DNA from: a virus | Taxonomy: Duplodnaviria > Heunggongvirae > Uroviricota > Caudoviricetes | Reading direction: 5' to 3' (one strand) | Virus record (IMG/VR): IMGVR_UViG_3300009175_000009 | Span: 48,524-112,523 of that record | Length of the DNA stretch: 64,000 nt | In this document: positions 1-64,000 of the stretch, in pieces | Numbering within the stretch: position 1 is the stretch's first letter | Layout of the letters: every line of letters starts with the position of its first letter | Notes under the pieces: model-generated | What the model was told of the DNA's origin: nothing | What the model saw: the letters and a program-made list of their open reading frames with translations, nothing else | The model's database searches: none | Program-made: the position numbers and the translations under genes

Positions 1-78
1 TACCTGCGACGCGTGGTCGGGGGTGACGAGAAGGTGATGGCCATAGCCCTTGCCTATATGGGCATTGAGGACGAGTAG
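1..78 (+). CDS. 3' end of an upstream gene, partial (…YLRRVVGGDEKVMAIALAYMGIEDE*)
   Basis: open frame running into the window start and ending at TAG 76-78. Confidence 0.3.
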   Translation, partial: YLRRVVGGDEKVMAIALAYMGIEDE

Positions 79-80
79 CC

Positions 81-278
81 GTGTATGTAGTGAAACGCAA
101 ACCGGGCGAAAGCATAGTGATCGACGACCGAATTACCGTTACGGTTTTAGAGTCGACCGATTGCCGCGTCAAGCTCGGAGTCGAGGCTGCCGGTGACGTA
201 TCGGTTCGCCGCGTGGAACCTGAAAATTTAACCGAAGCACCCGCCGATGCGGGAGCAACCAACCAAGGAGAAGTTTGA
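81..278 (+). CDS. csrA: carbon storage regulator CsrA homolog
   Basis: 65 aa; KPGESIVIDDRITVTVLE…VKLGVEA..DVSVRRVE matches the CsrA fold signature (VGE.i.Igd.I.itVl..g..vrlGi.AP..v.v.R.E). Confidence 0.7.
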   Translation: MYVVKRKPGESIVIDDRITVTVLESTDCRVKLGVEAAGDVSVRRVEPENLTEAPADAGATNQGEV

Positions 279-280
279 TC

Positions 281-928
281 ATGTCGATTGAAAGTGAACT
301 GCTGAAGGCCACAGGCCAAAAGGTGCGAGGGTCAAAGGAAGCGGAGCAGACGTACTTGACCCGCATTGCTCTGGAGTCCAACAACCTGGGCGACGACGAC
401 TGGAAGAAGCTGTCGGTCGAGGCTCAGGAGTGGATGAACGTCGCGTCCGAATCCTACGACAGCAAGCGTCCGATTCCGGGATTCGGCGGCAAGGCCGCAC
501 CCGCCGACGCCGCACCCGCCGACGCCGATCCTGCCGAGGCCGAAGCCGAGGGCGATGAGGTCGAAGGTGACGAGACCGACGCCGCCGAGGAGGCCGCAGC
601 CGAAGAAGCTCCCGCGCCCGCCAAGGCCAAGCCCGCCAAGGCTGATAAGTCAGCCGTCACCAAGGCCGAGAAACCGGCCAAGGCCGAGAAGCCGAAGAAG
701 GCCGAGAAGGCTCCCGCCGCGGACGGCGAGAAGCGTGGCGGATCCCGTCGCATGCGTGAGCTGATCTGCGAAGACCCGACCTTGGAGCAGCCCGCCCTGA
801 AGGCGAAGCTCGACGAGGAAGGTTACAAGATCAGCGATATCACCTTCAACGCGACGTACTACGACGTCAAGTCGACCATCCGCCTGCTCTCCGACCTGGG
901 CAAGCTCAAGGCCAAGGTCAGCGTCTGA
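281..928 (+). CDS. hypothetical protein with acidic linker and KAEKP/AKPAK histone-H1-like low-complexity repeats
   Basis: ATG 281 preceded by AAGGAGA; ORF track started at TTG 275; repeats PAKAKPAKADK…KAEKPAKAEKPKKAEK. Confidence 0.55.
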   Translation: MSIESELLKATGQKVRGSKEAEQTYLTRIALESNNLGDDDWKKLSVEAQEWMNVASESYDSKRPIPGFGGKAAPADAAPADADPAEAEAEGDEVEGDETDAAEEAAAEEAPAPAKAKPAKADKSAVTKAEKPAKAEKPKKAEKAPAADGEKRGGSRRMRELICEDPTLEQPALKAKLDEEGYKISDITFNATYYDVKSTIRLLSDLGKLKAKVSV

Positions 929-1017
929 CGAAACGTGTTTCTGGCCGGGAGGTGTCGCAGCCGAATATGCGGTGCCTCTCGGCCCGTTCGCGTTCCGCTA
1001 ATCGCAAGGAGACAATC

Positions 1018-2298
1018 ATGTCGAAGCGTATGTTTGATGCTACCCGTGCTGAAGTGTGGGTGGCGATAGACGTTCCCGACTCCGATGCGATGATCGAAGC
1101 CCTGCACGAATTGGACAGGGCCAATCGACCGTTCGGTGTCAAAGTCGGCCTGGAGGTGGTGACCGCACTGGGGCTGCCGCACGTGGTCAGCATCGTCCGC
1201 AACAGGCCGATGTTCATCGACCTGAAGTTCAAGGACATCCCCAATACCGTGGGAGGAGCATCTCGTGCCCTTCGGCGGTTTCATCCCACGATCTTCAACG
1301 TGCATGCCAGCGGTGGCGTTCGTATGATGAAGGCCGCCGTTGAGAATCGCGGTGAATCGGCGGTCTTCGCCGTCACTGTGCTGACCAGCCTGTCCGAACA
1401 AGAGGCTGGCATCAGCTACGGCGTGATATCTACGGGCTACGCAGTCGAAACGTTCGCCAAGCTGGCTGCCGAGGCCGGTGTGCAGGGGCTGATCTGTTCG
1501 GCAGCCGATCTGGCTGTGCAGGTAAGCCCCGACCTGCTGAAGCTGACGCCCGGCATTCGCCCGGATTGGGCTTCGGACAAGGGCGACCAGAAACGCGTCA
1601 CGACGCCCGCCGAGGCCGCTGTGGCGGGTGCTGACGGCATCGTGGTAGGCAGGCCGATACTTTCCCCGCCCAACGGCATCTTGCGGTGGCGAGCCCTACA
1701 GCGGGTTCACGACGAGTTCTGGTTGCTATCTGCACTGAAGGAACTGGGTGGGCTGCTGAACGGGCACTACGTCTACAAGTCTGGTCGGCACGGGCCGCAG
1801 TACTTTAACAAGGACGTGTTGCTCAACGATGCCGATGCTGTACGTCAGGTGGGCCAGATGATCGTCGACAGTCTTCCTGACGGCTACCGCTTCGATGTGG
1901 TGGTCGGCCCGGAGACGGGCGGTGCAAAGCTCGCTCGCGCGATTGGCGATATCATGGGTCAGCCGTGGGTTGGTGCGGAGAAGACGACCGATGGATTCTG
2001 GTTCCAGTCATGGAGCGATAAGTGGAAGGAGGTTCTCATCGTCGAGGATGTCCTGACCACGGGCGGCAGTCTGGACAAGGTAGTCGCCGAGGTGAATCGT
2101 CTGGTTCGTGGCAGTAGCGACGCAGGTGGGCTGGTACAGGTCAAGCGAGCCGTATTGAACCGCGGTGGCGTGGAGATGGTGAGCCTGGAGACCATAGCAT
2201 CCCTCGATGCTGTAAGTTATTCCGCCGAGGAGTGTCCGTTATGTAAGGCCGGCGCGCCTATCAGCACCGACGCCGGTCACGCAAAACCAAAGGTGTAG
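1018..2298 (+). CDS. bifunctional orotidine-5'-phosphate decarboxylase (N-terminal) / orotate phosphoribosyltransferase (C-terminal) fusion
   Basis: ODCase signature FIDLKFKDIPNTV; PRPP-binding OPRTase signature VLIVEDVLTTGGS plus VVGPETGG; RBS AAGGAGA before ATG 1018. Confidence 0.85.
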   Translation: MSKRMFDATRAEVWVAIDVPDSDAMIEALHELDRANRPFGVKVGLEVVTALGLPHVVSIVRNRPMFIDLKFKDIPNTVGGASRALRRFHPTIFNVHASGGVRMMKAAVENRGESAVFAVTVLTSLSEQEAGISYGVISTGYAVETFAKLAAEAGVQGLICSAADLAVQVSPDLLKLTPGIRPDWASDKGDQKRVTTPAEAAVAGADGIVVGRPILSPPNGILRWRALQRVHDEFWLLSALKELGGLLNGHYVYKSGRHGPQYFNKDVLLNDADAVRQVGQMIVDSLPDGYRFDVVVGPETGGAKLARAIGDIMGQPWVGAEKTTDGFWFQSWSDKWKEVLIVEDVLTTGGSLDKVVAEVNRLVRGSSDAGGLVQVKRAVLNRGGVEMVSLETIASLDAVSYSAEECPLCKAGAPISTDAGHAKPKV

Positions 2299-2413
2299 CT
2301 TCTCCGGACGGGCTGTGGGCAAACAGCAAGTCGCCGGTCAAAAGCTGGAGGTGCGGGGTGAAAGTCCCTGCTGGCCCGTTCTTTAGAATCAATAACAATC
2401 AAGGAGATAGATC

Positions 2414-3487
2414 ATGCGGTTAGTGGATGCAGTGGCTCGATTGAAGATGGTCGGCCTGGGGTTGAGCGGAGACGCCAACGATGACACGGGGCAGTTCGTG
2501 TTCCGAGATGGGCGGGTATCAACCCACAACGGCGTGTTCGGCCTATGGGCCAACATGGACATCGGCATCGAGACGGCCCTGCCGGGCGACAAGCTGACGT
2601 CCCTCCTGTCGAAGTGCAACGGCACCGATGTGGAGTTCACGAACGTCGGCGATTCCGTTCGCATCACCTGCGGACGCACCAACGTCACGATGCGGAAGCT
2701 GGAGATCACTTCCAAGGAGATGCCCGAACTCGCGGGCGTGACCGTCGACTGGCGACGGGCGTGGACCGAGGCACTGGAGCGAGCTTCGTGGTCGATGAGC
2801 GATGACCCACAGCGACCTGACCTCGCGGGCATCACCATGAGCGCGGTCGAGAACGCGATGGTCTTCTACAGCACAATTGGCATGGGTATCACCCGCAGCA
2901 TTGTGCCGGGAGCCAGCGACGACGTTCTGGTCGGCAGTGCCCTGATCATACCGTCCCGGTTCATGTGGGCGGTGCAGCGGGTGGTCGGCAGCCAACCATG
3001 CTCGGCGATTCAGTTTGCCGACGAGTATCTGCACGCCGTGTTCGGCGAAGGTGATAGTGCAGCACACCTGTACGGCAGCTTCCCGTCCGAGGCCAAGCCC
3101 GAACGATACGACGAGATCATCGCCGCCATTATCGATGGTCTGGAGTGGGTGGCCGTGCCCGCAGGGCTCGCACCGACTCTGGATCGCGTGGAGGCAGCCG
3201 GTGGCCGCGATACGATCACGGAGATCACCGTAGCCAACGGCAAGATGCGTCTGCATACCGACGAGGACTTTGGCACCGTCGACGACGAATTGGACTTCCC
3301 TGGTGAGGGCGGACCCATTAAGGTGAAAGCCGCTGTGTTGCGGAAGGCGGCGTCGGTGTCCAACGAGATAGCCATCAGCGCGAACTGCGTCGGCCTACGC
3401 AGCGGTGATGGTTTCATGTACGTTCAGGCCACCGTGACGGATGCCACGGCAACCCCAGCACCACAAGAGGAAGAAACGCAATCATGA
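2414..3487 (+). CDS. putative DNA polymerase sliding clamp (beta-clamp-like)
   Basis: 357 aa; overall size and weak C-terminal resemblance to DnaN domain III; located between pyr gene and polymerase; RBS AAGGAGA. Confidence 0.4.
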   Translation: MRLVDAVARLKMVGLGLSGDANDDTGQFVFRDGRVSTHNGVFGLWANMDIGIETALPGDKLTSLLSKCNGTDVEFTNVGDSVRITCGRTNVTMRKLEITSKEMPELAGVTVDWRRAWTEALERASWSMSDDPQRPDLAGITMSAVENAMVFYSTIGMGITRSIVPGASDDVLVGSALIIPSRFMWAVQRVVGSQPCSAIQFADEYLHAVFGEGDSAAHLYGSFPSEAKPERYDEIIAAIIDGLEWVAVPAGLAPTLDRVEAAGGRDTITEITVANGKMRLHTDEDFGTVDDELDFPGEGGPIKVKAAVLRKAASVSNEIAISANCVGLRSGDGFMYVQATVTDATATPAPQEEETQS

Positions 3488-3927
3488 TTCCCATTTTGGG
3501 CGAAGAGCGAACAGTGTATTCCGCCGACGAAGTGAAGGAGATGCTCAACCAGAGCCTTCAGCAGCAGGCGGAGCGGATCATGAACGACCAGTTCGTGAGC
3601 CTGTACTTTGCCTGCATTCAGTTAGGTTTCAGCGAACGCATCAAGGCCCACAGGTCTTGGTCGAACGACGTCGCGACCGGCCTGGCTGAGCAGGCCCACC
3701 AGACCGTGACGGCAGCGTTTGAACGCCTGGGCAAGAGCCAGCGTGAGAAACAGGCTATGCTGGAGAAGGCGATGGCCGAGGCCGACCGCCGCAAGCGAGC
3801 CAAAGACCCAACGTCCGTTGAGGCTACCGGCCAGACCGGACCGCAGGAAGCCGCGTGTGCGGCGGGCTGCGATTGCTCGCAAGAACAGCCGCCCGCCGCA
3901 GAGAAGCCCGCCGGCGAGGCAACGTGA
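3484..3927 (+). CDS. hypothetical protein
   Basis: ORF with ATGA overlap to the upstream gene. Confidence 0.45.
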   Translation: MIPILGEERTVYSADEVKEMLNQSLQQQAERIMNDQFVSLYFACIQLGFSERIKAHRSWSNDVATGLAEQAHQTVTAAFERLGKSQREKQAMLEKAMAEADRRKRAKDPTSVEATGQTGPQEAACAAGCDCSQEQPPAAEKPAGEAT

Positions 3928-3938
3928 CGCGTTCAGTG

Positions 3939-3958
3939 GCAAGCCTGCGGGCTTGCCG
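3939..3958 (+). terminator. GC hairpin GCAAGCC-tgcg-GGCTTGC (no U-tract) immediately before promoter-like motif
   Basis: perfect 7-bp stem / 4-nt loop directly after the stop of the 3484 gene. Confidence 0.3.
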
Positions 3959-3965
3959 TGTCTGG
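3958..3965 (+). promoter_or_regulatory. GTGTCTGG upstream motif (candidate phage promoter core) before DNA polymerase
   Basis: cGTGTCTGG + GGAGACTACAGGAGG; 26 nt before ATG. Confidence 0.45.
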
Positions 3966-3990
3966 TGGAGACTACAGGAGGAAAGTAACA

Positions 3991-6630
3991 ATGGGCGACG
4001 GTAAGTTTTTCACCAGAATAGACCTGAAGGCCCCGACAACGGGGAGGGTCAAGCCGCGGACGACTGGCCGCGACGAGGCGTACTATAACGAGAGGGGCTG
4101 CGACGCATGCCCGCTGGTCGATACCTGCGGTGGAATCGAGGATTCCCAGGTGAAGCCATCGGGAACGTCGCGGCCCCTCATCTACGTTCTGGGCGAAGCC
4201 CCAGGCAAAGATGAGGCTGAAGCGGGTGAACCGTTTGTTGGCAAGGCGGGCCAAGAGCTACGCCGCCATCTGCCCGATATCAGTATCTGTAGATTCAACA
4301 ACCCGGTGCGAGCACGGCCCGAGAACAACCGTGTGCCGACGATGTCCGAGGTGGAGTCATGCCGACAGCACCTCGTGGCTGATATCGAACGCACCAAGCC
4401 TGCGGCAATCCTTGCCTGCGGAGCAACTGCCCTGAGTTGGTTCATCGGCGGTGAGCCACGAATCACAACGTGGCGTGGGCGTCGCCTGCCCGTGCAGGTA
4501 GGGAGTCATCGGTGCTGGATGTATCCGGTGATGCATCCGTCCTTTATCATACGGCAGGGCGGTGACAAGGGTGGACCCGACCGCGAGGCTCGCCAGCATG
4601 CCGTCATGTTCAAGCACGATATCAAGCGGTGTTTCGCCGAGACCAAGAAGGGTATCGACCTGGGTGACCTGCCCTGGAACATCGATGCTCTGGAGGATGG
4701 CGTGGAACTGGCGACGCCCAAGCTCGGCGTCAAGTGGGTGGTGAAGATGCTAGAGGACGCCGCGAAGGCGAAGATCTGCGGCCTCGACCTGGAAACCAAC
4801 CGCGTGCGTCCCTACGCCAGCGGATCCCGAATTCTGAGCATGGCCATCAGCACGCCCAAGACGGCGTTTGCATTCCCGATAGGCCACAGTGATGCGTGGT
4901 GGTCGGCAGAGGACGAGATCGTACTGACGAGTGCCATCCGAGGATTCCTGCTAACCAAGATGATGAAGGTTGTCCACAACGCCAGCTTCGATATGGAGTG
5001 GCTGCTGCGGTTCTACGGCGTGCAAATCCTGAAGGATGATCTGTGGAATACGTGGGGTTGCACGCAGAACCAAGCGTACACCCTCGACGAACGCAAAGAG
5101 GACAGGATGCAAAGCCTCGATAGCCTGTGCCTGGAACGCTTGGGCACGCGGCTGAAGAAGTACAGCGACGTCGATGCCAAGCGTGGTGAGGTGGCCGAGA
5201 TCGGGAAGCTCCTGCGGTACAACGCCCTTGATGCTAAGTGCCATAGGCTTCTGTACGAAGAGCAGAACCGGGCACTGAAAGCGACGGGTATGCTGAACAC
5301 GTATCTCGATCATGTTCGTCGCGTACCGTTCCTCGTCTTGATGCAGCACAAGGGCGTTCCCGTCAGCCAGCCGGTGGTCGAGGAACTGCTGACAGACACT
5401 AACACCAAGATCAGGTTGGTAACGCAATCCGCCCTTGATACGCCCGAGGCTCATCAGTATCGCAATACATGGGGCACGCCGTTCATCATCAACGGTAAGG
5501 GCAGCCGCGAATGCCTGGAGAAGGTGTTCGGGCACATCGAAGCCCTGTACCGCAAGGACGCCAACGGCGAGGAAGTTTTCACGACCGATAGCAGCGTATT
5601 CAGCACTATTGATTCGCCACTGGCCCACAGTATCAGCGAGTTCCGCGAGTGGACGAAGATACGCGATACTTATCTTCTGCCCATGCGTGCCGGTGCGGGT
5701 AGCTTGGTTTACGAGGACGGCAATCTGCATGCCAACTTCAATGGGACGTTCACCGATACCGGGCGGCTGTCGTCTGACGGCCCGAATATGCAGAACTTTC
5801 CCAAGCGTGAACACGCCGAGGTGCGGAAGATGGTATCGGCCCCTGAAGGCTGGCTCATTGTATCCGCCGATATGAAGCAACTGGAAGTCTGCGTGGCGGC
5901 CCAAATGTCGGGCGACAAGCGGTTGCTGAAGGCTGTCCGCGAACGGGCCGACATTCACATGAAGTACGCGATCATGCTCAGCGAGGGCGTGCCGTTGTAT
6001 TTGGAACTGGTCGGTCACGGTGATATCAAGAAGGCACGCTCGGCGATCAAGAGCCTGATCACCTTCCCGTTTCTGTACGGTGCCATCCATACGACTGCCT
6101 CCCGCAACGTTCTGGCCAGCATGTCACAGTTCGACCGCGACAGGGCCGAAAGCGTCCGCAAGAAGGTGGAGAGAACCTGCGAGGACATCGAAAAGGAATT
6201 CTGGATTGAGTATCGTGATGTCAAGGCATGGCAGAACAAGCTGATGTCGGACTACGAGAAGAACGGCTATGTCACCTGCATGAACGGGCGTCGCCGCCGC
6301 GGGCCGCTGTCGATCAACCAGATCGCTAATACGCCTATTCAGGGCAGTGCCAGCGACCTTGTGGTGGACGCCGGCAATCGGCTGGCTCAGAAGGGCCTGC
6401 GGGACAATAACATGGCCCTGGTGATGAATATGAATATTCACGACGACCTGACGACCTTCGCCAAGAAGGAGGCCGCCGACGACGTGATGGCCGAAATGGT
6501 TGAAACCATGTTGCACCCCGGTTACGAGAACTGGGACATCAAGGCATGCCCGCTGGGCGTGGAGGTTTCTATCGGTTCCAACTGGTCGAATCAGAAGGCT
6601 ATCGGGACGTGGTATAGCGACGAAGCCTGA
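3991..6630 (+). CDS. family-A DNA polymerase with N-terminal family-4 uracil-DNA-glycosylase-like domain and 3'-5' exonuclease domain
   Basis: UDG4 motifs CDACPL, GEAPGKDE, PFVGKAG; exo motif DLETN; PolA motif A SADMKQLEV, motif B RSAIKSLITFPFLYG, motif C IHDDL; RBS GGAGGAAAG before ATG 3991. Confidence 0.9.
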   Translation: MGDGKFFTRIDLKAPTTGRVKPRTTGRDEAYYNERGCDACPLVDTCGGIEDSQVKPSGTSRPLIYVLGEAPGKDEAEAGEPFVGKAGQELRRHLPDISICRFNNPVRARPENNRVPTMSEVESCRQHLVADIERTKPAAILACGATALSWFIGGEPRITTWRGRRLPVQVGSHRCWMYPVMHPSFIIRQGGDKGGPDREARQHAVMFKHDIKRCFAETKKGIDLGDLPWNIDALEDGVELATPKLGVKWVVKMLEDAAKAKICGLDLETNRVRPYASGSRILSMAISTPKTAFAFPIGHSDAWWSAEDEIVLTSAIRGFLLTKMMKVVHNASFDMEWLLRFYGVQILKDDLWNTWGCTQNQAYTLDERKEDRMQSLDSLCLERLGTRLKKYSDVDAKRGEVAEIGKLLRYNALDAKCHRLLYEEQNRALKATGMLNTYLDHVRRVPFLVLMQHKGVPVSQPVVEELLTDTNTKIRLVTQSALDTPEAHQYRNTWGTPFIINGKGSRECLEKVFGHIEALYRKDANGEEVFTTDSSVFSTIDSPLAHSISEFREWTKIRDTYLLPMRAGAGSLVYEDGNLHANFNGTFTDTGRLSSDGPNMQNFPKREHAEVRKMVSAPEGWLIVSADMKQLEVCVAAQMSGDKRLLKAVRERADIHMKYAIMLSEGVPLYLELVGHGDIKKARSAIKSLITFPFLYGAIHTTASRNVLASMSQFDRDRAESVRKKVERTCEDIEKEFWIEYRDVKAWQNKLMSDYEKNGYVTCMNGRRRRGPLSINQIANTPIQGSASDLVVDAGNRLAQKGLRDNNMALVMNMNIHDDLTTFAKKEAADDVMAEMVETMLHPGYENWDIKACPLGVEVSIGSNWSNQKAIGTWYSDEA

Positions 6631-6648
6631 ACATGATATTCCGTAGCC

Positions 6649-6656
6649 GTGTCTAG
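6649..6656 (+). promoter_or_regulatory. GTGTCTAG + ATAGGCATGGGAG motif
   Basis: 22 nt upstream of ATG 6678. Confidence 0.45.
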
Positions 6657-6677
6657 ATAGGCATGGGAGTAACAACC

Positions 6678-7379
6678 ATGAACTATCAGCGAACCCGCCC
6701 AATTCGGCCACCGAGGTACGATTCACGTGCGTGTAGCACGACCTACCGTCCCCGTTCCATGAGGCGTGAGCTACGCAAGGGCAGCCTCGTGGACTTGCTC
6801 GACGCCGAACCGGCCCTGGTGGATTTGGCCGACGCCGACCTTATTCAGGCGTGGGAAGACAACGACCAGCAACTGCGGCATAACGGCAACTGCGAAGATC
6901 ACGACACGGTTCAGCAGCGACAGCGGGAAATCGAGGCCGAGTGGGAGAAGCGATACCCCGGTATCCCCATCAGCGATCCCGAGCCGCCCGCCCTGACGGC
7001 CAGCGATATCATGGCCGAGACCGGCATTAGCCGCAGTGCAGCGAACCACAGGCTACGCCTGGGCCTGCCCCGCGATCTTCTCCTGCACCCCGGTAAGTTG
7101 CCCCGCGGCGAATACAACCTGCCCGAATCTGAACGTGCCCGCAAGGGCAAGGTCATTCGTAAGTATCACCTGTACAAGATCGCCGAGGCTGCCACCGACC
7201 TGTTCTGTTCCAAGGATCCCACGGCGGATAAGCTGATACGACTGCGGGATGCCTTGGAGGCCAGCGGTGTCGACCTGATGGCCGAGGCCATCGGTGAGGT
7301 TGACGCCGAGGGTGAAGCATTCAACGCGTACTGGCACAGGCAGGCACTCAGCATGGGAATGATTGACGAGGAGTTATGA
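6678..7379 (+). CDS. hypothetical protein (possible HTH: DIMAETGISRSAANHRL)
   Basis: ATG 6678 with GGGAG RBS; track start 6663 lies inside the promoter-like motif. Confidence 0.5.
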   Translation: MNYQRTRPIRPPRYDSRACSTTYRPRSMRRELRKGSLVDLLDAEPALVDLADADLIQAWEDNDQQLRHNGNCEDHDTVQQRQREIEAEWEKRYPGIPISDPEPPALTASDIMAETGISRSAANHRLRLGLPRDLLLHPGKLPRGEYNLPESERARKGKVIRKYHLYKIAEAATDLFCSKDPTADKLIRLRDALEASGVDLMAEAIGEVDAEGEAFNAYWHRQALSMGMIDEEL

Positions 7380-7711
7380 TGATTGACGCCACAAATAGAT
7401 TCCGCGATTTGGTCGACTTCCTGTGCGAGGTTCCGATGACCGTGTCGCAGCGGTCGAAAGTATCGGAGATGCTGAACGAGCTAGGCCCGAACGATCCGCC
7501 GCCGTACTGGTCGGATCGTGTACGGTCTATCGAGCACACGTGCAAACAGGCACGCAGCGATTACAACGCTGTGAAGGCCGAACGCGACCAGGCCCGCCGC
7601 CTTGCCAATCAGCTTGAGTTTATGCGTGCAGCCAGTCATGTGGAGGAGAGCCGCCGGAGATCAACCGTAGTCCTGGCTGACTGGAAGATCATGGAGGCAA
7701 AGTTCAAATGA
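7376..7711 (+). CDS. hypothetical protein
   Basis: ORF, ATGA overlap. Confidence 0.45.
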   Translation: MMIDATNRFRDLVDFLCEVPMTVSQRSKVSEMLNELGPNDPPPYWSDRVRSIEHTCKQARSDYNAVKAERDQARRLANQLEFMRAASHVEESRRRSTVVLADWKIMEAKFK

Positions 7712-7968
7712 AAGTTATCTTAGGATATTCCGATGACCGTACCGACAGCGTGAATCAGGACTCCCCGCCGCGGATCGGTGAAGGTGTCCAGATAGACGGT
7801 GATAAAAGAAACTACCTCGTGGCCGATGTCGTCCACGTATACAGCAGAGACCAATACGGGCAATTGCGGCATGTAACCGTTGTCGCTGAACTTAAGGAGA
7901 TACCCAATGGCGGAACGCCGCAAACTGACACGCAACACGCAGGAATCGTTGATACCGGCCAAGGCTGA
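7708..7968 (+). CDS. hypothetical protein (3' end overlaps clamp-loader start by ~60 nt)
   Basis: ORF with ATGA overlap upstream. Confidence 0.35.
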   Translation: MKVILGYSDDRTDSVNQDSPPRIGEGVQIDGDKRNYLVADVVHVYSRDQYGQLRHVTVVAELKEIPNGGTPQTDTQHAGIVDTGQG

Positions 7969-8929
7969 GAAGCCTGCACCATCGCCCGAAGCGGACTTTT
8001 GTAACATCTACCGTCCCGGCACGTTCGATGATATCCTCGGCCACGAGTCTATCAGTACCAGCGTCAAGGCAGTTCTGGATTCACGAAGCAAACGATGCTT
8101 CGTGTTCACCGGGCCGAGCGGCCTGGGCAAGACCACGTTCTCCCGCGCTATCAGGAATTATGTGTGCGGCGGCAACGACCTGCTCATGGACTACAAGGAG
8201 GTCGACGGCCCGGTCTACAGCAGTGCCGAGAAGGCCCGCGAACTGGTCGAGTGGATGCGGTACAAGCCCATGATCGCCGGCGGCAAGAAGCTGATCTGCG
8301 TGGACGAGGCACATGCTTTGTCGGGGCAGGCCTGGCAGTGCCTGCTGAAGTCAGCCGAGGAGCCGCCACCCTACGGGTACTGGATCTTCTGCACCACGGT
8401 CAGTGGCAAGGTGCCGGCCACCATCATGACCCGCGGAGCGAGCTACAATCTCGAACCGCTGGATGCCAAGACCCTGTTCGTCCTGCTGCAAATCGTGAAC
8501 GAAGAGCAGAAGCTGAACCTCGACGACGATATCCTTGATCTTATTGCCCACGAGTCGGACGGCAGTCCGCGTATGGCCTTAACGAATCTCGACAAGTGTC
8601 GAACTGCCGAGGATCGCCGCGAGGCAGCGGTGCTGTTGCAGGGTGCGTATGAGAACCCCGACCTGCGAGAGCTATGCCTTGCCATGAGCAAGGGCGGAAT
8701 CTCCTGGGAGAAGGCCATGAAGGTGCTAGGCGGCCTGAGCAACCTCGACCCCGAGGGCATCCGCATCCAGATCGTGCAGTACTTCGCGTCCATCGTCCGC
8801 AACGCCAAGAACCCAGCCGCGGCTGGTGCGGCCATCGAGGTGATGGACTGCTTCCTGCCGGGGCCGCTTTACTCTGCCAACAAACATGCCGAACTGTACG
8901 TCATGCTGGCCCGCGTACTGCTGAAATGA
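7907..8929 (+). CDS. clamp loader ATPase (DnaX / RFC small-subunit-like AAA+)
   Basis: IYRPGTFDDILGHE, Walker A GPSGLGKTT, DEAH, sensor KSAEEPPPYGYWIFCTT…TIMTRG; RBS AAGGAGA; N-terminus MAERRKLTRN carries the Arg tag. Confidence 0.8.
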   Translation: MAERRKLTRNTQESLIPAKAEKPAPSPEADFCNIYRPGTFDDILGHESISTSVKAVLDSRSKRCFVFTGPSGLGKTTFSRAIRNYVCGGNDLLMDYKEVDGPVYSSAEKARELVEWMRYKPMIAGGKKLICVDEAHALSGQAWQCLLKSAEEPPPYGYWIFCTTVSGKVPATIMTRGASYNLEPLDAKTLFVLLQIVNEEQKLNLDDDILDLIAHESDGSPRMALTNLDKCRTAEDRREAAVLLQGAYENPDLRELCLAMSKGGISWEKAMKVLGGLSNLDPEGIRIQIVQYFASIVRNAKNPAAAGAAIEVMDCFLPGPLYSANKHAELYVMLARVLLK

Positions 8930-9369
8930 TCAACAGCCTTACTGCTATCGAATGGACTCGCGTGCGGGCGTTCTGCCGGGACAAACGCCCGGATGAGATT
9001 ACACCAAACGCCTTGTACCGGGCGGCACGTGGTTTGAAGGCTGGTAGCCGGAACACGAACATGGTGACCGATAGCATCATGCTGGACGCTGTGCGTATGT
9101 GGTGCGTGAAGCCCGAACCTCCCAAGGAGAAACCTGTGCCGAAGCACTTATACATTACCGTGACTGGCCCCGCGATGTCGGGGAAGTCGACTGTCGTTGA
9201 GGTGATCGCTCAGGCTCTGGCTCGTGCTGGGTTGAAGTGCGATGTGAATTACGGGGATGACGGTCAGCCAACATCACCGTTGTCCCGACGCATTGATGCC
9301 ATGAAGATTGCCGCACCGAATATCACTATTAACCAACGGCAGACCCAGCGTGAGCCTTCCAAAGATTAA
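8926..9369 (+). CDS. small P-loop NTPase-like protein
   Basis: ITVTGPAMSGKSTVV Walker-A-like; ATGA overlap with clamp loader stop. Confidence 0.45.
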   Translation: MINSLTAIEWTRVRAFCRDKRPDEITPNALYRAARGLKAGSRNTNMVTDSIMLDAVRMWCVKPEPPKEKPVPKHLYITVTGPAMSGKSTVVEVIAQALARAGLKCDVNYGDDGQPTSPLSRRIDAMKIAAPNITINQRQTQREPSKD

Positions 9370-10207
9370 GACCGTCGTGCCTTGGTTCGGATCCGCGAGA
9401 ACGGTTGCCGAACGCATCGGTGAGCATCTGACCGGCTTCAAGTGGGTGGGTATACCGTTCTGCGGCGGATTGTCGGAGGTGCTGTACATCCAGGCCCGAT
9501 CCATCGTCTGCAATGATATGCACCGGCACATGATCAACCTCGCCCAGGTGCTGAAGGACGCGACGCTGGGACCGGCCATGATCGAAAGTCTGCGGGACGA
9601 ACTGTTCCATCCGGAGACGCTGGCACACGCTCAGGCTACCTCGGCTGACACGGACAATGATCAGTTGATTCCTATGGGTGCCCGCGCGCTGAACTACGAG
9701 GCTGCGAGGCAGTACTTCATCGCCTGTTGGATGGGCCGCAGTGGGAATGCTGGCGGCGACAGGGAGTTCACGGGCAACCTGTCGGTGCGGTGGAACGCGA
9801 ACGGTGGTGATTCTAATACGCGGTATCGCTCCGCCGTCGAGAGCCTGGCTGCGTGGCGGAAGGTCATCCAGCGATGTAACTTCACGTGTATGGACTGCTT
9901 CGAGTTTCTAGAGACCTGCGAGGATGATCCCGAGCACGCCATCTACTGCGACCCGCCGTGGCCCGAAGATGGTGATGTGTATAGGCACAAGTTCACGCGA
10001 GAACATCATACGCGGCTGGCCCAAATCCTGACGCGGTTCCAGAACGCACGCGTGGTGGTACGAATCAACACGTGTTCATTAGTGGATGAGTTGTACCCTC
10101 GTGGGTTGTGGAATTGGAATCAGCAAACGAGTCGCACGCAGGGCAACAATGATAAGGTAGAGGTGATTTTGGTTTATCGACCCCGAAGAAAAATTCAACG
10201 TGTCTAG
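9350..10207 (+). CDS. dam: DNA N6-adenine methyltransferase (Dam / D12 class)
   Basis: PWFGSAR…FCGGLS (motif I region) and YCDPPW (DPPY motif IV); start uncertain (TTG 9308 or GTG 9350). Confidence 0.7.
   Translation: MSLPKIKTVVPWFGSARTVAERIGEHLTGFKWVGIPFCGGLSEVLYIQARSIVCNDMHRHMINLAQVLKDATLGPAMIESLRDELFHPETLAHAQATSADTDNDQLIPMGARALNYEAARQYFIACWMGRSGNAGGDREFTGNLSVRWNANGGDSNTRYRSAVESLAAWRKVIQRCNFTCMDCFEFLETCEDDPEHAIYCDPPWPEDGDVYRHKFTREHHTRLAQILTRFQNARVVVRINTCSLVDELYPRGLWNWNQQTSRTQGNNDKVEVILVYRPRRKIQRV
10200..10207 (+). promoter_or_regulatory. GTGTCTAG + TGTAGGCAGAGGAG motif
   Basis: 22 nt upstream of ATG 10229. Confidence 0.45.
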
Positions 10208-10228
10208 TGTAGGCAGAGGAGAACGGTT

Positions 10229-10738
10229 ATGCCAACCAACGAACGAACGACAACGCGAAGCAACCTTCGCATCGACAAGCACGCCCTGGATCGCGAGGTC
10301 TGCGAGCAGCCGGAGAAATCACTGAATGCCGGCCAGGAAGCTGCGAGGCTCGCCTCGGTGCGTGATTTTGCGAAGGACAGAATGAAGGTGGTCGCAGCCG
10401 AACGTGCCCTTGCTATCCGCGAGGAACTGACCGCCGAGGGTGGACGTGTTACGGAGGCTCAGATCGATGCTCGTCTCACGACAGACTCCGAACGAATCGA
10501 TGCACATCACGAGTATATTCGAGCTGAACGTGACGCCGCGATGGCTGAGGCCGAACGTGATGCATGGAAAGAACGAGGCTACATGCTCAAGTCTCTCGGC
10601 GATCTGTACGCCGCAGGCTATTGGGCCAACGCAAGCCTCGCCGGTGACCGACGTGCCGCCGAAGAACGTGCAGGTGACGAGGCCCGCCAAGCCGTGGCGG
10701 ACCAGCGACGTCGCATGAACAGCACCTCGCGAGAATGA
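10229..10738 (+). CDS. hypothetical coiled-coil protein
   Basis: ORF preceded by GTGTCTAG motif plus GAGGAGAA RBS. Confidence 0.5.
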   Translation: MPTNERTTTRSNLRIDKHALDREVCEQPEKSLNAGQEAARLASVRDFAKDRMKVVAAERALAIREELTAEGGRVTEAQIDARLTTDSERIDAHHEYIRAERDAAMAEAERDAWKERGYMLKSLGDLYAAGYWANASLAGDRRAAEERAGDEARQAVADQRRRMNSTSRE

Positions 10739-10759
10739 TCGCGGAAGCCAACGGCAGAT

Positions 10760-10767
10760 GTGTTTAG
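10760..10767 (+). promoter_or_regulatory. GTGTTTAG + TGTAGGAG motif (variant)
   Basis: 77 nt upstream of SSB-like gene. Confidence 0.35.
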
Positions 10768-10843
10768 TGTAGGAGTAGCAAGCGGGACGATAAGGCGACC
10801 CGTAACGCTGGAACCAAGAACCTGTAACCAATGAGGTGAACCC

Positions 10844-12166
10844 ATGCCTACAAGAGGCAACGACCGAAATCGCGGCGGTTTTCAATACCGCGAACGCTCA
10901 TCGGCCACCGTACAGCGGCGTGCCAACCAGAGCGGTGGTGCTTTCGACTCGCTGTTCCGCAGCGATGTTGACGTCGTCTCCATCAAGGAGGGCGACTGGC
11001 GGCTGCGTATCTGCCCGCCGTCGTGGAACGATCATCTGCTGGAAGAACTGGGGATCGTCCATCCCACACGTTCCGACGACTGGGATCCGGAAGGTGCCGA
11101 TGACTTTGGCCTGGAGGTCTATGTTCACTTCAGCGTGGGCGCGGACAATCAGAAGTACTTCTGCCTGAAGAAGATGAAGGGCGAAGCCTGCCCGGTGTGC
11201 GAAGAGCGTGAACGCGTCGCCGCACTGGGTGCTGCTGGGATGTCGATGGCGGATAAGGACTTCGACGATTACATCCGCAACCTTCAGCCGACAAAGCGGG
11301 TGATCGCATACGTGATCGACCGCGACGAACGCAACAGTGGCCCGCAGCTTTGGAACATGGCGTGGTCGATGGACCGCGACTTGAACAAGCTGAGCATGGA
11401 CAAGGAAACCCGCGAAGCCGTGTGCATCGATCATCCCGAGGAGGGATTCGACATCGAGTTTTCTGTGACCGGCACCGGCATCAAGACGAAGTACGGTGGC
11501 ATCGCCATTGCTCGCCGCAGCACGCCGCTGAGCGACAACCCTGACCGTCAGGACGACTGGTTGCGTACCATCGCCGAGAATCCGATTCCCGAGCTTCTCA
11601 CCTTCCACGACTATGAGCACATCAAGGCTGCTCTGGCCGGGCAACGCCGCAACCGCGACGAAGGTGGAGATGATCGCCGAGGCGGTGGAAATCGCGGTGA
11701 CGACCGCAGGCACGCCCGCGACGACGACGATGGTGATCGCGGCAGCCGTAGCCGAGCACGCGATATCGCCGACGACGATGACGACAACCGAGCCCGCCGA
11801 CCGGCGATCCGGGGACGCGACGCTGACGTTGATGATGATCCGCCGCCCGCACGTGGGCGAGGACGCGACCGCGACGACCACGACGATGACCCGCCACCGG
11901 CCCGTGCTGGCCGCAACGGGGGCCGCAGCCGAGAAGCCGACGCGGACGTCGATGACGACCGTGACCCGCCGCCAGCCCGCGACACGGGCCACGACGACGC
12001 CCCGCCAGCCCGCCGCCGCAGCAGCCGTGCTGCCGAGGAGGCTACTGACCCACCGGCCCGCGAGACCCGCAGCCGAAGCCGCGACGCCGATGCCGACGAC
12101 GCCCCGCCCGCACGCACGAGCTTGCGGGATCGCGTGGCCGAGGGACGCCGCCGCAGCGAAAGCTGA
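10844..12166 (+). CDS. putative Zn-containing ssDNA-binding protein (gp32-like) with long repetitive acidic/Arg C-terminal tail
   Basis: GDWRLRICPPSWND and CLKKMKGEACPVCEER resemble the gp32 N-terminal/zinc region; C-terminal ~170 aa of DDDPPPAR/RDRDD repeats. Confidence 0.45.
   Translation: MPTRGNDRNRGGFQYRERSSATVQRRANQSGGAFDSLFRSDVDVVSIKEGDWRLRICPPSWNDHLLEELGIVHPTRSDDWDPEGADDFGLEVYVHFSVGADNQKYFCLKKMKGEACPVCEERERVAALGAAGMSMADKDFDDYIRNLQPTKRVIAYVIDRDERNSGPQLWNMAWSMDRDLNKLSMDKETREAVCIDHPEEGFDIEFSVTGTGIKTKYGGIAIARRSTPLSDNPDRQDDWLRTIAENPIPELLTFHDYEHIKAALAGQRRNRDEGGDDRRGGGNRGDDRRHARDDDDGDRGSRSRARDIADDDDDNRARRPAIRGRDADVDDDPPPARGRGRDRDDHDDDPPPARAGRNGGRSREADADVDDDRDPPPARDTGHDDAPPARRRSSRAAEEATDPPARETRSRSRDADADDAPPARTSLRDRVAEGRRRSES
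11640..12130 (+). repeat. in-frame degenerate tandem coding repeats (DDDDPPPARGR…) in SSB-like tail
   Basis: repeated gatgatccgccgcccgcacg / gacgatgacccgccaccggcccgt-type units. Confidence 0.6.
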
Positions 12167-12987
12167 ACCGAATGATTGCGACTACCTGCACTAGAAGGAA
12201 AACCCGGCGACGGGTAGACTGGTGGGTAGCCGCAAGGCTTCGCCTCTCAGTCCCAGTGGGGGAGAGGCGGGTGGTGAGGGCTGGCCGGAATCAGGACGGA
12301 TTGGGATGGACGCGCTTGAGCACACCTGATGGGCGTTCCACTCGACCGCAGCATGGCCTGTCAACGCAAGGCGGCAGGGTTGCCTGCGAGACCAGCCTTC
12401 ACCACCCGATTGCGAAGCGACGGGTTTGTTCTTGGATCAGACGACGATGTGCTCGTAGACGCGCTGGGTTTGCACTCCTACCTAGCATACTACGGTGATA
12501 GCGGAGGTGGTTAGATACGAACGATGCAGTAGGTAGCTCGTAGCGACCGATGGTATCGAAAACGGTTAAGCCAGCAATGCGTCAACGACATGCAGGCGCG
12601 AACGATATGATCGTTCTACGGCAGAATGAACAAGTGCAGGCATGCAGATGACGACGGTCTCTGAGGGGCCTGCACGTGCCCCGCCCGGCGGCGATTCCGA
12701 AATAGCCGGGCTCGCTTTATATGGAGATCATGAGCTATGGTTCCAGCGAGTCCGGTCACCTCGCCTGTCGATAATGACGATGCCGAGATCGATCTACTTC
12801 TTCGACAGGCGAGTGCTGACCGGATGGATCCAGGCGAACGCCTCCGTGGCCTACCGCATCCGTGCTTCTTCATGCCGTACTGGTTCAAGTACGATTCCAT
12901 CAGGCAACGCTGTCCTCGCTGTGGTATGTCAGGCGTCGAGATGCGGATGCGGTATCAGACTACGGAAACGGGAAAGCAACCGTGATC

Positions 12988-12995
12988 GTGTCTAG
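12988..12995 (+). promoter_or_regulatory. GTGTCTAG motif
   Basis: ends the 0.85-kb gene-poor region, 16 nt before ATG 13011. Confidence 0.4.
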
Positions 12996-13010
12996 TCAGC
13001 CGAGGTAACT

Positions 13011-13169
13011 ATGAACTGGTTTTTAGACGTATGCGACGAGGCGGAGAAAGTTCACAAGATTTGGACTTTCCCGTTCATCATTTTGACCGCACCCGGAATG
13101 TTGTATGTCTTCTTCATAGGACTGTGCATACGGGGCATCAGGAAGGTTAGATCATGGCGAAGAAAATAG
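13011..13169 (+). CDS. small membrane peptide (52 aa, MNWFLDVCDEAEKVHKIWTFPFIILTAPGMLYVFFIGLC…)
   Basis: ATG 15 nt after the GTGTCTAG motif with GAGG RBS; below the track's size cut-off. Confidence 0.3.
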   Translation: MNWFLDVCDEAEKVHKIWTFPFIILTAPGMLYVFFIGLCIRGIRKVRSWRRK

Positions 13170-14347
13170 TTCGACGACGTCTCGTAACGGCAACGCCCCC
13201 ACCTCCGCAGCGTGAGGAAGAGGACGAAGACGTCGAGTCAACCGAAGATGAAACACCGGCCCGCGGGTCACGTGCAGCCCCACGTCGCACGGCTAAGGCT
13301 ACTCGCCGCAAGACCGCCCGCGATACCGATGACGAGCCGTTGGTACGCGACGGTGGGGCCTACGGGCTCACGGGCGACATGGAGGATATCCGTGTTAAAC
13401 GATTCGGTTCGGGCTGTACCCTTCTGGACTGCGAGATTGGTGGTGGTGGTGGCGGAGCGTTCCCTGAAGGCCGCGTGGTGAACTTCGCTGGCTGGCAGTC
13501 AACGAACAAGACAGGCGTATGCATCGAGGCGTGTGCCAACTTTTCCATCGCCTATCCGACCGGCATCACGCGATATAACGACGCCGAGGCCGCGTTCGAT
13601 GTGAATTATGCCCGCCGCATGGGACTGCCGATGGACAGAATCAGCTTCGTCGAGGAGTGCCGTATCGTCGAGGTGTTCTTTCAGGACGTGAAGGACTTCA
13701 TTGCCGAGTGTGAACGCCGTCGCGTGCCAGGCTTGTATATCATCGATAGCCTTGATGCCCTGAGCGATCAGGCCGAACTGGATGGCGGTATGGACAAGGC
13801 CAGTTACGGTATGGCGAAGGCCAAACGCATGTCACAGTTCTTCCGCACCCTGGCCGGCCCTTTGAACTCCGCCAAGGTGACCCTGATAGTCATCTCGCAG
13901 CTACGCGACAAGCTGAATGTATCGTTCGGCGAGAAGGCGACGCGTGCCGGCGGCAAAGCCCTGGACTTCTACGCTTCGTGGGTGGTGTGGCTGTCGCATA
14001 TTGGCCAGATCAAACGCTCGGTCAACGGCATCGAACGCGTGGTCGGTGTTCGCATCAAGGCCAAGTGCAAGAAGAACAAGTGTGGCCCGCCGTTCCGCGA
14101 GTGCGAGTTCCCCGTGATCTTTGACTACGGCATCGATGACATCGAATCGATGGCAGACTGGTTAGTTGAGGTGAAGAAGTGGGAACTGTTCGATGAACGA
14201 AAACCTGGAACGTACCTGAAGTGGCTGGACAAACAGCCGCGTGAAATGTACATTAGCGAATCCAAGCGTATGTCCGCAGTGGTGCGGGCCGAGTGGGACA
14301 AGATCGAGGAGTCATTCTCGCCGAACTTCTCGAAGTACGGTAGCTAA
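13154..14347 (+). CDS. RecA/UvsX/RadA-family recombinase with degenerate Walker A
   Basis: RecA-core layout: GWQSTNKTGV (Walker-A-like), YIIDSLDAL (Walker B), loop regions GGKALDFYAS; N-terminus MAKKIVRRRLVT Arg tag. Confidence 0.7.
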   Translation: MAKKIVRRRLVTATPPPPQREEEDEDVESTEDETPARGSRAAPRRTAKATRRKTARDTDDEPLVRDGGAYGLTGDMEDIRVKRFGSGCTLLDCEIGGGGGGAFPEGRVVNFAGWQSTNKTGVCIEACANFSIAYPTGITRYNDAEAAFDVNYARRMGLPMDRISFVEECRIVEVFFQDVKDFIAECERRRVPGLYIIDSLDALSDQAELDGGMDKASYGMAKAKRMSQFFRTLAGPLNSAKVTLIVISQLRDKLNVSFGEKATRAGGKALDFYASWVVWLSHIGQIKRSVNGIERVVGVRIKAKCKKNKCGPPFRECEFPVIFDYGIDDIESMADWLVEVKKWELFDERKPGTYLKWLDKQPREMYISESKRMSAVVRAEWDKIEESFSPNFSKYGS

Positions 14348-14375
14348 GGCGAATTTCACCATTAGGAGGAAGAAG

Positions 14376-14948
14376 ATGATGAAGTCAGTTTTGTTCTTTG
14401 TGGTCGTATGCATTGCGGGCATTGCCAATGCCGCGACCGATGCTCTCGATGAAGTGAACGCAATTCGTGCCCAGCACGGTATGCCTGCATTCCAGCGGGA
14501 CGCAGCGATGACGCAGGGTGCGATGGCCTGCGCCGACTATCGTGCCAGTTACGGCATGCATCACCACACCGGGAACGACTTCGCGTTCCTGCCCAGGGGA
14601 TCATGGGCCGACTTCGGCGGCTGCGACGGCGGAGCTATCAGCAGTGGCTGGCTGGCGTGCAATACAACCGGCAACTTTACCTACGCCGGGGCCGCAGCGT
14701 CATACAACAACGGGGTCAAGTTCTGCCAGTTATTCGTGGGCAATCGACCCAACGGCCCTGTGGCAAACGCTGTGCGGGCTATCACGCATCCCCTGCAAAC
14801 AGCCGAGGCCCGACGCGAAGTCGGCCAGACGCCCCCAGCCGTCGCCCCTGAAACGACACCGCAGGGTGATCAGTACGGATCGTCACGGGGCGGGCGCGAA
14901 CGCCAGGGCCTATTTGCTCGCTGGGCGGCACGACGCGGACGTCGCTAG
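14376..14948 (+). CDS. secreted Cys-rich protein, possible CAP/SCP (YkwD-like) domain
   Basis: signal peptide MMKSVLFFVVVCIAGIANA; AGGAGG RBS; NAIRAQHGMP…GMHHHTG weak CAP-like pattern. Confidence 0.4.
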   Translation: MMKSVLFFVVVCIAGIANAATDALDEVNAIRAQHGMPAFQRDAAMTQGAMACADYRASYGMHHHTGNDFAFLPRGSWADFGGCDGGAISSGWLACNTTGNFTYAGAAASYNNGVKFCQLFVGNRPNGPVANAVRAITHPLQTAEARREVGQTPPAVAPETTPQGDQYGSSRGGRERQGLFARWAARRGRR

Positions 14949-14951
14949 GAG

Positions 14952-15206
14952 GTGACGGCCATGTGGATCGTAACCGGAATTGCGGTGGCTGTAGGATACG
15001 TGGTGGGCTTCGTCGTCCGCGGCGTGCTGGAGTCATCACCGGAGATTTACGATAGCACGCGTCCCGATTCTCATATCGTGTTGGGCAAAACCACGGGCGA
15101 GGCGATGGAGCAGGCGAAGGCCATGTTTCCCTTCGCCCATTCTATTAGCATCACATCAGTTCAGGGCCGACCCGACCTGTGGTTAATAAAGCCGAGGTAC
15201 GAATGA
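14952..15206 (+). CDS. small membrane protein
   Basis: N-terminal TM helix WIVTGIAVAVGYVVGFVV. Confidence 0.4.
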   Translation: MTAMWIVTGIAVAVGYVVGFVVRGVLESSPEIYDSTRPDSHIVLGKTTGEAMEQAKAMFPFAHSISITSVQGRPDLWLIKPRYE

Positions 15207-15207
15207 T

Positions 15208-15420
15208 ATGGACGACGACCCGTTGAACTGCCAGGCCGAGGACGACGAACGGCGTTACCAGAATGATCCGAAGATTCATGAGGCGGCGATGCACATGATT
15301 CAGCTTGTACAGCAAGGTATTCTGTCGCCCGAAGATCTGGACTGCGCATCGCGTGTGGCCCGACGTATCATCGACCGTCGCATGAGATTAAACCACAGAG
15401 GTGAACCGTGGACTCGCTGA
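15208..15420 (+). CDS. hypothetical protein
   Basis: ORF. Confidence 0.4.
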   Translation: MDDDPLNCQAEDDERRYQNDPKIHEAAMHMIQLVQQGILSPEDLDCASRVARRIIDRRMRLNHRGEPWTR

Positions 15421-15579
15421 GAACCATGTGGGCATTTATCCGGGCCGTTAACGGCCTGAAGCTCAGCGAGCAACAATACGACAGGCTGTGGGGTCTCGTT
15501 CACCATATCCCAGGTCAGCCCGAACGCCGTCCCTGGTGGTTCCTACGCCCATTCATCAGGAATACCAAGGGATGAGACT

Positions 15580-16140
15580 ATGGCTCAAGGCTGCCGCTGT
15601 CTGCCGGGATGTAGAACCCGGAGTAACTACGTTTGCACGCGGCGGTTCGTGGCTACATCGACGACCGGCGACGAGGTGGCCAGTAAGTATTCCGAGGTGA
15701 AGTGCCTTGCCTGCGGCGGCAAATGGCGAACCGACGCAGTCTACGTCGAGAAGCTGCGAAACTACCGCGAGCGCAAATACCGCAGGATGACCGATGATCA
15801 AATACTACAACTGATCGAGGAAGGTCATCTCAAGGTCAATCCGATAACCGGCGTGGTTCGTAAGCACCGCAAGGTTTGTCACGAGTGGACGAAGCAGTGG
15901 GTCATCCTCAAGCAGGATTTAGACCGTAATGGTTACCCCAGCGTCCGCATCTACTGGAACGGTCACCGCAAGGGTGCTATGGTTCACAGATTAGTTTACA
16001 TGGCCGTTCGCCGAAAACTAATACCGGATGGTTACGATGTAGATCATCGAGATAAGAATAGGGCGAACTGTTCTTATAGGAATCTTAGGCTGCGAACCAT
16101 AGCCGCGAACCGTGGTAGGGTGGACGATGTCCCATTTTGA
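15580..16140 (+). CDS. HNH homing endonuclease
   Basis: HNH motif GYDVDHRDKNRANCSYRNLRL; N-terminal Cys cluster. Confidence 0.8.
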   Translation: MAQGCRCLPGCRTRSNYVCTRRFVATSTTGDEVASKYSEVKCLACGGKWRTDAVYVEKLRNYRERKYRRMTDDQILQLIEEGHLKVNPITGVVRKHRKVCHEWTKQWVILKQDLDRNGYPSVRIYWNGHRKGAMVHRLVYMAVRRKLIPDGYDVDHRDKNRANCSYRNLRLRTIAANRGRVDDVPF

Positions 16141-16144
16141 ACGT

Positions 16145-16618
16145 CTATTCAAGCTGTCGTGTATAGCCCTTGATGATGTTACGAATCGTTGTGGGGTTGA
16201 CGTTAAATCGTATTCCGAGTCGGTAGTACCCAAATTCACCAGTCGCGTAAAGGAGACGAGCTTCAATAACCTGGGGTGTAGTCATCTTAGCGTTATAGTG
16301 GGTGGCTCCGTGCATGTGCCGTCTTTTGGAAACACAGTCGTCTTCGTTATCTTGCTGTGTTCCGAGGAACAGGTGTGTAGGCTCGACGCACGGTGGGTTA
16401 TCACAGTGGTGACAGACATACATACCATCCGGTATTGGGCCGTAAGCGAGTTCATAAGCGACGCGGTGGGCGTACAGTGGCTTCGAGTTCGTGCCACCGG
16501 ATCCTATCATTCCATAGCCACTTCTGGTTCCGCCCATCCAGATCAAACATCCTCCGATTCTTCGGCGTTTGGGCACAGTGTGGAATCTAACATCAAGTGG
16601 TATGGCGTGGCGGGACAT
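16145..16618 (-). CDS. HNH endonuclease (HNH_3 type)
   Basis: CLIWMGG…YVCHHCDNPPCVEPTHLFLGTQQDN; GGAGATAA RBS on minus strand. Confidence 0.8.
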   Translation of the reverse strand: MSRHAIPLDVRFHTVPKRRRIGGCLIWMGGTRSGYGMIGSGGTNSKPLYAHRVAYELAYGPIPDGMYVCHHCDNPPCVEPTHLFLGTQQDNEDDCVSKRRHMHGATHYNAKMTTPQVIEARLLYATGEFGYYRLGIRFNVNPTTIRNIIKGYTRQLE

Positions 16619-16640
16619 AGTTATCTCCTTTGCTTTATTG

Positions 16641-16657
16641 TAGCAAAGCTATTGCTA
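16641..16657. promoter_or_regulatory. palindrome TAGCAAagctaTTGCTA in divergent intergenic region
   Basis: perfect 6-bp arms between divergently oriented genes. Confidence 0.3.
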
Positions 16658-16689
16658 ATACGCAAGAGTTGTTACGGAAAGACGATATC

Positions 16690-17388
16690 ATGAGGCTGAA
16701 TCGACACCAACTCCCGAAGCCGAGATCAGTTGAACGTCAACGTATGATGTTTGATACGCAAGAGATGACGCACGGTATGTGTCGCGTGATGGTGGGCGAT
16801 TTCATGGAGGAAGCAACCGCATGCCTCACCAGCAGCGTGCGACTCCGGACGGACTGCCGCTGCGAGATTTGTCCAGACATCCAGTATTCCCGCCGGCTGT
16901 TCTTCGAGAGCAAGTCGGTCGGCAACACTGACCAGGCGATCATCTATCAGAGCCGCCTGCGCAAGGACGCCGACTTCTGCCTCCGCGGCTACCAGTTATG
17001 CTACTGGTTCTGGCATCACCACTGCCAGGTCTCGAAGGCTGAGAGTAAGACCGAGCTATATCATGAAATTGCCAGGCTAATGCAAGACGTGATTGTGGTT
17101 CCGCTGCGAATGATCTGGAAGGCTTACGGACATCGCGGGCCGAAGCTGCTGAACAACGCACTGTCCCGCAACGGCAAGACCATCGGATGGGGCAGTTTTG
17201 GATATGGTTATGGGTGGAATATCCCACTCCAACAATGGCGTGCGATGGGTGGTACGCGAGTGATCGTACCAAAGCTGAAGGTCTATGATGTTGAGTTTAC
17301 GAATCTTAGGATACAACTGCTTCCAGACGTGCCGAGCGACGTGGTGATGTCGGTCATTCTAAGCGGCGGGTGTAGCCTTTGGCGTTGA
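16690..17388 (+). CDS. hypothetical protein
   Basis: ATG 16690; track start was TTG 16630. Confidence 0.45.
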   Translation: MRLNRHQLPKPRSVERQRMMFDTQEMTHGMCRVMVGDFMEEATACLTSSVRLRTDCRCEICPDIQYSRRLFFESKSVGNTDQAIIYQSRLRKDADFCLRGYQLCYWFWHHHCQVSKAESKTELYHEIARLMQDVIVVPLRMIWKAYGHRGPKLLNNALSRNGKTIGWGSFGYGYGWNIPLQQWRAMGGTRVIVPKLKVYDVEFTNLRIQLLPDVPSDVVMSVILSGGCSLWR

Positions 17389-17838
17389 ATGTTTAGTCTG
17401 TTTGTTCCGAAGAATGATCTTATCCTTGATAGTTTTCAGAGCATGGCAGTTTGGGCACATGAGTTGGTAGAGTTCGGGGTTTTTATAGGCCCTGACCGTG
17501 TTATCACCAGTTCTATGACGTCCGCCGCCGATAGCAACAATATGATCTGCTTGTAATATTTCAGGATGTTTGTTGTACCCACATTTGCAGCAACATCCGC
17601 CGAGCATTTGTAGTACAGCAACCCGTACCTGACGTCGCCACTCGTTTTTCCTTTTTGTGCAGCACGTTTTACATCTATACGAACGGTTGCGTAGTCCCGA
17701 AAATTCGGTGGTCGGTTGAGGAACGCCGCAGAGGTTACACGTGATATCCATAGCAGACACTATACCACGTATCTGCAACGCGTACAACGCCACCGTGTCT
17801 GGACTGGTTGTGTATGACGTACCGTTCCCCGACTTCAA
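17359..17838 (-). CDS. HNH endonuclease
   Basis: Cys4 pairs plus LQADHIVAIGGG…DNTVRAYKNPELYQLMCPNCHALK. Confidence 0.75.
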   Translation of the reverse strand: MKSGNGTSYTTSPDTVALYALQIRGIVSAMDITCNLCGVPQPTTEFSGLRNRSYRCKTCCTKRKNEWRRQVRVAVLQMLGGCCCKCGYNKHPEILQADHIVAIGGGRHRTGDNTVRAYKNPELYQLMCPNCHALKTIKDKIILRNKQTKHSTPKATPAA

Positions 17839-18059
17839 GGTGCGTCTGGCCCGCGAAGTGCCGGGTGATTTAGCAACAACCCTGTGGATGCGATGATGAA
17901 ATGGTTTAGTTTAAGTTGGTGGCTATACCTGTTCGACGGCTGCACGGGTTGGACGAATTTCTGGTGCCGCGTGCGAAATCATCCAGGCGGCGTGGTGTGG
18001 TATAACGTGAACGCCCTGGAGCCTGACATGCGCTGTAATAACTGTGGAGAAGACTTAGG

Positions 18060-18599
18060 ATGATTACCTTACCGAAACCCGGCGATACGGTTCACGTGAT
18101 CGTGGACGGTGAATACATCATGCCCTTCTACGTGTGGGGCGTATCGCAGCAGACCTATGTCGGTGCCGGCAACGAGACGCCGCACGTGCCCGCCGACCGG
18201 CAGGTCGCCTTGTGCCGTAACGAGCGCATCGGCTACAAGCTGATCGAGGTGCCGAAGCTGTCTCTGGAGACCGTAGCAACCAGGAACAGCAAACTGCCGA
18301 AGAAACGGCGGTGCGAGATGTGCAAACGACAGCGGAAGCGGTTAGGAACACATCACATCGATGGCGACAAAGAGAACAACGATCCGTCTAACCGAATGAC
18401 GCTATGCCCGCGATGTCATACTAAGTGGCACTGGCAGCACGGGAAACGAGGAAAGCGGAAAACTAGTGTAGTATGTTTTTGTGGTGATCAGTCCTTTGAA
18501 TTAGGAATGTGTCGGAAGCACTACCAGCGGTTCAAGCGGCACGGTGACCCGATGCTGGTGAAGATACGAAACGGTGGTTTAGTGCGAGCAGATTCGTAA
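18060..18599 (+). CDS. HNH endonuclease
   Basis: GTHHIDGDKENNDPSNRMTLCPRCHTKWH; RBS GGAGAAG. Confidence 0.7.
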   Translation: MITLPKPGDTVHVIVDGEYIMPFYVWGVSQQTYVGAGNETPHVPADRQVALCRNERIGYKLIEVPKLSLETVATRNSKLPKKRRCEMCKRQRKRLGTHHIDGDKENNDPSNRMTLCPRCHTKWHWQHGKRGKRKTSVVCFCGDQSFELGMCRKHYQRFKRHGDPMLVKIRNGGLVRADS

Positions 18600-18610
18600 G
18601 GAGGTCGAAG

Positions 18611-18928
18611 GTGAGAAGTAAGAACGATAGCGTGGTGAAGGCCCTGCTGGATGAGATGGGTTACCATGACCCGGTACGCTGCTGTTCGACCTGTGTTCAT
18701 TACAGGGAGAGCGACTGTAGCGGCAACCACAACGCCGAGGCCGAGCACTGCGAACTGAACCCAGCCCTGCATCTCCCTATCGATGGTGCGGGCTGGTGCC
18801 GGCATCACGTGGCCAAGACTGATGGCATTCGTACCTTCGCCAACGTAGGCAAGGCACAGGAGGCGATCAACGCCATGCGTGATCGTGAAGTTCCGAGCAA
18901 CCGAACCCCAAGGGATGAGATAGGATGA
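18611..18928 (+). CDS. hypothetical Cys-rich protein
   Basis: GTG start, AAGGAGG RBS; CCSTCVHY…C motif. Confidence 0.45.
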   Translation: MRSKNDSVVKALLDEMGYHDPVRCCSTCVHYRESDCSGNHNAEAEHCELNPALHLPIDGAGWCRHHVAKTDGIRTFANVGKAQEAINAMRDREVPSNRTPRDEIG

Positions 18929-19176
18929 TACCAACAGCCGAAGAGAATCCTAACGGACTTCACCAGCGGTATAAGGTCACCAAGGCCGATGGTACGACGT
19001 GCGACCCGAACGCCGTGTACTTCGTACTGCGTCTGGACAGTGGTGGCAGCATAGGCCACATCGCCTCGTGCCGCGAGGCTGCTGTGGCCTATGCTGCCGC
19101 AAGCCAGCACTACCCAGACCTGAAGGACGTCGGTATCGAGCTTCTACGGCTGGTGCATAAACTGGAGACCGCGTGA
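18925..19176 (+). CDS. hypothetical protein
   Basis: ORF, ATGA overlap. Confidence 0.45.
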   Translation: MIPTAEENPNGLHQRYKVTKADGTTCDPNAVYFVLRLDSGGSIGHIASCREAAVAYAAASQHYPDLKDVGIELLRLVHKLETA

Positions 19177-19790
19177 CCGAACGCCGCCGCATTAAAACTA
19201 CCGACTGGCGTGAGGTGATCACTCCCGAACGCAGACTGATCATGGGTATCGATCCCGGCATGAACGGTGGCTTGGCTGTCACCGAGACCGGACCCAACGC
19301 GATCATGTTGGTCAAGCGGATGCCCGAAGGGAACGACGAACTGTGGGCTTGGCTGCGGCAGCATATCGCGGATCCAAGCAACGTCAGCGTCTACATCGAG
19401 GCCGTGCATGCCTATGCGATGGGCGTGGCTGGGGCATTCAAGTTTGGCGTAGGTTACGGGCGACTTCTGGCGTTCATGACAGCTCTGGATATCATCCCGG
19501 TTAAGGTGCAGCCCGCCACTTGGCAGCGGGCCATGAACATCCCGACGACCCGCAAGCCAGTGCCCGTGGACTTCCGCAAGCAGGACGGCAGCACACGGAC
19601 GACCAAGGCGGTCAAAGCACTGCTCCAGGCTGAACACAAAGAGGATATCCGCAAGCGGGCTCAGGAACTGATGCCCGATCTGGACGTGTGGCAGAAGACG
19701 AAGAAGGAGCAAATGGCGGTATGCGACGCCCTGCTGATCACATACTATGGCGTGGTGACGAATGGCGGAATCAATTCAGCCGCGATGTGA
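19173..19790 (+). CDS. ruvC: RuvC-family Holliday junction resolvase
   Basis: IMGIDPGMNGGLAV (RuvC motif ILGIDPG) and C-terminal DALLITYYG (DAADALAIA); 20-aa N-terminal extension MTERRRIKTT carries the Arg tag. Confidence 0.65.
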   Translation: MTERRRIKTTDWREVITPERRLIMGIDPGMNGGLAVTETGPNAIMLVKRMPEGNDELWAWLRQHIADPSNVSVYIEAVHAYAMGVAGAFKFGVGYGRLLAFMTALDIIPVKVQPATWQRAMNIPTTRKPVPVDFRKQDGSTRTTKAVKALLQAEHKEDIRKRAQELMPDLDVWQKTKKEQMAVCDALLITYYGVVTNGGINSAAM

Positions 19791-19799
19791 ACGGTGCGG

Positions 19800-19807
19800 G
19801 TGTCTGT
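19800..19807 (+). promoter_or_regulatory. GTGTCTGT + TAGTAC motif (variant) followed by hairpin CGGGTGgacagCACCCG
   Basis: 130 nt upstream of sbcD. Confidence 0.3.
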
Positions 19808-19937
19808 TAGTACGGGTGGACAGCACCCGATACAACAAGTATCGTGAATGTATCCGCCACCTGAACACGCCCGAACTATGCGAAGGAACTGACGGCTACA
19901 TCACAAGCCCGTTCCGCTACGGAGTTAAGGAACCATC

Positions 19938-21008
19938 ATGAACTTACTGATAGCCAGCGACCTGCACGAGACCGATAACCTGCGAGACGCCTATCGATTG
20001 AGAATCTTTGAGTGGCTGGCGGGTGAGGCGACGCGGCGGCACGTGAACTATATCATAATCCTTGGGGATTTGACGGAATCCAAGGATCGACACTCTTCGG
20101 CCCTGGCGAACGCTATTGCCGATGGGCTGAAACTCCTCGACGACGCCGCTCCGACTATCGTTCTGATGGGCAACCACGATTACGTGAACCCCGACGTGCC
20201 CTACTTCCGTTGGCTGCGGCATACGGGCGTGGAGTTCTTTCTGGAGCCTACCAAGCGCACCCTCGGCGAGTCCAAGTGCCTGTTCCTGCCTCACACGCGG
20301 GCTGTGCGGCAGTACGCCGAAGGCTACAGGATGTCCGACTTCGACTACATATTCGCCCACCAGACATTCCACGGGGCCAGTATCGGCGGCGGGAAGCGTT
20401 TAGATGGCCTGCCGACTTCGACGTTCTCGGGTACGCGGGCGAGGGTATACTGCGGGGACGTTCATGTTCCGCAGCGGCTGGCGAACATCGAGTATGTCGG
20501 GGCACCGTACCACGTTGACTTCGGCGATGAATACATACCGCGGGTGATCTTCGACAGTGGTCGGGACTACGAGGATATCAACCCGCCGTTCCCGGCCAAG
20601 CGGAAGCTGGTCATCGATGGCACCGACCGGCTTACCGATATGCGGGTGAACCCCGGCGACATGATCAAGATCGAGGTGCGGCTGAAGCGGGCCGAGTTTG
20701 ACACCTGGAACGAGTGCCGCCGGCGGGTGCAGGAGTTTGCCGAACGCCAAAGGGCCGTGCTGTGCGGGTGCAGGCTCGTGGAACGCGATGTTCACCACAT
20801 GAGCCCGATGGACTTGGCCGCCCGGCGTCTGCCGCCCGGTGACCTGTTCAATCACTACTGCGCCAGCAACGCCGACCAGATCAGCGACGACCTGAAGGCA
20901 GCGGGCAAGGCGTGCTTGGCCGGCCCGCAGTTTCCACGGGCCAACCCGGAGGAAACCGTAGGCCGGCAATTGACGCGGCGACGTCTAGAATCATCTGTGT
21001 CTGAATGA
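19938..21008 (+). CDS. sbcD: SbcD/Mre11-family nuclease (calcineurin-like phosphoesterase)
   Basis: phosphoesterase motifs ASDLHETD, ILGDLTE, GNHDY. Confidence 0.8.
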   Translation: MNLLIASDLHETDNLRDAYRLRIFEWLAGEATRRHVNYIIILGDLTESKDRHSSALANAIADGLKLLDDAAPTIVLMGNHDYVNPDVPYFRWLRHTGVEFFLEPTKRTLGESKCLFLPHTRAVRQYAEGYRMSDFDYIFAHQTFHGASIGGGKRLDGLPTSTFSGTRARVYCGDVHVPQRLANIEYVGAPYHVDFGDEYIPRVIFDSGRDYEDINPPFPAKRKLVIDGTDRLTDMRVNPGDMIKIEVRLKRAEFDTWNECRRRVQEFAERQRAVLCGCRLVERDVHHMSPMDLAARRLPPGDLFNHYCASNADQISDDLKAAGKACLAGPQFPRANPEETVGRQLTRRRLESSVSE

Positions 21009-21112
21009 TCAGCCGGGCGTAACGTAACGCGAGGCACACCAGACCCAAGGAGATCATTACGCGTTCCTATCAGTCCCCCAGACGCCTCGACGGCAATGCC
21101 AAGCTGGGCATC

Positions 21113-21472
21113 GTGGTTATTATCGCAGCCCTAATTCTCATCCCGTCCTGTGCCGCCATCAAGCTAGGCGGCGGTTTCATGCCCGAGTATTCGGATGGTT
21201 CGCGTACAGGCGAGCTTTACAAGATCAGTAATAAGGGCGTGATCTGGAAGTCCTGGGAGGGCGAACTGAAGCTGTCCGACTTCAACTTGCGGAAGTCCGG
21301 CGAGGACAAGGGCACGAATGTGTTCGAGTTCTCCAGCCGCGACGACGGCATCGGCCAGCAACTGGAAGCCCTGGACGGACACAAGGTCAAGATTCATTAT
21401 CACCAGTACATGATTGCACCGGCCCAGCAGGGATCGCAGTACACTGTGGACAAGGTAGAACGGTTGGATTAA
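21113..21472 (+). CDS. secreted/lipoprotein-like small protein
   Basis: N-terminal hydrophobic signal IIAALILIPSCAA. Confidence 0.45.
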   Translation: MVIIAALILIPSCAAIKLGGGFMPEYSDGSRTGELYKISNKGVIWKSWEGELKLSDFNLRKSGEDKGTNVFEFSSRDDGIGQQLEALDGHKVKIHYHQYMIAPAQQGSQYTVDKVERLD

Positions 21473-21474
21473 TC

Positions 21475-21837
21475 ATGCCCAGGGGAATGTGCGACGGAGA
21501 GCAGCATGTAGTTGACGCCGCAACAGTGGTGGCGTGGTCGAGGCATCGCCAGTTTGCCTGTGCCCTGTGCGGGCATGACTTCGTGGAGGGCGATGTACTG
21601 CGGTTCATCATGACCAATACGCCGCAGTGTTGCCAGCTTGGCGTTCCGGGCGGCAACCCGTTCGTTTGCCTGGAGTGTGATGGGACGAATGATGAAGTGT
21701 ACGCCAAGCTGATTGCTGGTGAGACGGCCTGGCAGGAAATCAAGAAGAAGTACTGGTGGTTTCTACAGGACGTGATTGCCGAGGGCAACGCGGCTGGCTA
21801 CAATGAAGCCGCCCGCGACTATCGGCGTGGCGGCTGA
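21475..21837 (+). CDS. hypothetical Cys-rich protein
   Basis: CALCGHD…CLECDG motifs. Confidence 0.45.
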   Translation: MPRGMCDGEQHVVDAATVVAWSRHRQFACALCGHDFVEGDVLRFIMTNTPQCCQLGVPGGNPFVCLECDGTNDEVYAKLIAGETAWQEIKKKYWWFLQDVIAEGNAAGYNEAARDYRRGG

Positions 21838-21850
21838 CGCGGACAGCCAA

Positions 21851-21858
21851 GTGTCTGG
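21851..21858 (+). promoter_or_regulatory. GTGTCTGG + ATAGCATAAG motif
   Basis: upstream of ATG 21892. Confidence 0.4.
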
Positions 21859-21891
21859 ATAGCATAAGAAATAACCTGTAAGGTGTCGGCA

Positions 21892-22140
21892 ATGGGAACA
21901 AGTAGACGGGCACCAGCCAACGAGATCAACAGCATCAAGCGGCAGTGCATGAAGCTGCCCGGATTCTCTAATTACGATATTACGCGGTACGCCAACGGTC
22001 GGTATTGGGTTTATGTCGCGTGGAGCGACGGCTTGAAGGATCAAGGGTTCATGGCCGATACCGAACTTCAGGCGTGGCGTGGGTTAAAGGCTAAGCTCGA
22101 TGAACTGGACGCGATAGCAAAGAGACTGAAGTCATGCTGA
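21892..22140 (+). CDS. hypothetical protein
   Basis: ATG 21892 downstream of the GTGTCTGG motif. Confidence 0.4.
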   Translation: MGTSRRAPANEINSIKRQCMKLPGFSNYDITRYANGRYWVYVAWSDGLKDQGFMADTELQAWRGLKAKLDELDAIAKRLKSC

Positions 22141-22478
22141 TCGACTGGGAGGTGGGACATGCATTCGACGACAACGACAATGTCGTCCCTATTCCTGCTG
22201 AATGGCGACGCGGCGTGCGGGACAAAACTACCCGTCAGCAGGTCGACGTGCTTCGTTACGACACCGTGACGCATTTGCTTGCCCGCCCGGCGAAGAATCG
22301 AAACGGTAACATCGTGGGCGGGCCTCCGATCACCGAGGAACGGGAACTGGAACCAATACCGCCGATGACGAATTCATCCGGTTTGCGTCCAGGGAACATG
22401 ACCCCGTTTCGGAATGTTGGTAACACGATTAGTGGAGTTTCCGACATCCGTCGCATACTAGGGAGGCGCGGGCTGTGA
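22134..22478 (+). CDS. hypothetical protein
   Basis: ORF. Confidence 0.4.
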   Translation: MLIDWEVGHAFDDNDNVVPIPAEWRRGVRDKTTRQQVDVLRYDTVTHLLARPAKNRNGNIVGGPPITEERELEPIPPMTNSSGLRPGNMTPFRNVGNTISGVSDIRRILGRRGL

Positions 22479-22780
22479 TTGTAACACACACCACCGACCT
22501 GAGATGCATCAGTCCCATCAACGATGACGTTGACTGCTACGAGGTGGACATCACCCTCACCAGAGAAATCATGGTTGAGGAGATTCGCAAGGTGTTGAAG
22601 TTATACACGAGCAAGAAGGCAACGCAGGAGGAGGTTACCGAGAACCTCGCCAGTTACCTGGGATCCAAGGTTACGACGCGTGGGCAGCACAGCGAGTTCC
22701 ACACGGTCTGCACCGTCGATCATTTGCCCGTACCGCCATGCGTAAGGCCGGGCATGGGATTAGGGAGTAACGAAGAATGA
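22475..22780 (+). CDS. hypothetical protein
   Basis: ORF. Confidence 0.4.
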   Translation: MIVTHTTDLRCISPINDDVDCYEVDITLTREIMVEEIRKVLKLYTSKKATQEEVTENLASYLGSKVTTRGQHSEFHTVCTVDHLPVPPCVRPGMGLGSNEE

Positions 22781-23223
22781 CAGGGAAGCTGATCTACCTA
22801 TCGTCGCCGTACACGCACAAGGACGCTGATGTGAGGCGACGGCGGTTTGAGATCGTGACGCACTGCGCATCGATTCTGAAGCGGGCCGGGTGCTTCGTGT
22901 TCGCACCTATCGTGCATGCTCACCCAATTGCTGTGGCCCACGGGCTGCCTCTGGACTGGGAATACTGGAAGCGGTTCGACCACATGATGCTGGAACGTAG
23001 CCAGGCGATGCTGATCACGGAGATCGAGGGATGGCAGGAATCGGTCGGTCTGCGAGAGGAGCGACTCTTCGCTGCGGAACTGGGCCTGCCGATAGGTTAC
23101 CTGCCCGAACCTGAGAACGACTTGCTGGTGACGCATTACGTTCGCAAGGCAGGATTAATCAGCATGGATATGACCGGCGTGGCCTGGGGAGATTCCACAA
23201 CTTACGTCGAGAGGCAAGTATGA
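22777..23223 (+). CDS. nucleoside 2-deoxyribosyltransferase-like protein (DUF4406/YtoQ-like)
   Basis: N-terminal KLIYLSSPYTHKD…D and FAPIVH pattern typical of the NDT superfamily. Confidence 0.45.
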   Translation: MTGKLIYLSSPYTHKDADVRRRRFEIVTHCASILKRAGCFVFAPIVHAHPIAVAHGLPLDWEYWKRFDHMMLERSQAMLITEIEGWQESVGLREERLFAAELGLPIGYLPEPENDLLVTHYVRKAGLISMDMTGVAWGDSTTYVERQV

Positions 23224-23444
23224 TCATCGGCGACGGCACAGCACCTTCGGGTTTCCCATCGTACCGGGCCTGCAAGCTGGATGACGGCAGCACCGGCGTG
23301 CAGTGCATGTATCTAGGCTGTGGCCACAAGGGCTATATCGGTCATCCTGGCAACATGCCGTGCCAGCCTGCGTGCATGTGCCCGTGCTGCCGCTGCCTGC
23401 ACGGTGAAACCATGTTTGGCGTGAACATCGGAGGCAAACGATGA
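23220..23444 (+). CDS. small Cys-rich protein
   Basis: ORF; 10 Cys in 74 aa. Confidence 0.35.
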   Translation: MIIGDGTAPSGFPSYRACKLDDGSTGVQCMYLGCGHKGYIGHPGNMPCQPACMCPCCRCLHGETMFGVNIGGKR

Positions 23445-23794
23445 ATACCTTGGTCATCACGCAGGAGTTCGGCAACGATCCACTACGGGAGGGCAAACCA
23501 GCGGTCATTGAACTGCCGATAGGACACTATCGTGTATGGCGTGGTGCGGTGAAGCCCGGCGATCTGTACCTGAACTGGGACGTGTGGTGTGCGAGCCGCG
23601 GAACGTCCGAATACTGGATCGCCGTGGATGATCTAACGTCCAACGCTGACGGCTACGAGTGTCTGATAAGGCGTGGAGTTTCTGTAGACGAGACCTGTGT
23701 TCGATGTGGGTGCGTGAACGCCGTGTTTTACTCCCACACATGTAGTTTTTGCCGCGAAATCATTATGGCCGAATCGACCCGGAGTAGCCGCTGA
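23441..23794 (+). CDS. hypothetical protein
   Basis: ORF. Confidence 0.4.
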   Translation: MNTLVITQEFGNDPLREGKPAVIELPIGHYRVWRGAVKPGDLYLNWDVWCASRGTSEYWIAVDDLTSNADGYECLIRRGVSVDETCVRCGCVNAVFYSHTCSFCREIIMAESTRSSR

Positions 23795-24159
23795 TGTTCC
23801 TGCACCTGTCCCGCTACGATTTGCTGACGACGCTTGCGGCCCTGCAACAAGCCCGAGCTTATCGGCGACACTCGAAGCGATACGTCCGGAAGGATCTCGC
23901 CGCTGGCAAGACCAGCGAGGAGGTGGCTGCGGGTAGGATTGCTCATGCTGATCTTATTGCGGCCCGCTACACCGAATTGGCTGTCCGCATCGTAGAACTT
24001 CTGGATGCCGGCGACCAGGCGAAGATCAGCAAAGCACGCAAGACCCGCCGCCAGGAGTCGAAGGATGCTGTCGAGAAGGTCAAAGACCCACAGTCGCCTG
24101 CCCGGCATGCTTTGCATAAGCTGATAGCAGCCCGGCGAGAGAAGAAAGACCAATCATGA
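23794..24159 (+). CDS. hypothetical protein
   Basis: ORF. Confidence 0.4.
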   Translation: MFLHLSRYDLLTTLAALQQARAYRRHSKRYVRKDLAAGKTSEEVAAGRIAHADLIAARYTELAVRIVELLDAGDQAKISKARKTRRQESKDAVEKVKDPQSPARHALHKLIAARREKKDQS

Positions 24160-24452
24160 CGAACTACGTTACAGCCGAGGTGGCCGCCTATATTCTGGAC
24201 GCACTTGGGTGCGGCCAAGACCCGATCTACTATCGGGGTAAGGAATATCAGGTTGGCGACTTTTGCAACGAGACACCGTTCTTCGATCACAACGGCTGCT
24301 CGCCTCCGGCAACCCGACTGAGAATCGAGTTCTTCGCCAAGCGGTCCTGGGTTAAGGGCACGCTGGCTGATATGGTGCTGGAACGTATGGGTGAACGGCA
24401 TCGGGCAGTGCGAACTGGTAATCCGGAACAGAAAAAGCGGGGCAGATCATGA
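24156..24452 (+). CDS. hypothetical protein
   Basis: ORF. Confidence 0.4.
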   Translation: MTNYVTAEVAAYILDALGCGQDPIYYRGKEYQVGDFCNETPFFDHNGCSPPATRLRIEFFAKRSWVKGTLADMVLERMGERHRAVRTGNPEQKKRGRS

Positions 24453-24745
24453 AGATCAGCGTTGATTCTAGCAAACGAACCAGCGTGGTCACCTTGACCA
24501 TGACTCTGTCGCAGTTGAACACCATCCGTTACGCTCTGGCTGAGGGAGTGGGTAAGCTCGCGAGCCATGCCAGCTACATGCGAATCATGGCCAAGCACGG
24601 CGACGTGATCGCCAAGAAGATGACGAAGGACGTGACCCGCATAGCGAAGGAATCCAAGCTGGCTAGTGAGGCTCTGGAGAATGTGACTCGGAAGTGGGCT
24701 ACAGGCTGGATTGAGGAACGCCGAGGTGGGAAAAAGAAATCATGA
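24449..24745 (+). CDS. hypothetical protein
   Basis: ORF. Confidence 0.4.
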   Translation: MKISVDSSKRTSVVTLTMTLSQLNTIRYALAEGVGKLASHASYMRIMAKHGDVIAKKMTKDVTRIAKESKLASEALENVTRKWATGWIEERRGGKKKS

Positions 24746-24981
24746 CTACGTTCAGTGTAGGCGAAGAAGTCCTATGCGATCCCGCGGAACATCGTGGGCT
24801 ACATGGCGTTATCGATGAGTGCGGACCTAGCGGTAAAACTTATGTAGTAAAAACCGATAGTGGGAAGAATGTATCGTTCATGTGGTGTAGCCTACAACGA
24901 GGTAATACATGGGACGTCGAGCTTGGTTTACGAAACCAGGCCGAGGAGGACGCCGCATACGCGGCTGAGGTGAAATCATGA
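24742..24981 (+). CDS. hypothetical protein
   Basis: ORF. Confidence 0.4.
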   Translation: MTTFSVGEEVLCDPAEHRGLHGVIDECGPSGKTYVVKTDSGKNVSFMWCSLQRGNTWDVELGLRNQAEEDAAYAAEVKS

Positions 24982-25277
24982 ATGAAGACGAACGCATTGC
25001 TTTCCTGCGTGGCCGGTCGAACCAGGACATGGCTCTGGAGGAGCTACGCAGCGTCTGGGAGAAAACAGATGATGCTGTGCAGGACTTCCTATTTAACTGG
25101 CTGGCTACCGAGGACGTGGAATCAGTACGCCGGCGGTTCACGGAGTTCCCCGACCAGGCAATTAGGTTCTTTCAGCAGGCGGCTGCATGCGGCATACGTG
25201 AGGCCGTGCTACTGCACGCGTCTGCGGGTGGAGATGACGACGATAACGAAATAAACTACCGCGACGGTAGTGGTTGA
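24978..25277 (+). CDS. hypothetical protein
   Basis: ORF. Confidence 0.4.
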   Translation: MNEDERIAFLRGRSNQDMALEELRSVWEKTDDAVQDFLFNWLATEDVESVRRRFTEFPDQAIRFFQQAAACGIREAVLLHASAGGDDDDNEINYRDGSG

Positions 25278-25323
25278 TTGAACGCCGGCGGCAGTCGGTC
25301 TATACTAACTTGTGGAGGTCATC

Positions 25324-25659
25324 ATGAAGTGGTTTGCTGGTTTGATTTGTGCCATGATGCTGCTTTGCGGAACGGCGAATGCGGCGTGGCAAGAGGTGTG
25401 GGACGAGACGACATACAACGTCACCGTCTATCCGGCCCCGGTGTGGGTGGAATCAACGTATGAGATCACCGTGGTTCCTGCTCCCGAGTGGCGGAAGTGC
25501 GGCGAGTGCGGTGTCTGGCATCAGGTACAGCCGCCGTCCCGTATCGAGCAGCGAAACTGCAAGAAGCAAGTTCAGCCGCCGTCTTACATCGAGCAACGTC
25601 ACGGATATACCCGCCGCGTGGTGTGGGTGGACGACCCGATCATCTACCGCACGTGGTAG
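25324..25659 (+). CDS. secreted protein with internal peptide repeats
   Basis: signal peptide MKWFAGLICAMMLLCGTANA; repeats VQPPSRIEQRNCKKQVQPPSYIEQRHG. Confidence 0.5.
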   Translation: MKWFAGLICAMMLLCGTANAAWQEVWDETTYNVTVYPAPVWVESTYEITVVPAPEWRKCGECGVWHQVQPPSRIEQRNCKKQVQPPSYIEQRHGYTRRVVWVDDPIIYRTW

Positions 25660-25674
25660 TCGGTTCAAGGAGAA

Positions 25675-27534
25675 ATGATGCATATACAGGAAGTCACCCT
25701 GAAGGGATTCAAGTCGTTCGCCGAGGAAACACGCTGGGTTCTTCCTGAACGTCCCGGATTATACATGATTGGGGGTGACAACACCGTCGCCCCCCAGCTA
25801 CATTCCAACGGTGCGGGCAAGTCTACCCTCGTCGAGTCCATCCCGTGGTGTTTCTATGGCAAGACGTCACGCGGCCTGCGTGGCGGGGAAGTGGCATCGT
25901 GGAACGGGCCGCGATCATCTGCGGTCGAGGTGAAGTACCTGAAGGGCAACCAGCAGCATATCATGCGGCGGTCTACGCAGCCCGGAAGCATCACCCTCGA
26001 CGGCCAGGAAATCGATCAGGACGCAGCGAACCAAGCCATCGGTCTGAACTTCGATTGCTTCAGCTTCGCAGCATTGGTTGGGCAGTTCGCCCGCCACTTC
26101 GTTGACCTGCTACCCGCCGAGAAACTGGCCCTGTTCAGTTTCGTTCTTGGCCTGGACTATTGGCAGGAGTGTGCTGCCCGAGCCAGGGACGCCGCTAACG
26201 CCGCAGCCATCAAGGCGGCGGAGGCCAGCACCAACCAAGCCCAGGTGAAGGGCCGTTACGAGGAGGTGGCCGACCGATTGGCGAGCCTCGACGCCATTAT
26301 CACCCGCAGCCGCCGTCAGCTTGAGGAAGACCGTACACGCCTGGAGGCCGAAGCGACCCAATACGAGGCCGACATAGCCTCTATGCGGCGGGACGTGGCC
26401 TGGATGCGGCGAAAGGTACACATAGCCCAGCGGGCCGTAGACGAGGCCACAGCGGCGAGACGTGAGGCCCAGATACAGGTGGAAGACCTTGTGGCGGCAC
26501 AGGCCGGGGCGTCGGCCAAGGTAACCGCCCAGAAAACCGAGATCATACGCCTGAGCGGCGAGGTAGAACGCCTGAAGCGGGCATTCCCCCGCTGCGTGGA
26601 GTGCGGGCAGGTGGTGTCGCGAGATCATTTCGACACCGAGCTTGCAACGCGGGCGAACAAGGTGGCCGCGGCCAAGACCAAACGGCAGGAACTGGAGACC
26701 GTTGAAACTGAGGCCCGCCGATCCCTCACCGAAATCCGCCAGACGGTGGCGGGGCATGACCGCACGGTCAGTACCCTCCAGCGGTCCCGGCAGGAGATGG
26801 AGACCCAGGTACGCCGCACCGATTCCGCCCGCGAGCAATCCGAGGCCGATCTGCGTCATGTGCGGGCCGATATCGCGAGGCTGGAGGCGACTGCTAGTGC
26901 CAGCGGTGAACGCACCCTGGAATATGAGGAAACTCTGGAGAACATGCGAGCCCTCGGCGAAAGCATGCGGGACTGCCTGTTCGACCTGCGGGTGGCGAAG
27001 CGGAATGAGCGGTTCATGGAGTTCTGGGCCACCCGCGGCTTCAAGAACCTGCGGCTGAGCATCATGGAGGACGCTCTCCGTCAGCTTGAAACGCACGTGA
27101 ACAGCGACGTGGCGACCCTCGGCCTGGACGGATGGAATGTGGAGTTCGTCGTCGAACGCAAAACCAAGGCCGGCACTTTATCCCACGGCATGCAGACCAT
27201 GATCGCACCTCCGGGTTCGGAGATTGCGTCGAAGTGGGAATCATACTGCGGCGGCGAGGTGCAGCGTCTGCGGATAGCGACTACGGTTGGCATGATGAAG
27301 CTGGTCAGCGACTACGCAGGCGTGATGTGCGACTGCGAGATATGGGACGAGCCGACAGCACACCTGAACGTGCAGGGTGTTGCCGACTTGCTGGACTTTC
27401 TACGCACGCGAGCCCGCGTGGAAAACAAACGAATCTTTATCGTCGATCACCGCAGCCTGGACAGCGGGTTGTTTGATGGTGTACTTACCGTGACCCGCGA
27501 CGAAAGCGGATCCCACCTTGGACAATGGATGTAA
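25675..27534 (+). CDS. sbcC: SbcC/Rad50-family ATPase
   Basis: Walker A GAGKST, coiled coil with CxxC zinc hook (CVECGQ), ABC signature GGEVQRLRIA, Walker B IWDEP, FIVDH. Confidence 0.85.
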   Translation: MMHIQEVTLKGFKSFAEETRWVLPERPGLYMIGGDNTVAPQLHSNGAGKSTLVESIPWCFYGKTSRGLRGGEVASWNGPRSSAVEVKYLKGNQQHIMRRSTQPGSITLDGQEIDQDAANQAIGLNFDCFSFAALVGQFARHFVDLLPAEKLALFSFVLGLDYWQECAARARDAANAAAIKAAEASTNQAQVKGRYEEVADRLASLDAIITRSRRQLEEDRTRLEAEATQYEADIASMRRDVAWMRRKVHIAQRAVDEATAARREAQIQVEDLVAAQAGASAKVTAQKTEIIRLSGEVERLKRAFPRCVECGQVVSRDHFDTELATRANKVAAAKTKRQELETVETEARRSLTEIRQTVAGHDRTVSTLQRSRQEMETQVRRTDSAREQSEADLRHVRADIARLEATASASGERTLEYEETLENMRALGESMRDCLFDLRVAKRNERFMEFWATRGFKNLRLSIMEDALRQLETHVNSDVATLGLDGWNVEFVVERKTKAGTLSHGMQTMIAPPGSEIASKWESYCGGEVQRLRIATTVGMMKLVSDYAGVMCDCEIWDEPTAHLNVQGVADLLDFLRTRARVENKRIFIVDHRSLDSGLFDGVLTVTRDESGSHLGQWM

Positions 27535-27538
27535 TATC

Positions 27539-27739
27539 ATGGAAATAGAGTTCACACCGGAAGCCGAAGCCTTCATCGACCACATGTGCGATGCTTACGA
27601 CCTTACACCATCCCTGGTGATTCAGAAGGGCCTGAGCCTCCTGCAAGCATACGTGGTCGGCCATGAACGCGGCGACACGTGGAGCAGTACGACGCCGAAC
27701 GACACGGTCTGCTCTATTCAGGTGCCGGGTATAGGTTAG
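27539..27739 (+). CDS. hypothetical protein
   Basis: ORF; start ambiguous (27518 or 27539). Confidence 0.3.
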   Translation: MEIEFTPEAEAFIDHMCDAYDLTPSLVIQKGLSLLQAYVVGHERGDTWSSTTPNDTVCSIQVPGIG

Positions 27740-27741
27740 TC

Positions 27742-27924
27742 ATGGAACATGTATCGCGGCAGCGGAAGTACCAGATACTGCACCAGCGGGCCGGTCTGTG
27801 CATCAAGTGCCCAGAGAAGGCCGTGGCCGGGCGGTACTGCCAGCGACACCACGACATCGAGCGTCGCCAGCGACGGGTACGCCGGGCGACATGGGTGACG
27901 AGACATGCCGAAGCTGGCGAGTAA
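27742..27924 (+). CDS. small Cys/His-rich protein
   Basis: CIKCPEK…CQRHH. Confidence 0.3.
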   Translation: MEHVSRQRKYQILHQRAGLCIKCPEKAVAGRYCQRHHDIERRQRRVRRATWVTRHAEAGE

Positions 27925-27963
27925 CATCATCAAGCACGACCATGCAAACAGCAATATGTACGG

Positions 27964-28185
27964 TTGCCAACCTTGCCCTGTATGCAAATCACTATATCGA
28001 GCCCCGTACAAGAAGAAAGGCGAGGAACGTCGACTGTGGTCACAAAGAAATCTGTAACGAAGAGGATTCCGATGAGTAGTATCATCGACAACATTCAGAA
28101 GAACTGTCTGAGCTACTGGTATCCCAAGATCGCAGCCGCGGGCCTGACCGAAGCAGTCAGGCGATGGAATAGGAGATCACCATGA
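27964..28185 (+). CDS. hypothetical protein
   Basis: ORF. Confidence 0.3.
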   Translation: MPTLPCMQITISSPVQEERRGTSTVVTKKSVTKRIPMSSIIDNIQKNCLSYWYPKIAAAGLTEAVRRWNRRSP

Positions 28186-28412
28186 AGCCCAGGCCGCAGC
28201 CGCACAAACCCACGAACAGAATTCACAGTGAATCTCTGTGGCCCACCGATCCCCTTGATATGGCTCGGATGGCCAAAACCGATGTTGAGTTTGTTGAAGT
28301 TATGCAGGCCAGCCGGTTTGATTCGGCTGAGCTACGACGCATCGCTCGCGTCGCCCAGGATCGACTGGAATGGGCCGCGTCTAAACTAGGGAGTAAAGGA
28401 AAGCCGAAGTAA
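28182..28412 (+). CDS. hypothetical protein
   Basis: ORF. Confidence 0.35.
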   Translation: MKPRPQPHKPTNRIHSESLWPTDPLDMARMAKTDVEFVEVMQASRFDSAELRRIARVAQDRLEWAASKLGSKGKPK

Positions 28413-29627
28413 ATGGAACGCCGAAATATCGAAACCGTACCTACACGACGCCGCATCATCTCGTCCGTGGAGGTTCCCGTCGCGGAAGAACCGACATCCG
28501 ACCAGCGTACCCTCGTCCGTCGCTCGATTGCGACCCCTGCTCGCAGGCATATTGGTGATAGCGGGAACGTGGACGAGAAGCTACTTGTTGCCCCCTATCC
28601 GTACTTCGGCGGAAAAAGCGGTGTCGCTAATGAGATATGGAGTCGCCTGGATCCCAAGACCCTCGACTGCTATATCGAGCCGTGCATGGGATCCGCAGCA
28701 ACGTACCTCGTGCGACCACAGCCGTGGGTGGGCCGTGAAGTCCTCAACGACTACGATGCCCTCCTGGTGAACGCGTGGAGGGCCATCAGCCGTCATCCCG
28801 ACGAGGTGGCTGAGATCTGCAACGGTATCATGCTGGCCGAGATGGAACTGCACGCCATCCACTCGCACCTCACGCGATCCAGGGATCGCATGCGGAAGCT
28901 CGTGGGCGGCAGTACCGACTTCTGTGACGTGAAGCTCGGCGCGTGGTGGCTGTGGGGCATCTGCATGAAGCTGGGCGGTGGGTTCTGTAGCGGCGACGGC
29001 CCGTGGTACGTCATCAACGACGAGCTTGTGTGCCTGGAGAAGGACGACCCGCGACGGGACGGCAACGGCATCACCTGTAGCGTGCCCTGCGTGGGGAACC
29101 GGGGCGTGCTGCGGCAGGAGCTTGACTACCTCAAGTCGTGGATGCGAGCCCTGTCGTACCGCATGCGACAGACATTAGTCCTCAGCGGTGACTGGTCGCG
29201 GGCCGTGACGCCCGCGTTCACGGGAACGGGCAAAATAGGCATCATGTTCGACCCGCCCTACGGTGCTGATGCCAACTTCAACGGCACCCTATACACAAAT
29301 CAGGATGCCGACATCAGCACCAAGATCAAGGAGTGGTGCATCCAGCATACCGACCCCGCGTGGTGCCGAGCGAACAAAGACACGAATATCTACCGCATCG
29401 CGTACTGCGGCTATACACCGGAAGGTGATATCCTTGAGCAGAACGGATGGGCAGTTCACGCGTGGACAGCCGCAGGAGGCTACGGAAACCAGGGTCAGGA
29501 TGGGGCTAACAAGAAGGTAGAGAAGGGCGGGCAGTTTCTTCGCGGGAACGCGGGCCGCGAGCGTGTTTGGTTCAGCCCGGCCTGTGGTAGTGGCAGTGAT
29601 ATTTGGCTTAGATTCGGAAAGAAGTAA
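28413..29627 (+). CDS. DNA N6-adenine methyltransferase (second Dam-like, D12 class)
   Basis: PYPYFGGKS (motif I region) and FDPPYGAD (motif IV). Confidence 0.7.
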   Translation: MERRNIETVPTRRRIISSVEVPVAEEPTSDQRTLVRRSIATPARRHIGDSGNVDEKLLVAPYPYFGGKSGVANEIWSRLDPKTLDCYIEPCMGSAATYLVRPQPWVGREVLNDYDALLVNAWRAISRHPDEVAEICNGIMLAEMELHAIHSHLTRSRDRMRKLVGGSTDFCDVKLGAWWLWGICMKLGGGFCSGDGPWYVINDELVCLEKDDPRRDGNGITCSVPCVGNRGVLRQELDYLKSWMRALSYRMRQTLVLSGDWSRAVTPAFTGTGKIGIMFDPPYGADANFNGTLYTNQDADISTKIKEWCIQHTDPAWCRANKDTNIYRIAYCGYTPEGDILEQNGWAVHAWTAAGGYGNQGQDGANKKVEKGGQFLRGNAGRERVWFSPACGSGSDIWLRFGKK

Positions 29628-29628
29628 T

Positions 29629-30108
29629 ATGACCAAAAAACCAACAAGATCTGAAGTACTGCAAAAGTTCGGCACGGCGATCTCCGTGCTGGGCAAAGAC
29701 GCTGTAGTGATTCATCTCAGCAAGATCACCTATCGCGAGCGTGAGATACTCAAGCTGCGGTTCGGTTTTGGCGATGGCTACTGCTACACATTTCAGGAGG
29801 TGGCCCACATCTTCAAGACCACCGTCGCCCGCATCCGCCAGATCGAGGAGAAGGCCATCCGTAAGATGTGCGCCCTGATGAACGAGGTCAAAGTACCGGA
29901 AATCCAAAGCATGAACATCGACGAGGCCAAGCGAGCCAAAATAGCGTTAGCTGAATCGGTGGGCACGCTGGTGCGAGAGTTCGAGCTACGGACCGGCCTG
30001 ACCGTGCTGAGCATATCGCTGGGCCGCAAGGAATATTCAAGCTCCGAGATGCCGGCGGGAGTGACCAAGTCGCTGCTGACCGGAGTTCACGTATCCGTGA
30101 GGATATGA
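29629..30108 (+). CDS. sigma-70 region-4-containing protein (putative phage sigma/transcription factor)
   Basis: REREILKLRFGFGDGYCYTFQEVAHIFKTTVARIRQIEEKAIRKM matches the sigma70_r4 HTH. Confidence 0.55.
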   Translation: MTKKPTRSEVLQKFGTAISVLGKDAVVIHLSKITYREREILKLRFGFGDGYCYTFQEVAHIFKTTVARIRQIEEKAIRKMCALMNEVKVPEIQSMNIDEAKRAKIALAESVGTLVREFELRTGLTVLSISLGRKEYSSSEMPAGVTKSLLTGVHVSVRI

Positions 30109-30968
30109 TGGCAATCCGCCGCCCGGATCGATCATTGTTCGATGTCGCTACCACACGGGCCAGCCGTCAAGTCTATCTCGGCATCGACGGTACGAACTGG
30201 CTGCACACTATCTACCATGCCAACAACGGGCACGATGTGCTGGAGACTGTGGTGCGCCGCATCGACGCCCTGACGCGGAACCTACAGCCGAAGCTGGTGG
30301 TGGTGTGCCTCGACCGCAGGAGCTTCCGGCATGATCTCTATCCGCCCTATAAGGCCAAACGGGGCGAACGCCCGCACGACGAGAACCTGCACTTCGTACT
30401 GGAGAATGCTCTGGGCGTGCTGAAGGACTGGGCCGTGGTGGTTCAGGTAAACGGTTTTGAAGCGGATGATTGCCTAGCTGCCTTAGCCGCCAGGGCGGTC
30501 GCCGTGGGCAGTGATGCCGTGCTCGCGTCGCCCGACAAAGACCTCAACCAGTGCTTGGTTGCCGACCGCGTAACGATCATCAAGAAGTTCCACCTGTTGG
30601 GATCGGGTATCACAAACATTGAGTGGATGACGCCGCAGCTTCTTCTCGATCAGAAGGGCCTGACGCCGCGTCAGTGGATTGATTATCAGACCCTCGCTGG
30701 TGATTCTGGAGACGGTGTGCCTGGTTGTCCGGGATGGGGCGAGAAGACGGCCAGCGAGGCTATTCGGCAGTGGGGCAGCATCGACGCTATTTACGATAAC
30801 ATCGATTCAGTTAAGGTCAGCGCGTCCCGCAGGGCCGCCCTGCTGAAGTTCCGCGATGATGGACTGGCAATCATGCGGCAACTGGTTACGCTCCGCACCG
30901 ATGTGGACGAAGTAAAGCGAATCTTCGTGTCTAGACGTCGTATAGGAGCAAGTCATGCCCGAACGTAG
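30105..30968 (+). CDS. 5'-3' exonuclease / flap endonuclease (Pol I 5'-nuclease-like)
   Basis: LGIDGTNWLH, EADDCLAALA, SPDKDLNQ, H3TH GDSGDGVPGCPGWGEKTA. Confidence 0.8.
   Translation: MMAIRRPDRSLFDVATTRASRQVYLGIDGTNWLHTIYHANNGHDVLETVVRRIDALTRNLQPKLVVVCLDRRSFRHDLYPPYKAKRGERPHDENLHFVLENALGVLKDWAVVVQVNGFEADDCLAALAARAVAVGSDAVLASPDKDLNQCLVADRVTIIKKFHLLGSGITNIEWMTPQLLLDQKGLTPRQWIDYQTLAGDSGDGVPGCPGWGEKTASEAIRQWGSIDAIYDNIDSVKVSASRRAALLKFRDDGLAIMRQLVTLRTDVDEVKRIFVSRRRIGASHART
30927..30934 (+). promoter_or_regulatory. GTGTCTAG + ACGTCGTATAGGAGCA motif (inside FEN gene 3' end)
   Basis: 20 nt before ATG 30955. Confidence 0.4.
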
Positions 30969-31884
30969 ACGCATCCAGACACCGCCTGTAGTTCGACGAC
31001 GTATGAACACAGGTGGTCCGCCACCCGTTCCGCCGTCCCTACGCCCCGAACCGATGCGTGCCGGTCAATTCGGTATGAGGATCGCGAGCCCTGACCCGGG
31101 CAACATCAACGTCGACTTGATGAACCGATTCATCAACATCAACGGTGAGCCGGCGACGGTTAGGAACTGTACAGCTTATGTGTGTAACGGTCAGGTGGTG
31201 CTGAACATGGAGGTGGCCTACCCGCCAGGGCAGCGTGCCGGTATCGCCGGGCTGTGGGTTCCACCGGATAACGTACCGCTTCGCGGACAGGAGATCAGCG
31301 GCGTAGCCTTTGACGAGGCCGTAAACCTCGACAGGCGGCTTCAGTGGCATAGTACGGAAACGGGCCGCGTATCTTCCGCAAGGCCCAACGTGAGCAACGT
31401 GCCGCGTTCAGGCGGGCGGGCAGCCCCGTTACCGCTGGGTGGCCCCGAGAACCTAGCGTTCCACATGGGAAACGGTCAATCGGGAGTCATCTGCGAGGCC
31501 CAACCGCGATGCCCCGCCATCGGTGAAGATTTGCGTGGCGTGGCCCGCGGGCGAGTCATGGACATGTCCCATGCCCCCAACCGGGAACGCCGCGAGATGA
31601 TATACTACATCCGCGAGCGAGAACTGCTGATCGCCTTCTACCGCGAGGATCCCGACTACATCGTGGTCGGCATCGACCCCGAATTGCCGCACGGGGCTGT
31701 CATACGCAGCGTTCACCACGAGCCGCATCGTGCGGCGTTTGCGTTCATTGTATATCATCCATCGTTCGATATCGTACCCGATAGCCAATCCCCGCCCAAC
31801 GCTGGCGTAATGCCGTTTCAGTACCGCACCCTGACGCGAGCCGGTGACGGGAGATATGATATCGGAAATGCACCGCTTGAGTAG
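30955..31884 (+). CDS. hypothetical protein with N-terminal MPERRRIQT tag
   Basis: ORF; GTGTCTAG motif plus TATAGGAG upstream. Confidence 0.5.
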   Translation: MPERRRIQTPPVVRRRMNTGGPPPVPPSLRPEPMRAGQFGMRIASPDPGNINVDLMNRFININGEPATVRNCTAYVCNGQVVLNMEVAYPPGQRAGIAGLWVPPDNVPLRGQEISGVAFDEAVNLDRRLQWHSTETGRVSSARPNVSNVPRSGGRAAPLPLGGPENLAFHMGNGQSGVICEAQPRCPAIGEDLRGVARGRVMDMSHAPNRERREMIYYIRERELLIAFYREDPDYIVVGIDPELPHGAVIRSVHHEPHRAAFAFIVYHPSFDIVPDSQSPPNAGVMPFQYRTLTRAGDGRYDIGNAPLE

Positions 31885-31891
31885 TGTCTGG
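31884..31891 (+). promoter_or_regulatory. GTGTCTGG motif
   Basis: 46 nt before lipoprotein ATG 31938. Confidence 0.4.
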
Positions 31892-31937
31892 TGACGTGAT
31901 GCAGGTTTACATCTCCACTAACTCGAAAGGTAGTATC

Positions 31938-32423
31938 ATGAAGTTTGCGAGTCTCGTACTTTTGTTGATCGTTGCCGGATGCTCGTTCGAGACATCCGTA
32001 ACGTCGACACCCAACGCCAAACAGTCTGCTGATCCTGTCCTGGTTTCCGTTCCGGTCAAACCCGATCCAGTCTCGGCCATGAAGGATATTCTGGCTCGCG
32101 TGGCACGCGGCACGCCGCGTGGTGCGACTGCTCATGACTTGCATTATGATGTCAAGAAGACGGATTCGATGATAACGCCGTACACGGCGACGGTTACGTT
32201 CCGCGACGAGTACTCTATACCGTCATCCGAATGGAAAGACGATGCTCGTGCGGCAAGCCTTAAATCACCAATTACAGTTCAGTTGGCGTGGCAGGATGAA
32301 CACTGGGTGGTCAAGGAGCTGTATGTGAATGCCCTCGGGCTAAAAAGCCAGCAAGTTTATGTAGCTAACGTATCGTCAGGCAGTTCATTGCACGACTGGA
32401 TTATTGTGTTTTCCGGTATGTAG
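31938..32423 (+). CDS. lipoprotein
   Basis: MKFASLVLLLIVAGC lipobox; RBS AAAGG. Confidence 0.5.
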   Translation: MKFASLVLLLIVAGCSFETSVTSTPNAKQSADPVLVSVPVKPDPVSAMKDILARVARGTPRGATAHDLHYDVKKTDSMITPYTATVTFRDEYSIPSSEWKDDARAASLKSPITVQLAWQDEHWVVKELYVNALGLKSQQVYVANVSSGSSLHDWIIVFSGM

Positions 32424-32426
32424 TTC

Positions 32427-32434
32427 GTGTCTGG
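32427..32434 (+). promoter_or_regulatory. GTGTCTGG motif with 150-nt leader
   Basis: leader contains hairpin GGCCTTCGGGCC. Confidence 0.35.
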
Positions 32435-32583
32435 TGATGCATGGTGCGGGCGGCGTTACGACGCAGGGATGGTTGGGATCGCTACGCACGGCATCCCTTA
32501 GAATGGCGTGGCCTTCGGGCCTAGTGACTCTCTGTGATTCGGAGGCGTCGCTCGCCCGTTCCGCCCTTATCAAGGAGACCGAT

Positions 32584-33273
32584 ATGAACCGTGAAAAACC
32601 AACCGAGACCCGATTTGGCCTGACGCACAAGGCCACCATCCTCGCCATGTCCGATGACGGCACGTCGCCCGATCCGGTCGAATTCTTCATCATCTCGAAC
32701 ACCTTTCCTGACGGCAGGCTGTGCGAGATCTTCCTGACGACGCGGAAGGAGGGCAGCACCATCGACGGCCTGCTCGACGGCATCGCCACCCTGACCAGCT
32801 TCTGCCTGCAAAGCGGGTGGCCGCTGTACAAGCTCGTGGAGAAGTTCAGCCACACGAAGTTTGAGCCTATGGGTTACACCAAGGGCGAGACGTGCGTGCG
32901 GTATGCCAAGAGCATCCTCGACTACGTCTTCCGCTACCTGGGCGAGACGTTCGGTGATATGCCCGCCGAGATGGAGCATAGCCACAGCAGCGGCGACGAT
33001 CAGACCGAACTGCCGGCAACCGACCCGGATACCGAGGCGGTTGTGGAGATCGCCCCCGACCTGGATGAAGAGGCGAAGAAGGAGGAGGCCCGCCTGGAAC
33101 TGATCGAGGCCCACAAGCGTATTACACAGGCCCGCGACGACGAGGATCGCAAGAATCAGGAGGCTGCTGTTGCATGGCACGCCGCCCATCCCAAGACGTA
33201 TCCCGAATACCCTGAGAACCGACCCATGCCGCTGGGCGAAGCTGTCGTTCCCGGCGACGAACCCCGTGGATGA
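32584..33273 (+). CDS. hypothetical protein with acidic C-terminal half
   Basis: ATG 32584 with AAGGAGA RBS; 150-nt leader after GTGTCTGG at 32427. Confidence 0.5.
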   Translation: MNREKPTETRFGLTHKATILAMSDDGTSPDPVEFFIISNTFPDGRLCEIFLTTRKEGSTIDGLLDGIATLTSFCLQSGWPLYKLVEKFSHTKFEPMGYTKGETCVRYAKSILDYVFRYLGETFGDMPAEMEHSHSSGDDQTELPATDPDTEAVVEIAPDLDEEAKKEEARLELIEAHKRITQARDDEDRKNQEAAVAWHAAHPKTYPEYPENRPMPLGEAVVPGDEPRG

Positions 33274-33917
33274 TCATGAAACGCATTCTCGTTCTGGAAG
33301 AAAAGCACGGCACCCGCCACTTCGACGCATCGACCGACAAACTGCTGGCCCAGGCTGCACTGTCAGTCCTGAAGGCCCGTTTCGATGAGGGCGGCTGGTA
33401 CTACGCCCCTGGCGTCGCTCCCACGAAGCCCGACTTCGCGGAGGCCGACATCGAGAAGATGCCAGCGTCCATGCAGGCTGCGGCGAAGGAGACGTTCAAG
33501 CAGTACCGGCGGTCGCTGAACGCCTGGCAGCAGGAGACCGATGATTACAACCGCATCAAGCGGGCCATCGACACCAACAACGGCTGGCTGGCCTGGCACA
33601 TCCTGCGAGATCGTTCCAGCTATGAATACGAACGGGCCGAACTGGAGACGCTGGAGGACGCCAGCGATGTTGAGGTGATGTGGCCCCCGATACCGCTGGG
33701 CACGCGAGTCGTGACGACGAGGTCGCGTACCGTTCGCACCGAGACCGAGAATCAGTTGTTTGCCGATCTTCTCGGCGAACGTAAGTGGGGCGTACCTGGC
33801 GAGATCGTGGGGTTCAACGAGATGATCGGTTTGTTGTACACCATCCGTTTCGACGATGGCACCCGCGGTGGTTACAAGCCCGAAGAGTTCAAACTACTTC
33901 CCAAGGATAAATCATGA
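33270..33917 (+). CDS. hypothetical protein
   Basis: ORF. Confidence 0.5.
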   Translation: MIMKRILVLEEKHGTRHFDASTDKLLAQAALSVLKARFDEGGWYYAPGVAPTKPDFAEADIEKMPASMQAAAKETFKQYRRSLNAWQQETDDYNRIKRAIDTNNGWLAWHILRDRSSYEYERAELETLEDASDVEVMWPPIPLGTRVVTTRSRTVRTETENQLFADLLGERKWGVPGEIVGFNEMIGLLYTIRFDDGTRGGYKPEEFKLLPKDKS

Positions 33918-34354
33918 GCGATACCGTCAAGTCATCGTTGCAGCAGGCCATCGAGTTCCTGCGGGCACGCAACCGCACTGGCGTTCTCCAGTGCGCTTCG
34001 GATCACTGCCTCGCCGTCGATACGATCATCAAGGCTTATGACTCGCAGGAGTTCGCCCTGTGCTTCACGCGGGCCGACGCCATCCGCGTGGTCGAAGAGG
34101 CGGTGCGGCACAGCGACATCACCCTTGACTTCTGTGCGGACGGCATCCTGGCCAACACCGAAGATTACGATCTTCCGGTCAGCGTCACGCCCGAGGAGGC
34201 CGACAAGCTGCTGGCCCGTATGCCCTACCCGAATCTTGTAAAGGAGACTGCTATGAATACATGCCCAACCTGTCACGGGCCGATGACCCCGCACGGCTGT
34301 CTGCACCGGCGGATGCTCGCACTGCGGCAGGACCGTGGCCGACCTGATCGATGA
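33914..34354 (+). CDS. hypothetical protein
   Basis: ORF. Confidence 0.45.
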   Translation: MSDTVKSSLQQAIEFLRARNRTGVLQCASDHCLAVDTIIKAYDSQEFALCFTRADAIRVVEEAVRHSDITLDFCADGILANTEDYDLPVSVTPEEADKLLARMPYPNLVKETAMNTCPTCHGPMTPHGCLHRRMLALRQDRGRPDR

Positions 34355-35486
34355 ACCAGAGAAGACGACCGCTGAGTTACAGGCCGAGGGCTGCACGGTA
34401 GCCCACATCGACCTGCCGCCGAACATCTGCGACGGCTGTAACGTGCGGGACGGCTGGGAGCATCGCTGCCACGGCATGCAGGCTACGGTGCGTGGCGAGC
34501 CTACGGGCAGGCCCTGCGAGTGCCACGAGTGCATGGACGAGAAGGTGATCTGTGCCTCCCTGCTCAACCTGGAACCGGAAGCCCGCGTGAAACCTCTGGA
34601 GGCTTTGAACCGTATCATTCGTCGAGCTATCGGCCTGGAGGAGAAGCAGCAGCCTGCGTTCATGCAGCCGGTACGCGACCCGAAGACTAGCGTATGCTGC
34701 ACGTGCGGCTACGCGTGGCCCACAGGCACGCACGGTGGGCATTCCTGCTCCGACGTCCTGTTCAAGAAGCTGCATGCAGCCCTGGGTGTGCTGAACAGCA
34801 TCGACAAGATTTGCGACCAGTACGTTGCCAGCAAACCAGGCAACCCGACGCTGGGTCGCGTGCTGACGATGGTTCACGGCCTGAAACTCAGTCGTGACAC
34901 TTGGGAAAAGAAGTGCCACGAGATTACGCGGAAGATGGCGGCACTGGAGACAGATTACAACGCTACACGAGTAGAATACGAAGCAGTGCGGGCTAAATTC
35001 CAGGCTATCGCCCACGGCCTGCGAGGTGACGAGATCGATCTCCAGGAAGGTCAGCACGGTTGGTCTATCGAGTTCCACAACCTCATGGTGTTTATGCAGG
35101 AACGTCAGAAGCTGGATGGCGAGGCGAAGAAGCTGCGGGAGAACGCCGTGTTCTGGTGGCGGAACTGCCGCAAGCTCCAGGACAAGGATCCGAACATCGA
35201 GATTATGGTGGACGATCTCATGCAGGAGGTTCACCTCAGTATCACCGAGGTGGAACGCATGAATGAAGTGTATCATCGTGAACGGCAGGAGATTCGCAGT
35301 CTGTTTCTAGAGCATCTGCAAAGCGAGGGCTGCGTTACCCTACTGGACGGCATCAAGCAGCATCTGGCCGCTTTGCGAGACTTGAAGCTGATCGACGCTC
35401 TGGTGATGATATCGGAAGCCTCGCATGAGGACGTTACGGCCCTTGGCTGGGATGCTTATGCACGGCGGGGTCCAGATGCCACGTAA
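34335..35486 (+). CDS. hypothetical protein with N-terminal Cys/His cluster
   Basis: GTG start; CDGC…HRCHG…CECHEC. Confidence 0.45.
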   Translation: MADLIDEPEKTTAELQAEGCTVAHIDLPPNICDGCNVRDGWEHRCHGMQATVRGEPTGRPCECHECMDEKVICASLLNLEPEARVKPLEALNRIIRRAIGLEEKQQPAFMQPVRDPKTSVCCTCGYAWPTGTHGGHSCSDVLFKKLHAALGVLNSIDKICDQYVASKPGNPTLGRVLTMVHGLKLSRDTWEKKCHEITRKMAALETDYNATRVEYEAVRAKFQAIAHGLRGDEIDLQEGQHGWSIEFHNLMVFMQERQKLDGEAKKLRENAVFWWRNCRKLQDKDPNIEIMVDDLMQEVHLSITEVERMNEVYHRERQEIRSLFLEHLQSEGCVTLLDGIKQHLAALRDLKLIDALVMISEASHEDVTALGWDAYARRGPDAT

Positions 35487-35515
35487 GGCGACAACACAAC
35501 TGCCTCATATCCCCC

Positions 35516-35734
35516 ATGAACCCTCGACGATACATGAACGGCAGCGAACGCCGGCGGACGTGGAGAGACTACCGTCGTATGATGAAGAAGCGAAAGGCCA
35601 AATTGAAGAAGGAACGGTTATGTTCTTGTGGTAGGCCCGGTCAGTGGCGTATCGACAACGGACTGGTTGCTGGTGTACACTGTGATGCATGTTGGCAGAG
35701 GCTGGTGACCGAATGTCGCCAGAGAAGCTGGTGA
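35516..35734 (+). CDS. small basic Cys-rich protein
   Basis: ORF. Confidence 0.35.
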   Translation: MNPRRYMNGSERRRTWRDYRRMMKKRKAKLKKERLCSCGRPGQWRIDNGLVAGVHCDACWQRLVTECRQRSW

Positions 35735-35742
35735 GGTATAAT

Positions 35743-35940
35743 ATGATAATCGTATGCGTCGCCGTTCTCTCGTCTGTGACCTTAGCCTTGATACTGAGTA
35801 TCTATGCCCTGGTGCAGATCAAACGTCATCCTGATTGTGACTGTCGTCATGCGTGCGTGTTAGGTGCAGTAGTGCTCTGCGTGCTATCCGCCGTAATTCT
35901 GACGTCGATACGCCTGGGGCTGTACTTGGCAGGACAATAA
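35743..35940 (+). CDS. small membrane protein (two TM)
   Basis: ATG 35743 with GGTGAGG RBS. Confidence 0.35.
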   Translation: MIIVCVAVLSSVTLALILSIYALVQIKRHPDCDCRHACVLGAVVLCVLSAVILTSIRLGLYLAGQ

Positions 35941-35942
35941 AT

Positions 35943-36215
35943 ATGATCGAGAACATCTTGGAACATGGCACCGCTGGCTTCTGGTCGTTTTGCGGGACGT
36001 TCATGATATTGGCCCTGTTTGCTGGTGTTATCACCGCCGTTTGTAATACGTTACTCAAGTGCTGGAACCGCATGATGCTTTCCGTTCGCAAGCACGGATG
36101 GCCCCCGTCGCACCTGGATGCAGACGGTGACAGCGTAGAGATGACGAAGTACACCTCTGCCGCGAGGGAGATGGAGGCCAAGGCCCGCGTCGCCGAGGCG
36201 AAGTACGAAGCATGA
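35943..36215 (+). CDS. small membrane protein
   Basis: TM FWSFCGTFMILALFAGVITAV. Confidence 0.4.
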   Translation: MIENILEHGTAGFWSFCGTFMILALFAGVITAVCNTLLKCWNRMMLSVRKHGWPPSHLDADGDSVEMTKYTSAAREMEAKARVAEAKYEA

Positions 36216-36397
36216 GCCCGCGATACGATGACCTTCTGAGACAAGCATCGCAGCAGCAGGAGGGTGGGCATTACGCCGACGCCCTGGTGACCCTGCGGCT
36301 GGCGATGCGTTACACTGATGATGCTGGTGAGCGAGACGGTATCGCACGCTGGATGGAAAGCCTATCGGACAAAACCGAAGGCGAGGAAGAATCTTAA
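36212..36397 (+). CDS. hypothetical small protein
   Basis: ORF. Confidence 0.35.
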   Translation: MSPRYDDLLRQASQQQEGGHYADALVTLRLAMRYTDDAGERDGIARWMESLSDKTEGEEES

Positions 36398-36413
36398 CAC
36401 AAGGAGACACGTC

Positions 36414-37040
36414 ATGTTTACCTCGATCTTTGTCCTCGGCAGCCTAGCATTCTACTTGCTGCTGGTGGTGGCAACCGCCATGTTCTTTTTCTGTGCCGAG
36501 AACGATGATGCTCCCGGCTGGACCGTATTCGGTGTGGTCGCATTCCTGTTGGCCTGGCTGTTATTCGGCAATCTGTGGCCGCTGATGCTGGAGCATCCCT
36601 GGCACTTTGTGCTTTATCCGATTGCCTGGGTGGTTCTTGGAATGCTCTGGAGCTTTCCCCGATGGATCATATTCCTGAAGCGGGTGCTGAAGGAATATAA
36701 CGCTGCACACGCTGCGTATCTGAACGGCGTGTCACGTAACTACGTCAACGATCACTACGTTGATAACCCCAACACCGAGGACGGTTGGGTCAAGAACGGA
36801 TCCTATCGGTTCATTAATAACTACGGCATGAAGTGGTCGGAGGACAAGCCACCGCACATTCAGCCGCCGTCGTTCGCTCCGAACCGCAAGAGGCTCGTGG
36901 CCTGGGTGACCCTGTGGCCCTGGAGCTTCGTGTGGACGTTTGCCAGCGAGGTGGTGATGAAGGGCATTCGACACGTCGTTAATATGTTCGGCGGAACGTA
37001 CCAGAGGCTGTCGGCGTGGGTATTTTCTGGCGTGAAGTAA
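36414..37040 (+). CDS. integral membrane protein (multi-TM)
   Basis: AAGGAGA RBS; several hydrophobic helices. Confidence 0.5.
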   Translation: MFTSIFVLGSLAFYLLLVVATAMFFFCAENDDAPGWTVFGVVAFLLAWLLFGNLWPLMLEHPWHFVLYPIAWVVLGMLWSFPRWIIFLKRVLKEYNAAHAAYLNGVSRNYVNDHYVDNPNTEDGWVKNGSYRFINNYGMKWSEDKPPHIQPPSFAPNRKRLVAWVTLWPWSFVWTFASEVVMKGIRHVVNMFGGTYQRLSAWVFSGVK

Positions 37041-37598
37041 ATGCCGAGTCACTATATAATATGCCCGCAACGGAACGGTGACATAACCGAAGCCCGTATG
37101 CTAGTGCAGAACTACGGTTTGGTGGTTGGTGAATACGACGTATTCATGCCAACAGCCAATTATGTAGGTGACTGCGTGTATCTGAGCGTGTTGCCATCGA
37201 GTGAAGCCTACCAGAAGATGCGGGAGTGGATCGACCGCCGGCGGCACACGAACAGGCCAGAGTCGGCAATCGCCGCAGCCTGCCCGTCGAACCAGCGTGC
37301 CTGGGTGCTGTACTATCCGCCCGGCAGATCTTATCAGGGTGGCAGGGAAGTCGAAAACTGTGAATTATCGGTTCAAATACTACAGGCCCTGGAAAGCTGC
37401 GACCGCTGGCCGGTGGGTGTAGCCCTTCCTGCCTCCGAGCCTGGTGAAATAGGATGGCGGCTGGAGAGCGTAGGTCCGCCTGTGATTCCGCAGTGGATCG
37501 AAACCAACGGTGGCCAGTTATGGACGCCAGCGATGGAAGACGCACCCAGGCCGGTGCGGCGACGTATTCAAACATTACCCGATAGTGGTGAAATCTAA
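37041..37598 (+). CDS. hypothetical protein; paralog of the 40015 gene; C-terminal …VRRRIQTLPDSGEI tag
   Basis: shared blocks GLVVGEYDV / WVLYYPPG…SVQILQAL with the 40015 product. Confidence 0.5.
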   Translation: MPSHYIICPQRNGDITEARMLVQNYGLVVGEYDVFMPTANYVGDCVYLSVLPSSEAYQKMREWIDRRRHTNRPESAIAAACPSNQRAWVLYYPPGRSYQGGREVENCELSVQILQALESCDRWPVGVALPASEPGEIGWRLESVGPPVIPQWIETNGGQLWTPAMEDAPRPVRRRIQTLPDSGEI

Positions 37599-37611
37599 GG
37601 AGAAATTAAGC

Positions 37612-38622
37612 GTGAGCGACGTGATTGTGGTTACAGGGTCCGGTGGGTTCATCGGCGGATCATTAGTGCGACGACTTAACGAGAAAGGTCATGTTCACAT
37701 CAGGGCTGTGGATAAGAAGCCACTGCCCGACTGGTATCAGGTCAGCGACGGCGTCGAGAACCTGAGTCTTGATGTGAGCATCGAGGAGAACTGCCATCGC
37801 GTATGTGAGGGCGCGACCGCAGTCTACAACCTGGCAGCCGATATGGGTGGCATGGGCTTCATCGAGAGGTTCCGTATCCAGTGCCTGCGAAGCGTGTTGA
37901 TTAATACTCACATGATCGAAGCCGCCTGGCGTGCTGGTTGCCAGAAGTATTTCTACTCATCGTCAGCCTGTGCCTACAACATCAACTTGCAGAAGACTGC
38001 CGAGTGCCTGGCACTGAAGGAGACTGATGCCTACCCCGCGATGGCGGAGCGTGGTTACGGCTGGGAGAAGCTCCTCTCGGAGATGTTCTGTCAGGAGTAT
38101 TGGGCCGAACGCGGCATGAAGACCTTCATCGCCCGCTTCCACAACGTCTACGGCCCGCACGGCACGTGGGACGGTGGCCGTGAGAAGGCACCAGCAGCTA
38201 TCTGCCGCAAGGTGATCGAGGCCAGGGAAACCGGCAAGCACGAGATCACGATATGGGGCGACGGCACGCAGAATCGCAGCTACATGTGGATCGAGGACTG
38301 TCTGGACGGCATCGACCGTATTACGCAATGCAGTGATCTTATCGCGACGCCCATCAACCTCGGATCCAATGAGTCGATCTCTGTCAATGACTTGGTGGAT
38401 ATCGCCGAGGAAATCGGAGGCGTGAAGCTGAAGCGACTGTACGATCTCAGTGCCCCCAAGGGTGTGGCTGGTCGCAACAGCGACAACACGATGATTCAGC
38501 ACTACCTGGGCTGGCAGCCACGGACATCGTTCCGCGTCGGCCTGGCACGAACATTTGCTTGGATAGAAGCTCAGTATCACGACCGCAAGGCCGGCAAACG
38601 CACGGTGCATGACACGATATGA
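37612..38622 (+). CDS. GDP-mannose 3,5-epimerase homolog (NAD-dependent epimerase/dehydratase, SDR family)
   Basis: TGSGGFIGGSL Rossmann; NLAADMGGMGFI, YSSSACAY, RFHNVYGPHGTWDGGREKAPAAICRK, WGDGTQNRSY, GVAGRNSDN — near-identical blocks to plant/bacterial GME; GTG 37612 after AAGGAGAAA. Confidence 0.85.
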   Translation: MSDVIVVTGSGGFIGGSLVRRLNEKGHVHIRAVDKKPLPDWYQVSDGVENLSLDVSIEENCHRVCEGATAVYNLAADMGGMGFIERFRIQCLRSVLINTHMIEAAWRAGCQKYFYSSSACAYNINLQKTAECLALKETDAYPAMAERGYGWEKLLSEMFCQEYWAERGMKTFIARFHNVYGPHGTWDGGREKAPAAICRKVIEARETGKHEITIWGDGTQNRSYMWIEDCLDGIDRITQCSDLIATPINLGSNESISVNDLVDIAEEIGGVKLKRLYDLSAPKGVAGRNSDNTMIQHYLGWQPRTSFRVGLARTFAWIEAQYHDRKAGKRTVHDTI

Positions 38623-38801
38623 CCCGCCGGCAGCTACAAATCCTGCGGGATACGGCCAAGTACGGCTGGGACATGGCCTATATCTGGGACAGTGTCTACG
38701 GACTGCGATTCAGGCAGATGATACGGGTGTCTCGATTTGAGTCGCGGTGTCTGGATGAGTTGCTGCAACGCCGAACCGTGGATATGTGTTGTACTGTTTG
38801 A
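38619..38801 (+). CDS. hypothetical small protein
   Basis: ORF. Confidence 0.3.
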   Translation: MTRRQLQILRDTAKYGWDMAYIWDSVYGLRFRQMIRVSRFESRCLDELLQRRTVDMCCTV

Positions 38802-38833
38802 TATGATAAGCTATACTGAGTTGTTAACTCGAC

Positions 38834-38921
38834 GGTAGCCGCGAACTCCCGTACACGCCAAACGCCCCACCAGCGATCTAACTTCGCGGCTACTTCTGCT
38901 GGTGGGGCGGGCGGCGTTTGG
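38834..38921. repeat. interleaved inverted repeats (A-B-A'-B', pseudoknot-like topology) upstream of HNH gene
   Basis: A GGTAGCCGCGAA/ A' TTCGCGGCTAC; B CCAAACGCCCCACCAGC / B' GCTGGTGGGGCG(GGCGGC)GTTTGG. Confidence 0.5.
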
Positions 38922-38930
38922 AGAACAGTC

Positions 38931-39368
38931 GTGGTTGAACGACAGAAAATAGCAACGAAGCGATGTGCTAAATGTGGGTACACTAAACCGATTACGGGCA
39001 ACTTCTGTATGTCACGCGGTCGGCCCGTATCCACGTGTCTATCATGCCGAAGAGAGGCTGCGAGGATTTATGTAAGAACGAGCTATGCACGGGAATCATG
39101 TCGTATACGTTATCGGAAGCGTAGCGAGAACATGAAGTTACGTCTACTTGCTGTGCTCGGTGTTGATAGATGCTCGTGTGGGGAAACGCATATTGCGTGT
39201 TTAGATTTTCATCATGTTACTGGCGAGAAAGTTGATAGCGTTAGGCACATGATAAATACTAGTGTTCCCATTGATCTAATCATAGCCGAGGTTCGGAAGT
39301 GCATAGTGCTTTGTTCAAACTGTCATCGCAAAGTACATTACCGTGATAGAAGTGCAGTGTCTGGTTAA
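38931..39368 (+). CDS. HNH endonuclease
   Basis: CxxC…CLDFHHVTGEK…CSNCHRKVH. Confidence 0.7.
   Translation: MVERQKIATKRCAKCGYTKPITGNFCMSRGRPVSTCLSCRREAARIYVRTSYARESCRIRYRKRSENMKLRLLAVLGVDRCSCGETHIACLDFHHVTGEKVDSVRHMINTSVPIDLIIAEVRKCIVLCSNCHRKVHYRDRSAVSG
39357..39364 (+). promoter_or_regulatory. GTGTCTGG motif overlapping HNH stop
   Basis: 84 nt before GTG 39449. Confidence 0.35.
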
Positions 39369-39448
39369 ACGGTGGGTGCGGCGACGATACTGCAGCATCA
39401 CGATTACCGAACGTGGCCGCCGTGTGCTGGCCCAAAAGGAGAAACGCC

Positions 39449-39859
39449 GTGGAACCGCCCATCGACAATGCCGATCCGGTAGATGAAGCTAACGAACTTC
39501 TCTTGCAAGCCCTGGCCGAGATCGCCCGCAAGGGGCCGTTGTACGGGGCACACTGCTCCGAGATGGCTCAGGCCGCCCGTAACCGCATCGAGGAACTGGA
39601 AGGGCTCCTGGCGGGCGTGACCTTGCGGTACGGCGGCATACCCTTGGTCGAGGCTCTGGAGGAGATCAAGGATGAGAACTTTCAGCTTCGTGCCATTCTC
39701 AATCGTCGCCGCGACAAAAGCCTGGAAGATCTGCGAGCCATTCAGCGTCTCCAGAACCGGGCGGTGAAGGTCGACCCCACGACCGTGCCGGTTGAGCTGT
39801 ACCGGCAGGCCCAGGCCCGTATCCACGAATTGGAACGACAGATTGCGGTGAAGCCGTGA
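39449..39859 (+). CDS. hypothetical coiled-coil protein
   Basis: GTG after AAAGGAGAAA. Confidence 0.45.
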   Translation: MEPPIDNADPVDEANELLLQALAEIARKGPLYGAHCSEMAQAARNRIEELEGLLAGVTLRYGGIPLVEALEEIKDENFQLRAILNRRRDKSLEDLRAIQRLQNRAVKVDPTTVPVELYRQAQARIHELERQIAVKP

Positions 39860-40014
39860 AGAGACTCTTACGATGGCTGTTCGGCCCGTGTCCAGAAGAG
39901 TGTCGCGGCTGTCGATGCTCGTACTGGCAAGGACACAACGGAAATCATCGAGGTGGCGGACTAACCTGGGTGCGGGGCAGTGATCTTTCGCGTCGAAGGT
40001 AGGAGCTTAGCGTC

Positions 40015-40998
40015 ATGCCACAGCAGAACCCAAACAATCCTGAACCGATGAACGGGCCGCGGTACGCAGTGCATCCCGGCTACGTCACCAGCATGTCTGA
40101 CGGCGACCGCCATTTCATCGACGCCATGCACCTTGTGTCCCTCTACGGCCTGCGAACCGGAGAATACATCGTTATTCAGGAAGGGCTGCCGTTTGGTCAG
40201 CAGATTAGTGATACTGACAGTATTATTCATCTCTACCCGCAGCGGAACCGTGAGGACTACGGTCATGCGGCCAACATCATCGAAGCCCGTCGACGTGGAT
40301 CCCGACTGGATATTCCGCCTATGTATGGAGCCCGGCCACCCGAGCGGCGACAGCATCGCTTGGGGCCAACACCGCCACCACCGACGCCCGAGGCCATAGC
40401 CGCTGTTACCACCGACGCCGCACGGCGGGCTAATGAGTCGCTGGGAATACCGGGCAGCTTGCTGACGCAGGACAGTAACTATTCGAGCGCACACGCTGAC
40501 GCGATGTCATTCAGCAACCTTTTCGGTCGTGGTGACGTACCGCGAGCGGAGTTTATACGCCGACTGGAAGCAGCAGTTGAGCAGCAACATCAGCCCTATA
40601 TTACAGAAGCCGATCTGCGACGACTGCGATCCCACAGCCAGGTGACGCCCGCCGAGCCGAACGTCCAGCGGCTTCCCGTGGGCTACACGCTGCCGCGAAC
40701 GTTCGTTAATGCTGAACAACGTATTATTGCCCACGTCGAGGCAAATACCGACCGCGTGATATGGGTGCTGACATACCCGCCCGGTGAGTCTCGCCAGGGC
40801 AGCCGAGTTGTCAGCAACAGCCAACTGGCTATCACGATACTTGCCGGCCTGATGGACAGAGAAACCGAGCATGGCATCGTCCTGCCGGTCGGCTGGACGT
40901 TGAACCGTCTTGGTCCGGAACCAGTCAAACGAAGAAAGATTACACGCGGCAAGCGAACCGTCGTGCGACGAAGGATTCAGTCCACGGGAGAACTGTAA
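40015..40998 (+). CDS. hypothetical protein; paralog of 37041; C-terminal …VVRRRIQSTGEL tag
   Basis: shared blocks with the 37041 product. Confidence 0.5.
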   Translation: MPQQNPNNPEPMNGPRYAVHPGYVTSMSDGDRHFIDAMHLVSLYGLRTGEYIVIQEGLPFGQQISDTDSIIHLYPQRNREDYGHAANIIEARRRGSRLDIPPMYGARPPERRQHRLGPTPPPPTPEAIAAVTTDAARRANESLGIPGSLLTQDSNYSSAHADAMSFSNLFGRGDVPRAEFIRRLEAAVEQQHQPYITEADLRRLRSHSQVTPAEPNVQRLPVGYTLPRTFVNAEQRIIAHVEANTDRVIWVLTYPPGESRQGSRVVSNSQLAITILAGLMDRETEHGIVLPVGWTLNRLGPEPVKRRKITRGKRTVVRRRIQSTGEL

Positions 40999-41195
40999 TG
41001 CGTGAGATCATGTGCGTGATGATAGGTGGTGGCCTGGGTCTACTGCTGGTGGTGTTTATAGACGTAACGTATCATCGTATGGTATGGTGGCGGGACGCCC
41101 GTCGAGCCACCAGGGCCAAAGAACGACGCAAGGCCGATCCAGTTTCGACCGACCGCCGGCGTCTAGTGCGGGACAAACGTGAAACCAGGAGATAA
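40998..41195 (+). CDS. small membrane protein
   Basis: TM IMCVMIGGGLGLLLVVFI. Confidence 0.4.
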   Translation: MREIMCVMIGGGLGLLLVVFIDVTYHRMVWWRDARRATRAKERRKADPVSTDRRRLVRDKRETRR

Positions 41196-41238
41196 GGTAC
41201 GGCTGAACGACCACTGCTTCAACTTAGTACGGTGACCA

Positions 41239-41655
41239 ATGGACAAAGAACGCTTACGCGACATCATCAATAATGGAGGAACGATTATTGTGAATACTTC
41301 CGACAGCAGCATACCGCCCGCCAACCTGGAAGATGCCATGCAGGTGGTGAAGGACGAGACTGGCAAAGACGCCGTTATGGTACAGATAGCAGGCCCGCCC
41401 AAGACCGGCATGCCCGTAAAACGACGCCCGATGTCCTTCTCGCCGCTACTGGCTATGGCCGCCGCAGGTATGCCACTGTCGGGCCTGCGTGTGCGACGTG
41501 GGAAGCCGCAACGCCTCCAGTGCCATTACTGCACCCGCCTGCAACGCAAGGACGACCACGAGGCCAAGGGCTGGCAGACCGAAGACCCGGTGCTGTGTCC
41601 CGCGTGCCTCAAGAACAACGTGCCGGGCAGCCGAATCAAACCAGTGTGCGAGTAG
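41239..41655 (+). CDS. hypothetical protein (C-terminal CxxC…CPAC)
   Basis: ORF. Confidence 0.45.
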   Translation: MDKERLRDIINNGGTIIVNTSDSSIPPANLEDAMQVVKDETGKDAVMVQIAGPPKTGMPVKRRPMSFSPLLAMAAAGMPLSGLRVRRGKPQRLQCHYCTRLQRKDDHEAKGWQTEDPVLCPACLKNNVPGSRIKPVCE

Positions 41656-41685
41656 ATTACAAACCCTAGAGTCAAGGATGATATC

Positions 41686-41832
41686 ATGCGGATCGTAGCT
41701 ATTCTGGTTCTGTTAGTATGTGCGGGTTGTGCAGGATCGAAGGTGGTGACGCGGTACGCGATCACCGACACTCATCAGGACGGCCACCCCGATATCGTAG
41801 CGACCACCGTCGCAGTTGAGGTGGCTCGCTAA
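41686..41832 (+). CDS. small lipoprotein (48 aa)
   Basis: MRIVAILVLLVCAGC lipobox; AAGGATG RBS; below track cut-off. Confidence 0.35.
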   Translation: MRIVAILVLLVCAGCAGSKVVTRYAITDTHQDGHPDIVATTVAVEVAR

Positions 41833-41859
41833 ATCATCCAGGCGTCATACGAACCCGAC

Positions 41860-41867
41860 GTGTCTGG
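41860..41867 (+). promoter_or_regulatory. GTGTCTGG motif before SPFH gene
   Basis: 45 nt before ATG 41913; GGAGG RBS. Confidence 0.4.
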
Positions 41868-41912
41868 ATGCTCAATGACGTTTTACCCTATTTCTAGACC
41901 CGGAGGTGATTT

Positions 41913-43340
41913 ATGTTTGCAAAAGTGTTTCTGATAGGATTCATGTTCGTGGCTGCATTGGTGGCTCACAGCTACTGGCACTACGCTGTCGTTCCGGAGG
42001 TGAACGACCAAATGGCTTACAACCAGCTTGATCACAGTCGCTCCCGGCATGAGCAGCAGAACATGCGATTCTGGCAAGTCGCCAAGCAGTACCCAGGCAC
42101 GATCATCTGGACTTCGTTCTCCCTGCTGACCTTGCTGACCTTCATGCCCGAACTGAAGCGCGCCACGAAGGCGGGCAAAACCTTTGCGACCAGTATGTCA
42201 CCAGCGTTGTTGCTGCTATTGCTTGTCGGTGGGTGTCAGTCGCCCTACGATACTCCGGTCTTCGTCGATGTCGGTAATTCCGAGACGGCATTCATGGTGA
42301 AGAAGGAGGACAACAGCAAGCAAACGGCGACGAAGACCACGCAGATGTTCATTCAGCAGACTGCCGAGGGCAAACCCTGGGTGCAGTCGAAGCGCATCCT
42401 TATTCCGTACCGCTGGCAGGACATGGGTCATGGTTGGAACAACGGCAAGTTTATCCCCGACGCTCAGGTTTTCATTGTAGATCGCGTTCCATGTACGCGA
42501 GAGTGGACCGCAGCCCCGCACACAGGAACGTCGTTCAGGGACCAGGCCATTGACGTCGAGTCCAGTGATTCGGTGAACTTCTCCTGCGGCATCTCCATCG
42601 TTGCCCGTATTCTGACTGAGGAAGACGCGGTTAAGTTCTTCTTCAACTATCCGGCGAACAAGGATAGGGTCATCAAGGCGGGCGGCGGATACAAGGATGA
42701 CTACGTCGTTAAGACCGTAGGGCTTGAAGACGTCATGGATACCGAGGTGCGAGCCGTTCTCCAGCGGGTTTTCTCCGACGAGGCGGCCAAGTACACGATG
42801 GATGAAGGTCGCAATAGGAAGACCGAGTTCCTGAAGGCGATGCGAGACGAGGCTCAGAAGTACTTCGTCGAGCGAGGAATTACCATCACAAGCATTGGTA
42901 TGAAGGGTGGTTTGACCTACGCAAATCCTAACATCCAGACATCCATTGACAAGGTCTTCCAGCAGCAGCAGGACAAGAACGTCGCCAAGGCCGAACAGGA
43001 AGCCGCCACGGAGCGTAAGAAGGCTTTGCAGGCCGTGGGCGAGGGCGAGGCAGCCAAGGTGCTGGCCATCAAGCAGGGCGAAGCCAAGGGCATCCAGGCT
43101 GTCGCCGACGCCAAGGCGTATGAGCTACAGAAACTTCAGGAGAACCCGCAGGCGTACCTGATGCTGAAGCAGCTTGAAATCCAGAGCCGCATGCTGGAGA
43201 CCTGGGATGGCCGCATGCCGGTGTACCTAATGAACGGCAGCAGCGGTGCAGGGCCAACCATGCTATTGTCGATGCCCACAGCGGACGTGCCGCCCGCGAA
43301 GGCCAAGGCTGCGGTCAAGACCGCCGAGGCCGTGAAGTAA
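41913..43340 (+). CDS. SPFH/band-7 (flotillin/HflKC-like) membrane protein
   Basis: N-terminal TM, SPFH core, C-terminal EA-rich coiled coil KAEQEAATERKKALQAVGEGEAAKVLAIKQGEAKGIQAVADAKAYELQ. Confidence 0.7.
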   Translation: MFAKVFLIGFMFVAALVAHSYWHYAVVPEVNDQMAYNQLDHSRSRHEQQNMRFWQVAKQYPGTIIWTSFSLLTLLTFMPELKRATKAGKTFATSMSPALLLLLLVGGCQSPYDTPVFVDVGNSETAFMVKKEDNSKQTATKTTQMFIQQTAEGKPWVQSKRILIPYRWQDMGHGWNNGKFIPDAQVFIVDRVPCTREWTAAPHTGTSFRDQAIDVESSDSVNFSCGISIVARILTEEDAVKFFFNYPANKDRVIKAGGGYKDDYVVKTVGLEDVMDTEVRAVLQRVFSDEAAKYTMDEGRNRKTEFLKAMRDEAQKYFVERGITITSIGMKGGLTYANPNIQTSIDKVFQQQQDKNVAKAEQEAATERKKALQAVGEGEAAKVLAIKQGEAKGIQAVADAKAYELQKLQENPQAYLMLKQLEIQSRMLETWDGRMPVYLMNGSSGAGPTMLLSMPTADVPPAKAKAAVKTAEAVK

Positions 43341-43372
43341 ACAAGCCGCGAATTGTATTCGCAGCATTGTCA

Positions 43373-43400
43373 GGGGAGTAGTATCTCACGTTCTACTCCC
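43373..43400 (+). terminator. hairpin GGGAGTAG-n12-CTACTCCC downstream of SPFH gene
   Basis: 8-bp perfect stem; weak T-run after it. Confidence 0.3.
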
Positions 43401-43426
43401 TGCCCTCATTTAGCATGTGTCTGGTA

Positions 43427-43434
43427 CAGCATAA
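43427..43434 (+). promoter_or_regulatory. GTGTCTGG + TACAGCATAAGGAGAA motif
   Basis: 12 nt before ATG 43447. Confidence 0.45.
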
Positions 43435-43446
43435 GGAGAACAAACC

Positions 43447-44160
43447 ATGAGCGATAGTAGCGTAGGACCGGCCCACGACCTTTCCAAGATACTGAAGGAG
43501 GTGCGGGACGTTCTGATACCCGAGCCTGACGACAGCATCGTCGACATCGTGGACGCCGCCAAAGCGGTGATGTCTCGTTTGAAGAACGCCGAACGCCTGA
43601 AAGATCATCACAGCTTCGAGTCCAACCTGCGTGGCATGGAACTCGACAAGGCGAACGAGCAGTTGGCCGCGGCCAAGCACTGTAGCGTCGAGGCCATGTA
43701 CCGGGCGAAGGCGATCATGGAGCATCACCTCAACCCGAAGGACGTCCCGCCCGGCACGGGCGTGAAGGAACTGGCCGAGATGCTGGTGGCGAAGAACATC
43801 GCGTGCTGCAACATCGTCGTCAAGGCTACCGGCGTTAAGGGCGAAGGTTACCCGGATTTGCGGGATATCATCCATGCCCTGGTGTGGGGCTGCGACACAG
43901 ACAAGCCCGAAGCCTTGCAACTGGTGAAGCTCATCGGCCTGCACGAGAAAACCATCACCGACCTGAAGAAGAAGGTGGCTGAACTGGAAGAGGTGGCCGA
44001 GGGTAGCCGCAAGAAGATCACGAAGTGGGCCAACGCCTGGCTGGAGGAGCTTCTGGACCGCTGCGATGCCGACGATGAGTTCTTCGCCGAGGTGCAGGGT
44101 GGCCTCCAGCATGTCTACACCAAGCTCATGAGCAAACGGAGAATGACAACGATGCCGTAA
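43447..44160 (+). CDS. hypothetical protein
   Basis: GTGTCTGG…CATAAGGAGAA directly upstream. Confidence 0.5.
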   Translation: MSDSSVGPAHDLSKILKEVRDVLIPEPDDSIVDIVDAAKAVMSRLKNAERLKDHHSFESNLRGMELDKANEQLAAAKHCSVEAMYRAKAIMEHHLNPKDVPPGTGVKELAEMLVAKNIACCNIVVKATGVKGEGYPDLRDIIHALVWGCDTDKPEALQLVKLIGLHEKTITDLKKKVAELEEVAEGSRKKITKWANAWLEELLDRCDADDEFFAEVQGGLQHVYTKLMSKRRMTTMP

Positions 44161-44213
44161 GCCTTGCACGGCTTGCGGATGACTGTTAACCTGAACGTAG
44201 GAGGTTAACAAAC

Positions 44214-44450
44214 ATGAGCACGCTATCGATCATACTAGCGAGCATCTGTTGCACGGCGGTCGTTCTGTCCGTGGGATACGATGCTTTGGCGTTTTACTTT
44301 GGGTGGTCAACGATTAGTTGGGCACTCTATCAATGGGATAAATCTTGGGCACAATTGCCTCGGTGGATCGCTGCTGCCATTTGGATGCACGTGTGCTACG
44401 GCGAAGCATCATATACCGCGGTTAGCCGCTATTTCGGACACATGCCATGA
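44214..44450 (+). CDS. small membrane protein
   Basis: two hydrophobic helices. Confidence 0.4.
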   Translation: MSTLSIILASICCTAVVLSVGYDALAFYFGWSTISWALYQWDKSWAQLPRWIAAAIWMHVCYGEASYTAVSRYFGHMP

Positions 44451-44578
44451 ACAGCCCAGCAGAAGTCGCAGCCGAGCTTGTAGCCATCCTCAACGATGAG
44501 GTGAAGGGTATGGACGACCTTGGTCGGCGTATTGTGGCCAATAGGCTCGCCGAGGTCATCCAGCCCTTCCTGATGTAA
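44447..44578 (+). CDS. truncated paralog (43 aa) of the N-terminus of the 45373 gene
   Basis: MNSPAEVAAELVAILNDEVKGMDDLGRRIVANRLAEVIQPFL vs MSPGEVASELAALVISEVSDMNDLGRRIVANRLGELISPWL. Confidence 0.4.
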   Translation: MNSPAEVAAELVAILNDEVKGMDDLGRRIVANRLAEVIQPFLM

Positions 44579-44830
44579 ACTCTTCGCAGGACTGGCACGA
44601 CGGCTACGTTCAGGGCCAGCTTGACTACGCCGAGGCGTTCCTGCGGGCGACCGCGGCGATGCGGGAGAAGGCGGCGAAAGCGAAGGTGAAGCCGTGAGTT
44701 GCTATCGGCTGTGGTTTAATGTACCATGAGTCTAGTCGAGCATCGCCAATGCCCAAATCATGTCCGCCACGCCCTGTCTGCGTTTGGCGATGCTCCAGGG
44801 CCTCTGGCGGACTGCATAAGGAGCATCGCC

Positions 44831-45376
44831 ATGCTAGAACGACGACGAATTCAAACAAGTCCTGAAGAAATTAGGAAGGCTAGAAAGAGGTACACAAATC
44901 GCCAGTGTTACCTACGGAATCGTGAATCTATAAATATGCGTAGTGCAAAAAGATGGGCAGAACTTTGGAAGAATGATCCAGACAAGGCAAGGGCGATAAT
45001 TGGCAAGAGTCAACGCAAGCATCGAGATCGTCGTCACGTAGATGTTTCCATAGCGTTAGAGTGTATGATGCGAAACGCACGTGCTCGTAGTGCCAGACGT
45101 AACCTGGATTGCAACATATCGCTAGAATACCTGCGTCAGGTTTATGATTTACAGGGCGGTGTTTGTGCTATAACGGCTATGCCGTTTGAGCAAACTACTG
45201 ACTACGGAAAGATGTCGTTAGATCGTATTGATCCATCGTGTGGTTACGTTCAGGGTAACATTAGAATTGTTTGGTTACTAGTGAATAACGCTATGGGTGT
45301 CTGGGGTGAGGGGCCTTTACTTCGAGTTGCAGAGGCGATTGTGGAACGGAATTTAGTAAGGAATCAACCTAAATGA
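44831..45376 (+). CDS. putative freestanding (homing) endonuclease-like protein; N-terminal MLERRRIQT tag
   Basis: AAGGAG RBS; C-terminal SLDRIDPSCGYVQGNIRIVW resembles phage HNH/AP2-type endonuclease DNA-binding modules; lies between truncated and intact copies of one gene. Confidence 0.4.
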   Translation: MLERRRIQTSPEEIRKARKRYTNRQCYLRNRESINMRSAKRWAELWKNDPDKARAIIGKSQRKHRDRRHVDVSIALECMMRNARARSARRNLDCNISLEYLRQVYDLQGGVCAITAMPFEQTTDYGKMSLDRIDPSCGYVQGNIRIVWLLVNNAMGVWGEGPLLRVAEAIVERNLVRNQPK

Positions 45377-45738
45377 GTCCAGGTGAAGTTGCATCCGAGT
45401 TGGCAGCCTTGGTCATTAGCGAAGTTAGTGATATGAATGATCTCGGTCGTCGTATTGTTGCTAATCGTTTAGGCGAACTGATAAGTCCCTGGCTACCAGC
45501 ACCTGTTCGTCCGGAACAGGGAACTGCGGCGACCGTACCCATGAACGATGTCGAGGCCAAAGCCTATGGCCAGACGGCGACCATGAGGTTTGGGAAGTAC
45601 GAGGGTAAGCGTATCGATGCTGTTCCACTGGACTACCTAATATGGCTGACCGATGAGTCCCGCCGCCTGTGGCGTGAGATGCACAGGTACTTGAACAGTC
45701 CCCGCATCAAACTGGAGCGTGATCAGAAGGGGCTATGA
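45373..45738 (+). CDS. hypothetical protein (intact copy of duplicated gene)
   Basis: see 44447 paralog. Confidence 0.5.
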   Translation: MSPGEVASELAALVISEVSDMNDLGRRIVANRLGELISPWLPAPVRPEQGTAATVPMNDVEAKAYGQTATMRFGKYEGKRIDAVPLDYLIWLTDESRRLWREMHRYLNSPRIKLERDQKGL

Positions 45739-46007
45739 TGAGTGACCTGCGGCCTACCTGCAAAGCGTGCCGGTGTAGATTCGATCCATCAAATCGTATG
45801 GATAAGCTATCGCGAGCCGGCATCACGCCGCACTGCCACGAGATGATGTACTGCCGTGAGTGTGCCGACGAACTGTTCCGCGACACGATCAGCAGCCGAC
45901 CGGCCCAGCTATTCTCAGCCGGCCCAGGCTGTCCGATGGAACATGGCGGGAGCGACGATCCAAGCCCGTGGGAAGAAAACAACGTGCGACTGATGGAGGA
46001 CGGGTGA
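45735..46007 (+). CDS. Cys-rich zinc-finger-like protein
   Basis: CKACRC…HCHEMMYCRECADE. Confidence 0.4.
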   Translation: MMSDLRPTCKACRCRFDPSNRMDKLSRAGITPHCHEMMYCRECADELFRDTISSRPAQLFSAGPGCPMEHGGSDDPSPWEENNVRLMEDG

Positions 46008-46222
46008 TGCAAGTTGGACCGAAGCAGTGCGACGATGGGCCGTATTGCTGGGGCTGCGTTCATAACCTGGACAGCCACGGCGGGTTCTCCTGTCATCATC
46101 CAGATCGTGAATACGAGAGGCTGCCCTGGGATAATCATACGCCGCAGCGGTGTCCAGTATTGAAAGCACCATGCACGACATCGACCAAGCTACTGCCGAG
46201 ATCATCTTCCACGGGCTCATAA
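46007..46222 (+). CDS. small Cys/His-rich protein
   Basis: CDDGPYCWGCVHN…CHHPD. Confidence 0.3.
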   Translation: MQVGPKQCDDGPYCWGCVHNLDSHGGFSCHHPDREYERLPWDNHTPQRCPVLKAPCTTSTKLLPRSSSTGS

Positions 46223-46545
46223 ATAAGTCTGGGCCGCCGGTGGTCATGGTTCGGGACAAGTTCGGCCAGTACACGAGGTCCGAGACCGGCGAGGCTCCCG
46301 GCCATTTGCCGTGGGGCGAGGAAGACGCCGGTTTGCCCGCCTGGGACAAGCCCCTGGCCGATGTATCGGCCTTAACTACCCGAACGCCAGCCCAGGCCCC
46401 GTCACGACCCGCTGTGACGCCGCCTGTGGCCGCACGTGAGCCCGTCGCCCGCAGGTCGATAGAACGGCTGGCCAGTGACTTTGACCGCCTGTGGGGCCAA
46501 ACAGCGGCCCCTGCCACCCCAACGCGAAGGAGGATCCAAACATGA
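46171..46545 (+). CDS. hypothetical Pro/Ala-rich protein ending …PTRRRIQT*
   Basis: ORF; start uncertain, overlaps the 46007 ORF. Confidence 0.35.
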   Translation: MHDIDQATAEIIFHGLINKSGPPVVMVRDKFGQYTRSETGEAPGHLPWGEEDAGLPAWDKPLADVSALTTRTPAQAPSRPAVTPPVAAREPVARRSIERLASDFDRLWGQTAAPATPTRRRIQT

Positions 46546-46787
46546 AACGACTTCTAGCTCTAGCCCTGCTGGTTTTATGTATCGGCTGCGGCGAAACCAC
46601 GGTGGCCCCGACCAGTGACACCCTTCCCACGGGAGCGACGAACGTCCGCGAGGTGGGCAACGGCTGGTCTACCTTCGACTGGCAGGGGCATCATATTTTG
46701 TACCACAAGTTCAACTATCAGAACGGTGGCCAGATTTCCCGCAGCGAGTCGTTCTGCGTGATCAGCATGAAGGCGGAGAAGCCATGA
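46542..46787 (+). CDS. lipoprotein
   Basis: MKRLLALALLVLCIGC lipobox; AAGGAGG RBS embedded in the upstream RRRIQT codons. Confidence 0.5.
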   Translation: MKRLLALALLVLCIGCGETTVAPTSDTLPTGATNVREVGNGWSTFDWQGHHILYHKFNYQNGGQISRSESFCVISMKAEKP

Positions 46788-47002
46788 GAATCATCCACTT
46801 CTTGAAGAGGCTGTTCTGCGGCCATCGCACGTGGCGACTGGCGACCTACGGCGAGATCCCGCATCCGCGGGCCAACATGCCGGGGAACGCCAGCATCACC
46901 CTGGTGTGCGTGGACTGCTTGGCGAGTCGCTCATACTGGCTGGCCGATACATTCGCTCAGTACCAGCACAGCAACCGCAAGGCGATGGAGGAGCCCACAT
47001 GA
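46784..47002 (+). CDS. hypothetical protein
   Basis: ORF. Confidence 0.4.
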   Translation: MRIIHFLKRLFCGHRTWRLATYGEIPHPRANMPGNASITLVCVDCLASRSYWLADTFAQYQHSNRKAMEEPT

Positions 47003-47406
47003 GCACTTGCCGCTGCGGAACCGAAGTCACGACGCCCTATTGCCCGGCCTGCGGATTCAAGCAGACTGATGCGGAGAAGGCCCCGGCTATCGGCCTGCTG
47101 ATCTACCTGAAGGCCCAGCGGGCGAAGAGCCAGCAGTGGGCCGACAAGTTTGCGAAGCCGCATAGCTGCCTGAGCGACGGCGAACGTGCCCGCCGGTACG
47201 AGAAGCAGATGGCGACGGTGGCTCGATGGGATAGATGGATTGCCTGGGTGGAGGAGATGTCGAAGCCGCCCGTAGACCTAGCGGTTGCAAATATGGCACG
47301 AGGGACTAACGTCATGAAGGATCAGCCCGACCTCGTATGCGTGTGCGGCAAGACCATCGAAGGCGTATGCCCGCGGTGCGGCCAGAACATGGGAACGTGT
47401 AAATGA
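46999..47406 (+). CDS. zinc-ribbon protein
   Basis: GGAGGAG RBS; CRCG…CPACG … CVCG…CPRCG. Confidence 0.45.
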   Translation: MSTCRCGTEVTTPYCPACGFKQTDAEKAPAIGLLIYLKAQRAKSQQWADKFAKPHSCLSDGERARRYEKQMATVARWDRWIAWVEEMSKPPVDLAVANMARGTNVMKDQPDLVCVCGKTIEGVCPRCGQNMGTCK

Positions 47407-47834
47407 AGTGTCCTCACTGTCAAAAAGAAATCGACGTGCGAGAAATGGCCCATATCGAAAACTACCCCAACACAGTCTCGGCACGCATCATTCATTGCGG
47501 GCGACAGGTGTTCATGATCGACGGCAAGCAGGGCCTGTGGTCTCGGATGCCGCCGGACAAGAATAATCCCGGCGAGGCAGTGATGGCCATGATGAACGTA
47601 GGCAAGGGAGGTAAGGCACACAAGTTCTTTCCTTTGCCAAAACTCGATGCCCTACTGCGGCCCGCCCTGGCCGTCAGCAACCGTCAGGGTGAGCTTGCTG
47701 CGGCTATCGATGAATCTATTGCCGCCTTGAGACGCGACCTGCCTGCTCCGGTGCTGCTGCATGGTGAGAACTGTGCCTGCGGCAGCCATGTTTGCTACGC
47801 GATCCGAACACTAACGAAGGTGATGAAGCGATGA
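47403..47834 (+). CDS. hypothetical protein
   Basis: ORF. Confidence 0.45.
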   Translation: MKCPHCQKEIDVREMAHIENYPNTVSARIIHCGRQVFMIDGKQGLWSRMPPDKNNPGEAVMAMMNVGKGGKAHKFFPLPKLDALLRPALAVSNRQGELAAAIDESIAALRRDLPAPVLLHGENCACGSHVCYAIRTLTKVMKR

Positions 47835-48037
47835 CCCGACGCTACATACAAACCTGGCAGCCGATCACGGACACTTCGCCGCCGATGGATGTAGCCGTCG
47901 AGACCAAAATCAGCGACCACGAGGGCGAACGGAACATCCAGCGGATGCGGCGTGGTGGCTCGAACGGGCGACTGTGGTTCATGGATGGTGGCATGTACGT
48001 TTACTATCAACCGACGCACTGGAGGCATCAACTATGA
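47831..48037 (+). CDS. hypothetical small protein (MTRRYIQT…)
   Basis: ATGA overlap. Confidence 0.35.
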   Translation: MTRRYIQTWQPITDTSPPMDVAVETKISDHEGERNIQRMRRGGSNGRLWFMDGGMYVYYQPTHWRHQL

Positions 48038-48399
48038 TCACGACGCGACATTACAAGCCGGTACTTCCGCCAAAGGCTACCGTGCAAGAACGGGACTGTG
48101 CTGATCGCTGGATTCGCGTCACGGGCCGCAAGGAGTGCCGCACATGGCTTGTGGTTGGCAATCAGTACTTCGACTTCGGTCGCGGGTTCGAGTTCACGCT
48201 TGAAGAAGCGCATTGGCACTGCTGGATGATGGCCAAGGCTCTGCTGAAGATCGAGAGGCGGGCGGAGGGCGTCGTGCGTGCTGAAATCAACGCCATTACA
48301 GTCAAGGCGGCCCGCAGTCAGCGGGATACCGCGAAGTTCCTGAGCGGCCTGCGGAAGTTTGAGGACGCATCACGTAAGGTAAGGATTCATTGCAAATGA
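48034..48399 (+). CDS. hypothetical protein
   Basis: GGAGG RBS. Confidence 0.45.
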   Translation: MITTRHYKPVLPPKATVQERDCADRWIRVTGRKECRTWLVVGNQYFDFGRGFEFTLEEAHWHCWMMAKALLKIERRAEGVVRAEINAITVKAARSQRDTAKFLSGLRKFEDASRKVRIHCK

Positions 48400-48599
48400 A
48401 GGTACGCATGCTGACGCTTGAGTTCAATAATGGCCCGCCGCTGACGATGGTGGTTCCAGACGGATCCGTTCGTGATGGAGCCACCGTCACGGGAGTCATT
48501 CTAACCGAGGCCATCGACGCCCCGGACTTCTCCGATGATATGGTGCAGTCTGTGATCGAGAACGGTCGCCCCGTGCTGAAGCCCGTGAGGTCGAGATGA
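48390..48599 (+). CDS. hypothetical small protein
   Basis: ORF. Confidence 0.35.
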   Translation: MQMKVRMLTLEFNNGPPLTMVVPDGSVRDGATVTGVILTEAIDAPDFSDDMVQSVIENGRPVLKPVRSR

Positions 48600-48793
48600 T
48601 CGACGTACACGATACGATAGTGATCGGTCGCCACGCTAAGGCCACCGAATCTAACGAGATCGTCTTGGCTGCCGGCCCTGATAACCAATTGCGGTTCAAA
48701 GCGGACGGTCGCGTACTGCATAACGGCAGGCTGCTGGCCACCAACGTCGAGATCACCGACACCATGCTGGAGATACTGCGTGACTGCCGATGA
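48596..48793 (+). CDS. hypothetical small protein
   Basis: ORF. Confidence 0.35.
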   Translation: MIDVHDTIVIGRHAKATESNEIVLAAGPDNQLRFKADGRVLHNGRLLATNVEITDTMLEILRDCR

Positions 48794-49295
48794 AGTCGAA
48801 CACGCCGTGCGGAACATGCGGGCCTGGGGAAAAATGATCTGGATGCGGCAGATGCGTGTCGGGTCAGGCTTCGGCGACGACGGCGAGCGCACGATGGACT
48901 TATGGGGAATAGAATCCGACCGTCGCTGCCGGCGGGTATCCATCGAGATCAAAGTATCACGCCCCGATTTTCGCAGCGACGTTAAGAATCGCATGAAGCA
49001 ACGCCGGGCCAGGATGCTGTGCAACGAGTTTTACTACGCAACGCCTGGTGGCCTGCTGACGCACGATGATATCCCACAGTGGGCTGGGCTCATCGAGATC
49101 ATGCCGATCACAACTCGTGGCCAGAGATGGTGGGGAGCCCCTGGTGCTACGGTGTTTGGTAAGGTAACCGTAAGTGCGCCCTGGTTCGATTCCTCGGCCC
49201 CGACGTGGAGATTTGTTGCCAGCCTGGCACGCCGCATCGCCGCCGAGGAGAAGGTGATCGAACGACGCAAAATACAAACCCAAGGAGAATCATAA
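48780..49295 (+). CDS. hypothetical protein, possible PD-(D/E)xK nuclease fold; C-terminal …ERRKIQTQGES tag
   Basis: D…VSIEIKVS (D-x-EIK-like) block. Confidence 0.4.
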   Translation: MTADEVEHAVRNMRAWGKMIWMRQMRVGSGFGDDGERTMDLWGIESDRRCRRVSIEIKVSRPDFRSDVKNRMKQRRARMLCNEFYYATPGGLLTHDDIPQWAGLIEIMPITTRGQRWWGAPGATVFGKVTVSAPWFDSSAPTWRFVASLARRIAAEEKVIERRKIQTQGES

Positions 49296-49586
49296 GTGAC
49301 GAACGTACAACAGCATCTGGCCCTGCTGGGCCACAAGGTCAAAGACAAGGTCACCGGACTGGAGGGCGTCTGCTCGTCGATCTCGTTCGACCTGTACGGT
49401 TGCATCCAGGCGACCCTGGACCTCGGCTTCGACAAAGACGGCAAACGCCTCGACCAGTACTGGATGGATGTGTGCCGCCTGAACGTGATCAGCGAGAAGC
49501 CGGTCATGACGCAGCCCGACTACGTCGAAGGCCCCGTTGCCGAGGGTCATCATGGCCCCGCCGACAAGCCAGCCCCGCGACAATGA
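49296..49586 (+). CDS. hypothetical protein
   Basis: GTG start after AAGGAGAA. Confidence 0.4.
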   Translation: MTNVQQHLALLGHKVKDKVTGLEGVCSSISFDLYGCIQATLDLGFDKDGKRLDQYWMDVCRLNVISEKPVMTQPDYVEGPVAEGHHGPADKPAPRQ

Positions 49587-49726
49587 ACGACCGAACTATG
49601 AAGTGCCAGGAGTGCGGCTACTGGCCGTGCCGCTGCAACGCGATGGGCTGCTGGACGTTTATCGTGATGGTGGTGCTGACTGTAGCCGCTCTGGTTTGCC
49701 TCGTTCTAATGAGTCCGCGATCATGA
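49583..49726 (+). CDS. small membrane peptide (47 aa)
   Basis: CQECGYWPCRC plus C-terminal TM; ATGA overlaps both neighbours. Confidence 0.3.
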   Translation: MNDRTMKCQECGYWPCRCNAMGCWTFIVMVVLTVAALVCLVLMSPRS

Positions 49727-50067
49727 ACACCGATCTACAGAACTACTGCCCCGACAGTAAGTTTCCAAAGGATCACTGTCAGAAGTGTGGTGCCCAGCCG
49801 ACCAGGAGAATCAGCGGCATGCCATACGCATGGGTGTGTGGCAGCCGCATCGATTCCGATGGACGGGACCAACACTCCTTGGAGTGCCAGCTATCGGAGA
49901 TGCACATCATCAACCGCCGGCTGCGGTACGAACTGTTGTGCTGCGCCGTGCTGCCGTGCGAAACCGAGGAGGATTGCAACGCCGTATATGAGAACGAGGA
50001 CTTGCTGCACGTGTCTGAACGTCTGGGCCGATACATCGACGAACTGAAGCAAAAGCCGAAGTCATGA
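49723..50067 (+). CDS. Cys-rich hypothetical protein
   Basis: ORF. Confidence 0.4.
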   Translation: MNTDLQNYCPDSKFPKDHCQKCGAQPTRRISGMPYAWVCGSRIDSDGRDQHSLECQLSEMHIINRRLRYELLCCAVLPCETEEDCNAVYENEDLLHVSERLGRYIDELKQKPKS

Positions 50068-50390
50068 GCACAGATATTCACGTTTGTCAGCACAACCATA
50101 ACTTCTATGGTAAGTTTCTCGGTAAGCCAGGCGAGGAGTGCAGGACCAAACCCACCCTGGCCTTTGAGGAAATTCAGACGCCGGTGTTCTTCAGTGGCCT
50201 GGGCGGCAAGTCGGTTATGGACTATGTGATGGGCTGGACGACGTTCTACTGCGAGGAACACGCCAAGTTATTTACGCACTACACTGGGAGGCAGCCTCGA
50301 CCCATCCTGCCGCGTGACGTGACGAGCTACAACGAAATGATGGCCAGGATGGAGAGGCAGCAGAGTAGTGATGTCGGTCTACGTGGATGA
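50064..50390 (+). CDS. hypothetical protein
   Basis: ORF. Confidence 0.4.
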   Translation: MSTDIHVCQHNHNFYGKFLGKPGEECRTKPTLAFEEIQTPVFFSGLGGKSVMDYVMGWTTFYCEEHAKLFTHYTGRQPRPILPRDVTSYNEMMARMERQQSSDVGLRG

Positions 50391-50652
50391 TCTACGTGAT
50401 ACGTCTATGGCGTTTATCCGCAACTGGCCCTATGCTGAAGCCTGTCATCTTATGGCCGACAGCGACGCGGAACTCGAAGCGTTCGCCCGCAGTATCGGCT
50501 TGCGAAGGGGATGGCGGCACGGCGATCATTACGACCTAACCCGAGCACGGCGGGCAGTAGCTGTGCGAGCCGGGGCCATCGAGGTGACGGCCCGCCGACT
50601 TGTAGAAATAAGGAAGCAGCATGAGCACGGACGTTCTAATCGAAGAAGATGA
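50371..50652 (+). CDS. DUF4031-like protein
   Basis: MSVYVDD…HL.AD..ELEAFARSIGL…HYDL pattern. Confidence 0.45.
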   Translation: MSVYVDDLRDTSMAFIRNWPYAEACHLMADSDAELEAFARSIGLRRGWRHGDHYDLTRARRAVAVRAGAIEVTARRLVEIRKQHEHGRSNRRR

Positions 50653-50833
50653 CGCAGAAGACCTGCCCCCGAAGCGACCGTGTATGCGGTGTTATCAGAC
50701 GTTCCAGCCGAAGGAAAAGTACCACACGCTGTGTCATGGCTGCCGGTCGAAGCCCATCAACCTGAGCGCACGCGAGGCTAATCTAGAGCGAGCCAAACCC
50801 CAGGGCGGGACAGTGCCTGAATCATCTCGGTGA
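50621..50833 (+). CDS. small zinc-ribbon protein
   Basis: CMRCYQ…CHGCRS. Confidence 0.35.
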   Translation: MSTDVLIEEDDAEDLPPKRPCMRCYQTFQPKEKYHTLCHGCRSKPINLSAREANLERAKPQGGTVPESSR

Positions 50834-50836
50834 GCC

Positions 50837-50844
50837 GTGTCTGG
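50837..50844 (+). promoter_or_regulatory. GTGTCTGG + TTAGGC motif abutting ATG
   Basis: ATG 50851 six nt after motif. Confidence 0.4.
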
Positions 50845-50850
50845 TTAGGC

Positions 50851-51207
50851 ATGAACCAAGGCGACACCGACTTTCTGCATAATCTACTAACCCGCCTCGT
50901 CGCGGCCAACGATGCCTATCGTAAGTCAGAGTATCGTGGCCAGATCATGCGGTTCTCCGAGGACTTCGTGCGTGGCCGCGAGGTTATGTCCGACGAAGAC
51001 GTCAAGAACCGCATTAAGCAGATACTGGAAGACAGGCAGGCGGCCTTCATGAGTCGCCGCATGCCCGACGTTGAGACTGCCACAAACGCTATGATCGCCC
51101 TGGTACGGGAACTGACGAGGCCAGTCATAGTACGCCGCCGCATGCAGACACCGCCGCCCGAACCACCTGCACCGCCGCCATCATCGCGGCCTGGCTGGGA
51201 GCTTTGA
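50851..51207 (+). CDS. hypothetical protein; C-terminal …VRRRMQTPPP… tag
   Basis: ATG immediately after GTGTCTGGTTAGGC (leaderless-like). Confidence 0.4.
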   Translation: MNQGDTDFLHNLLTRLVAANDAYRKSEYRGQIMRFSEDFVRGREVMSDEDVKNRIKQILEDRQAAFMSRRMPDVETATNAMIALVRELTRPVIVRRRMQTPPPEPPAPPPSSRPGWEL

Positions 51208-51392
51208 TCATGAGCCTACTAGACTACTTACAGCAACGCCTGACCGCAGGCCAGAACGTCGGCCCAACCGAGATCAGAAACATGATCGATGATTATGCAT
51301 CCGAAAGCGGTGAGACCATCGGCGGAGACGAAGTGTTCTGGTTGATTTACGAGGGCCACATGAGCGACTACCCGCATGTCTGGATAGGATGA
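51204..51392 (+). CDS. hypothetical small protein
   Basis: ORF. Confidence 0.35.
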   Translation: MIMSLLDYLQQRLTAGQNVGPTEIRNMIDDYASESGETIGGDEVFWLIYEGHMSDYPHVWIG

Positions 51393-51583
51393 TGTTCGAC
51401 ATCGACCGCTATCTTGAAAGTCTATCGCCAGCGGCCCGCGAAGCCGTGCAGCGGTACATCAATACGCCGCCTGAACAGCAGCATTTATCCTCGGTGCTAA
51501 CGGTAAATCTGACGTTGGCCTTAGCTTACGAGAAGGAGAAACGCGATGCCCGAACGACGCCGGATGCAAACTATTACTCGTGA
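51389..51583 (+). CDS. hypothetical small protein
   Basis: ORF. Confidence 0.35.
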   Translation: MMFDIDRYLESLSPAAREAVQRYINTPPEQQHLSSVLTVNLTLALAYEKEKRDARTTPDANYYS

Positions 51584-52169
51584 GACGGTTATACGCCAGA
51601 CGCAGGAAGATTACGAGAGACGTCTATGGGACTGCGAGAAGTTTCACTGTGAGGTGTGCGGAGGGCTGTGCTGTCTCTATCCACGGCCATTCGTTAGTGA
51701 ATACTGCTGCATACTGAAGTGGATGCAGGAATATACCGACAATACCGGCGAGGAGTGGATTGAGATTGTCAGGCTAGTTGAGGGTCACGATAACACCACG
51801 AGTGGATCATGGGGCGATTCATCGTATATGCGACACTGGGGTGTAGTCGAGCAGCGATTTGAGTTGATCATTGTGGCCGGGCGCGAGGAACGCGTATTGA
51901 AGAAGGGCTGGTATCGTCTGCGTGATCGAGGACGCAGGTTCATTCGCGGCGAACTTCTTATTCCACGAATAGCTATCATATTTAAGAACGCTCTGTGTGA
52001 CTTCGCCTGTGAGGACGTCTCATTTAGACAGGCCACTGAAGTTCGTTTTGATTACAACGAACTCATGAACGGTCGCGTGGTGCGCAACGAGTTCAGACCA
52101 CCTCGCGTGTCGCACGAAGATATACTTAGGAGTCGAAGGCACATGGAAACTCTGGAGTTCGCACCGTAA
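51546..52169 (+). CDS. hypothetical protein; N-terminal MPERRRMQT tag
   Basis: ORF. Confidence 0.45.
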   Translation: MPERRRMQTITRETVIRQTQEDYERRLWDCEKFHCEVCGGLCCLYPRPFVSEYCCILKWMQEYTDNTGEEWIEIVRLVEGHDNTTSGSWGDSSYMRHWGVVEQRFELIIVAGREERVLKKGWYRLRDRGRRFIRGELLIPRIAIIFKNALCDFACEDVSFRQATEVRFDYNELMNGRVVRNEFRPPRVSHEDILRSRRHMETLEFAP

Positions 52170-52480
52170 TGCTTCTACTCCCTCCGTCCAAGGATATGTG
52201 CCCGGTCTGCGGCCACAAACATGAGCCGCATTTCCCTCATAACGCGAGCAGCATCTACTATCAAATGCGGTTCCGCGAACTGCGTGGCCGTTGGCCGACC
52301 TGGGCTGACGCCGCGGCACACTGCCTGCCCGGCATGATCGAGTTCTGGAAATCGCAACTGGGCGATCAGTGGACCGAACCGCCGCCCGGCATCGAGGTGA
52401 TCGCGGATCCGCCGGCGGAAAGCCTGAACCAGGCGGTCGGCGATCCGAATTCTCCGCATTTCGGCCCCGAAATGAACTAA
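52169..52480 (+). CDS. hypothetical protein
   Basis: ORF. Confidence 0.4.
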   Translation: MLLLPPSKDMCPVCGHKHEPHFPHNASSIYYQMRFRELRGRWPTWADAAAHCLPGMIEFWKSQLGDQWTEPPPGIEVIADPPAESLNQAVGDPNSPHFGPEMN

Positions 52481-52497
52481 TATCATATTGGCGGGCC

Positions 52498-52505
52498 GTG
52501 TCCAG
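52498..52505 (+). promoter_or_regulatory. GTGTCCAG + TGTGATAGGAGG motif
   Basis: 20 nt before ATG 52526. Confidence 0.4.
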
Positions 52506-52525
52506 TGTGATAGGAGGTATGAATC

Positions 52526-52876
52526 ATGTTGCTTTACGCTGTTAAGAACTTGAAAGATGGCTATATGTGTTCGATTCATACGAGCAAATCGGACGCGATA
52601 GCTAACGCCAAAGGACGCCTTAGCGTCGGACTAGATCAGCCGTGGTACGGCCATCGTGGTCGTGACGCCGTTGTTTTCGTTCCAAACGCGGTTGTCGATG
52701 AATACGACACGAGTGTCACCGACGACGTTATGCATAACGCCGTAAAGTACAAGCGTGTGTGGCCGACAGCCGCCGATCTGAAGATTCGATGGCTTGGTAC
52801 TGAATTGGCTGAAGATCAACGTCGTGGTGACCGTTGGCCCGATGAGTTGGCCCACGATATCGTGGAGATGATCTGA
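52526..52876 (+). CDS. hypothetical protein
   Basis: GTGTCCAG…GATAGGAGG upstream. Confidence 0.45.
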   Translation: MLLYAVKNLKDGYMCSIHTSKSDAIANAKGRLSVGLDQPWYGHRGRDAVVFVPNAVVDEYDTSVTDDVMHNAVKYKRVWPTAADLKIRWLGTELAEDQRRGDRWPDELAHDIVEMI

Positions 52877-52890
52877 TAAGGTGACAAATC

Positions 52891-53070
52891 ATGACTGGCC
52901 TGCAACTTCTGCAATGGCTTGAGGCGATACCGCGGCAGGAACTGGATCAGACTCAGGTAATCCTGGAGCTTGGTCGCCTGGACGAGAACACTCTGGTTAC
53001 GGCTAAGTACTACCGTGGCACGCCTGAATCACCTCAGCCGCAGCCGACGATCTATTTGATTCACAAATGA
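52891..53070 (+). CDS. hypothetical small protein (59 aa)
   Basis: AAGGTG RBS. Confidence 0.3.
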   Translation: MTGLQLLQWLEAIPRQELDQTQVILELGRLDENTLVTAKYYRGTPESPQPQPTIYLIHK

Positions 53071-53083
53071 TATTGAACCTCCC

Positions 53084-53091
53084 GTGTCTGG
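53084..53091 (+). promoter_or_regulatory. GTGTCTGG + ATAAGGCATAGGAGAA motif (best full-length example)
   Basis: intergenic between the 52891 and 53237 genes. Confidence 0.45.
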
Positions 53092-53236
53092 ATAAGGCAT
53101 AGGAGAATCACTATCGTGACCAATATTCTTGTAACCAGCGGCCCCGTACACGCTTTTACGACGGCCAGCTTTGGGAACCCGTGGCAAAGCGGTTGATGGC
53201 GGGCGTACTGAAGATCACTTTCCGAGTAAAGGACGT

Positions 53237-53608
53237 ATGATGGCTATGACGAAGAAGGAACAGCAGGCAATGGCAGACCTGCAGCAGGAACTCAGGCTGG
53301 CGAAGGCCATGCGGTTTACCGAGGACGTGAGGCCCGACGTTGCCCCGCCCAGCGGCAGCGGCCTGACCAAGGGCTTTCTCTACAACAACTACATCGGTGG
53401 CCACAGCGGGCCGCATGTTGAGCCCGCCTGTTCAGGCTGCGTCAGCCATGCCTTTGGGCAAGATGATCATACGACGACGCAGGATCCGAAGTTTCTGTAC
53501 TCGACACGGCTGCTGGCCCTGCGTGCCCTGCGTCATTCGGTCGAGATACAGGTAGCGACGCTTCTGGCGGGTATCGACCAGCAGATCGAAGAGGAGCTTG
53601 GAGACTAA
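53237..53608 (+). CDS. hypothetical protein
   Basis: ATG 53237 after AAAGGA. Confidence 0.4.
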   Translation: MMAMTKKEQQAMADLQQELRLAKAMRFTEDVRPDVAPPSGSGLTKGFLYNNYIGGHSGPHVEPACSGCVSHAFGQDDHTTTQDPKFLYSTRLLALRALRHSVEIQVATLLAGIDQQIEEELGD

Positions 53609-53871
53609 TGGAGAACGTTCCAAAACTATCGAAAGACGCTCGAATTCGCAAAACTCGGTATCAAAAGATCGAGGCATATCGTGTTATGCGTCAGGGTCAG
53701 ATCGGCAGGCGGATGTACAGATCACAAGCCATCGATGAACTGCTGGATTCCGCACTAGCGAATATTTCAGTTATTACGGAGACCGCTAGTGCGGACATAC
53801 TTGCACGTATTGATCGTTTGGAACGTGCTGTGTTTCCCGGTGATTTTACGAAAAGGAGTGATGGACAATGA
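53608..53871 (+). CDS. hypothetical protein
   Basis: ORF. Confidence 0.4.
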   Translation: MENVPKLSKDARIRKTRYQKIEAYRVMRQGQIGRRMYRSQAIDELLDSALANISVITETASADILARIDRLERAVFPGDFTKRSDGQ

Positions 53872-54842
53872 GCCGAACCCTGGTACGCAACAAGACGCCC
53901 GAGGATACGAACACTCGCATGTGCCGCCTGCTGCGACGCATGCCGATGATACCTCCCGGCAAGATCGAGGACGTCGAGGTGGTGATCAGTACCATCAAGG
54001 CCGGCGTACCCATCGATCTGGTGTCGATGCGTAACGCGATTCTGATGGGAAAGCGACCAGTCTCGCTGCGGTTCTCCAGTGACGTCATCACGAACGCCCT
54101 GAAGTACGAGGGCGGCACGTGGATGTCCACAGTGCCCTGCGAGCTATGGCAGATGGACGACGCCGTCCAGTATCTGCACGGCAATACCCTGATCGGCGGT
54201 CTGGGCTTGGGAGTTGCTCCCACATACGCGACTTACAATCGCCGGGTCAAGGGCATCACCGTCGTGGAGAACGACCAGCGTATCATCGACTTGGTGTGGC
54301 CGAATCTGTGCCGCATGGCCCTGCGGAAGGAATACCGACGCGTGGTGCGAGCCGACCTGTTCCAGTTCCTGAAGGACTGCCAGCCGGGATCATACGACAG
54401 CGGATTCTTCGATATCTGGCAAGGCACGGGCGAGTTCACGTGGAAGGAGCATGTCGTGCCCCTGCGAAGGCTTGCTCGCGGCAAGGTGCGGGAGGTACAT
54501 TGCTGGCTGGAGGATGAAATGCACGGCCAGCTATACCCGCCCCTGGCGTTCAGTTTGGCCCTGCCTAGCGACACAGGCATTCCGGACTACTATCGGGCCT
54601 TCAGCGACGTGGTGCGGCCACTGCTGCCCGACGTGCCCCGCCTGAGCATCGACGACCTGCGGCCCGGTACGCCAGACGCCGGCCTGTCCCTGATCAAGCA
54701 CCGCGAGGGCCTGCAAACCCGGCTTGACGTGCGATCCTGGGTTGCCCGCTACCTCGATGTGAGCAGCAATGACTGGGAGAGGGTGTTTGGTGAGTCGTGG
54801 GACCGTTGCGTGAAGGTACGAAATAATGATCGAAGCGGGTGA
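53868..54842 (+). CDS. hypothetical protein
   Basis: ORF, 324 aa. Confidence 0.5.
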   Translation: MSRTLVRNKTPEDTNTRMCRLLRRMPMIPPGKIEDVEVVISTIKAGVPIDLVSMRNAILMGKRPVSLRFSSDVITNALKYEGGTWMSTVPCELWQMDDAVQYLHGNTLIGGLGLGVAPTYATYNRRVKGITVVENDQRIIDLVWPNLCRMALRKEYRRVVRADLFQFLKDCQPGSYDSGFFDIWQGTGEFTWKEHVVPLRRLARGKVREVHCWLEDEMHGQLYPPLAFSLALPSDTGIPDYYRAFSDVVRPLLPDVPRLSIDDLRPGTPDAGLSLIKHREGLQTRLDVRSWVARYLDVSSNDWERVFGESWDRCVKVRNNDRSG

Positions 54843-55053
54843 CATAGTGATCCAGATACAAGGCCCGCGTGCGGGATGCGAGTTCATTGTCGGTGACGTG
54901 GACGGCAACCTCCTGCATGTGAAGCCGCGGGTTCACCACGATGGTGAGGATCGTAACTATCACTGGTCGCATCGAGACTACTATCGTGAACTGACGCCGC
55001 GGGAGCGCGGCGACGTGGTATGGCACAACAACCTGGGATGGGTGGCAAATTAA
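54826..55053 (+). CDS. hypothetical small protein
   Basis: ORF. Confidence 0.4.
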   Translation: MIEAGDIVIQIQGPRAGCEFIVGDVDGNLLHVKPRVHHDGEDRNYHWSHRDYYRELTPRERGDVVWHNNLGWVAN

Positions 55054-55105
55054 ATGGGTGGCGTTACTAAACAAGAGATCCACGATTAATTTGTAAGGCG
55101 AAATC

Positions 55106-55390
55106 ATGACAGAAAATGATCGAGTTGTGTTGATGCGTGAGGTGTGGAAGAACCTATCGGGCGTATCGCAGCAGACGCTGATTCGGTTCCAGAACGAGTT
55201 TGACTCGACGAAGCCCTACGATGAGTTCGTCGTCGCCCAAAACGATATTATCCGCACGTGTTTGGAACTGGAGCGTGCCGATATCGGGAAGATTGTGAGA
55301 AGCGAACTACAGCTTCCCGAGTTCCCTGAAGATCTCTACCATCGAGTGATGGCCGCGATAGGCCCAGGAGAAGATCATGTACCCGAGTAG
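55106..55390 (+). CDS. hypothetical protein
   Basis: ORF. Confidence 0.4.
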   Translation: MTENDRVVLMREVWKNLSGVSQQTLIRFQNEFDSTKPYDEFVVAQNDIIRTCLELERADIGKIVRSELQLPEFPEDLYHRVMAAIGPGEDHVPE

Positions 55391-55664
55391 CTGTTGTCAG
55401 AAGTGTGGTGACCAGATCGGCTGGCTGGGCCGGTTCTTCCAGGCACTGGGCCTGCCCCTGCACAAGTGCCAGCCGCACCGCGGCCCGCTACACGATATGG
55501 TGGTGAAGCTGCGGGCCGAACTGAACGCCGACCGGGCGGCGGCCAACGACGCGATTGCTCAGTACAAGGCGGGCAACATCACCTGGGAGCAGTGTCAGGA
55601 TATCTGCGTCAAGCACAACTATCGCTACGATCCAACTCTAGAAAGATTACGGTGTAGTTTATGA
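55377..55664 (+). CDS. hypothetical protein
   Basis: ORF. Confidence 0.4.
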   Translation: MYPSSCCQKCGDQIGWLGRFFQALGLPLHKCQPHRGPLHDMVVKLRAELNADRAAANDAIAQYKAGNITWEQCQDICVKHNYRYDPTLERLRCSL

Positions 55665-56512
55665 CGGGTATGCTCGTGATCACGAAGGCGGGCAAGGTGA
55701 TGATGAAGGTCATCGCCGACAGCCTGGGCCACAACGTCAATGCCCTGGTTATGTACATCAGGCCGCTTCTGGTCGGTGGACGCGTGCCGTCAGTCTACGA
55801 TGTCGAGCTACGATGTGCCTGGTCCAACTTTGGCGGGCCGCGAAACTTGGTGATCATAACCGAGACTGAGATCTGTTTCTCCGATGGTCGTGATGCTCTC
55901 GTGAATGAGAACTACCCAAACCCACGTTATCGCAATACGTTTGCTGACCCACGATTTAACCCGCGGTGTGATCGTGGCACTGTAGAAAACCTCATCGTTA
56001 TCGAGATCAATGACGTTCGGCAGCGTCCGGAGCGACTCCGAATCACGAGAACAGTCGAACGACGCAAAATGACGTCATGCTTCACCAGACGGCGGTCGGA
56101 TTCATATAGCCAGATACTGTCGTGCGTGCTGCTGGAGGAACTGCGGCCACTGGGCGAAGCACACGCCATGATGCTGATGTCCGACCGTATGGAGCCGTCT
56201 GGCGTGCGGATCAAGGTGCGTGATACTGGAGTCATCGTGGAGAACATTCGTGCGGGCCGCGAGTCGCCCAGCACGGTCCGACGCAGCTTATCCCTGGGCA
56301 CGGTCATGCTGGTTGGCCGCAACGGAAACAACAACACTAACGTGTGGGACATCGTAATGATCGGCCTGCGACCGCCCGAGGATTGCATCGAGCTACGCCT
56401 GGCTGAATACTATGGCTGGACAGTAGACCAAGTTCGCAGCATGACTGGCCACCAACGCCGACAGTTTCTGGACTTCATCGACAATCCCGTGGGTGAAGGT
56501 GGTGAACTATGA
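55661..56512 (+). CDS. hypothetical protein
   Basis: ORF, 283 aa. Confidence 0.45.
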   Translation: MTGMLVITKAGKVMMKVIADSLGHNVNALVMYIRPLLVGGRVPSVYDVELRCAWSNFGGPRNLVIITETEICFSDGRDALVNENYPNPRYRNTFADPRFNPRCDRGTVENLIVIEINDVRQRPERLRITRTVERRKMTSCFTRRRSDSYSQILSCVLLEELRPLGEAHAMMLMSDRMEPSGVRIKVRDTGVIVENIRAGRESPSTVRRSLSLGTVMLVGRNGNNNTNVWDIVMIGLRPPEDCIELRLAEYYGWTVDQVRSMTGHQRRQFLDFIDNPVGEGGEL

Positions 56513-56555
56513 TCGTGATTGCGTCATCGTATGATGAAGCCGTCGCCACTGAAAG

Positions 56556-57020
56556 ATGACCATGCCTGAACGACGCAGGATGAGAACCGCCCCGAAGATG
56601 GCCGGGCCTGATCAGATATGCCGACATTTTCGCGGCATGTTAGAGGATCGTCCGTGTGCTATGGACATCGATATCAGGCGACTGATAGGCGGGGTTGACA
56701 TCGGCTGGGCACTGCGTGCACCGTGCCGGAAACTGAGCGACGCATCGGACTCAAACCGCGTGCCGTGTGATCATTTCGCTATGTTCACGCGGGCCGAGGG
56801 CCGAGCCAGGAACATCGAACTAATCCGTATTCTCGAACGTCATGCTATGGCCGCCGATACCGTGGATGCCTTCAGGAGCCGCCACAAACGCCAGAACGCT
56901 CAGGAGACCGTAGATTGCCCGACTGGCTGCGGCGGGCGGCTGACGCTATCGATAGCGGCTATCAACGGGCATTGCTGGGGACGATGTAGCACGCCGGGGT
57001 GTCTGGCATGGATGGAGTAA
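56556..57020 (+). CDS. hypothetical Cys-rich protein; N-terminal MTMPERRRMRT tag
   Basis: ORF. Confidence 0.45.
   Translation: MTMPERRRMRTAPKMAGPDQICRHFRGMLEDRPCAMDIDIRRLIGGVDIGWALRAPCRKLSDASDSNRVPCDHFAMFTRAEGRARNIELIRILERHAMAADTVDAFRSRHKRQNAQETVDCPTGCGGRLTLSIAAINGHCWGRCSTPGCLAWME
56999..57006 (+). promoter_or_regulatory. GTGTCTGG + CATGGATGGAG motif
   Basis: 18 nt before ATG 57025. Confidence 0.4.
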
Positions 57021-57024
57021 AATC

Positions 57025-57777
57025 ATGACGCAAGACGAACGACGAACGCTGGACAGACTGCTGGGGAATTACAACCAAGCCCGACGCAACCATGCGTCGT
57101 CTGAGGAGTATCATGAACTGGTCAACTTCGTCGCCCGCATCACCCAGCATCGCGATGCTCTGAAGGAAGCGGGCGAAGCTGTGATCAGACATTCAAGTCC
57201 TGATCCGTCGTCACCATCGGGATGGAGCAGTTGTATGATCAACTCTTTGCATTGTCTACGGTGGGCTGTGCAGAGCGCAACGCCGCGGCCTGAGCCGCCC
57301 GAACTGCGAGACCCGCCGCAGGGCCGCACCCTGATGGACGTGTTCGCTGGTACGGGCCTGGATACGGCACTGAATGGTGCGTTTGAAGCGATGGAGCCGT
57401 TCCGCGACGCGATGGATCGGCACCGCTATACAGCGGCCCCAATGCATGATTCGGTGGTCGCGGTCATTCCAAGCGTCCACAACGGCGGTAGTATTGAAGA
57501 CGCCCTCGATCTTCGCTACGTCGTACCAACTGGGCCGACGTGTGAGCCGCGCAACCCCAATACGCCGCGAGCCCGAGATATCACCGAGGAGATGCGTGAG
57601 TTAGAACAGCGAGTGATGCGTGCGATGCAGATACCGCCCGCCGTTTTTGCCAGCATTCGGCAAATCGACCAAGAGCCGTGCATTCCCAATCTGCGTGACC
57701 CGCCTGGTGCGACTGCTCCGCAGTTACGCCCGAAGCGACGACGCATCCAGAATCTGCCCAACGGTGGTGAACTGTGA
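57025..57777 (+). CDS. hypothetical protein; C-terminal …KRRRIQNLPNGGEL tag
   Basis: GTGTCTGG…GGAG upstream. Confidence 0.5.
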   Translation: MTQDERRTLDRLLGNYNQARRNHASSEEYHELVNFVARITQHRDALKEAGEAVIRHSSPDPSSPSGWSSCMINSLHCLRWAVQSATPRPEPPELRDPPQGRTLMDVFAGTGLDTALNGAFEAMEPFRDAMDRHRYTAAPMHDSVVAVIPSVHNGGSIEDALDLRYVVPTGPTCEPRNPNTPRARDITEEMRELEQRVMRAMQIPPAVFASIRQIDQEPCIPNLRDPPGATAPQLRPKRRRIQNLPNGGEL

Positions 57778-58016
57778 CCGTTATGTGGTTCGTTTTTATC
57801 GCCGCCGCGTTCATCAACCTGGCATGTGCGTGGCAGTTGATCAAAGCGTGCAAACAACTGCGACGCGTAATCGGTTACCATCTGCGAATGATCAGGAACA
57901 TTTGTGCTATGCAGATCGCAAGCGAACTGCGGGATGCCGAAAGCGTGGAACACTTTCATAGGCAGTACCGCGACGTGGCGTTAGAGTATGATCTTTGGAT
58001 GAAAGATCTGAAATAA
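57774..58016 (+). CDS. small membrane protein
   Basis: TM VMWFVFIAAAFINLACAW. Confidence 0.4.
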   Translation: MTVMWFVFIAAAFINLACAWQLIKACKQLRRVIGYHLRMIRNICAMQIASELRDAESVEHFHRQYRDVALEYDLWMKDLK

Positions 58017-58165
58017 CCGCTAACTTGTATTGACGCAGTCCGGTCCCGATGTAAGATCGATGGTTATGGATGCTGCGTTTTTATCTGTGGGTTGCCTGGC
58101 TGCCGCACGCGGTAGCGATCTACGGCGACCGGAACGCAGCCGGTAATTCAACTGGTAGGACGATA

Positions 58166-58564
58166 ATGAGTATCAATCGAAGGCGTATCACTTCCGACCC
58201 GAATACGAAGCAGGATCCGCCGGCGTTGCCCACCGAAGCAGCAACGTCGACATCATCGGGCAGGGATCCGGTGTCGGGCAAGTTTCTCAGAGGTAATCGG
58301 TGCAGTGGCGGCAATCCGTATGTGCGCGAGCAGAACCGCATCCAGGCGGCTATCCGAGCCCAGATGACGGATGAAGTTCTGGAGGGCTTCGTGGCCGACT
58401 GGATCCGTCATGCCCGCAGTGGCAAGAGCATGTACCTGCTCAGCCTCATGGAACGCATGTGCGGCAGGGTTGCCGACTTTGCTACCGAGGAGCGAGTCCG
58501 CGATCTGGAGGCCGAACTGGAACGCCTGGTTGCGGCCCGCAACGAGGCTCAGGACGGTTTCTGA
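58166..58564 (+). CDS. hypothetical protein (N-terminal MSINRRRITSDP)
   Basis: ATG 58166 after GGTAGGA. Confidence 0.4.
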   Translation: MSINRRRITSDPNTKQDPPALPTEAATSTSSGRDPVSGKFLRGNRCSGGNPYVREQNRIQAAIRAQMTDEVLEGFVADWIRHARSGKSMYLLSLMERMCGRVADFATEERVRDLEAELERLVAARNEAQDGF

Positions 58565-58651
58565 TAGCAGGCTATAATGGGCGGTATCGAAACCACGCAC
58601 GCGACTGGCTACTTAGGCTGGAACGCACCTGAAACCCAAGGGATTTTTAAC

Positions 58652-58999
58652 ATGAGCGAAGCCCTATTCCACCATCCGCTGTTCAGCTTGGCAATGTATC
58701 GGGCGACCCACACGCAGTTGCGGGCGGGCAAGATCACGCAGCAGCAGGCCGACACGGTGCATGAAGCCCTAGCCCGGCCCATGCGGAAGAACGACAAAGG
58801 CGAGACGTGCAACCTGATCGACGTCATGCATGGTAAGGTCGCATCGATGGCCGCCGCTGATAACCTCGGCTACGGCATCGGCGAACTGATGATGGCCACG
58901 TTCAACTGGGGCAGTATCATCACTTGGATCGAGGGTCACTTGCCACAGATCCTATCGGCACTGGAAGCCCTGCTTTCGGTGTTCATACTGTTCGCGTGA
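58652..58999 (+). CDS. hypothetical protein with C-terminal TM
   Basis: ORF; start uncertain. Confidence 0.35.
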   Translation: MSEALFHHPLFSLAMYRATHTQLRAGKITQQQADTVHEALARPMRKNDKGETCNLIDVMHGKVASMAAADNLGYGIGELMMATFNWGSIITWIEGHLPQILSALEALLSVFILFA

Positions 59000-59122
59000 G
59001 GCATATCATGAAGTTGGCTTATGTTATGATCGTGGCTGCGATAGTTTCTATCATGACCTCGTGCCTTACGGTTTATGTGTTGATGCACTGCGAATCTTTT
59101 CGTCGAGTTATCAGCCCGTAAT

Positions 59123-59497
59123 TTGCGATGTGGCGGTTATTTCCTGAAAACGGTAAGATGCTGTCTGAGGCTTCGCACTAAGCCCACAAATCATCAGGAG
59201 GCGAGCCGATACACGGATCCGGAAATCAGGACGTTACGCAAGATTCTATATGCGGTGCTGGGCTTCATGGGTTTGCTCCTCGCGATCCTGTTGATCAATC
59301 TGGCCAGCGACTCGGGATACGTGCCCAGCCAGATGAAGAGTAATGCGGCAGCTATCGCCAAGAATGGCGAGTATATGAAAACCATGCAGGAAGATATCAA
59401 CGACATGAAGAAGGTACTTTCTGATCGAGGCGTGGTCATCTCGAATATGCAGAAAGAAATCGAAGAACTGAAGGGCAAGTCCACTGGAGGCAAATGA
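59123..59497 (+). CDS. TM + coiled-coil protein (holin/spanin-like?)
   Basis: TM ILYAVLGFMGLLLAILLINLA then coiled coil; start uncertain. Confidence 0.35.
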   Translation: MRCGGYFLKTVRCCLRLRTKPTNHQEASRYTDPEIRTLRKILYAVLGFMGLLLAILLINLASDSGYVPSQMKSNAAAIAKNGEYMKTMQEDINDMKKVLSDRGVVISNMQKEIEELKGKSTGGK

Positions 59498-60003
59498 TGT
59501 CGACCGACGCCAACGACGTTGAAATCAAGATGACCAGCAAACACGGCCCAAAGACCAACACCCGTTGGGAATTGTGGTTAGGACTGTTCGGATGCATCGG
59601 TGTGGTCATCGGCTATATCGAGTATCGCAACCATTGCCAGGCCGATCATGACGCGAAGCTCGTGCAGCAGACCAAGGACGAGGTCACGGTGGACAGCATG
59701 AAGACTTGGCTTACTACGGTGAGCACTCGGCAAGTCGAAACATCGGCCAAGGTGGCTGGCATCGAGTCCACTGTTACGGCCATCAAGACCGATGTCGACA
59801 AAGCCCTCGCCAAAGTCGAGGACGGCAACAAGAAGATCGACGCTGCGGCCAGTATCGCCGCGAACAACGAGAAGAAGATCGACGAGGTGCTATCGACCGT
59901 CAAGATCGTGATGTCGCGGCAGGGAACGCATAGCCCGCATCCTACGGTTCCTCTGGTTGATATCCCGCTGGCTCCGGAAATTCCGAAGGCCAACAAGCCC
60001 TAA
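59494..60003 (+). CDS. TM + coiled-coil protein
   Basis: TM WELWLGLFGCIGVVIGYI then helical region. Confidence 0.45.
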   Translation: MMSTDANDVEIKMTSKHGPKTNTRWELWLGLFGCIGVVIGYIEYRNHCQADHDAKLVQQTKDEVTVDSMKTWLTTVSTRQVETSAKVAGIESTVTAIKTDVDKALAKVEDGNKKIDAAASIAANNEKKIDEVLSTVKIVMSRQGTHSPHPTVPLVDIPLAPEIPKANKP

Positions 60004-60016
60004 CGGAGATCATATT

Positions 60017-60619
60017 ATGATCCGCGAGAACAGTATCGTTCGTGATCGTGCCGGCGACGGTACTATGCTGCGAGTCGAAGGCTATCGCGGAGTCGACTGT
60101 ATGGTATGCTCGTGGCCCGCCTGGTTCCCAGAGAAGAAGGCCGTGTTCATTCGGGAGAATCTCGAAGAAGTGCCGGTTCTGGAGCAACTCGACGAGGCGT
60201 CCCGCCAGCACAAAGACGCGGGCCGCTGGATGTCGTGCGACCTGCTACGCGACGCCCGCAATATCATCGAGCATCTCGTCGAGCCGCCTTTTGTAAGCGA
60301 ACAACAGCCCAAGCCCACGGCCCTGGCTCGCATACACGGCTTTCTAGCGGGCCTGCTGGCCTTCGGTGGGCATAAGCACCAACAGGCCGCCTGCCGGGCC
60401 AAGGGCACGCGATACTACGGCGGCAGCGTGCATAGCGAGGGTAACTACCTCGATATCGAGACCCACAACGGCAAGGTCGTGTCGGCCTGGTTCCGATGCC
60501 TGACCCTGCCCTTCAAGCAGACCGAAGTTGACATCCGGCGAGCCAACGAACAAGCCACGATGTACGAAGGCAGCGTGCCCAGGATTGTGGGCATCGAGTT
60601 TCATGAAGGGAAATCATGA
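60017..60619 (+). CDS. hypothetical protein
   Basis: GGAG RBS. Confidence 0.45.
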   Translation: MIRENSIVRDRAGDGTMLRVEGYRGVDCMVCSWPAWFPEKKAVFIRENLEEVPVLEQLDEASRQHKDAGRWMSCDLLRDARNIIEHLVEPPFVSEQQPKPTALARIHGFLAGLLAFGGHKHQQAACRAKGTRYYGGSVHSEGNYLDIETHNGKVVSAWFRCLTLPFKQTEVDIRRANEQATMYEGSVPRIVGIEFHEGKS

Positions 60620-60909
60620 GGCTGAGAGAACTGAACCCGCGGTGGTGGACCTTCGCCGGCGAGACCGTACTTGTGGGCCTGACGTTCGACTGTCCCTGTT
60701 GCAGGAATATCAGGTTGGCGGTACAGTTTCATCATAAGGGACGCGAAGCCATCGACGACCAGTACATCTTGTGCCATCCGGCACGACAGGATCATACGTG
60801 GACGTTGATTGGCGACGAGGACTTTGACACGATAACCATCGAGCCGAGCATCGACGCATCGAGTGCGGGCCACGCTCATTTTCATATCACGAGAGGCGCA
60901 ATAGTATGA
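60616..60909 (+). CDS. hypothetical protein (CPCC, HAHFHITRG)
   Basis: ORF. Confidence 0.45.
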   Translation: MRLRELNPRWWTFAGETVLVGLTFDCPCCRNIRLAVQFHHKGREAIDDQYILCHPARQDHTWTLIGDEDFDTITIEPSIDASSAGHAHFHITRGAIV

Positions 60910-61469
60910 ACCACGAACTGAATTCTTTCCTGTCCCTGCGGCCTGGTCGCGAGGCCGACCTCAAACTGGCCCAGGGCGACGCTCCCGTAGATGCCGCCGC
61001 GATTCCCGAGTCGCCCGTAGTCGACCTCAAACGCGATCCCCGAAATGATCTGTTCACGGGCGAAGACGGCAAGGAGCATTGGGGCTTTCACATGATGGTG
61101 GACTGCTCCGGCTGCAACAAGAACATCGACGACGGCAAGCAGATCAAGAAGTTCATCAAGGATCTGGTCGCGGCCATCAAGATGACCGCCGTGGGCGAGC
61201 CGTTCCTGTATAACTTCGGCACGGATTCCGATGGTGGCTGGAGTGCGTTACAGCTTATCACAACCAGTAACATCTCCATGCACGGCGACAACCGCATCGG
61301 CAGCATGTACTTCGATATCTTCTCGTGCAAGCCGTATGACCAGTCGGTCGTCCTGAAGATGATCGACGAACGATTCAAGCCCAAGTTCAGGAAAGTTAAC
61401 TTCCTGTATCGGGATGCACCTCACGATGACCTGACAGGAAAGACAAATGAACTCACAGTGGGACGATGA
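60906..61469 (+). CDS. S-adenosylmethionine decarboxylase proenzyme (pyruvoyl-dependent, SpeH/SpeD-like)
   Basis: GFHMMVDCSGC…LITTSNISMHG…DIFSCKP parallels SpeH HLIVDLYGC…ESHISIHTWPE…DVFTCG. Confidence 0.65.
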   Translation: MNHELNSFLSLRPGREADLKLAQGDAPVDAAAIPESPVVDLKRDPRNDLFTGEDGKEHWGFHMMVDCSGCNKNIDDGKQIKKFIKDLVAAIKMTAVGEPFLYNFGTDSDGGWSALQLITTSNISMHGDNRIGSMYFDIFSCKPYDQSVVLKMIDERFKPKFRKVNFLYRDAPHDDLTGKTNELTVGR

Positions 61470-62148
61470 CGGATTATCCCTGACTATCTACAGTGAAGAC
61501 CGCGTCGGGCCGGTCAGGTACAAGTTCTCTGGAATTCTCGAAGAGCGCAAGTCGCCTTTTCAGATCATTAGGGTCATGGATCATGAGGCTCATGGCAAGA
61601 CCCTCATCGTGGGCGACGATGTTATGTCGGCCAACAGTGATACTGAGTATGATCGGGCTATGCTCGACCTGCTGCCCGACATGGATCACATGCGGGTCTT
61701 GATCATGGGCGGAGGCGACGGCAGCCTGGCAGCCGAGCTATGCGACCTGCCCAACGTGGCACGAGTCACATGCTGTGAGATTGATAGCGAGGTTCTCGAC
61801 GTTTGCCGGCGGCACTTTCCCATAAGCCTTAACGGCGAGGCCCACAAGCTGCACGTGAACGTAGGTGACGCGTTCCGATACTTGTACGAGAACGCCGACA
61901 AGTACGACGTTGTTTTTGATGATATGACTGTCGAGCCGACTCATGCATCCGAGGATTACAGGCTCAATCTAGCGCGGGCCTTCCGCGGCAAGTGGGTCAT
62001 ATCACAAACCGGCGAGCACAAGTCGAAGTCTGAAACCAGAATCATCAGGCTTCTCCAGGACGAGGCTACGGCGGAGTTTCACAGGTTCTGCCGCTACTGC
62101 CCATTGTTCGAGACCTTCTGGACGTTCACGAAGTACAGGCTGGCGTAA
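61447..62148 (+). CDS. speE: spermidine synthase / aminopropyltransferase
   Basis: VLIMGGGDGSLAAEL (GGGDG signature), VTCCEIDSEVLDVCRRHFP, DVVFDDMT. Confidence 0.7.
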   Translation: MNSQWDDDGLSLTIYSEDRVGPVRYKFSGILEERKSPFQIIRVMDHEAHGKTLIVGDDVMSANSDTEYDRAMLDLLPDMDHMRVLIMGGGDGSLAAELCDLPNVARVTCCEIDSEVLDVCRRHFPISLNGEAHKLHVNVGDAFRYLYENADKYDVVFDDMTVEPTHASEDYRLNLARAFRGKWVISQTGEHKSKSETRIIRLLQDEATAEFHRFCRYCPLFETFWTFTKYRLA

Positions 62149-62152
62149 TATC

Positions 62153-62401
62153 ATGGATCGTAAACTGACCATAGCCAGCTTGCCCGAAAATCCCGTAAAA
62201 CCCGAGCCGGATCCACAAGCCAATTTGAGGGCCGCTCATCTGGCCGCGAATATCGAGGCCGACACAAGGGCCTTAAAAATGATGGATATTAAAGCCGCAT
62301 CCAGCGAGGCCCAGACCAAGTTGAGAAAGGCAGTGCGAGAATTTCAACGAACCGCTTTCCTGTTGTACGATAGTATGACGAGCTTGAAGGGGCCAAAATG
62401 A
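62153..62401 (+). CDS. hypothetical protein
   Basis: ORF. Confidence 0.4.
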   Translation: MDRKLTIASLPENPVKPEPDPQANLRAAHLAANIEADTRALKMMDIKAASSEAQTKLRKAVREFQRTAFLLYDSMTSLKGPK

Positions 62402-62961
62402 ACAAACAATGGATCGAGGCCCAGAGCCATGAGAAGCATCACGGCCAGAACGCTGATGTTAGTCGCCGAAACTATGAGGTTTTCCAGTATCTCGCCATCA
62501 CAGCCGAGGACGTAGCAGACAGAACGATCCTGGAGATCGGCGGTGGAAACTTTCCGGTATGCGGCAACTTGCCGATGTTTCGCAGAGCCGTGAACGTTGA
62601 TCCGCTGTGGGTCGCGTATCATGACAAGCTGCAACGAGACGACGTCGAGATCATCCCCCTGCCGTTCGAGCAGTACGAGGCACCCTCGATTTTCGATGAA
62701 GCGTGGATCTTCAACGTGCTGCAGCATGTAGTCGATCCCAGAATGATACTAAGGAAGGCGAAGTCATGTGCAAAAGTGCTGCGAGTCTTCGAGCCGATTA
62801 ACTGGCCCACAGACAAGTTGCATTTGCACGTATTAACTGAGGCCATGTTCCACGAGGAATTCCCACAGGCCGAAATCAAGATTTACAAGGGCGGAACAAC
62901 AAGGCATTTTCACGAGAGCGATTGTATTTACTTTTCAACATCACAGGAGCCGAAATCATGA
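62398..62961 (+). CDS. class I SAM-dependent methyltransferase
   Basis: motif I ILEIGGGNF, post-II IFNVLQHVVDP. Confidence 0.6.
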   Translation: MNKQWIEAQSHEKHHGQNADVSRRNYEVFQYLAITAEDVADRTILEIGGGNFPVCGNLPMFRRAVNVDPLWVAYHDKLQRDDVEIIPLPFEQYEAPSIFDEAWIFNVLQHVVDPRMILRKAKSCAKVLRVFEPINWPTDKLHLHVLTEAMFHEEFPQAEIKIYKGGTTRHFHESDCIYFSTSQEPKS

Positions 62962-63149
62962 CCATGACCTACAACGTTGTCGCCAAGGACAAGGACAACA
63001 TGATCATCACACAGGCCAGTTACACAGAGGCCCAATTTCACGGCCTAAGTGCCATCGGCCTGTTACGCCAATTGGTCGCCAACGATAAGCCGGTCGTTGA
63101 CGCGGGCGGCAGTATCACTATTACGGCACATGAGGTAGCCAAGCCATGA
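62958..63149 (+). CDS. hypothetical small protein
   Basis: CAGGAG RBS. Confidence 0.4.
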   Translation: MTMTYNVVAKDKDNMIITQASYTEAQFHGLSAIGLLRQLVANDKPVVDAGGSITITAHEVAKP

Positions 63150-63340
63150 ACGAAGGATGGACGTGCCCGAAGTGTGGAAGGGCCAACGCCCCGTGGGTGC
63201 GGTCGTGTGCATGCGGGCCTACAGTGCAGCCTGGGCTAGGGACGTTTCCTGTTGGCCCGCCTATCCAGGACCCACGTGTGCCCAATAGGGTAACGACTGG
63301 AGACCCGCTGCCTGACCAACAACCCAAGATCATCTGTTAG
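63146..63340 (+). CDS. small zinc-ribbon protein
   Basis: CPKCGRANAPWVRSCACG. Confidence 0.4.
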   Translation: MNEGWTCPKCGRANAPWVRSCACGPTVQPGLGTFPVGPPIQDPRVPNRVTTGDPLPDQQPKIIC

Positions 63341-63772
63341 CCACGAGATCACACACGCACATGGGCACACGACGTAAGACCAACGGTAAGCGTAGACGCA
63401 GCGTGCGTTGCACGATGTGTACGTCATACAGATGGCTGGGCAACTCTAAGGGAAGATTTAAACCCAAGGACGAGCGTGAGACGCGTGACAGGACGCGTCT
63501 TCATGAAACGAACGATGAATGAAGATCATACACACGCGAACAGTAACTGTAATCTAATGGACGTGTGCAACGCAAGACATCCAGTGATCGCAGGAGATCA
63601 CGGTTGCGTCGCGTGATCGAAGACGGTGTACAGGAGTAGCGTAATGAACGCACAGCGACGTAACAAGATCTGTATAGACATGTTGCGTGGTTGTGCGTCG
63701 CGTCACACGTTGATTCAACAACAATATGATAAGGATATCATACCGAAGCAAACGGAAGTCATGGGGGCGGAT

Positions 63773-63855
63773 GTAGACAGTATCTATGTAGACAGTATCT
63801 ATGTAGACAGTATCTATGTAGACAGTATCTATGTAGACAGTATCTATGTAGACAG
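63773..63855. repeat. tandem direct repeat, 15-bp unit GTAGACAGTATCTAT x5.5
   Basis: perfect copies at 63773, 63788, 63803, 63818, 63833 plus partial copy. Confidence 0.9.
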
Positions 63856-64000
63856 GAGACGTGATGCTTCTCATGGACTGGGGGTCACGGGGACTACAGC
63901 TTTGAAAATCGGGTCGGACGCGCCAAACACAGCCGCCACTCGCTTTTCCGACCCGGCAACAGATTCAGGCCCCCGCCCCACATTTAAATCTAGAAGCACC

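Follow-up and report, generated by a model that had tools for sequence, protein, structure and literature searches.

What kind of protein is encoded by the open reading frame (ORF) at 10844-12166 of the window, i.e. of the whole 64-kb stretch of DNA that was analysed, and what does its long low-complexity tail contribute? [quoted passage not shown] The observation was confirmed in part, and its interpretation gained partial support. The locus comprises the following features.

10844-12166, plus strand: ORF of 440 aa, taken as a real gene.
10833-10836, plus strand: Shine-Dalgarno-like GAGG, 7 nt before the ATG at 10844 (direct sequence reading).
10844-10960, plus strand: N-terminal conserved basic segment, aa 1-39 (alignment of 61 relatives, AF2).
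10961-11653, plus strand: predicted gp32-type OB-fold ssDNA-binding core, aa 40-270 (AF2, Foldseek, BFVD, hhalign, PHROG).
11027-11104, plus strand: insertion of ~26 residues, aa 62-87, DHLLEELGIVHPTRSDDWDPEGADDF (alignment with relatives).
11126-11200, plus strand: putative zinc site, His95, Cys107, Cys116 and Cys119 (hhalign against gp32).
11639-12115, plus strand: disordered R/D polyampholyte linker, aa 266-424 (AF2, composition and shuffle tests, dN/dS).
11768-12118, plus strand: degenerate repeat zone, aa 309-425 (motif positions, repeat search).
12116-12166, plus strand: conserved basic C-terminal peptide TSLRDRVAEGRRRSES and stop codon (conservation in relatives, AF2).
10898-11992, minus strand: spurious antisense ORF of 364 aa (register with the sense codons, broken in a relative).
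11613-12194, plus strand: spurious overlapping ORF of 193 aa in frame +1 (substitution pattern by codon position).

The antisense ORF had been called spurious before, and this was borne out: its codons are in register with those of the sense gene, and in P0002, a relative 81% identical to the 440-aa protein, the frame is broken at codon 146. Because of this register, and since the sense gene contains only one TTA, CTA or TCA codon, the antisense ORF is regarded as an artefact of codon usage. The ORF in frame +1 was rejected as a gene, as substitutions by codon position supported the annotated frame only; it stays open due to the repetitive GAC/CGC/CCG codon content. A T4-like autoregulatory structure was sought in the 5' leader (10739-10860) and none was found (fold z-score +0.49). 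The Rfam search of 10500-13300 gave no match, and no promoter-like site was found. A single weak terminator-like site was detected in antisense orientation.

The core is predicted to adopt a gp32-type fold. In the AF2 model, the pLDDT of the core was mostly >90. Comparison to the PDB with Foldseek returned T4/RB69 gp32 for all of the best six matches (2a1k, 8gme, 1gpc, 2atq), with E-values of 1.4e-7 to 6e-6, a probability of 1.00, ~244 aligned columns and TM scores of 0.53-0.62 (normalised to the target); the next PDB match was far worse (E 0.037). Identity to gp32 in these structural alignments was ~11-14%. The gp32 likeness of the N-terminal part proposed earlier is thus supported by structure prediction and fold search, and the segments quoted for it, GDWRLRI and CLKKMKGEACPVCEER, are both present in the protein. 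In the BFVD structure search, all eight proteins named 'SSB' were among the 26 matches at E<=1e-3, the remaining named matches being 'uncharacterized'. At the profile level, the protein matched PHROG 1192 (SSB) at 2.6e-11 and PHROG 34306 at E 2.8e-34 over residues 4-310, which takes in the core and the first part of the tail. An hhalign comparison with the single T4 gp32 sequence was weak (E 0.0015, probability 17%).

The Pfam gp32 domain (PF08804) was recognised over aa 101-218 only, with 23.2 bits (E 7.7e-5) at a gathering cut-off of 26.8. Higher scores were obtained for the relatives P0002 (31.1 bits), P0004 (35.8), P0038 (32.1) and P0010 (30.7) and for the proteins of Edwardsiella phage ZHS (37.6) and Vibrio phage SSP002 (28.9). 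The insertion at aa 62-87 is common to the closest relatives and missing in most of the family, and it probably lowers the Pfam gp32 score of the protein itself. The gp32 match was the only one in the Pfam scan, and a bacterial SSB-family domain was absent; an NCBIfam search gave no match. Since phmmer and family-profile searches against PDB sequences yielded no meaningful match, the link to gp32 rests on the fold comparison and on hhalign.

In the hhalign alignment, C107, C116 and C119 fall on C77, C87 and C90 of gp32, and H95 is one column off H64. The zinc site suggested earlier therefore follows the His/Cys3 ligand pattern of gp32 (putatively H-x11-C-x8-C-x2-C), and its CPVC is identical to that of T4 gp32. 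Of the 61 aligned relatives, 35 have the full HCCC set and the other 26 have lost it, which shows that the family can do without zinc. Residues 1-39 have the family consensus F-x-Y-x2-R-x7-R-A-x-Q-x-G-G-x-F-D, in which Y15, R18, R26 and D35 are nearly invariant across the 61 relatives; a helix is predicted at 20-27, and the AF2 pLDDT of the segment is 72-81. In gp32, the N-domain (residues 1-21) mediates cooperativity (PMC5892887). By analogy, the basic segment is a possible counterpart of this domain, although the KRKST (LAST) motif is absent from the N-terminus.

The protein belongs to a large uncharacterised gp32-like subfamily, PHROG 34306. Relatives were taken from the protein database and from ENA contigs; scans of IMG/VR and JGI metagenomes gave no close relatives. 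There are 68 close homologues, and ~2,000 cluster representatives match in metagenomes; the same architecture was found in those members of both sets that were examined. The literature search on the subfamily or the tail returned no description and no biochemical data for any member. Cultured phages are included, namely SSP002 (gp072, YP_009598663.1, Mardecavirus) and vB_EpM_ZHS (ZHS_54), whose proteins show core identities of 30-36% and share the long blocky mixed-charge tail, the basic C-terminal LR..MR..R motif and the synteny. The Cys ligands are lost in the SSP002 protein. A helical mini-domain (WESIHEMT..ELEDLIDQEKLDINP..DLADWICEEMK) is part of the tail in many relatives but not in the 440-aa protein. 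A link to nucleus-forming jumbo phages, prompted by the 192-kb contig, was dropped, as the SSP002 and ZHS phages carry the same tail at genome sizes of 71-76 kb, compared with 192.5 kb for the present contig.

The genes in the window are arranged in the order clamp, DNA polymerase, clamp loader, methyltransferase, 440-aa ORF and RecA/UvsX. The order clamp, polymerase, clamp loader, small ORF, SSB gene and RecA is common to the window and the ZHS and SSP002 phages. The 440-aa ORF is hence part of the phage replication/recombination module. Among the other ORFs of the 64-kb window, no second SSB was annotated by PHROG scans, which were non-exhaustive. The adjacent RecA likewise has a mixed-charge N-terminal extension.

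The tail (aa 266-440, 175 aa) is of extremely low complexity. It contains 24% R (42 residues), 24% D (42), seven E and no K. Positive residues number 42 versus 49 negative ones (net charge -7, FCR 0.52, NCPR -0.04), and the most highly charged 40-residue stretch of all ORFs in the window lies here (FCR 0.62). The tail was thus wrongly described as acidic: it is not net acidic, compared with an NCPR of -0.25 for the C-domain of T4 gp32. The charge pattern is blocky (kappa ~0.27, z = 3.3), and the composition is that of an arginine-rich mixed-charge domain over all 175 aa. The linker is predicted to be disordered (AF2 pLDDT mostly <50). It begins with an RGG/RD-rich stretch, followed by 6-7 units of acidic block, PP(P)AR and R-rich spacer. 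The description of D-rich blocks separated by PPPAR held: PP(P)AR motifs start at aa 333, 350, 375, 387, 403 and 421, each preceded by an acidic block. Six such units were reached by none of 20,000 composition-preserving shuffles, the shuffle maximum being three. This version with D-blocks and PP(P)AR is confined to the closest relatives P0002 and P0003 and a few others (P0009, P0168).

Values of dN/dS were 0.24-0.33 for the tail versus 0.14-0.16 for the core. In a frame-agnostic nucleotide alignment of the tail, mismatches at third codon positions were about twice those at positions 1-2. Judged by these substitution patterns, the tail is translated and under purifying selection; that it is untranslated or evolves neutrally was ruled out by the dN/dS values together with the third-position excess.

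A great length was claimed for the tail as well, which is not unusual within the family: 39 of 212 relatives have tails of at least 175 aa, the median being 132 aa (FCR 0.53, NCPR -0.08). Charge blockiness has a median z of 4.1 and is far above that of shuffles in 69% of the family tails. The order acid, proline, basic occurs at 6-7 times expectation and the reverse order at just 1.4 times. Relative to their own core, the tails prefer Arg over Lys (p = 3e-16), and 19% of them are Lys-dominated.

The DNA encoding the tail had been described as degenerate tandem repeats of probably unstable number. Degenerate repeats are present, and their arrangement is not tandem: five copies of a 33-nt unit (67-79% identity) start at 11821, 11872, 11947, 11983 and 12082 and are interspersed at irregular spacings of 51, 75, 36 and 99 nt. 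Tandem Repeats Finder reported just two tiny arrays (21 and 32 nt), none of them in 11768-12118. The longest exact repeat is 15 nt, which was equalled or exceeded in 3.7% of codon shuffles. With these results, the tail was rejected as a clean slippage-prone tandem repeat. Length variation at the strain level was not observed, as the identical 440-aa protein was recovered on 16 contigs from at least five samples. Among the DNA copies compared, three had no differences in the gene and a fourth had one SNP. In-frame indels, several of at least one repeat unit, appear only between relatives of ~80% identity.

The tail closes with a peptide, TSLRDRVAEGRRRSES, which is unchanged in P0002 and P0003 despite divergence of the surrounding linker. 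AF2 predicted a C-terminal helix at 427-437 (pLDDT ~60). Of 184 relatives, 35% have the pattern S-[LI]-[RK]-[DE]-R-[LIV]...RR within their last 30 aa, versus 1.1% of interior windows. The basic peptide is probably a docking tip. The C-terminus itself reads RRRSES and thus differs from an acidic DDDIPF-like tip. DDDIPF-type ends as in E. coli SSB were found in some other members (P0010, P0103, P0208, P0005), which supports a role of the tail end as a partner hub. Taken together, the tail is a blocky polyampholyte closed by a conserved, predicted basic helix, SLRDRVAEGRRR.

Among known proteins, T4/RB69 gp32 (PF08804; 1GPC, 8GME, 2A1K) is the best structural match for the core. Both proteins have three parts, with the OB core placed between a short N-terminal segment and a disordered C-terminal region, and both genes lie in a replication/recombination module beside a RecA/UvsX-type recombinase. 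Unlike gp32, the present protein has a 26-residue insertion in the core and a tail of 175 instead of 48 aa; the net-negative C-terminal domain of gp32 (~48 residues) is replaced by a near-neutral region ending in a basic helix. The statement that canonical SSBs possess only a short acidic tip was too simple, since the acidic domain of gp32 comprises 48 residues (PMC5892887); E. coli SSB has a 56-residue linker and a 9-residue tip (PMC5892887). With the latter, the present protein shares its general plan: the OB core is followed by a disordered linker of low conservation and by a conserved C-terminal peptide, which in bacterial SSB recruits partners (PMC5892887, bioRxiv 10.1101/797431). It differs in its fold family, in being probably a monomer like gp32 rather than a tetramer, in its highly charged linker, which is not Gly/Gln/Pro-rich, and in its basic tip. 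The PxxP/OB-fold linker model of E. coli SSB, which is disputed (PMC10164576, PMC7145534), was not adopted because the PPPAR motif does not conform to PxxP. The arginine-rich mixed-charge domains (R-MCDs) found in eukaryotic nuclear speckle proteins are likewise R/D-rich, near-neutral, long and blocky (bioRxiv 10.1101/771592), a likeness of composition only, as origin and cellular context are unrelated.

The protein is best explained, with somewhat better than even confidence, as the SSB of phage replication and recombination, belonging to the structural family of T4 gp32 and equipped with a variant hub tail. A zinc-stabilised OB core would coat ssDNA, probably cooperatively, with the N-terminal basic segment in the role of the gp32 N-domain. 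The blocky Arg/Asp polyampholyte of ~160 residues would act as a flexible linker. Its acidic blocks may fold back onto the DNA-binding cleft as an electrostatic gate, as in gp32 and T7 gp2.5 (for the domain roles and gate of gp32, see PMC5892887), and may touch basic segments of neighbouring SSB molecules and of partner proteins. Partners from the replisome or from recombination would dock specifically on the C-terminal basic helix. Such a layout would be that of bacterial SSB, but with a basic rather than an acidic tip. This mechanism of the tail is an inference. As the tail is near-neutral, a pure DNA-mimic gate like that of gp32 is less obvious. E. coli is little affected when most of its SSB linker is deleted (PMC10164576), and the sequence of the linker could therefore matter less than proposed.

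Another reading is unlikely but carries some weight: the linker may essentially be a passive, soluble entropic spacer in which only length and charge balance are selected. All specific function would then reside in the OB core and the C-terminal peptide, and the DDDPPPAR units would be by-products of local duplication in a GC-rich gene. Consistent with this, the linker changes quickly: relatives of 80% identity already differ by in-frame indels, whereas their tails are similar in composition and length (175, 171, 179 aa). Within the family, composition rather than sequence is conserved, and E. coli grows normally when most of the SSB linker, with all its PxxP motifs, is missing (PMC10164576). 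However, conserved islands (DDDDDNRARRPA, PPARRR) persist inside the linker between relatives, and the strong bias for the acid-Pro-basic order over its reverse, the blockiness beyond shuffles in most tails and the preference for Arg relative to the core all speak against a mere spacer.

The Arg preference suits another reading, judged less probable than the spacer, by which the main role of the tail is to make SSB-coated ssDNA self-associate or phase-separate into a compartment for replication/recombination. The tail has equal shares of R and D, no Lys, a near-zero net charge and a blocky pattern; R/D mixed-charge domains, both synthetic and natural, condense depending on their length and Arg content, and condensation is lost with excess negative charge (bioRxiv 10.1101/771592). 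E. coli SSB condenses via its linker (bioRxiv 10.1101/797431; PMC12143593), T4 gp32 and UvsX are condensate scaffolds in vitro (PMC11951158), and the mixed-charge extension of the adjacent RecA points in the same direction. On the other hand, Lys abolishes condensation in the cited model system, and about one in five family tails is dominated by it. Moreover, gp32-type SSBs are monomeric and have less built-in multivalency than tetrameric SSB, and proline-rich, highly charged tails may just stay expanded and soluble.

The hub idea of the original prediction, i.e. that phage DNA enzymes with a terminal basic tag, (E)RRR[IM]QT, dock on the acidic blocks as on a multivalent landing pad, is doubtful to a greater degree. 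The terminal 'Arg tag' itself is a real peptide motif on at least 11 ORFs. It occurred 11 times in selected ORFs versus 0.2 expected and 14 times in plus frames versus none in minus frames, nearly always at most seven residues from a terminus and with different codons in different copies. Carriers for which an annotation is available are DNA enzymes, namely a DNA methyltransferase (9308-10207), a RuvC-like resolvase (19173-19790), an endonuclease VII/HNH protein (44726-45376) and a DNA repair protein; K/R-rich termini are also found on the neighbours gp070, RecA and RuvC of the SSP002 SSB. Yet nothing ties the tag to the tail: the sliding clamp of the phage (gene at 2414-3487) could just as plausibly be the receptor, basic termini might simply bind DNA, and the Arg blocks of the tail would compete for its acidic blocks. 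Furthermore, SSP002 has the conserved tail type but lacks the ERRRIQT motif. An extended version, to which the same slight chance is given, treats tail and (E)RRRIQT tags as a phage recruitment code concentrating tagged enzymes on SSB-coated ssDNA, possibly in a condensate. A monomeric gp32-type SSB would display 6-7 acidic docking blocks on a 160-residue polyampholyte, on which at least 11 phage proteins (methyltransferase, resolvase, endonuclease VII, repair protein and others) would land by their basic tag. If true, the code would mirror the bacterial SSB-Ct interactome with the charges reversed.

Finally, the low identity of the core to gp32, its net charge of -12 and a zinc site that is dispensable in the family would also suit a gp32-like fold repurposed for a task other than that of a replicative SSB, e.g. 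as an annealing/mediator protein or an RNA-binding regulator, but this is very improbable given that no other SSB was annotated in the window by the non-exhaustive PHROG scans, that synteny with polymerase, clamp loader and RecA is conserved, and that every structural neighbour bearing a functional name is an SSB.

The assignment as a gp32-family SSB with a variant hub tail is therefore retained as the preferred one. In practical terms, the gain for the window is modest, namely an annotation of the gene as a gp32-family SSB and the removal of the overlapping ORFs. SSB tails are organising hubs of replication, recombination and repair, and the known models (gp32, T7 gp2.5 and E. coli SSB) all have acidic ends. 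A very large, essentially unstudied phage clade differs from these by a long, blocky, near-neutral Arg/Asp-Glu polyampholyte with a directional acid-Pro-basic grammar and a basic C-terminal helix. If this tail serves as a gate for DNA binding, as a mediator of cooperativity or as a recruiter of partners by matching of charge blocks, the rules for SSB hubs would be extended, and a tractable prokaryotic model for mixed-charge disordered regions would become available.

The gene under study lies on the + strand, as do all sizeable ORFs of the window, and sits within a replication/recombination module according to the annotation of its neighbours:

2414-3487, + strand, sliding clamp (annotated neighbour)
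3958-6630, + strand, DNA polymerase (annotated neighbour)
7880-8929, + strand, clamp loader (annotated neighbour)
9308-10207, + strand, DNA methyltransferase (annotated neighbour)
10229-10738, + strand, phrog_1069 protein (annotated neighbour)
10844-12166, + strand, SSB gene (440-residue ORF)
13154-14347, + strand, RecA/UvsX-type recombinase (annotated neighbour)
15580-16140, + strand, HNH endonuclease (annotated neighbour)

The gene order clamp, polymerase, clamp loader, small ORFs, SSB homologue, RecA, RuvC is kept in Edwardsiella phage vB_EpM_ZHS (ZHS) and Vibrio phage SSP002, whose SSB homologues (456 and 379 aa, respectively) are mostly annotated as hypothetical. The window sequence is identical to part of a metagenomic contig of 192,532 bp (L005; ENA ERZ27245846 k141_83342) and therefore belongs to a large phage; its genes lie on one strand over at least 64 kb. 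A contig from another sample (L006) is identical through the SSB gene and carries 131 ungapped mismatches from window position 9823, within the methyltransferase gene; a boundary left by recombination or mosaicism could account for them, as could an indel. The 570 nt directly 3' of the SSB gene (12167-12736, + strand) contain no convincing gene and fold far better than shuffled sequences (z = -4.12, 0/100); no Rfam match was found for this stretch. A hairpin-like block at about 12288-12345 (GAATCAGGACGG...ACACACCTGATGGGCGT) is kept on L003 (5309-5761), the contig that carries the 81%-identical relative. The stretch may represent a structured RNA of an unknown kind or an element of a 3' UTR.

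All peptide motifs quoted in the original prediction were found in the 440-residue ORF, and GAGG was read 7 nt 5' of its ATG. A 364-aa antisense ORF had been regarded as spurious and proved to be so: it is in register with the sense codons and is interrupted at codon 146 in P0002, the 81%-identical homologue. Antisense stops can arise only opposite sense TTA, CTA or TCA codons, of which the gene contains a single one. The reading frame was examined by a frame-agnostic, nucleotide-level alignment of three relatives. Third-codon-position mismatches of the annotated frame were about twice as frequent as the others in core and tail alike, with tail rates of 0.40-0.49 at third positions versus 0.18-0.23, which identifies the annotated frame as the one that is translated. 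An overlapping +1 ORF (11613-12194) was rejected as a gene, since the codon-position mismatches back the annotated frame.

Profile searches with the SSB-gene product gave matches to PHROG 34306 (unknown function; 2.8e-34) and PHROG 1192 (SSB; 2.6e-11). Its Pfam gp32 score of 23.2 bits was just below the cut-off of 26.8, probably owing to an insertion of 26 residues (aa 62-87) that interrupts the match; the homologues P0002, ZHS and SSP002 scored 31.1, 37.6 and 28.9, respectively. An AlphaFold2 model built on 61 relatives had pLDDT values mostly above 90 at residues 40-270 and mostly below 50 at residues 275-424, and a short helix was predicted at residues 427-437. The gp32-type fold proposed earlier for the N-terminal region was borne out by a Foldseek search against the PDB, in which the six best matches were all RB69/T4 gp32 (2a1k, 8gme, 1gpc, 2atq; E 1.4e-7 to 6e-6, probability 1.00, TM 0.53-0.62) and the next match followed at E 0.037. 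Among predicted viral structures, 26 matches were obtained at E<=1e-3, and the functionally named ones were single-stranded DNA-binding proteins.

The T4 gp32 sequence was verified against PDB 8GME and aligned to the family profile with hhalign (E 0.0015 but probability 17%, 182 columns). Cys107, Cys116 and Cys119 were aligned with Cys77, Cys87 and Cys90, the zinc ligands of gp32, His95 was one column off gp32 His64, and 'CPVC' was identical to gp32. This putative His/Cys3 zinc set is complete in 35 of the 61 relatives. The other 26, SSP002 included, lack part or all of it (alignment A2, columns of residues 95, 107, 116 and 119) and carry Asp, Ala or Ser as replacements, e.g. Asp for Cys116 and Ala or Ser for Cys119. 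The metal site is therefore not universal in the family, and judged from the alignment the relatives without the full set look like gp32-like proteins of a naturally zinc-free lineage. In the N-terminal segment Y15, R18, R26 and D35 are nearly invariant among the relatives.

The C-terminus is of extreme low complexity over residues 266-440 (175 aa), as had been proposed, and holds the most highly charged 40-residue stretch among all window ORFs. It had also been described as acidic, but with 42 Arg, 0 Lys, 42 Asp and 7 Glu it has no net acidity (fraction of charged residues, FCR, 0.52; net charge per residue, NCPR, -0.04). Six PP(P)AR motifs start at residues 333, 350, 375, 387, 403 and 421, each behind an acidic block; six copies were reached in 0/20,000 composition-preserving shuffles (maximum 3). 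Charge segregation was also above that of shuffles (z = 3.3, kappa about 0.27). Conservation within the tail is highest at its very end, where the three closest relatives have exactly the same peptide, SLRDRVAEGRRR, amid a diverged linker.

Degenerate tandem DNA repeats had been described in the tail region, with a copy number expected to be unstable. At the DNA level no tandem array was found; Tandem Repeats Finder reported two arrays only (21 and 32 nt), the best repeat family consisted of five 33-nt copies (67-79% identity, spacings 51, 75, 36 and 99 nt), and the longest exact repeat was 15 nt. The tails of the three relatives measured 175, 171 and 179 aa and were several in-frame indels apart, the largest being an extra DDPPPRTRSRDA unit in P0002 and the remaining ones shorter. 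The exact 440-aa protein is encoded by 16 contigs, which come from five samples or more; among the retrieved gene copies, three had 0 nucleotide differences and a fourth (P0001) had one SNP (I204L). Hence the expected instability was not visible as strain-level variation on these contigs; short-read assemblies would conceal minority length variants. Against the 79-81% identical relatives, the core had dN/dS values of 0.14-0.16 and the tail values of 0.24-0.33; the protein-guided alignment biases dN downward, and the frame-agnostic codon-position result agrees.

Homologues were collected by a word-indexed search (68) and by an exhaustive search of cluster representatives (2,006 at E<=1e-3; 575 at E<=1e-30), and tail statistics were taken over 212 retrieved sequences for the region after the core. 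Tail length had a median of 132 aa (IQR 107-165, maximum 269); 39 of the 212 tails are as long as the 175 aa of the window protein or longer, so the length considered unusual earlier is not so within the clade. Median FCR was 0.53 and median NCPR -0.08. Charge blockiness exceeded shuffles with a median z of 4.1 (z > 2 in 69% of tails). The order 'acidic, Pro(-Pro), basic' occurred at 6-7 times expectation (92 versus 13.4; 245 versus 41.7) and the reverse order at 1.4 times. R/(R+K) was 0.67 in tails versus 0.47 in their own cores (p = 3e-16), and 19% of tails were Lys-dominated. Counterparts of the DDDPPPAR unit include EEERPRRRARRE, DDPPKKRSR and EDEQPRRRSR; given the family-wide statistics, this unit is therefore a local GC-rich version of a family-wide grammar. 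Of 184 relatives, 35% carried the motif S-[LI]-[RK]-[DE]-R-[LIV]-x(1-4)-[RK]..[RK] within their last 30 residues, versus 1.1% of interior windows. In a few members (P0010, P0103, P0208) an acidic tip resembling that of E. coli SSB, with DDDIPF at its end, is added or substituted.

The tails of the subfamily are also modular. A mid-tail helical mini-domain, W..I..M....L..LI...DLADWICEEMK, was found by regular expression in 36/212 sequences, a CxxC...CxC knuckle is inserted in the tails of 6 members, and 30 members are extended at the N-terminus by 40 or more R/D/S-rich residues. Members tied to tail modules include P0014, P0022, P0040, P0061 and others, P0004/7/8/17/18, and, from cultured phages, ZHS_54 (L001 5758-7128) and SSP002 gp072 (L002 5983-7122).

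Other window ORFs carry a terminal Arg tag. Selected + strand ORFs contain the peptide (E)RR[RK][IM]Q[TSN] 11 times versus 0.2 expected, and it is seen 14 times in + frames versus 0 in - frames of the window:

10184, 19182, 30964, 37557, 40966, 44840, 46525, 49263, 51133, 51555, 56571, 57736, + strand, Arg-tag motif starts

At least 11 ORFs carry it terminally, almost always 3-5 residues from the N-terminus or at most 7 from the C-terminus, and C-terminal copies are often followed by ..GEL. The copies differ in codon use, so the motif acts at the protein level. Annotated carriers are DNA enzymes (DNA methyltransferase, RuvC-like resolvase, endonuclease VII/HNH protein, DNA repair protein). The motif is absent from SSP002, where seven proteins have strongly basic termini, four of them being SSB, its upstream neighbour gp070, RecA and RuvC. 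Charge-based recruitment, clamp binding and DNA binding fit these termini equally; candidate receptors of the tag are the clamp, the SSB tail and DNA.

Directly upstream of the SSB gene, the small, conserved phrog_1069 gene (10229-10738; PHROG annotation of unknown function) encodes an Arg-rich C-terminal tail (ADQRRRMNSTSRE), as does its SSP002 counterpart gp070 (L002 5347-5838; RRKRAERDDRSNRRRTRRT); the phrog_1069 protein is a candidate partner of SSB or RecA. RecA/UvsX residues 1-70 (window 13154-13360) form a mixed-charge N-terminal extension, MAKKIVRRRL...PPPPQREEEDED...TPARGSR..., echoing the SSB tail, and the RecA orthologues of ZHS (L001 7132-8247) and SSP002 (L002 7865-8968) have basic or mixed-charge N-terminal extensions, too.

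In T4 gp32, the N-domain (1-21) serves cooperativity, the OB core bears a cationic trough and the C-domain (254-301) is acidic; the C-domain contacts other T4 proteins of replication, recombination and repair, and by folding back onto the surface that binds DNA it forms a salt-sensitive gate (PMC5892887). In E. coli SSB, a 56-residue disordered linker precedes a 9-residue acidic partner-recruiting tip (PMC5892887, PMC10164576), and the linker favours non-nearest-neighbour cooperativity and condensation (bioRxiv 10.1101/2022.01.17.476650, bioRxiv 10.1101/797431, PMC12143593). By analogy, the SSB-gene product would work like gp32: the core would coat ssDNA, the conserved N-terminal segment would serve inter-subunit contacts, and the tail would act as a flexible linker with a specific docking helix at its end. 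Acidic and Arg blocks, which alternate along the tail, could gate the cleft, bridge neighbouring SSB molecules or contact the basic extensions of partners. Tail-driven condensation is a legitimate reading by analogy, because Arg/Asp mixed-charge domains condense in eukaryotic cells, depending on Arg and net charge (bioRxiv 10.1101/771592), but it is weakened by the Lys-rich family members.

The SSB-gene product resembles gp32 in structure and zinc pattern, although its own score narrowly misses the Pfam threshold. Unlike gp32 it has no acidic C-domain; its tail of 175 aa has an NCPR of -0.04, compared to -0.25 for the 48-residue C-domain of T4 gp32. Its most fitting place is in the gp32 structural family, within a distinct, uncharacterised subfamily, and a literature search found no paper on this gp32-like subfamily. 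A long blocky polyampholyte tail marks the subfamily, and a basic C-terminal peptide terminates many of its members. By the standards of its own clade, the protein of the window is ordinary; of interest is mainly the clade-wide tail grammar, which could teach about SSB hubs.

Follow-up and report, generated by a model that had tools for sequence, protein, structure and literature searches.

A PacI-type nuclease-like gene between a truncated and a chimeric copy of its neighbour in an uncultured large phage: a probable relic of one-sided homing

The window, by which we mean the whole 64,000-nucleotide stretch of viral DNA analysed, is part of a large one-strand phage genome, and the same allele occurs on contigs of up to 192.5 kb. 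In it, a free-standing nuclease-like gene lies between two unequal copies of the start of a 121-aa gene. The features of this locus are:

44214..44450, + strand: 78-aa gene, the conserved left neighbour (from the ORF list; 78-aa homologues stand at the equivalent place in the L001-L016 lineages)
44447..44578, + strand: orphan 5' piece of the resident 121-aa gene (homologous to it over codons 1 to ~40 by BLASTP)
44557..44568, no strand: left illegitimate junction, the 12-nt TCATCCAGCCCT (from alignments of 44520-44640 to the 123-aa and 106-aa genes of L009)
44563..44697, + strand: start-less 3' remnant of a 106-aa gene homologue, ~44 codons plus TGA (from translation and tblastn)
44732..44840, + strand: structured leader of the 181-aa gene (inverted and direct 12-mers; RNA folds)
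44831..45376, + strand: 181-aa PacI-type His-Me finger (HNH superfamily) nuclease-like gene, free-standing
45143..45310, + strand: predicted catalytic beta-beta-alpha-metal core, residues 105-160 (from the family alignment, the HMM alignment to PacI 3ldy and a structure model)
45373..45495, + strand: foreign low-GC codons 1-41 of the 121-aa gene (GC3 0.34 against 0.64 for the remainder)
45496..45738, + strand: resident 3' two-thirds of the 121-aa gene, a linker and a DUF3820/QSregVF_b domain (78.5% DNA identity to L002)

A preliminary description made from the sequence had proposed that the 43-aa ORF at 44447-44578 duplicates the start of the 121-aa gene at about 65% identity. This is confirmed: in BLASTP, 26 of 40 residues (65%; 32/40 positives, gap-free, E 5e-17) are identical to the first 41 residues of the 121-aa product. 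The two copies also share 65% DNA identity across 123 nt, and tblastx recovers the pair at E 7e-13; the comparison of upstream and downstream copies that had been suggested as a check thus gave similarity far above chance. The ATG of the ORF overlaps the TGA of the 78-aa gene (ATGA) and its GC3 of 0.69 resembles the resident genome. Homology to the 121-aa gene stops near codon 40 (~44566), and the final residues F-L-M, with the stop codon TAA at 44576-44578, are an out-of-frame reading of DNA derived from a 106-aa gene. The ORF is a dead stub, the relic of the original gene start. That it could instead be a true paralogue, small and retained for its function as an N-terminal domain on its own, strikes us as very improbable. 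Its start is still coupled to the upstream gene, its end falls close to a domain boundary of the 121-aa protein and it was called as a gene in seven fetched assemblies; however, it is absent from all 18 fetched related loci that lack the nuclease gene, it owes its last codons and stop to out-of-frame DNA, a start-less fragment of another gene comes after it, and all known copies are identical, hence without any sign of selection.

The two copies are separated by an insert of ~0.93 kb (~44567-45495) that contains, in this order, the tail of the 106-aa gene, the structured leader, the 181-aa gene and foreign codons 1-41 of the 121-aa gene. Over the 50 codons of the open frame that ends at 44697, there is no ATG, GTG or TTG. 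This frame had been noticed earlier as an orphan, C-terminal-looking frame; it is indeed start-less, but it comes from the 106-aa gene and not from the duplicated gene. The remnant matches the C-terminus of the 106-aa product of the L009 lineage (72% amino acid identity, tblastn E 3e-12; blastn 77% over 44556-44653), a lineage in which the 106-aa gene lies directly upstream of a 123-aa homologue of the 121-aa gene. At the left junction, the 12-nt microhomology reflects sequence (TCATC...CCCT) that the 121-type and 106-type genes have in common, and the reading frame is lost across the fusion; at the right junction it is kept, inside the homologous 121-aa gene. The insert is compositionally mixed, with GC3 values of 0.89 in the 106-aa gene remnant, 0.36 in the 181-aa gene and 0.34 in the downstream N-terminal copy (resident parts, 0.64-0.69); accounting for it takes a mosaic donor or else two or more successive events. 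The 121-aa gene begins ATGAGTCC, and two strings in this region look like it, ATGAGTC (44726) and GTGAGT (44695); they might be older relics, though they are very short.

The downstream copy had been taken as intact. It is complete and in frame, its ATG overlapping the TGA of the 181-aa gene in another ATGA coupling, but by its composition and its identity to relatives it is a chimera, in which foreign codons 1-41 are fused in frame to the resident remainder. Within it, GC3 changes at codon ~51 (max-chi-square; permutation p 3e-4), and breakpoint permutation tests gave p values of 2e-4 to 5e-4. DNA identity to relatives is 0.56-0.59 in the tract of codons 1-41 versus 0.72-0.78 downstream, and the blastn match to L002 begins at 45497. 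The foreign tract possibly extends to ~45525 (codon ~51); its right boundary can be placed only within ~45470-45525 because the linker is variable. Codons 1-41, possibly to 51, share the low GC3 of the nuclease gene, the pattern of a co-conversion tract in a flanking target gene. The resident part carries a partial match to PF12843 (DUF3820/QSregVF_b; residues 69-94, 23.9 bits, gathering cut-off 22), which is also recorded for the P0003 relatives. In annotation, stubs of the 43-aa type would be better flagged as relics and the adjoining gene as a chimera.

Excising ~44567-45495 restores an in-frame 121-aa gene of uniform composition, with the junction ...GAGGTCATCCAGCCC joined to ...CTGCCAGCACCTGTTCG (44447-44566 + 45496-45738). 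The reconstructed N-terminus is nearer to the N-termini of relatives than the present one: the upstream copy is 76% and 67% identical to them in amino acids, the downstream copy 60% and 59%. The point at which the upstream copy is truncated (codon ~40) coincides with the right end of the foreign tract (codons 41-51), as expected if both mark one break. As read from these comparisons, a single 121-aa gene, once made up of 44447-~44566 and ~45496-45738, has ~0.93 kb of foreign DNA lodged in it near codon 40-41.

Comparison with related loci agrees with this reading. As the preliminary description had anticipated for relatives, a single uninterrupted copy is found wherever the 181-aa gene is absent (18/18 fetched loci: L001-L016, L026 and L027), and two copies are found in all seven fetched loci that have the 181-aa gene and span both positions (the window, L017-L021 and L029). 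Among the fetched loci, two copies are confined to those with the 181-aa gene; the duplication is restricted to genomes that carry it. Its presence at a fixed site is patchy among otherwise collinear relatives: only the window lineage has it. ENA BUCK21-1 scaffolds, ERZ273 k141 contigs, a Logan contig and a contig of 192.5 kb all show one arrangement, with 100% identity wherever they were compared. Joins in chimeric assemblies may bring sudden changes in GC, although nothing specific points to a metagenome assembly chimera across strains, and we find such an artefact hardly conceivable: the arrangement recurs identically in independent contigs from several samples and pipelines, and reading frames and ATGA couplings run unbroken across the joins.

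The 181-aa product has a PacI-like nuclease fold in which the catalytic constellation is conserved. Five residues (C112, D131, Y139, R145 and N152) are invariant in an alignment of 40 family members, and D131, R132, Y139, N143, R145 and N152 are collinear with PacI D92, R93, Y100, N104, R106 and N113 in an HMM alignment to 3ldy. The structure model places strands at 128-132 and 144-148 and a helix at 149-155, preceded by a basic N-terminal region of 90 residues with four helices. In PacI, a tyrosine replaces the general-base histidine (PMC5714182; PMC4081073) and the side chains of an aspartate and an asparagine are ligands of the single catalytic metal (PMC4081073). Both features have counterparts here. 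The omega-loop tyrosine is Y139, aligned with PacI Y100; the position of the usual histidine is R132, nearly invariant, like R93 in PacI; and the invariant D131 and N152 align with PacI D92 and N113. On this alignment Y139 would act in place of the usual histidine, with Asp131 and Asn152 as the metal ligands. The module SLDRIDPSCGYVQGNIRIV, which had been proposed as a DNA-binding domain, is instead the catalytic beta-beta-alpha-metal core according to the family and PacI alignments.

The likeness to PacI (PDB 3ldy/3m7k) is distant: the alignment is gap-free (VDRSD..GY..N.RL...CN with LDRID..GY..N.RI...VN) and the two proteins share the tyrosine in place of the general-base histidine and the aspartate and asparagine metal ligands, but overall identity is only ~12%. 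PacI has two Cys4 zinc sites and the 181-aa protein has neither; C112 alone is conserved in the family, and PacI C63, C109 and C112 correspond to G, W and L. The four-helix basic region stands in place of the PacI N-terminus. PacI is a bacterial restriction enzyme, whereas the 181-aa gene is a free-standing, patchy phage gene with predicted activity; group 20 of the His-Me finger superfamily, the PacI-like group, is described as predominantly viral (PMC5714182). The PacI match required a profile: single-sequence phmmer against the PDB returned spurious antibody matches only, the protein has no Pfam match at E <= 1, and none of the 40 family members matches an HNH-type Pfam model (PF01844, PF13392, PF02945 and relatives) at E <= 0.01. 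The best PHROG is an 'endonuclease' family (1.4e-21); phrog_1400 'Srd anti-sigma factor' (8.6e-11) and phrog_4592 'decoy of host sigma70' (1.9e-5) also match.

These last two matches suggest a different role, that of a domesticated protein with the PacI-like fold but no catalysis, perhaps a regulator or host-takeover factor in the manner of Srd, in which case the gene would be a moron and the duplication a by-product. The N-terminal ~85 residues of T4 Srd (residues 14-99 of 248) are homologous to the 181-aa domain (hhalign probability 97.6%, SLERFD..GY..GN), and the loss of the PacI zinc sites also fits a regulator. Yet the 181-aa protein keeps all family-invariant residues, including the catalytic Asp, Tyr and Asn that match PacI, while Srd, which is annotated as a regulator and not as a mobile nuclease, has E at the position of D131 and is missing the equivalent of R145. 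The full-length Srd architecture is not found in the 181-aa protein: the additional ~150-residue C-terminal part specific to Srd is absent, and the phrog_1400 match covers profile positions 15-84 of 251. The best PHROG points to an endonuclease, and patchiness, foreign composition and an RBS-sequestering leader all resemble those of homing nuclease genes. We therefore regard a regulatory role as quite improbable, and retain a nuclease as the preferred assignment.

The start of the 181-aa gene matches its earlier description in two respects, a strong AAGGAG ribosome-binding site (44818-44823, 7 nt ahead of the ATG) and an arginine-rich N-terminus (the product begins MLERRR). Its leader forms a long imperfect hairpin, in which a perfect 12-bp stem pairs 44785-44796 with 44820-44831 and captures the Shine-Dalgarno GGAG and the A of the AUG. 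The leader RNA folds at -46.9 kcal/mol (z -3.7; 0/200 shuffles equally stable) and the local hairpin at -27.4 kcal/mol. This is not without precedent: RBS-sequestering hairpins are known from T4 I-TevI, segB and Aeh1 mobE (PMC2988022), where, as here, the RBS and AUG are held in the hairpin. A scan of 44100-45900 for sigma-70 promoters and terminators gave nothing above shuffle expectation.

The resemblance to the T4-like seg and mob genes of 'intronless homing' goes further. Like the 181-aa gene, these lie between conserved genes in some relatives only, a stretch of the neighbouring gene is co-transferred, and the cut site (a presumed one in our case) is at some distance from the insertion point, within the neighbouring gene (PMC2988022). 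The differences are that the T4 genes belong to the GIY-YIG or canonical HNH families and the 181-aa gene to the Tyr-type PacI-like family; that T4-like intronless homing is a clean replacement, unlike the duplication and out-of-frame junction in the window; and that homing, for which the T4-like genes have genetic or biochemical proof, is proposed here. Closer in catalytic family are the PacI-like HNH genes of lactococcal Skunavirus, which are likewise phage-encoded, free-standing, variably present and presumptive homing endonucleases (PMC12724721). They are rare (2/268 genes) and occupy one fixed site in the morphogenesis module; the part of that report drawn on here makes no mention of a flanking duplication.

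A clean double-crossover gene conversion would have left neither a second copy nor an out-of-frame junction in the 106-aa gene, and was rejected. A better model is the one-sided double-strand break repair of the T4 td intron, with homology on one side and microhomology on the other (PMC2988022). The window has a homology junction on the right, a microhomology junction on the left and a duplicated segment. T4 experiments have documented both one-sided homing with microhomology junctions and cleavage at sites distant from free-standing nuclease genes, and one-sided repair allows invasion with only one homologous flank (T4 td; PMC2988022). We thus consider it probable that the free-standing nuclease gene arrived by one-sided homing with an illegitimate junction on one side. 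During co-infection, the nuclease would have cut a nuclease-free allele inside the 121-aa gene, ~120 bp away from the nuclease gene's own position in the donor. The break end that carried the 3' part of the 121-aa gene would then have invaded the homologous donor gene, and leftward copying would have passed through donor codons 41 to 1 and then the nuclease gene with its leader, ending within the 106-aa gene upstream, the new strand being joined to the other break end at the 12-nt microhomology. Such one-sided repair would leave two copies of whatever lies between break and nuclease gene. Of these, the donor copy would restore an in-frame, ATGA-coupled 121-aa gene, altered at the presumed target site, and the resident copy would remain as a dead 43-codon stub. 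That the 181-aa protein made the cut, where the cut fell and that cleavage was the trigger are what we infer from this arrangement. The homing footprint of the preliminary description accordingly stands as a nuclease-like insertion with partial target duplication, given the relatives, the composition, the fold and a second locus described below, but not as clean gene conversion.

Neither partner of such an event was recovered. The un-invaded allele was not found in the collections searched, and the cluster members of the 121-aa family, like every contig with the window allele, have one and the same arrangement. No collection searched yielded a donor either, with the nuclease gene between a 106-aa and a 121-aa gene, so which way the transfer went and in how many steps are inferred. 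INPHARED phages gave nothing by blastn (distant) of 43400-46600 or by tblastn of the 121-aa protein. In IMG/VR, a single-protein scan found no relative and a profile scan one weak match only (L025, the DUF3820 core alone); a profile scan of JGI metagenomes likewise gave one weak match (L024). Word-indexed searches returned identical copies only with the nuclease, and no candidate for the donor arrangement with the 106-aa gene remnant. For P0156, a 65-aa cluster member on a 112-kb JGI contig that might represent a different allele, nothing is on record.

The region as a whole is a general mosaic hot spot. The interval between the 78-aa and 121-aa genes holds the 106-aa gene, a Zn-ribbon gene or the present insert in three lineages, and lineages also differ in the side of the 121-aa gene on which the Zn-ribbon gene stands. 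Illegitimate recombination between co-infecting phages (78-121 with 106-X-121), with the nuclease-like gene as a passenger, could hence be considered. Such nuclease-independent mosaicism would fit a region whose gene content differs among all three lineages and in which the window has its Zn-ribbon gene beyond the 121-aa gene; the junction is plain microhomology and cleavage by the 181-aa protein is only predicted. We nevertheless judge it unlikely, if the most serious of the competing explanations. The orphan truncation and the end of the foreign tract agree within ~10 codons, which is expected from one break and not from independent events, the low-GC tract covers exactly the nuclease gene and the adjoining gene end, and the same type of footprint recurs beside an unrelated HNH_3 gene in L026.

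In L026, the sequence of a 208-aa gene agrees with that of its L002 counterpart (~100% identity) until the last ~100 nt, which are low-GC and foreign; the HNH_3 gene comes next, and then an orphan copy of the resident C-terminus. By this order and composition, the locus reads as the mirror image of the footprint in the window. One-sided repair as in T4 td predicts exactly the duplication seen in both. The T4 td work used engineered laboratory substrates, with which one-sided homing has so far mainly been shown, whereas the window would hold a natural relic in an uncultured phage; and, in contrast to the T4 td case, the same outcome is seen with two nuclease families, unrelated to each other, within a single group of large uncultured phages. 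In a tblastx self-comparison, the other HNH genes of the window (13500-20500) showed no comparable flanking duplication.

If the one-sided homing account is correct, the locus would be a natural relic of a laboratory mechanism that can be followed at single-base level, from the break through the copied tract to the join at the microhomology. In itself it is a tidy but ordinary example of selfish elements reshuffling phage genomes. It also provides circumstantial evidence that zinc-less PacI-type nucleases, a family of thousands without a Pfam model, act as mobile elements, and the presumed target, near codon 40 of a DUF3820-type gene, is testable. The SLDRID-GY-GN family is very large, with 6604 cluster representatives at E <= 1e-3; many of its proteins have tandem domains, and they lack a Pfam model. 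It is tempting, if rather doubtful at this stage, to see in them a major unrecognised class of zinc-less Tyr-type (PacI-like) homing nucleases of phages and giant viruses that would habitually spread by one-sided repair, carrying surrogate ends of their target genes, with T4 Srd as a domesticated descendant. Were this true, SLDRID-GY-GN nucleases would exchange the ends of proteins among phages and give rise to orphan micro-ORFs.

The locus comprises the following features:

44447-44578, 43-aa ORF, a truncated upstream copy of the 121-aa gene (the stub)
frame ending at 44697, an orphan frame lacking a start codon
44831-45376 (+), 181-aa gene for a PacI-type nuclease-like protein
45373-45738, intact 121-aa gene, DUF3820-type

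The preliminary description of a nuclease-like gene lying between a truncated and an intact copy of one gene is correct in its main elements. The 43-aa ORF matches the 121-aa ORF without gaps (26/40 residues identical, E 5e-17; 65% DNA identity across the common stretch), the frame ending at 44697 has 50 open codons and zero start codons, and the gene at 44831 does carry a strong ribosome-binding site (AAGGAG, 7 nt 5' of the ATG), its TGA overlapping the ATG of the 121-aa gene. Single-copy relatives also exist: the N-terminal segment is present in at most one copy in fetched loci that lack the 181-aa gene, and in two copies in every locus that has this gene and spans both positions. The orphan frame is not part of the duplicated gene; it is the 3'-terminal part of a gene homologous to the 106-aa gene found in the related L009 lineage (tblastn E 3e-12; blastn 77%); it reads ...SSQDWHDGYVQGQLDYAEAFLRATAAMREKAAKAKVKP, and the L009 protein ends ...SQDWHDGYAQGQLDYAAAFRKATEDMHKAKP. 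Adjoining the stop of this remnant, GTGAGT (44695-44700) resembles the 121-aa gene start (ATGAGTCCAG; L009 AAGCCATGAGC), as does ATGAGTCTAG at 44726-44740; both are very short and could be vestiges of earlier insertions.

Composition and identity delimit the insert. GC3 stands at 0.69 for the upstream copy, at 0.89 for the 106 remnant and at 0.36 for the 181-aa gene; within the intact 121-aa gene, it is 0.34 for codons 1-41 and 0.64 for the remainder, with a break at about codon 51 (maximum-chi-square scan, permutation p 3e-4). Identity to relatives breaks at about nt 165 of the gene (p 2e-4 to 5e-4), and blastn similarity to L002, from the other related lineage, starts at 45497. Because the linker (codons 42-56) varies between lineages, the right-hand boundary can be placed only within ~45470-45525. 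On the left, 121-type sequence extends to ...GAGGTCATC, and from CCCTTCC on the sequence can be recognised as 106-type; since both parents share TCATC...CCCT, the junction lies within 44557-44568. The fusion is out of frame, so that the 43-aa ORF ends F-L-M-stop in 106-derived DNA. Deleting ~44567-45495 in silico yields an in-frame gene of uniform composition, whose N-terminus is 76% and 67% identical to relatives at the amino acid level, against 60% and 59% for the present gene. The stub is truncated at the same place in the gene as the end of the foreign tract, as expected from one break and not from independent events. The insert itself is compositionally mixed, and its origin therefore requires two or more steps, or else a mosaic donor.

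This anatomy fits one-sided homing, with putative cleavage by the nuclease. A nuclease-free allele would break near codon 40; the break end with the gene's 3' part would invade a homologous donor gene, and synthesis would run from donor codon 41 back to codon 1 and on through the nuclease gene, its leader and some of the upstream 106-aa gene before microhomology joins the new strand to the other break end. The resident N-terminal segment would thereby become the stub and the donor copy would be fused in frame. With engineered T4 substrates, homology on one side does suffice for homing, microhomology junctions arising on the other, and free-standing nucleases cut at sites distant from their own genes (PMC2988022). 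Searches of IMG/VR, of ENA and JGI metagenomes and of contigs with the window allele, as well as word-indexed searches, recovered neither the empty allele nor the donor. Free-standing homing nuclease genes, co-conversion, distal cleavage, RBS hairpins and one-sided repair are already established; the locus adds a natural relic in which one-sided homing can be read with unusual clarity, a recurrence of that outcome within one phage group (in L026, a relative without the 181-aa gene), and circumstantial evidence for the mobility of a large family without a Pfam model. PacI-like free-standing HNH genes of Skunavirus phages are termed presumptive homing nucleases in one account (PMC12724721).

In L026, ~510 nt of the 208-aa gene match the L002 counterpart at ~100% identity; over the last ~100 nt identity drops to 62-76% and GC3 goes from 0.77 down to 0.44. 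After the HNH_3 gene that follows, residues 9-41 of a 41-aa ORF repeat the C-terminus of the 208-aa protein as an orphan copy (GC3 0.85), 82% identical to the L002 C-terminus and only 64% to that of the adjoining upstream gene. L026:528-1776 is an independent mirror image of the window case, with a different nuclease family. The HNH genes concerned, including two further ones of the window, are:

L026:1161-1649, HNH_3 gene 3' of the 208-aa gene, GC3 0.40
15580-16140, free-standing HNH gene, Pfam HNH_3 1.8e-11
18060-18599, free-standing HNH gene, Pfam HNH 5e-5

The two window genes bracket a low-GC island (GC ~0.51, 16-18 kb), and no flanking duplication footprint was detected around them.

The 181-aa protein has no Pfam match at E <= 1; its best PHROGs match is phrog_3322 'endonuclease' (1.4e-21), followed by endonuclease VII, Srd and HNH families. 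Word-indexed search returned identical copies only; exhaustive HMMER search returned 6604 cluster representatives (E <= 1e-3), many of which carry a tandem pair of domains, and 533 deposited phage records match the protein, the majority from T4-like coliphages. Across 40 aligned family members, none matched by HNH-type Pfam models, C112, D131, Y139, R145 and N152 are invariant and R86, S129, R132, G138, N143, V147 and G159 nearly so. With the family profile, a match to the restriction endonuclease PacI emerges (3ldy, E 9e-4), D131, R132, Y139, N143, R145 and N152 aligning gap-free with PacI D92, R93, Y100, N104, R106 and N113; both PacI zinc sites are gone. PacI, as described in the His-Me finger classification and the Type II restriction enzyme review, has no catalytic histidine; an omega-loop tyrosine takes its place, Asp and Asn hold the metal, and the enzyme's His-Me finger group is mostly viral. 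The SLDRID...GY...GN...N module is the catalytic core because it aligns with PacI, whose Tyr, Asp and Asn roles come from these reviews. The C-terminal module had been taken for a DNA-binding domain, which this alignment with catalytic residues does not bear out; the basic helical N-terminal half is more likely the DNA-binding part. In T4 Srd, ~85 N-terminal residues are homologous to the same domain family (hhalign 97.6%; SLERFD..GY..GN; L028:3043-3786, the Srd locus) and constitute a divergent member, which suggests that Srd descended from such a PacI-like nuclease. Srd is annotated as a regulator ('anti-sigma factor'), and therefore not every family member need be a nuclease.

Expression of the nuclease gene may be restrained by its leader. 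The 109-nt stretch 44732-44840, which precedes and runs through the start codon, folds as a long hairpin (-46.9 kcal/mol, z -3.7; 0/200 shuffles equally stable). The Shine-Dalgarno GGAG and the first AUG base are both paired in a perfect 12-bp stem formed by 44785-44796 and 44820-44831. The 12-mer (GAGCATCGCCA core) occurs at 44738-44749 and again at 44820, and its complement lies at 44784; the copy at 44738-44749, the third, is able to pair with the same stem arm. Alternative predicted hairpins can form between the copies, and in one of them the RBS and AUG are buried. Similar RBS sequestration is described for T4 I-TevI, I-TevII, I-TevIII and segB, and for Aeh1 mobE (PMC2988022).

The window looks like a large phage genome, with long ORFs nearly all on the + strand and GC ~0.58. 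No DNA or protein match was found among 50,697 deposited phages (blastn of 43400-46600, tblastn of the 121-aa protein); a 192.5-kb metagenomic contig carries the same 121-aa allele, and ENA metagenomes yielded two related lineages, L001-L008 with L026-L027 (gene order 78-aa, 88-aa Zn-ribbon, 121-aa in the L002 lineage) and L009-L016 (78-aa, 106-aa, 123-aa). The neighbourhood of the locus is a hot spot of nuclease gene gain and loss, and the region itself is also a hot spot of mosaicism. Endonuclease_7 (PF02945) genes of relatives lie near the locus at differing places (L009:4762-5454, L007:3198-3758); that of L009 stands between the 242-aa and 78-aa genes, where the window has a short spacer only. 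The Zn-ribbon gene (~90 aa) lies 3' of the 121-aa gene in the window (45735-46007) and 5' of it in the L002 lineage (L002:5735-6001), and is missing from the L009 lineage; it appears to move or get lost independently of the nuclease cassette. Three other window genes met during the scan encode a 475-aa Band_7/SPFH-type protein (41913-43340; phrog_200 'lipoprotein'), a 619-aa SMC/AAA_23 (SbcC-like) protein (25675-27534) and a spermidine-synthase-like protein with a methyltransferase fold (61447-62148).

Follow-up and report, generated by a model that had tools for sequence, protein, structure and literature searches.

The window analyzed here, a 64,000-nucleotide stretch of a tailed-phage genome, carries a tightly packed run of plus-strand genes. 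A SpeD-like pyruvoyl-dependent decarboxylase proenzyme of 187 aa (60906..61469), joined to orf97 by an ATGA overlap, is followed by a truncated aminopropyltransferase of 233 aa (61447..62148), hereafter the short SpeE. Next come orf82 (62153..62401), a small conserved ORF of 82 aa, and a class-I SAM-dependent methyltransferase of 187 aa (62398..62961). The SpeD-like and SpeE genes share 23 nt, a gap of 4 nt separates SpeE from orf82, and the methyltransferase start lies over the orf82 stop in another ATGA overlap. When 57.5-64 kb was scanned for promoters and terminators, nothing exceeded the shuffled expectation. SpeE is probably translationally coupled to the decarboxylase gene in this module. 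A sequence-only reading had proposed a cassette of decarboxylase, SpeE, and methyltransferase with overlapping start and stop codons. Such overlaps are present at the SpeD/SpeE and orf82/methyltransferase junctions, but the three genes are not contiguous, as orf82 and the 4-nt gap before it separate SpeE from the methyltransferase, which is also not conserved with the pair.

The phage is large and uncultured and has T4-type replication genes. Its genome, represented by the 192.5-kb contig ena:ERZ27245846:k141_83342, spans at least 192 kb. The 64-kb window contains one SpeD homolog, and the related loci likewise have a single SpeD homolog beside SpeE. The samples in which the phage or its close relatives occur are mostly lake-metagenome-like. 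A megablast search with the 58-64 kb segment found no match in 50,697 phage records, the phage DNA polymerase shares no more than 30% identity with those of Vibrio and Edwardsiella phages, and there are no tRNA genes in the window. This is a phage without a sequenced close relative.

The methyltransferase had been recognized correctly from the sequence: motif I reads ILEIGGG, the ORF matches phrog_3603 (1.6e-12), and Foldseek placed its AlphaFold2 model (pLDDT 79) with the class-I SAM methyltransferases CmoB, NodS, and TNMT (probability 1.0; TM 0.54-0.68), although the Methyltransf_23 match of 19.8 bits is below the Pfam cut-off of 27. Its place in the same packed run, with a start overlapping the orf82 stop, and the amine N-methyltransferases among its best structural matches (NodS, BpumL, TNMT, and NNMT) could be taken to mean that it acts in one pathway with SpeD and SpeE, for example, toward an N-methylated polyamine. 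We regard this as highly improbable: structural matches at these TM scores are generic for class-I methyltransferases, and the gene is missing near the pair in every other lineage (L003, L009, L012-L016, and L063; roughly 10 kb flanks of the closest relatives), being found beside it only in the window phage's own contigs. Moreover, it has four relatives only, one of which (P0125) belongs to a sugar-modification cluster with epimerase and GT11 glycosyltransferase genes and neither SpeD, SpeE, nor any other polyamine gene. With synteny not kept and a homolog among sugar genes, the methyltransferase was rejected as a pathway member; it is an unrelated neighbor of the module and no conserved part of it. 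The situation of orf82 is different. It has no match in Pfam or PHROG, and tblastn found homologs directly 3′ of SpeE in L003 (49% identity) and L012-L014 (43% identity). By position, orf82 accompanies SpeD-SpeE among the closer relatives; it may act as an accessory factor.

The assignment of ORF 61447-62148 as a SpeE homolog, made earlier from its GGGDG signature (residues 88-92), is borne out by both profile and structure comparisons. The ORF matches PF01564 (Spermine_synth) with 69.6 bits (cut-off 22.9) and human SpdSyn with a phmmer E value of 1.5e-17, and the top 50 PDB matches found by Foldseek for its AlphaFold2 model (pLDDT 93.6) are all aminopropyltransferases (TM 0.72-0.81; E down to 1e-18). 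As modeled, the protein has an N-terminal beta domain and a 7-stranded Rossmann domain without the C-terminal helical region, and it is predicted to superpose over its whole length on small-molecule aminopropyltransferases. The cofactor-binding and catalytic residues (61708..61923), located by HMMER alignment to human SpdSyn and MAFFT alignments, are in place: G88-G89-G90-D91 (61708-61719) contains the counterpart of human D104, E111 and D113 form the ribose-binding motif CEID, D141 matches human D155, and D159 (61921-61923) matches the catalytic human D173. The acidic residue of the GGG(D/E)G motif binds the amine of decarboxylated AdoMet (dcAdoMet) and excludes AdoMet. Within the short-SpeE subfamily, which comprises about 15 clusters of 215-242 aa, the 15 sequences compared show no variation at G88, G89, G90, D91, D113, and D159. 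The family is confined to metagenomic contigs, several of them phage-like; pattern scans of IMG/VR (with a single-protein query), JGI metagenome contigs, and 185,579 species genomes confirmed no further relatives, which is weak evidence given that the scans were pattern-limited.

In comparison with canonical SpeE (human SRM 2O05, Thermotoga maritima 1INL, and Escherichia coli 3O4F), the short SpeE keeps the N-terminal beta domain, the Rossmann fold, GGGDG (D104), the ribose-binding Glu (E124), and the D155 and D173 equivalents, whereas the C-terminal ~60 residues are lacking and the acceptor side differs. Of the putrescine-binding residues (human D176, Y241, Y79/Q80, and Q70), D176 corresponds to E163 in the window protein but varies across the subfamily, and Phe stands in place of Y241 and Met in place of Q70. 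Tyr68 lies one position out of register, and the gatekeeping loop falls 5 residues short of full length. In addition, the family has acquired new invariant acidic residues (D58, D69, and D158), and Tyr68 alongside D69 is also invariant. Putrescine is not assured as the acceptor, because D176 is not conserved, Y241 has become Phe, and the loop is shortened by 5 residues. Judged from the sequence, the acceptor pocket is remodeled, and an amine acceptor other than putrescine is possible; sequence alone does not predict the acceptor of an aminopropyltransferase (PMC11107197).

The decarboxylase ORF (60906-61469) matches PF02675 (AdoMet_dc) with 64.9 bits (cut-off 25) over profile positions 1-106 of 107 and also matches phrog_3125, so that both the AdoMetDC and the SpeE profile matches exceed the curated cut-offs. 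It consists of a conserved N-terminal extension of ~55 aa, in which the motif RNDL[FY]xGEDGKEHWGFH is kept in relatives, and a core with the class 1b AdoMetDC fold. The catalytic core, ...TTS121NISMH126GDNRIGSMYFDIFSC141 (61266..61328), was located by alignment to the solved Aquifex aeolicus AdoMetDC 2III, whose S/H/C residues align with Ser121 (codon 61266-61268), His126 (61281-61283), and Cys141 (61326-61328). All three are invariant across the decarboxylase clade (alignment A5), and their spacings of 5 and 15 residues match S63/H68/C83 of T. maritima, from which the processing and catalytic roles assigned to Ser/His/Cys are taken (PMC10407285). The proenzyme cleavage Ser that the earlier reading proposed to check is thus present, with Ser121 as the predicted pyruvoyl precursor and cleavage site.

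The pyruvoyl-type AdoMetDC layout that had been read from the sequence stands as far as the fold is concerned, but the AdoMetDC-specific HTWPE (HxxPE) motif is absent; the decarboxylase has H126-G-D-N-R at this place, without Pro or Glu. The Pro of this motif is described as completely conserved in bona fide AdoMetDCs (PMC10407285), although the feature is not absolute, as the validated AdoMetDC phiN3 gp163 likewise lacks HTWPE. The SpeDC ornithine decarboxylases are marked instead by four diagnostic central residues, Gln, Thr, Phe, and Tyr (PMC10407285). With the positions mapped by inference from the family consensus, the window decarboxylase carries three of the four (Gln116, Thr120, and Tyr135), and the Phe directly after the catalytic His is replaced by Gly127. 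The pyruvoyl site is T-S-N, as in the ornithine decarboxylase (ODC)-type family, whereas validated AdoMetDCs including phiN3 have (E/D)-S-H. The core is ~50% identical to an abundant phage SpeDC-like family of 116-122 aa, which resembles validated ODCs (ATV46410, CAB5221556, and others) in size, source, and diagnostic residues and, like them, lies close to phiN3. On sequence grounds, ORF 60906-61469 falls outside the canonical AdoMetDCs and is a member of the phage SpeDC-related (pyruvoyl ornithine decarboxylase) lineage. The AdoMetDC label is therefore uncertain, since the enzyme falls in a clade whose characterized phage members are mostly L-ornithine decarboxylases.

The genomic neighborhoods provide a second line of evidence. 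A SpeD-like gene lies next to SpeE in no fewer than six divergent lineages, which show three gene arrangements among them: the window phage (L006-L008), L003, L004/L012-L014, L009 (in convergent orientation), L015/L016, and L063, which has a Phe-less decarboxylase. This supports a conserved, functionally coupled pair. The SpeE-linked decarboxylases form one clade in a neighbor-joining tree, and all of them lack the Phe, with H-G or H-S in place of H-F; Li et al. consider the Phe after the catalytic His diagnostic for ODC. Six of the seven lineages in this Phe-less sub-clade are SpeE-adjacent. Among 80 IMG/VR relatives, 76 retain H-F and none of these 76 has SpeE in its flanks; the sole SpeE-flanked locus of the 80 is the Phe-less L063. 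Two further loci are instructive. P0010, a member of the same decarboxylase clade, has a DDAH/pentein-like enzyme as its neighbor and no SpeE, which points to an amino-acid substrate in the basal part of the clade. P0146, a member of the short-SpeE family (35% identity), has as its partner a SpeD of canonical type with TSH...HTWPE, so that the partner function needed by the short-SpeE family would be AdoMet decarboxylation, which favors an AdoMetDC role for the window decarboxylase as well.

On balance, we think that the two enzymes probably form an aminopropylation module, with the decarboxylase acting on AdoMet, which appears the likelier substrate compared with ornithine. The single SpeD homolog in the 64 kb covered by the analysis agrees with this, although a second, canonical SpeD may lie elsewhere in the genome. 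The main alternative is that the decarboxylase is an SpeDC-type pyruvoyl L-ornithine (or L-arginine) decarboxylase making putrescine, while SpeE uses the dcAdoMet of the host AdoMetDC. Several observations are consistent with this: (i) the core is close to the phage family carrying the four ODC diagnostic residues; (ii) Gln116, Thr120, and Tyr135 are kept together with the T-S-N pyruvoyl site, which also counts against the AdoMetDC assignment, as does the missing Pro; (iii) each of the five phage homologs in this size class that Li et al. assayed proved to be an ODC; (iv) adjacency would be equally logical, putrescine too being a direct SpeE substrate; and (v) P0010 is paired with an enzyme type that modifies guanidino groups. 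We nevertheless consider ornithine (or arginine) decarboxylation somewhat unlikely. The loss of Phe to Gly or Ser coincides exactly with the SpeE-linked clade, with no SpeE linkage among the Phe-bearing relatives, and the partner of the short-SpeE relative P0146 is an HTWPE SpeD and no ODC. Furthermore, the putrescine-binding residues of SpeE are not conserved, and the SpeDC genes known from bacteria occur in clusters that contain speD as well as speE, and not beside speE only. Precedent for an AdoMetDC without HTWPE exists in the same broad clade, in phiN3 gp163 (validated in PMC9992855).

A more elaborate version of the AdoMetDC assignment, which we find rather doubtful, would see the SpeE-linked His-Gly/Ser decarboxylases as having independently regained, or else retained, AdoMet decarboxylation inside the SpeDC lineage. 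With the short SpeE as their partner, they would then make a product foreign to the host. An uncommon polyamine would be the likelier product, compared with an aminopropylated nucleic acid or protein, and the 82-aa protein would be a specificity or regulatory subunit.

The sequence-only reading had also raised the possibility that the module feeds a DNA hypermodification. In such a case, the pair would make dcAdoMet, and the aminopropyl group would be moved to a DNA base, a nucleotide, or a phage protein. The remodeled short-SpeE pocket, with its new invariant D58, D69, and D158 and the loss of the D176 and Y241 equivalents, could fit an acceptor of this kind. So could the surroundings of P0147, a more distant short-SpeE member (32% identity), which is flanked by two PAPS-reductase-like genes, a cupin gene, and two ParB-like genes, one called from a below-cut-off Pfam ParB_N match and the other from a sequence motif. 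Gene sets of PAPS-reductase-like, ParB-like, and cupin genes are often linked to nucleic-acid modification. The P0147 context (L019) is nevertheless that of a distant member without an adjacent SpeD, the window SpeE model superposes over its full length on enzymes acting on small molecules, and we know of no SpeE-fold enzyme that modifies DNA. Neither a hydroxymethylase, a 5-hmdU kinase, an aGPT-pyrophosphorylase, nor DpdA/QueC was found in 78 window ORFs scanned with Pfam and/or PHROGs (about 40 small ORFs left out), and no DNA-hypermodification gene lies near the module. The same scan detected no further polyamine or SAM-cycle genes. The proposed link to DNA modification thus finds no support in the window, and we consider aminopropylation of a macromolecule or nucleotide very unlikely.

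For the preferred two-enzyme module acting on AdoMet, the following course can be proposed. The 187-aa proenzyme would cleave itself at Thr120-Ser121, Ser121 would become the pyruvoyl cofactor, and His126 and Cys141 would assist. Despite its descent from an SpeDC-related lineage and not from the canonical HTWPE AdoMetDCs, the mature decarboxylase would turn S-adenosylmethionine into dcAdoMet. This product would be held by SpeE via GGGD91 and E111; the fold and the cofactor residues are present, and the chemistry is presumed. Asp159 would deprotonate the amine acceptor, leading to transfer of the aminopropyl group and release of MTA, possibly with orf82 as an accessory factor of the pair. The default product would be spermidine from putrescine, although the remodeled pocket may leave room for another acceptor. 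The likely benefit would be a polyamine supply that the phage controls during infection and that does not depend on the rate-limiting AdoMetDC of the host.

Phage-encoded polyamine synthesis is a recently recognized viral route to host reprogramming, and to our knowledge, only one phage speD-speE pair has been characterized. Viral metabolic modules of this kind are rare but have been documented before, and the present one has divergent enzymes. Together with five to six related lineages, the locus defines two uncharacterized, strictly coupled enzyme clades from metagenomic contigs only, several of them phage-like: a decarboxylase branching beside the pyruvoyl ornithine decarboxylases that has lost the diagnostic Phe, and a minimal aminopropyltransferase with a remodeled acceptor site. 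The pair may therefore serve as a test case for how substrate specificity in the SpeD fold switches back and forth and for the minimum size of a functional aminopropyltransferase. Should the product turn out to be ordinary spermidine, the genes would be no more than further members of a known auxiliary metabolic gene (AMG) class.

Among known systems, the bacterial speDC-speD-speE clusters and SpeD1-SpeD2 fusions (PMC10407285) similarly link a decarboxylase of SpeDC lineage to SpeE. They always have a second bona fide SpeD, in contrast to the single SpeD homolog of the 64-kb window and the related loci. With the phage SpeDC ODCs (LBP and UCP01-04; PMC9992855 and PMC10407285), the window decarboxylase shares the signature Q-x-I-T-T-S-N ... 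Y-F-D-I-F-S-C-K, the Ser/His/Cys triad, and a freshwater phage milieu, and its core is ~50% identical to a family sharing their diagnostic residues. It differs from these enzymes in having Gly for the Phe after the catalytic His, an N-terminal extension, and an adjacent SpeE, which none of the 76 Phe-bearing relatives has. Sinorhizobium phage phiN3 gp163, the nearest relative of the decarboxylase from an isolated phage, groups with the ODC-type clade and also lacks HTWPE, though it decarboxylates AdoMet (PMC9992855). The two proteins are 27% identical, with D-S-H and Phe in phiN3 compared with T-S-N and Gly in the window enzyme, and no SpeE is adjacent to gp163. Microcystis phage MaAM05 (speH2-speH1-speE-speB) was set aside as a phage precedent, as its neighborhood (purL, guaD, and agmatinase) looks cellular.

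The closest system is the clustered AdoMetDC (CAB4129969) and spermidine synthase of an uncultured freshwater Caudovirales phage, shown to be functional by Li et al. 2023 (PNAS, PMC9992855). While the sequence-only reading had regarded the linked trio as unusual, a linked phage speD-speE pair has already been documented, and there is also a report of phage speE as an AMG (PMC11360552). In both the published and the present case, a class 1b SpeD homolog adjoins a SpeE homolog in a tailed phage, and phage-driven spermidine synthesis is presumed. The published proteins are described as closest to gamma-proteobacterial enzymes, whereas those of the window belong to divergent clades known from metagenomic contigs only. 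Compared with that pair, the window SpeD lacks HTWPE and has an N-terminal extension of ~55 aa, and the window SpeE is ~60 aa shorter with an altered acceptor pocket.

The window, from a phage for which no close sequenced relative was found, has a GC content of about 57%, is 92% coding on the + strand and has its phage genes arrayed on one strand. It carries a T4-type replication and recombination set comprising a DNA polymerase, sliding clamp, clamp loader, SSB (PHROG 'single strand DNA binding protein'), UvsX-like recombinase and SbcC/SbcD-like nuclease subunits. Two HNH endonuclease ORFs (15580-16140 and 18060-18599) bracket the window's GC minimum (16001-18000; 0.513 versus about 0.58), which suggests homing-endonuclease-type insertions inside the replication module. 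The phage also encodes a 475-aa SPFH/Band-7 domain protein and a DUF1937 protein, which we take to be nucleoside 2-deoxyribosyltransferase-like (41913-43340 and 22777-23223 for the two).

The polyamine cassette read from the sequence alone at 60906-62961 was partly confirmed, and its interpretation was supported in part. Instead of three contiguous genes, four consecutive + strand ORFs are present: a 187-aa SpeD-like decarboxylase (60906-61469), a 233-aa SpeE (61447-62148), an 82-aa protein, orf82 (62153-62401), and a 187-aa methyltransferase (MTase; 62398-62961). The proposed overlap of start and stop codons holds for the decarboxylase and SpeE (23 nt, with a Shine-Dalgarno-like AGGAAAG ahead of the SpeE start), but a 4-nt gap follows SpeE and orf82 intervenes, meeting the MTase in an ATGA overlap. 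The decarboxylase start likewise forms an ATGA overlap with the stop of a 97-aa ORF (60616-60909; DUF6527, 28.3 bits, cut-off 23.6; also phrog_34484), no homolog of which turned up ahead of the pair in the related loci that were searched. The decarboxylase/SpeE locus is also carried by a 192.5-kb metagenomic contig. Just downstream of the module, a 15-bp perfect tandem repeat, ATGTAGACAGTATCT (5.7 copies, 63771-63855), sits in ~0.85 kb without a called gene (about 63150-64000) and could be iteron-like or regulatory.

The first ORF has the predicted AdoMetDC fold, matching PF02675 (AdoMet_dc; 64.9 bits, cut-off 25) as well as a PHROG for AdoMetDC, and its segment TTS121NISMH126GDNRIGSMYFDIFSC141 aligns to the ESH...HTWPE...C region of solved class 1b AdoMetDC. 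The expected proenzyme cleavage serine is present as Ser121, together with His126 and Cys141; the three are invariant among relatives and spaced identically to T. maritima S63, the pyruvoyl precursor, H68 and C83 (PMC10407285), so that the enzyme is very probably an active, self-processing pyruvoyl decarboxylase. By its sequence, it is nevertheless non-canonical as an AdoMetDC, because it lacks HTWPE and, with it, the Pro that is completely conserved in bona fide AdoMetDCs according to Li et al. (PMC10407285). Its core is ~50% identical to a very abundant phage family of 116-122-aa proteins (187 matches in a protein search; at least 565 IMG/VR loci), whose consensus, Q-L-I-[TE]-T-S-N-I-x-x-H-F-...-Y-x-D-[IV]-F-S-C-K, contains Gln, Thr, Phe and Tyr in this order, the residues diagnostic of pyruvoyl L-ornithine decarboxylases (ODCs), SpeDC (PMC10407285). 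The window enzyme, related to the SpeDC lineage, retains Gln116, Thr120 and Tyr135, has Gly127 where SpeDC has Phe, and bears an extra N-terminal segment of ~55 aa with the conserved motif RNDL[FY]xGEDGKEHWGFH. Five freshwater-phage homologs of the 116-122-aa size class are ODCs, while the related protein of Sinorhizobium phage phiN3, the nearest isolate relative of both the window decarboxylase and the short family, is a true AdoMetDC (Li et al. 2023, PMC9992855). P0139, a strain variant of the window decarboxylase from an otherwise syntenic 32-kb ENA contig (sample ERZ1426818), was called at 196 aa versus 187 aa, with a longer C-terminus.

The assignment of the second ORF as an aminopropyltransferase was borne out by PF01564 (Spermine_synth; 69.6 bits, cut-off 22.9), by human spermidine synthase (E 1.5e-17) and by an AlphaFold2 model (mean pLDDT 93.6, built from a 15-sequence alignment), whose 50 best PDB matches were all spermidine, spermine or thermospermine synthases or agmatine aminopropyltransferases (TM 0.72-0.81). 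Of 5.8 billion proteins, a word-based search picked out only three as relatives; exhaustive searching with HMMER gave ~15 clusters (50% identity) of 215-242-aa proteins aligning end to end with it, and a pattern-limited scan of 185,579 species genomes found none. In aminopropyltransferases, the Asp of the GGGD motif, D104 in the human enzyme, is the residue to which the aminopropyl amine of dcAdoMet binds, and it sets these enzymes apart from methyltransferases; it is conserved as GGGD91. Also conserved are E111 and D113 of the ribose-binding CEID motif, D141, and D159, which corresponds to the catalytic D173 of the human enzyme. Compared with canonical enzymes, the D176 equivalent is variable, Y241 is replaced by Phe and Q70 by Met, the gatekeeping loop is shortened by five residues, and the C-terminal ~60 residues are missing. 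Asp58, Tyr68-Asp69 and Asp158 are new in being invariant or almost invariant. Together, the conserved cofactor residues and altered acceptor residues point to a dcAdoMet user with a remodelled acceptor side; acceptor specificity itself is unreadable from sequence (PMC11107197). One member of this short family, P0146, is followed by a canonical-type SpeD (TSH...HTWPE), in the order SpeE then SpeD (L103 420-1471 for the two); their 1.8-kb contig is high in GC and carries an HNH-like ORF as well.

By exact-protein look-ups and locus scans, adjacent SpeD-like and SpeE genes were established in the window phage (L006-L008), in L003 (SpeE 60% identical), in L004 and L012-L014 (SpeD 76%, SpeE 57%), in L015 and L016 (SpeE 43-45%, varying with the program used), in the 326-kb contig L009, where the genes are convergent, and in L063, with a SpeE of different type. 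In the last (4155-5383), the gene for a SpeD-like protein (173 aa, N-terminally extended, with His-Ser-Asp-Asp) overlaps that for a SpeE-like protein of 250 aa in which GDGDG replaces GGGDG and the sole Pfam match is Spermine_synt_N. In a neighbour-joining tree without bootstrap, the SpeE-linked decarboxylases and the homolog P0010 form one clade, sister to a large His-Phe clade, with phiN3 more basal. In every member of this clade, the catalytic His is followed by Gly or Ser. His-Phe is kept in 76 of 80 IMG/VR loci, and none of these 76 has SpeE in its fetched flanks (≤8 kb, shorter where the contig ends); the only SpeE-bearing locus among the 80, L063, lacks the Phe. SpeE linkage thus coincides with loss of the ODC-diagnostic Phe. 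The one exception in the clade, P0010, adjoins a DDAH/pentein-like gene in a phage with a second SpeD homolog. That phage (L010, also L011) has T4-type genes (gp59-like, RNase H-like exonuclease, PhoH); of its SpeD homologs (loci at L010 743-1156 and 10001-11289), one is His-Phe, and the other, P0010 (His-Gly), directly precedes the DDAH/pentein-like gene, which could make an arginine/ornithine-to-putrescine route.

Either AdoMet or ornithine as substrate would feed SpeE. Ornithine would fit three observations: the pyruvoyl site is T-S-N, as in the ODC-type family and unlike validated AdoMetDCs, which have (E/D)-S-H; three ODC residues are retained; and P0010 has the context described above. 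We nonetheless consider AdoMet the probable substrate and ornithine the less probable one, for the following reasons: (i) it is exactly the SpeE-linked decarboxylases that have lost the ODC-diagnostic Phe; (ii) P0146, 35% identical to the window SpeE, is paired with a canonical-type SpeD (GTSHATVHTWPEY...FSC), which suggests that the partner activity recruited by the short-SpeE family is AdoMet decarboxylation; (iii) aminopropyl transfer is, to our knowledge, the only use of dcAdoMet, which would explain the obligate pairing, and ODC genes of the same decarboxylase family are overwhelmingly unpaired; and (iv) phiN3 shows that AdoMetDC activity occurs in this lineage without HTWPE. A second SpeD was looked for within the 64 kb of the at least 192-kb genome, and the window has a single homolog.

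The MTase ORF has, as proposed, the features of a class-I SAM methyltransferase, with motif I (ILEIGGG) and a matching model (pLDDT 79), at a sub-threshold Pfam MTase score. The suggested speD-speE-MTase trio did not hold as a unit: tblastn across all fetched loci found no MTase near the pair in relatives, matching only the window phage's own contigs, while orf82 homologs lie directly downstream of SpeE in L003 and L012-L014. The MTase family has only four relatives, and one of them, P0125, lies between NAD-epimerase and GT11 glycosyltransferase genes without a polyamine gene nearby. The conserved unit is therefore the SpeD-like decarboxylase and SpeE, plus orf82 in closer relatives, and the MTase is a neighbour, which may belong to sugar chemistry. 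This cluster (L021 897-4743) reads NAD-epimerase, unknown, GT11 glycosyltransferase; the window phage has an NAD-dependent epimerase/dehydratase (37510-38622) 24 kb upstream of its MTase. Further MTase-like genes in the window encode a Dam-type N6-adenine DNA MTase (PF02086; 9308-10207), a protein of 404 aa that partially matches a DNA-MTase PHROG (28413-29627) and a protein of 324 aa assigned to a PHROG 'methyltransferase' (53868-54842).

For the suggested role in DNA hypermodification, no support was found in the window; the only hint is the setting of P0147, a short-SpeE homolog (32% identity; L019 3318-8023, also L020) without an adjacent SpeD. Its neighbours are two PAPS-reductase-like genes, one of them IbrA-like (PAPS-reductase/DUF3440), along with a pair of ParB-like genes and a cupin, which may represent a nucleic-acid-modification context for an aminopropyltransferase-like enzyme.

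Among known systems, Li et al. 2023 (PMC9992855) reported AdoMetDC clustered with SpdSyn in one phage and two eukaryotic viruses and validated both enzymes of the phage and of one of the viruses, phage speE is a reported ocean AMG (PMC11360552), and the giant-virus MAG L017 has a canonical pair (ESH...HTWPE); this kind of module is thus already known. L001 (MW495066.1, 'Microcystis phage MaAM05') has the row speH_2, speH_1, speE, speB next to purL and guaD, with a canonical speH_2 (ESH...HTWPE) and non-canonical speH_1 (ESH...HSFIDK), but this stretch looks cellular, similar to the clusters with two SpeDs that PMC10407285 describes in bacteria. What is new is the identity of the two clades and their strict coupling, together with the SpeDC-lineage origin of the decarboxylase and a truncated SpeE with a predicted remodelled acceptor site.
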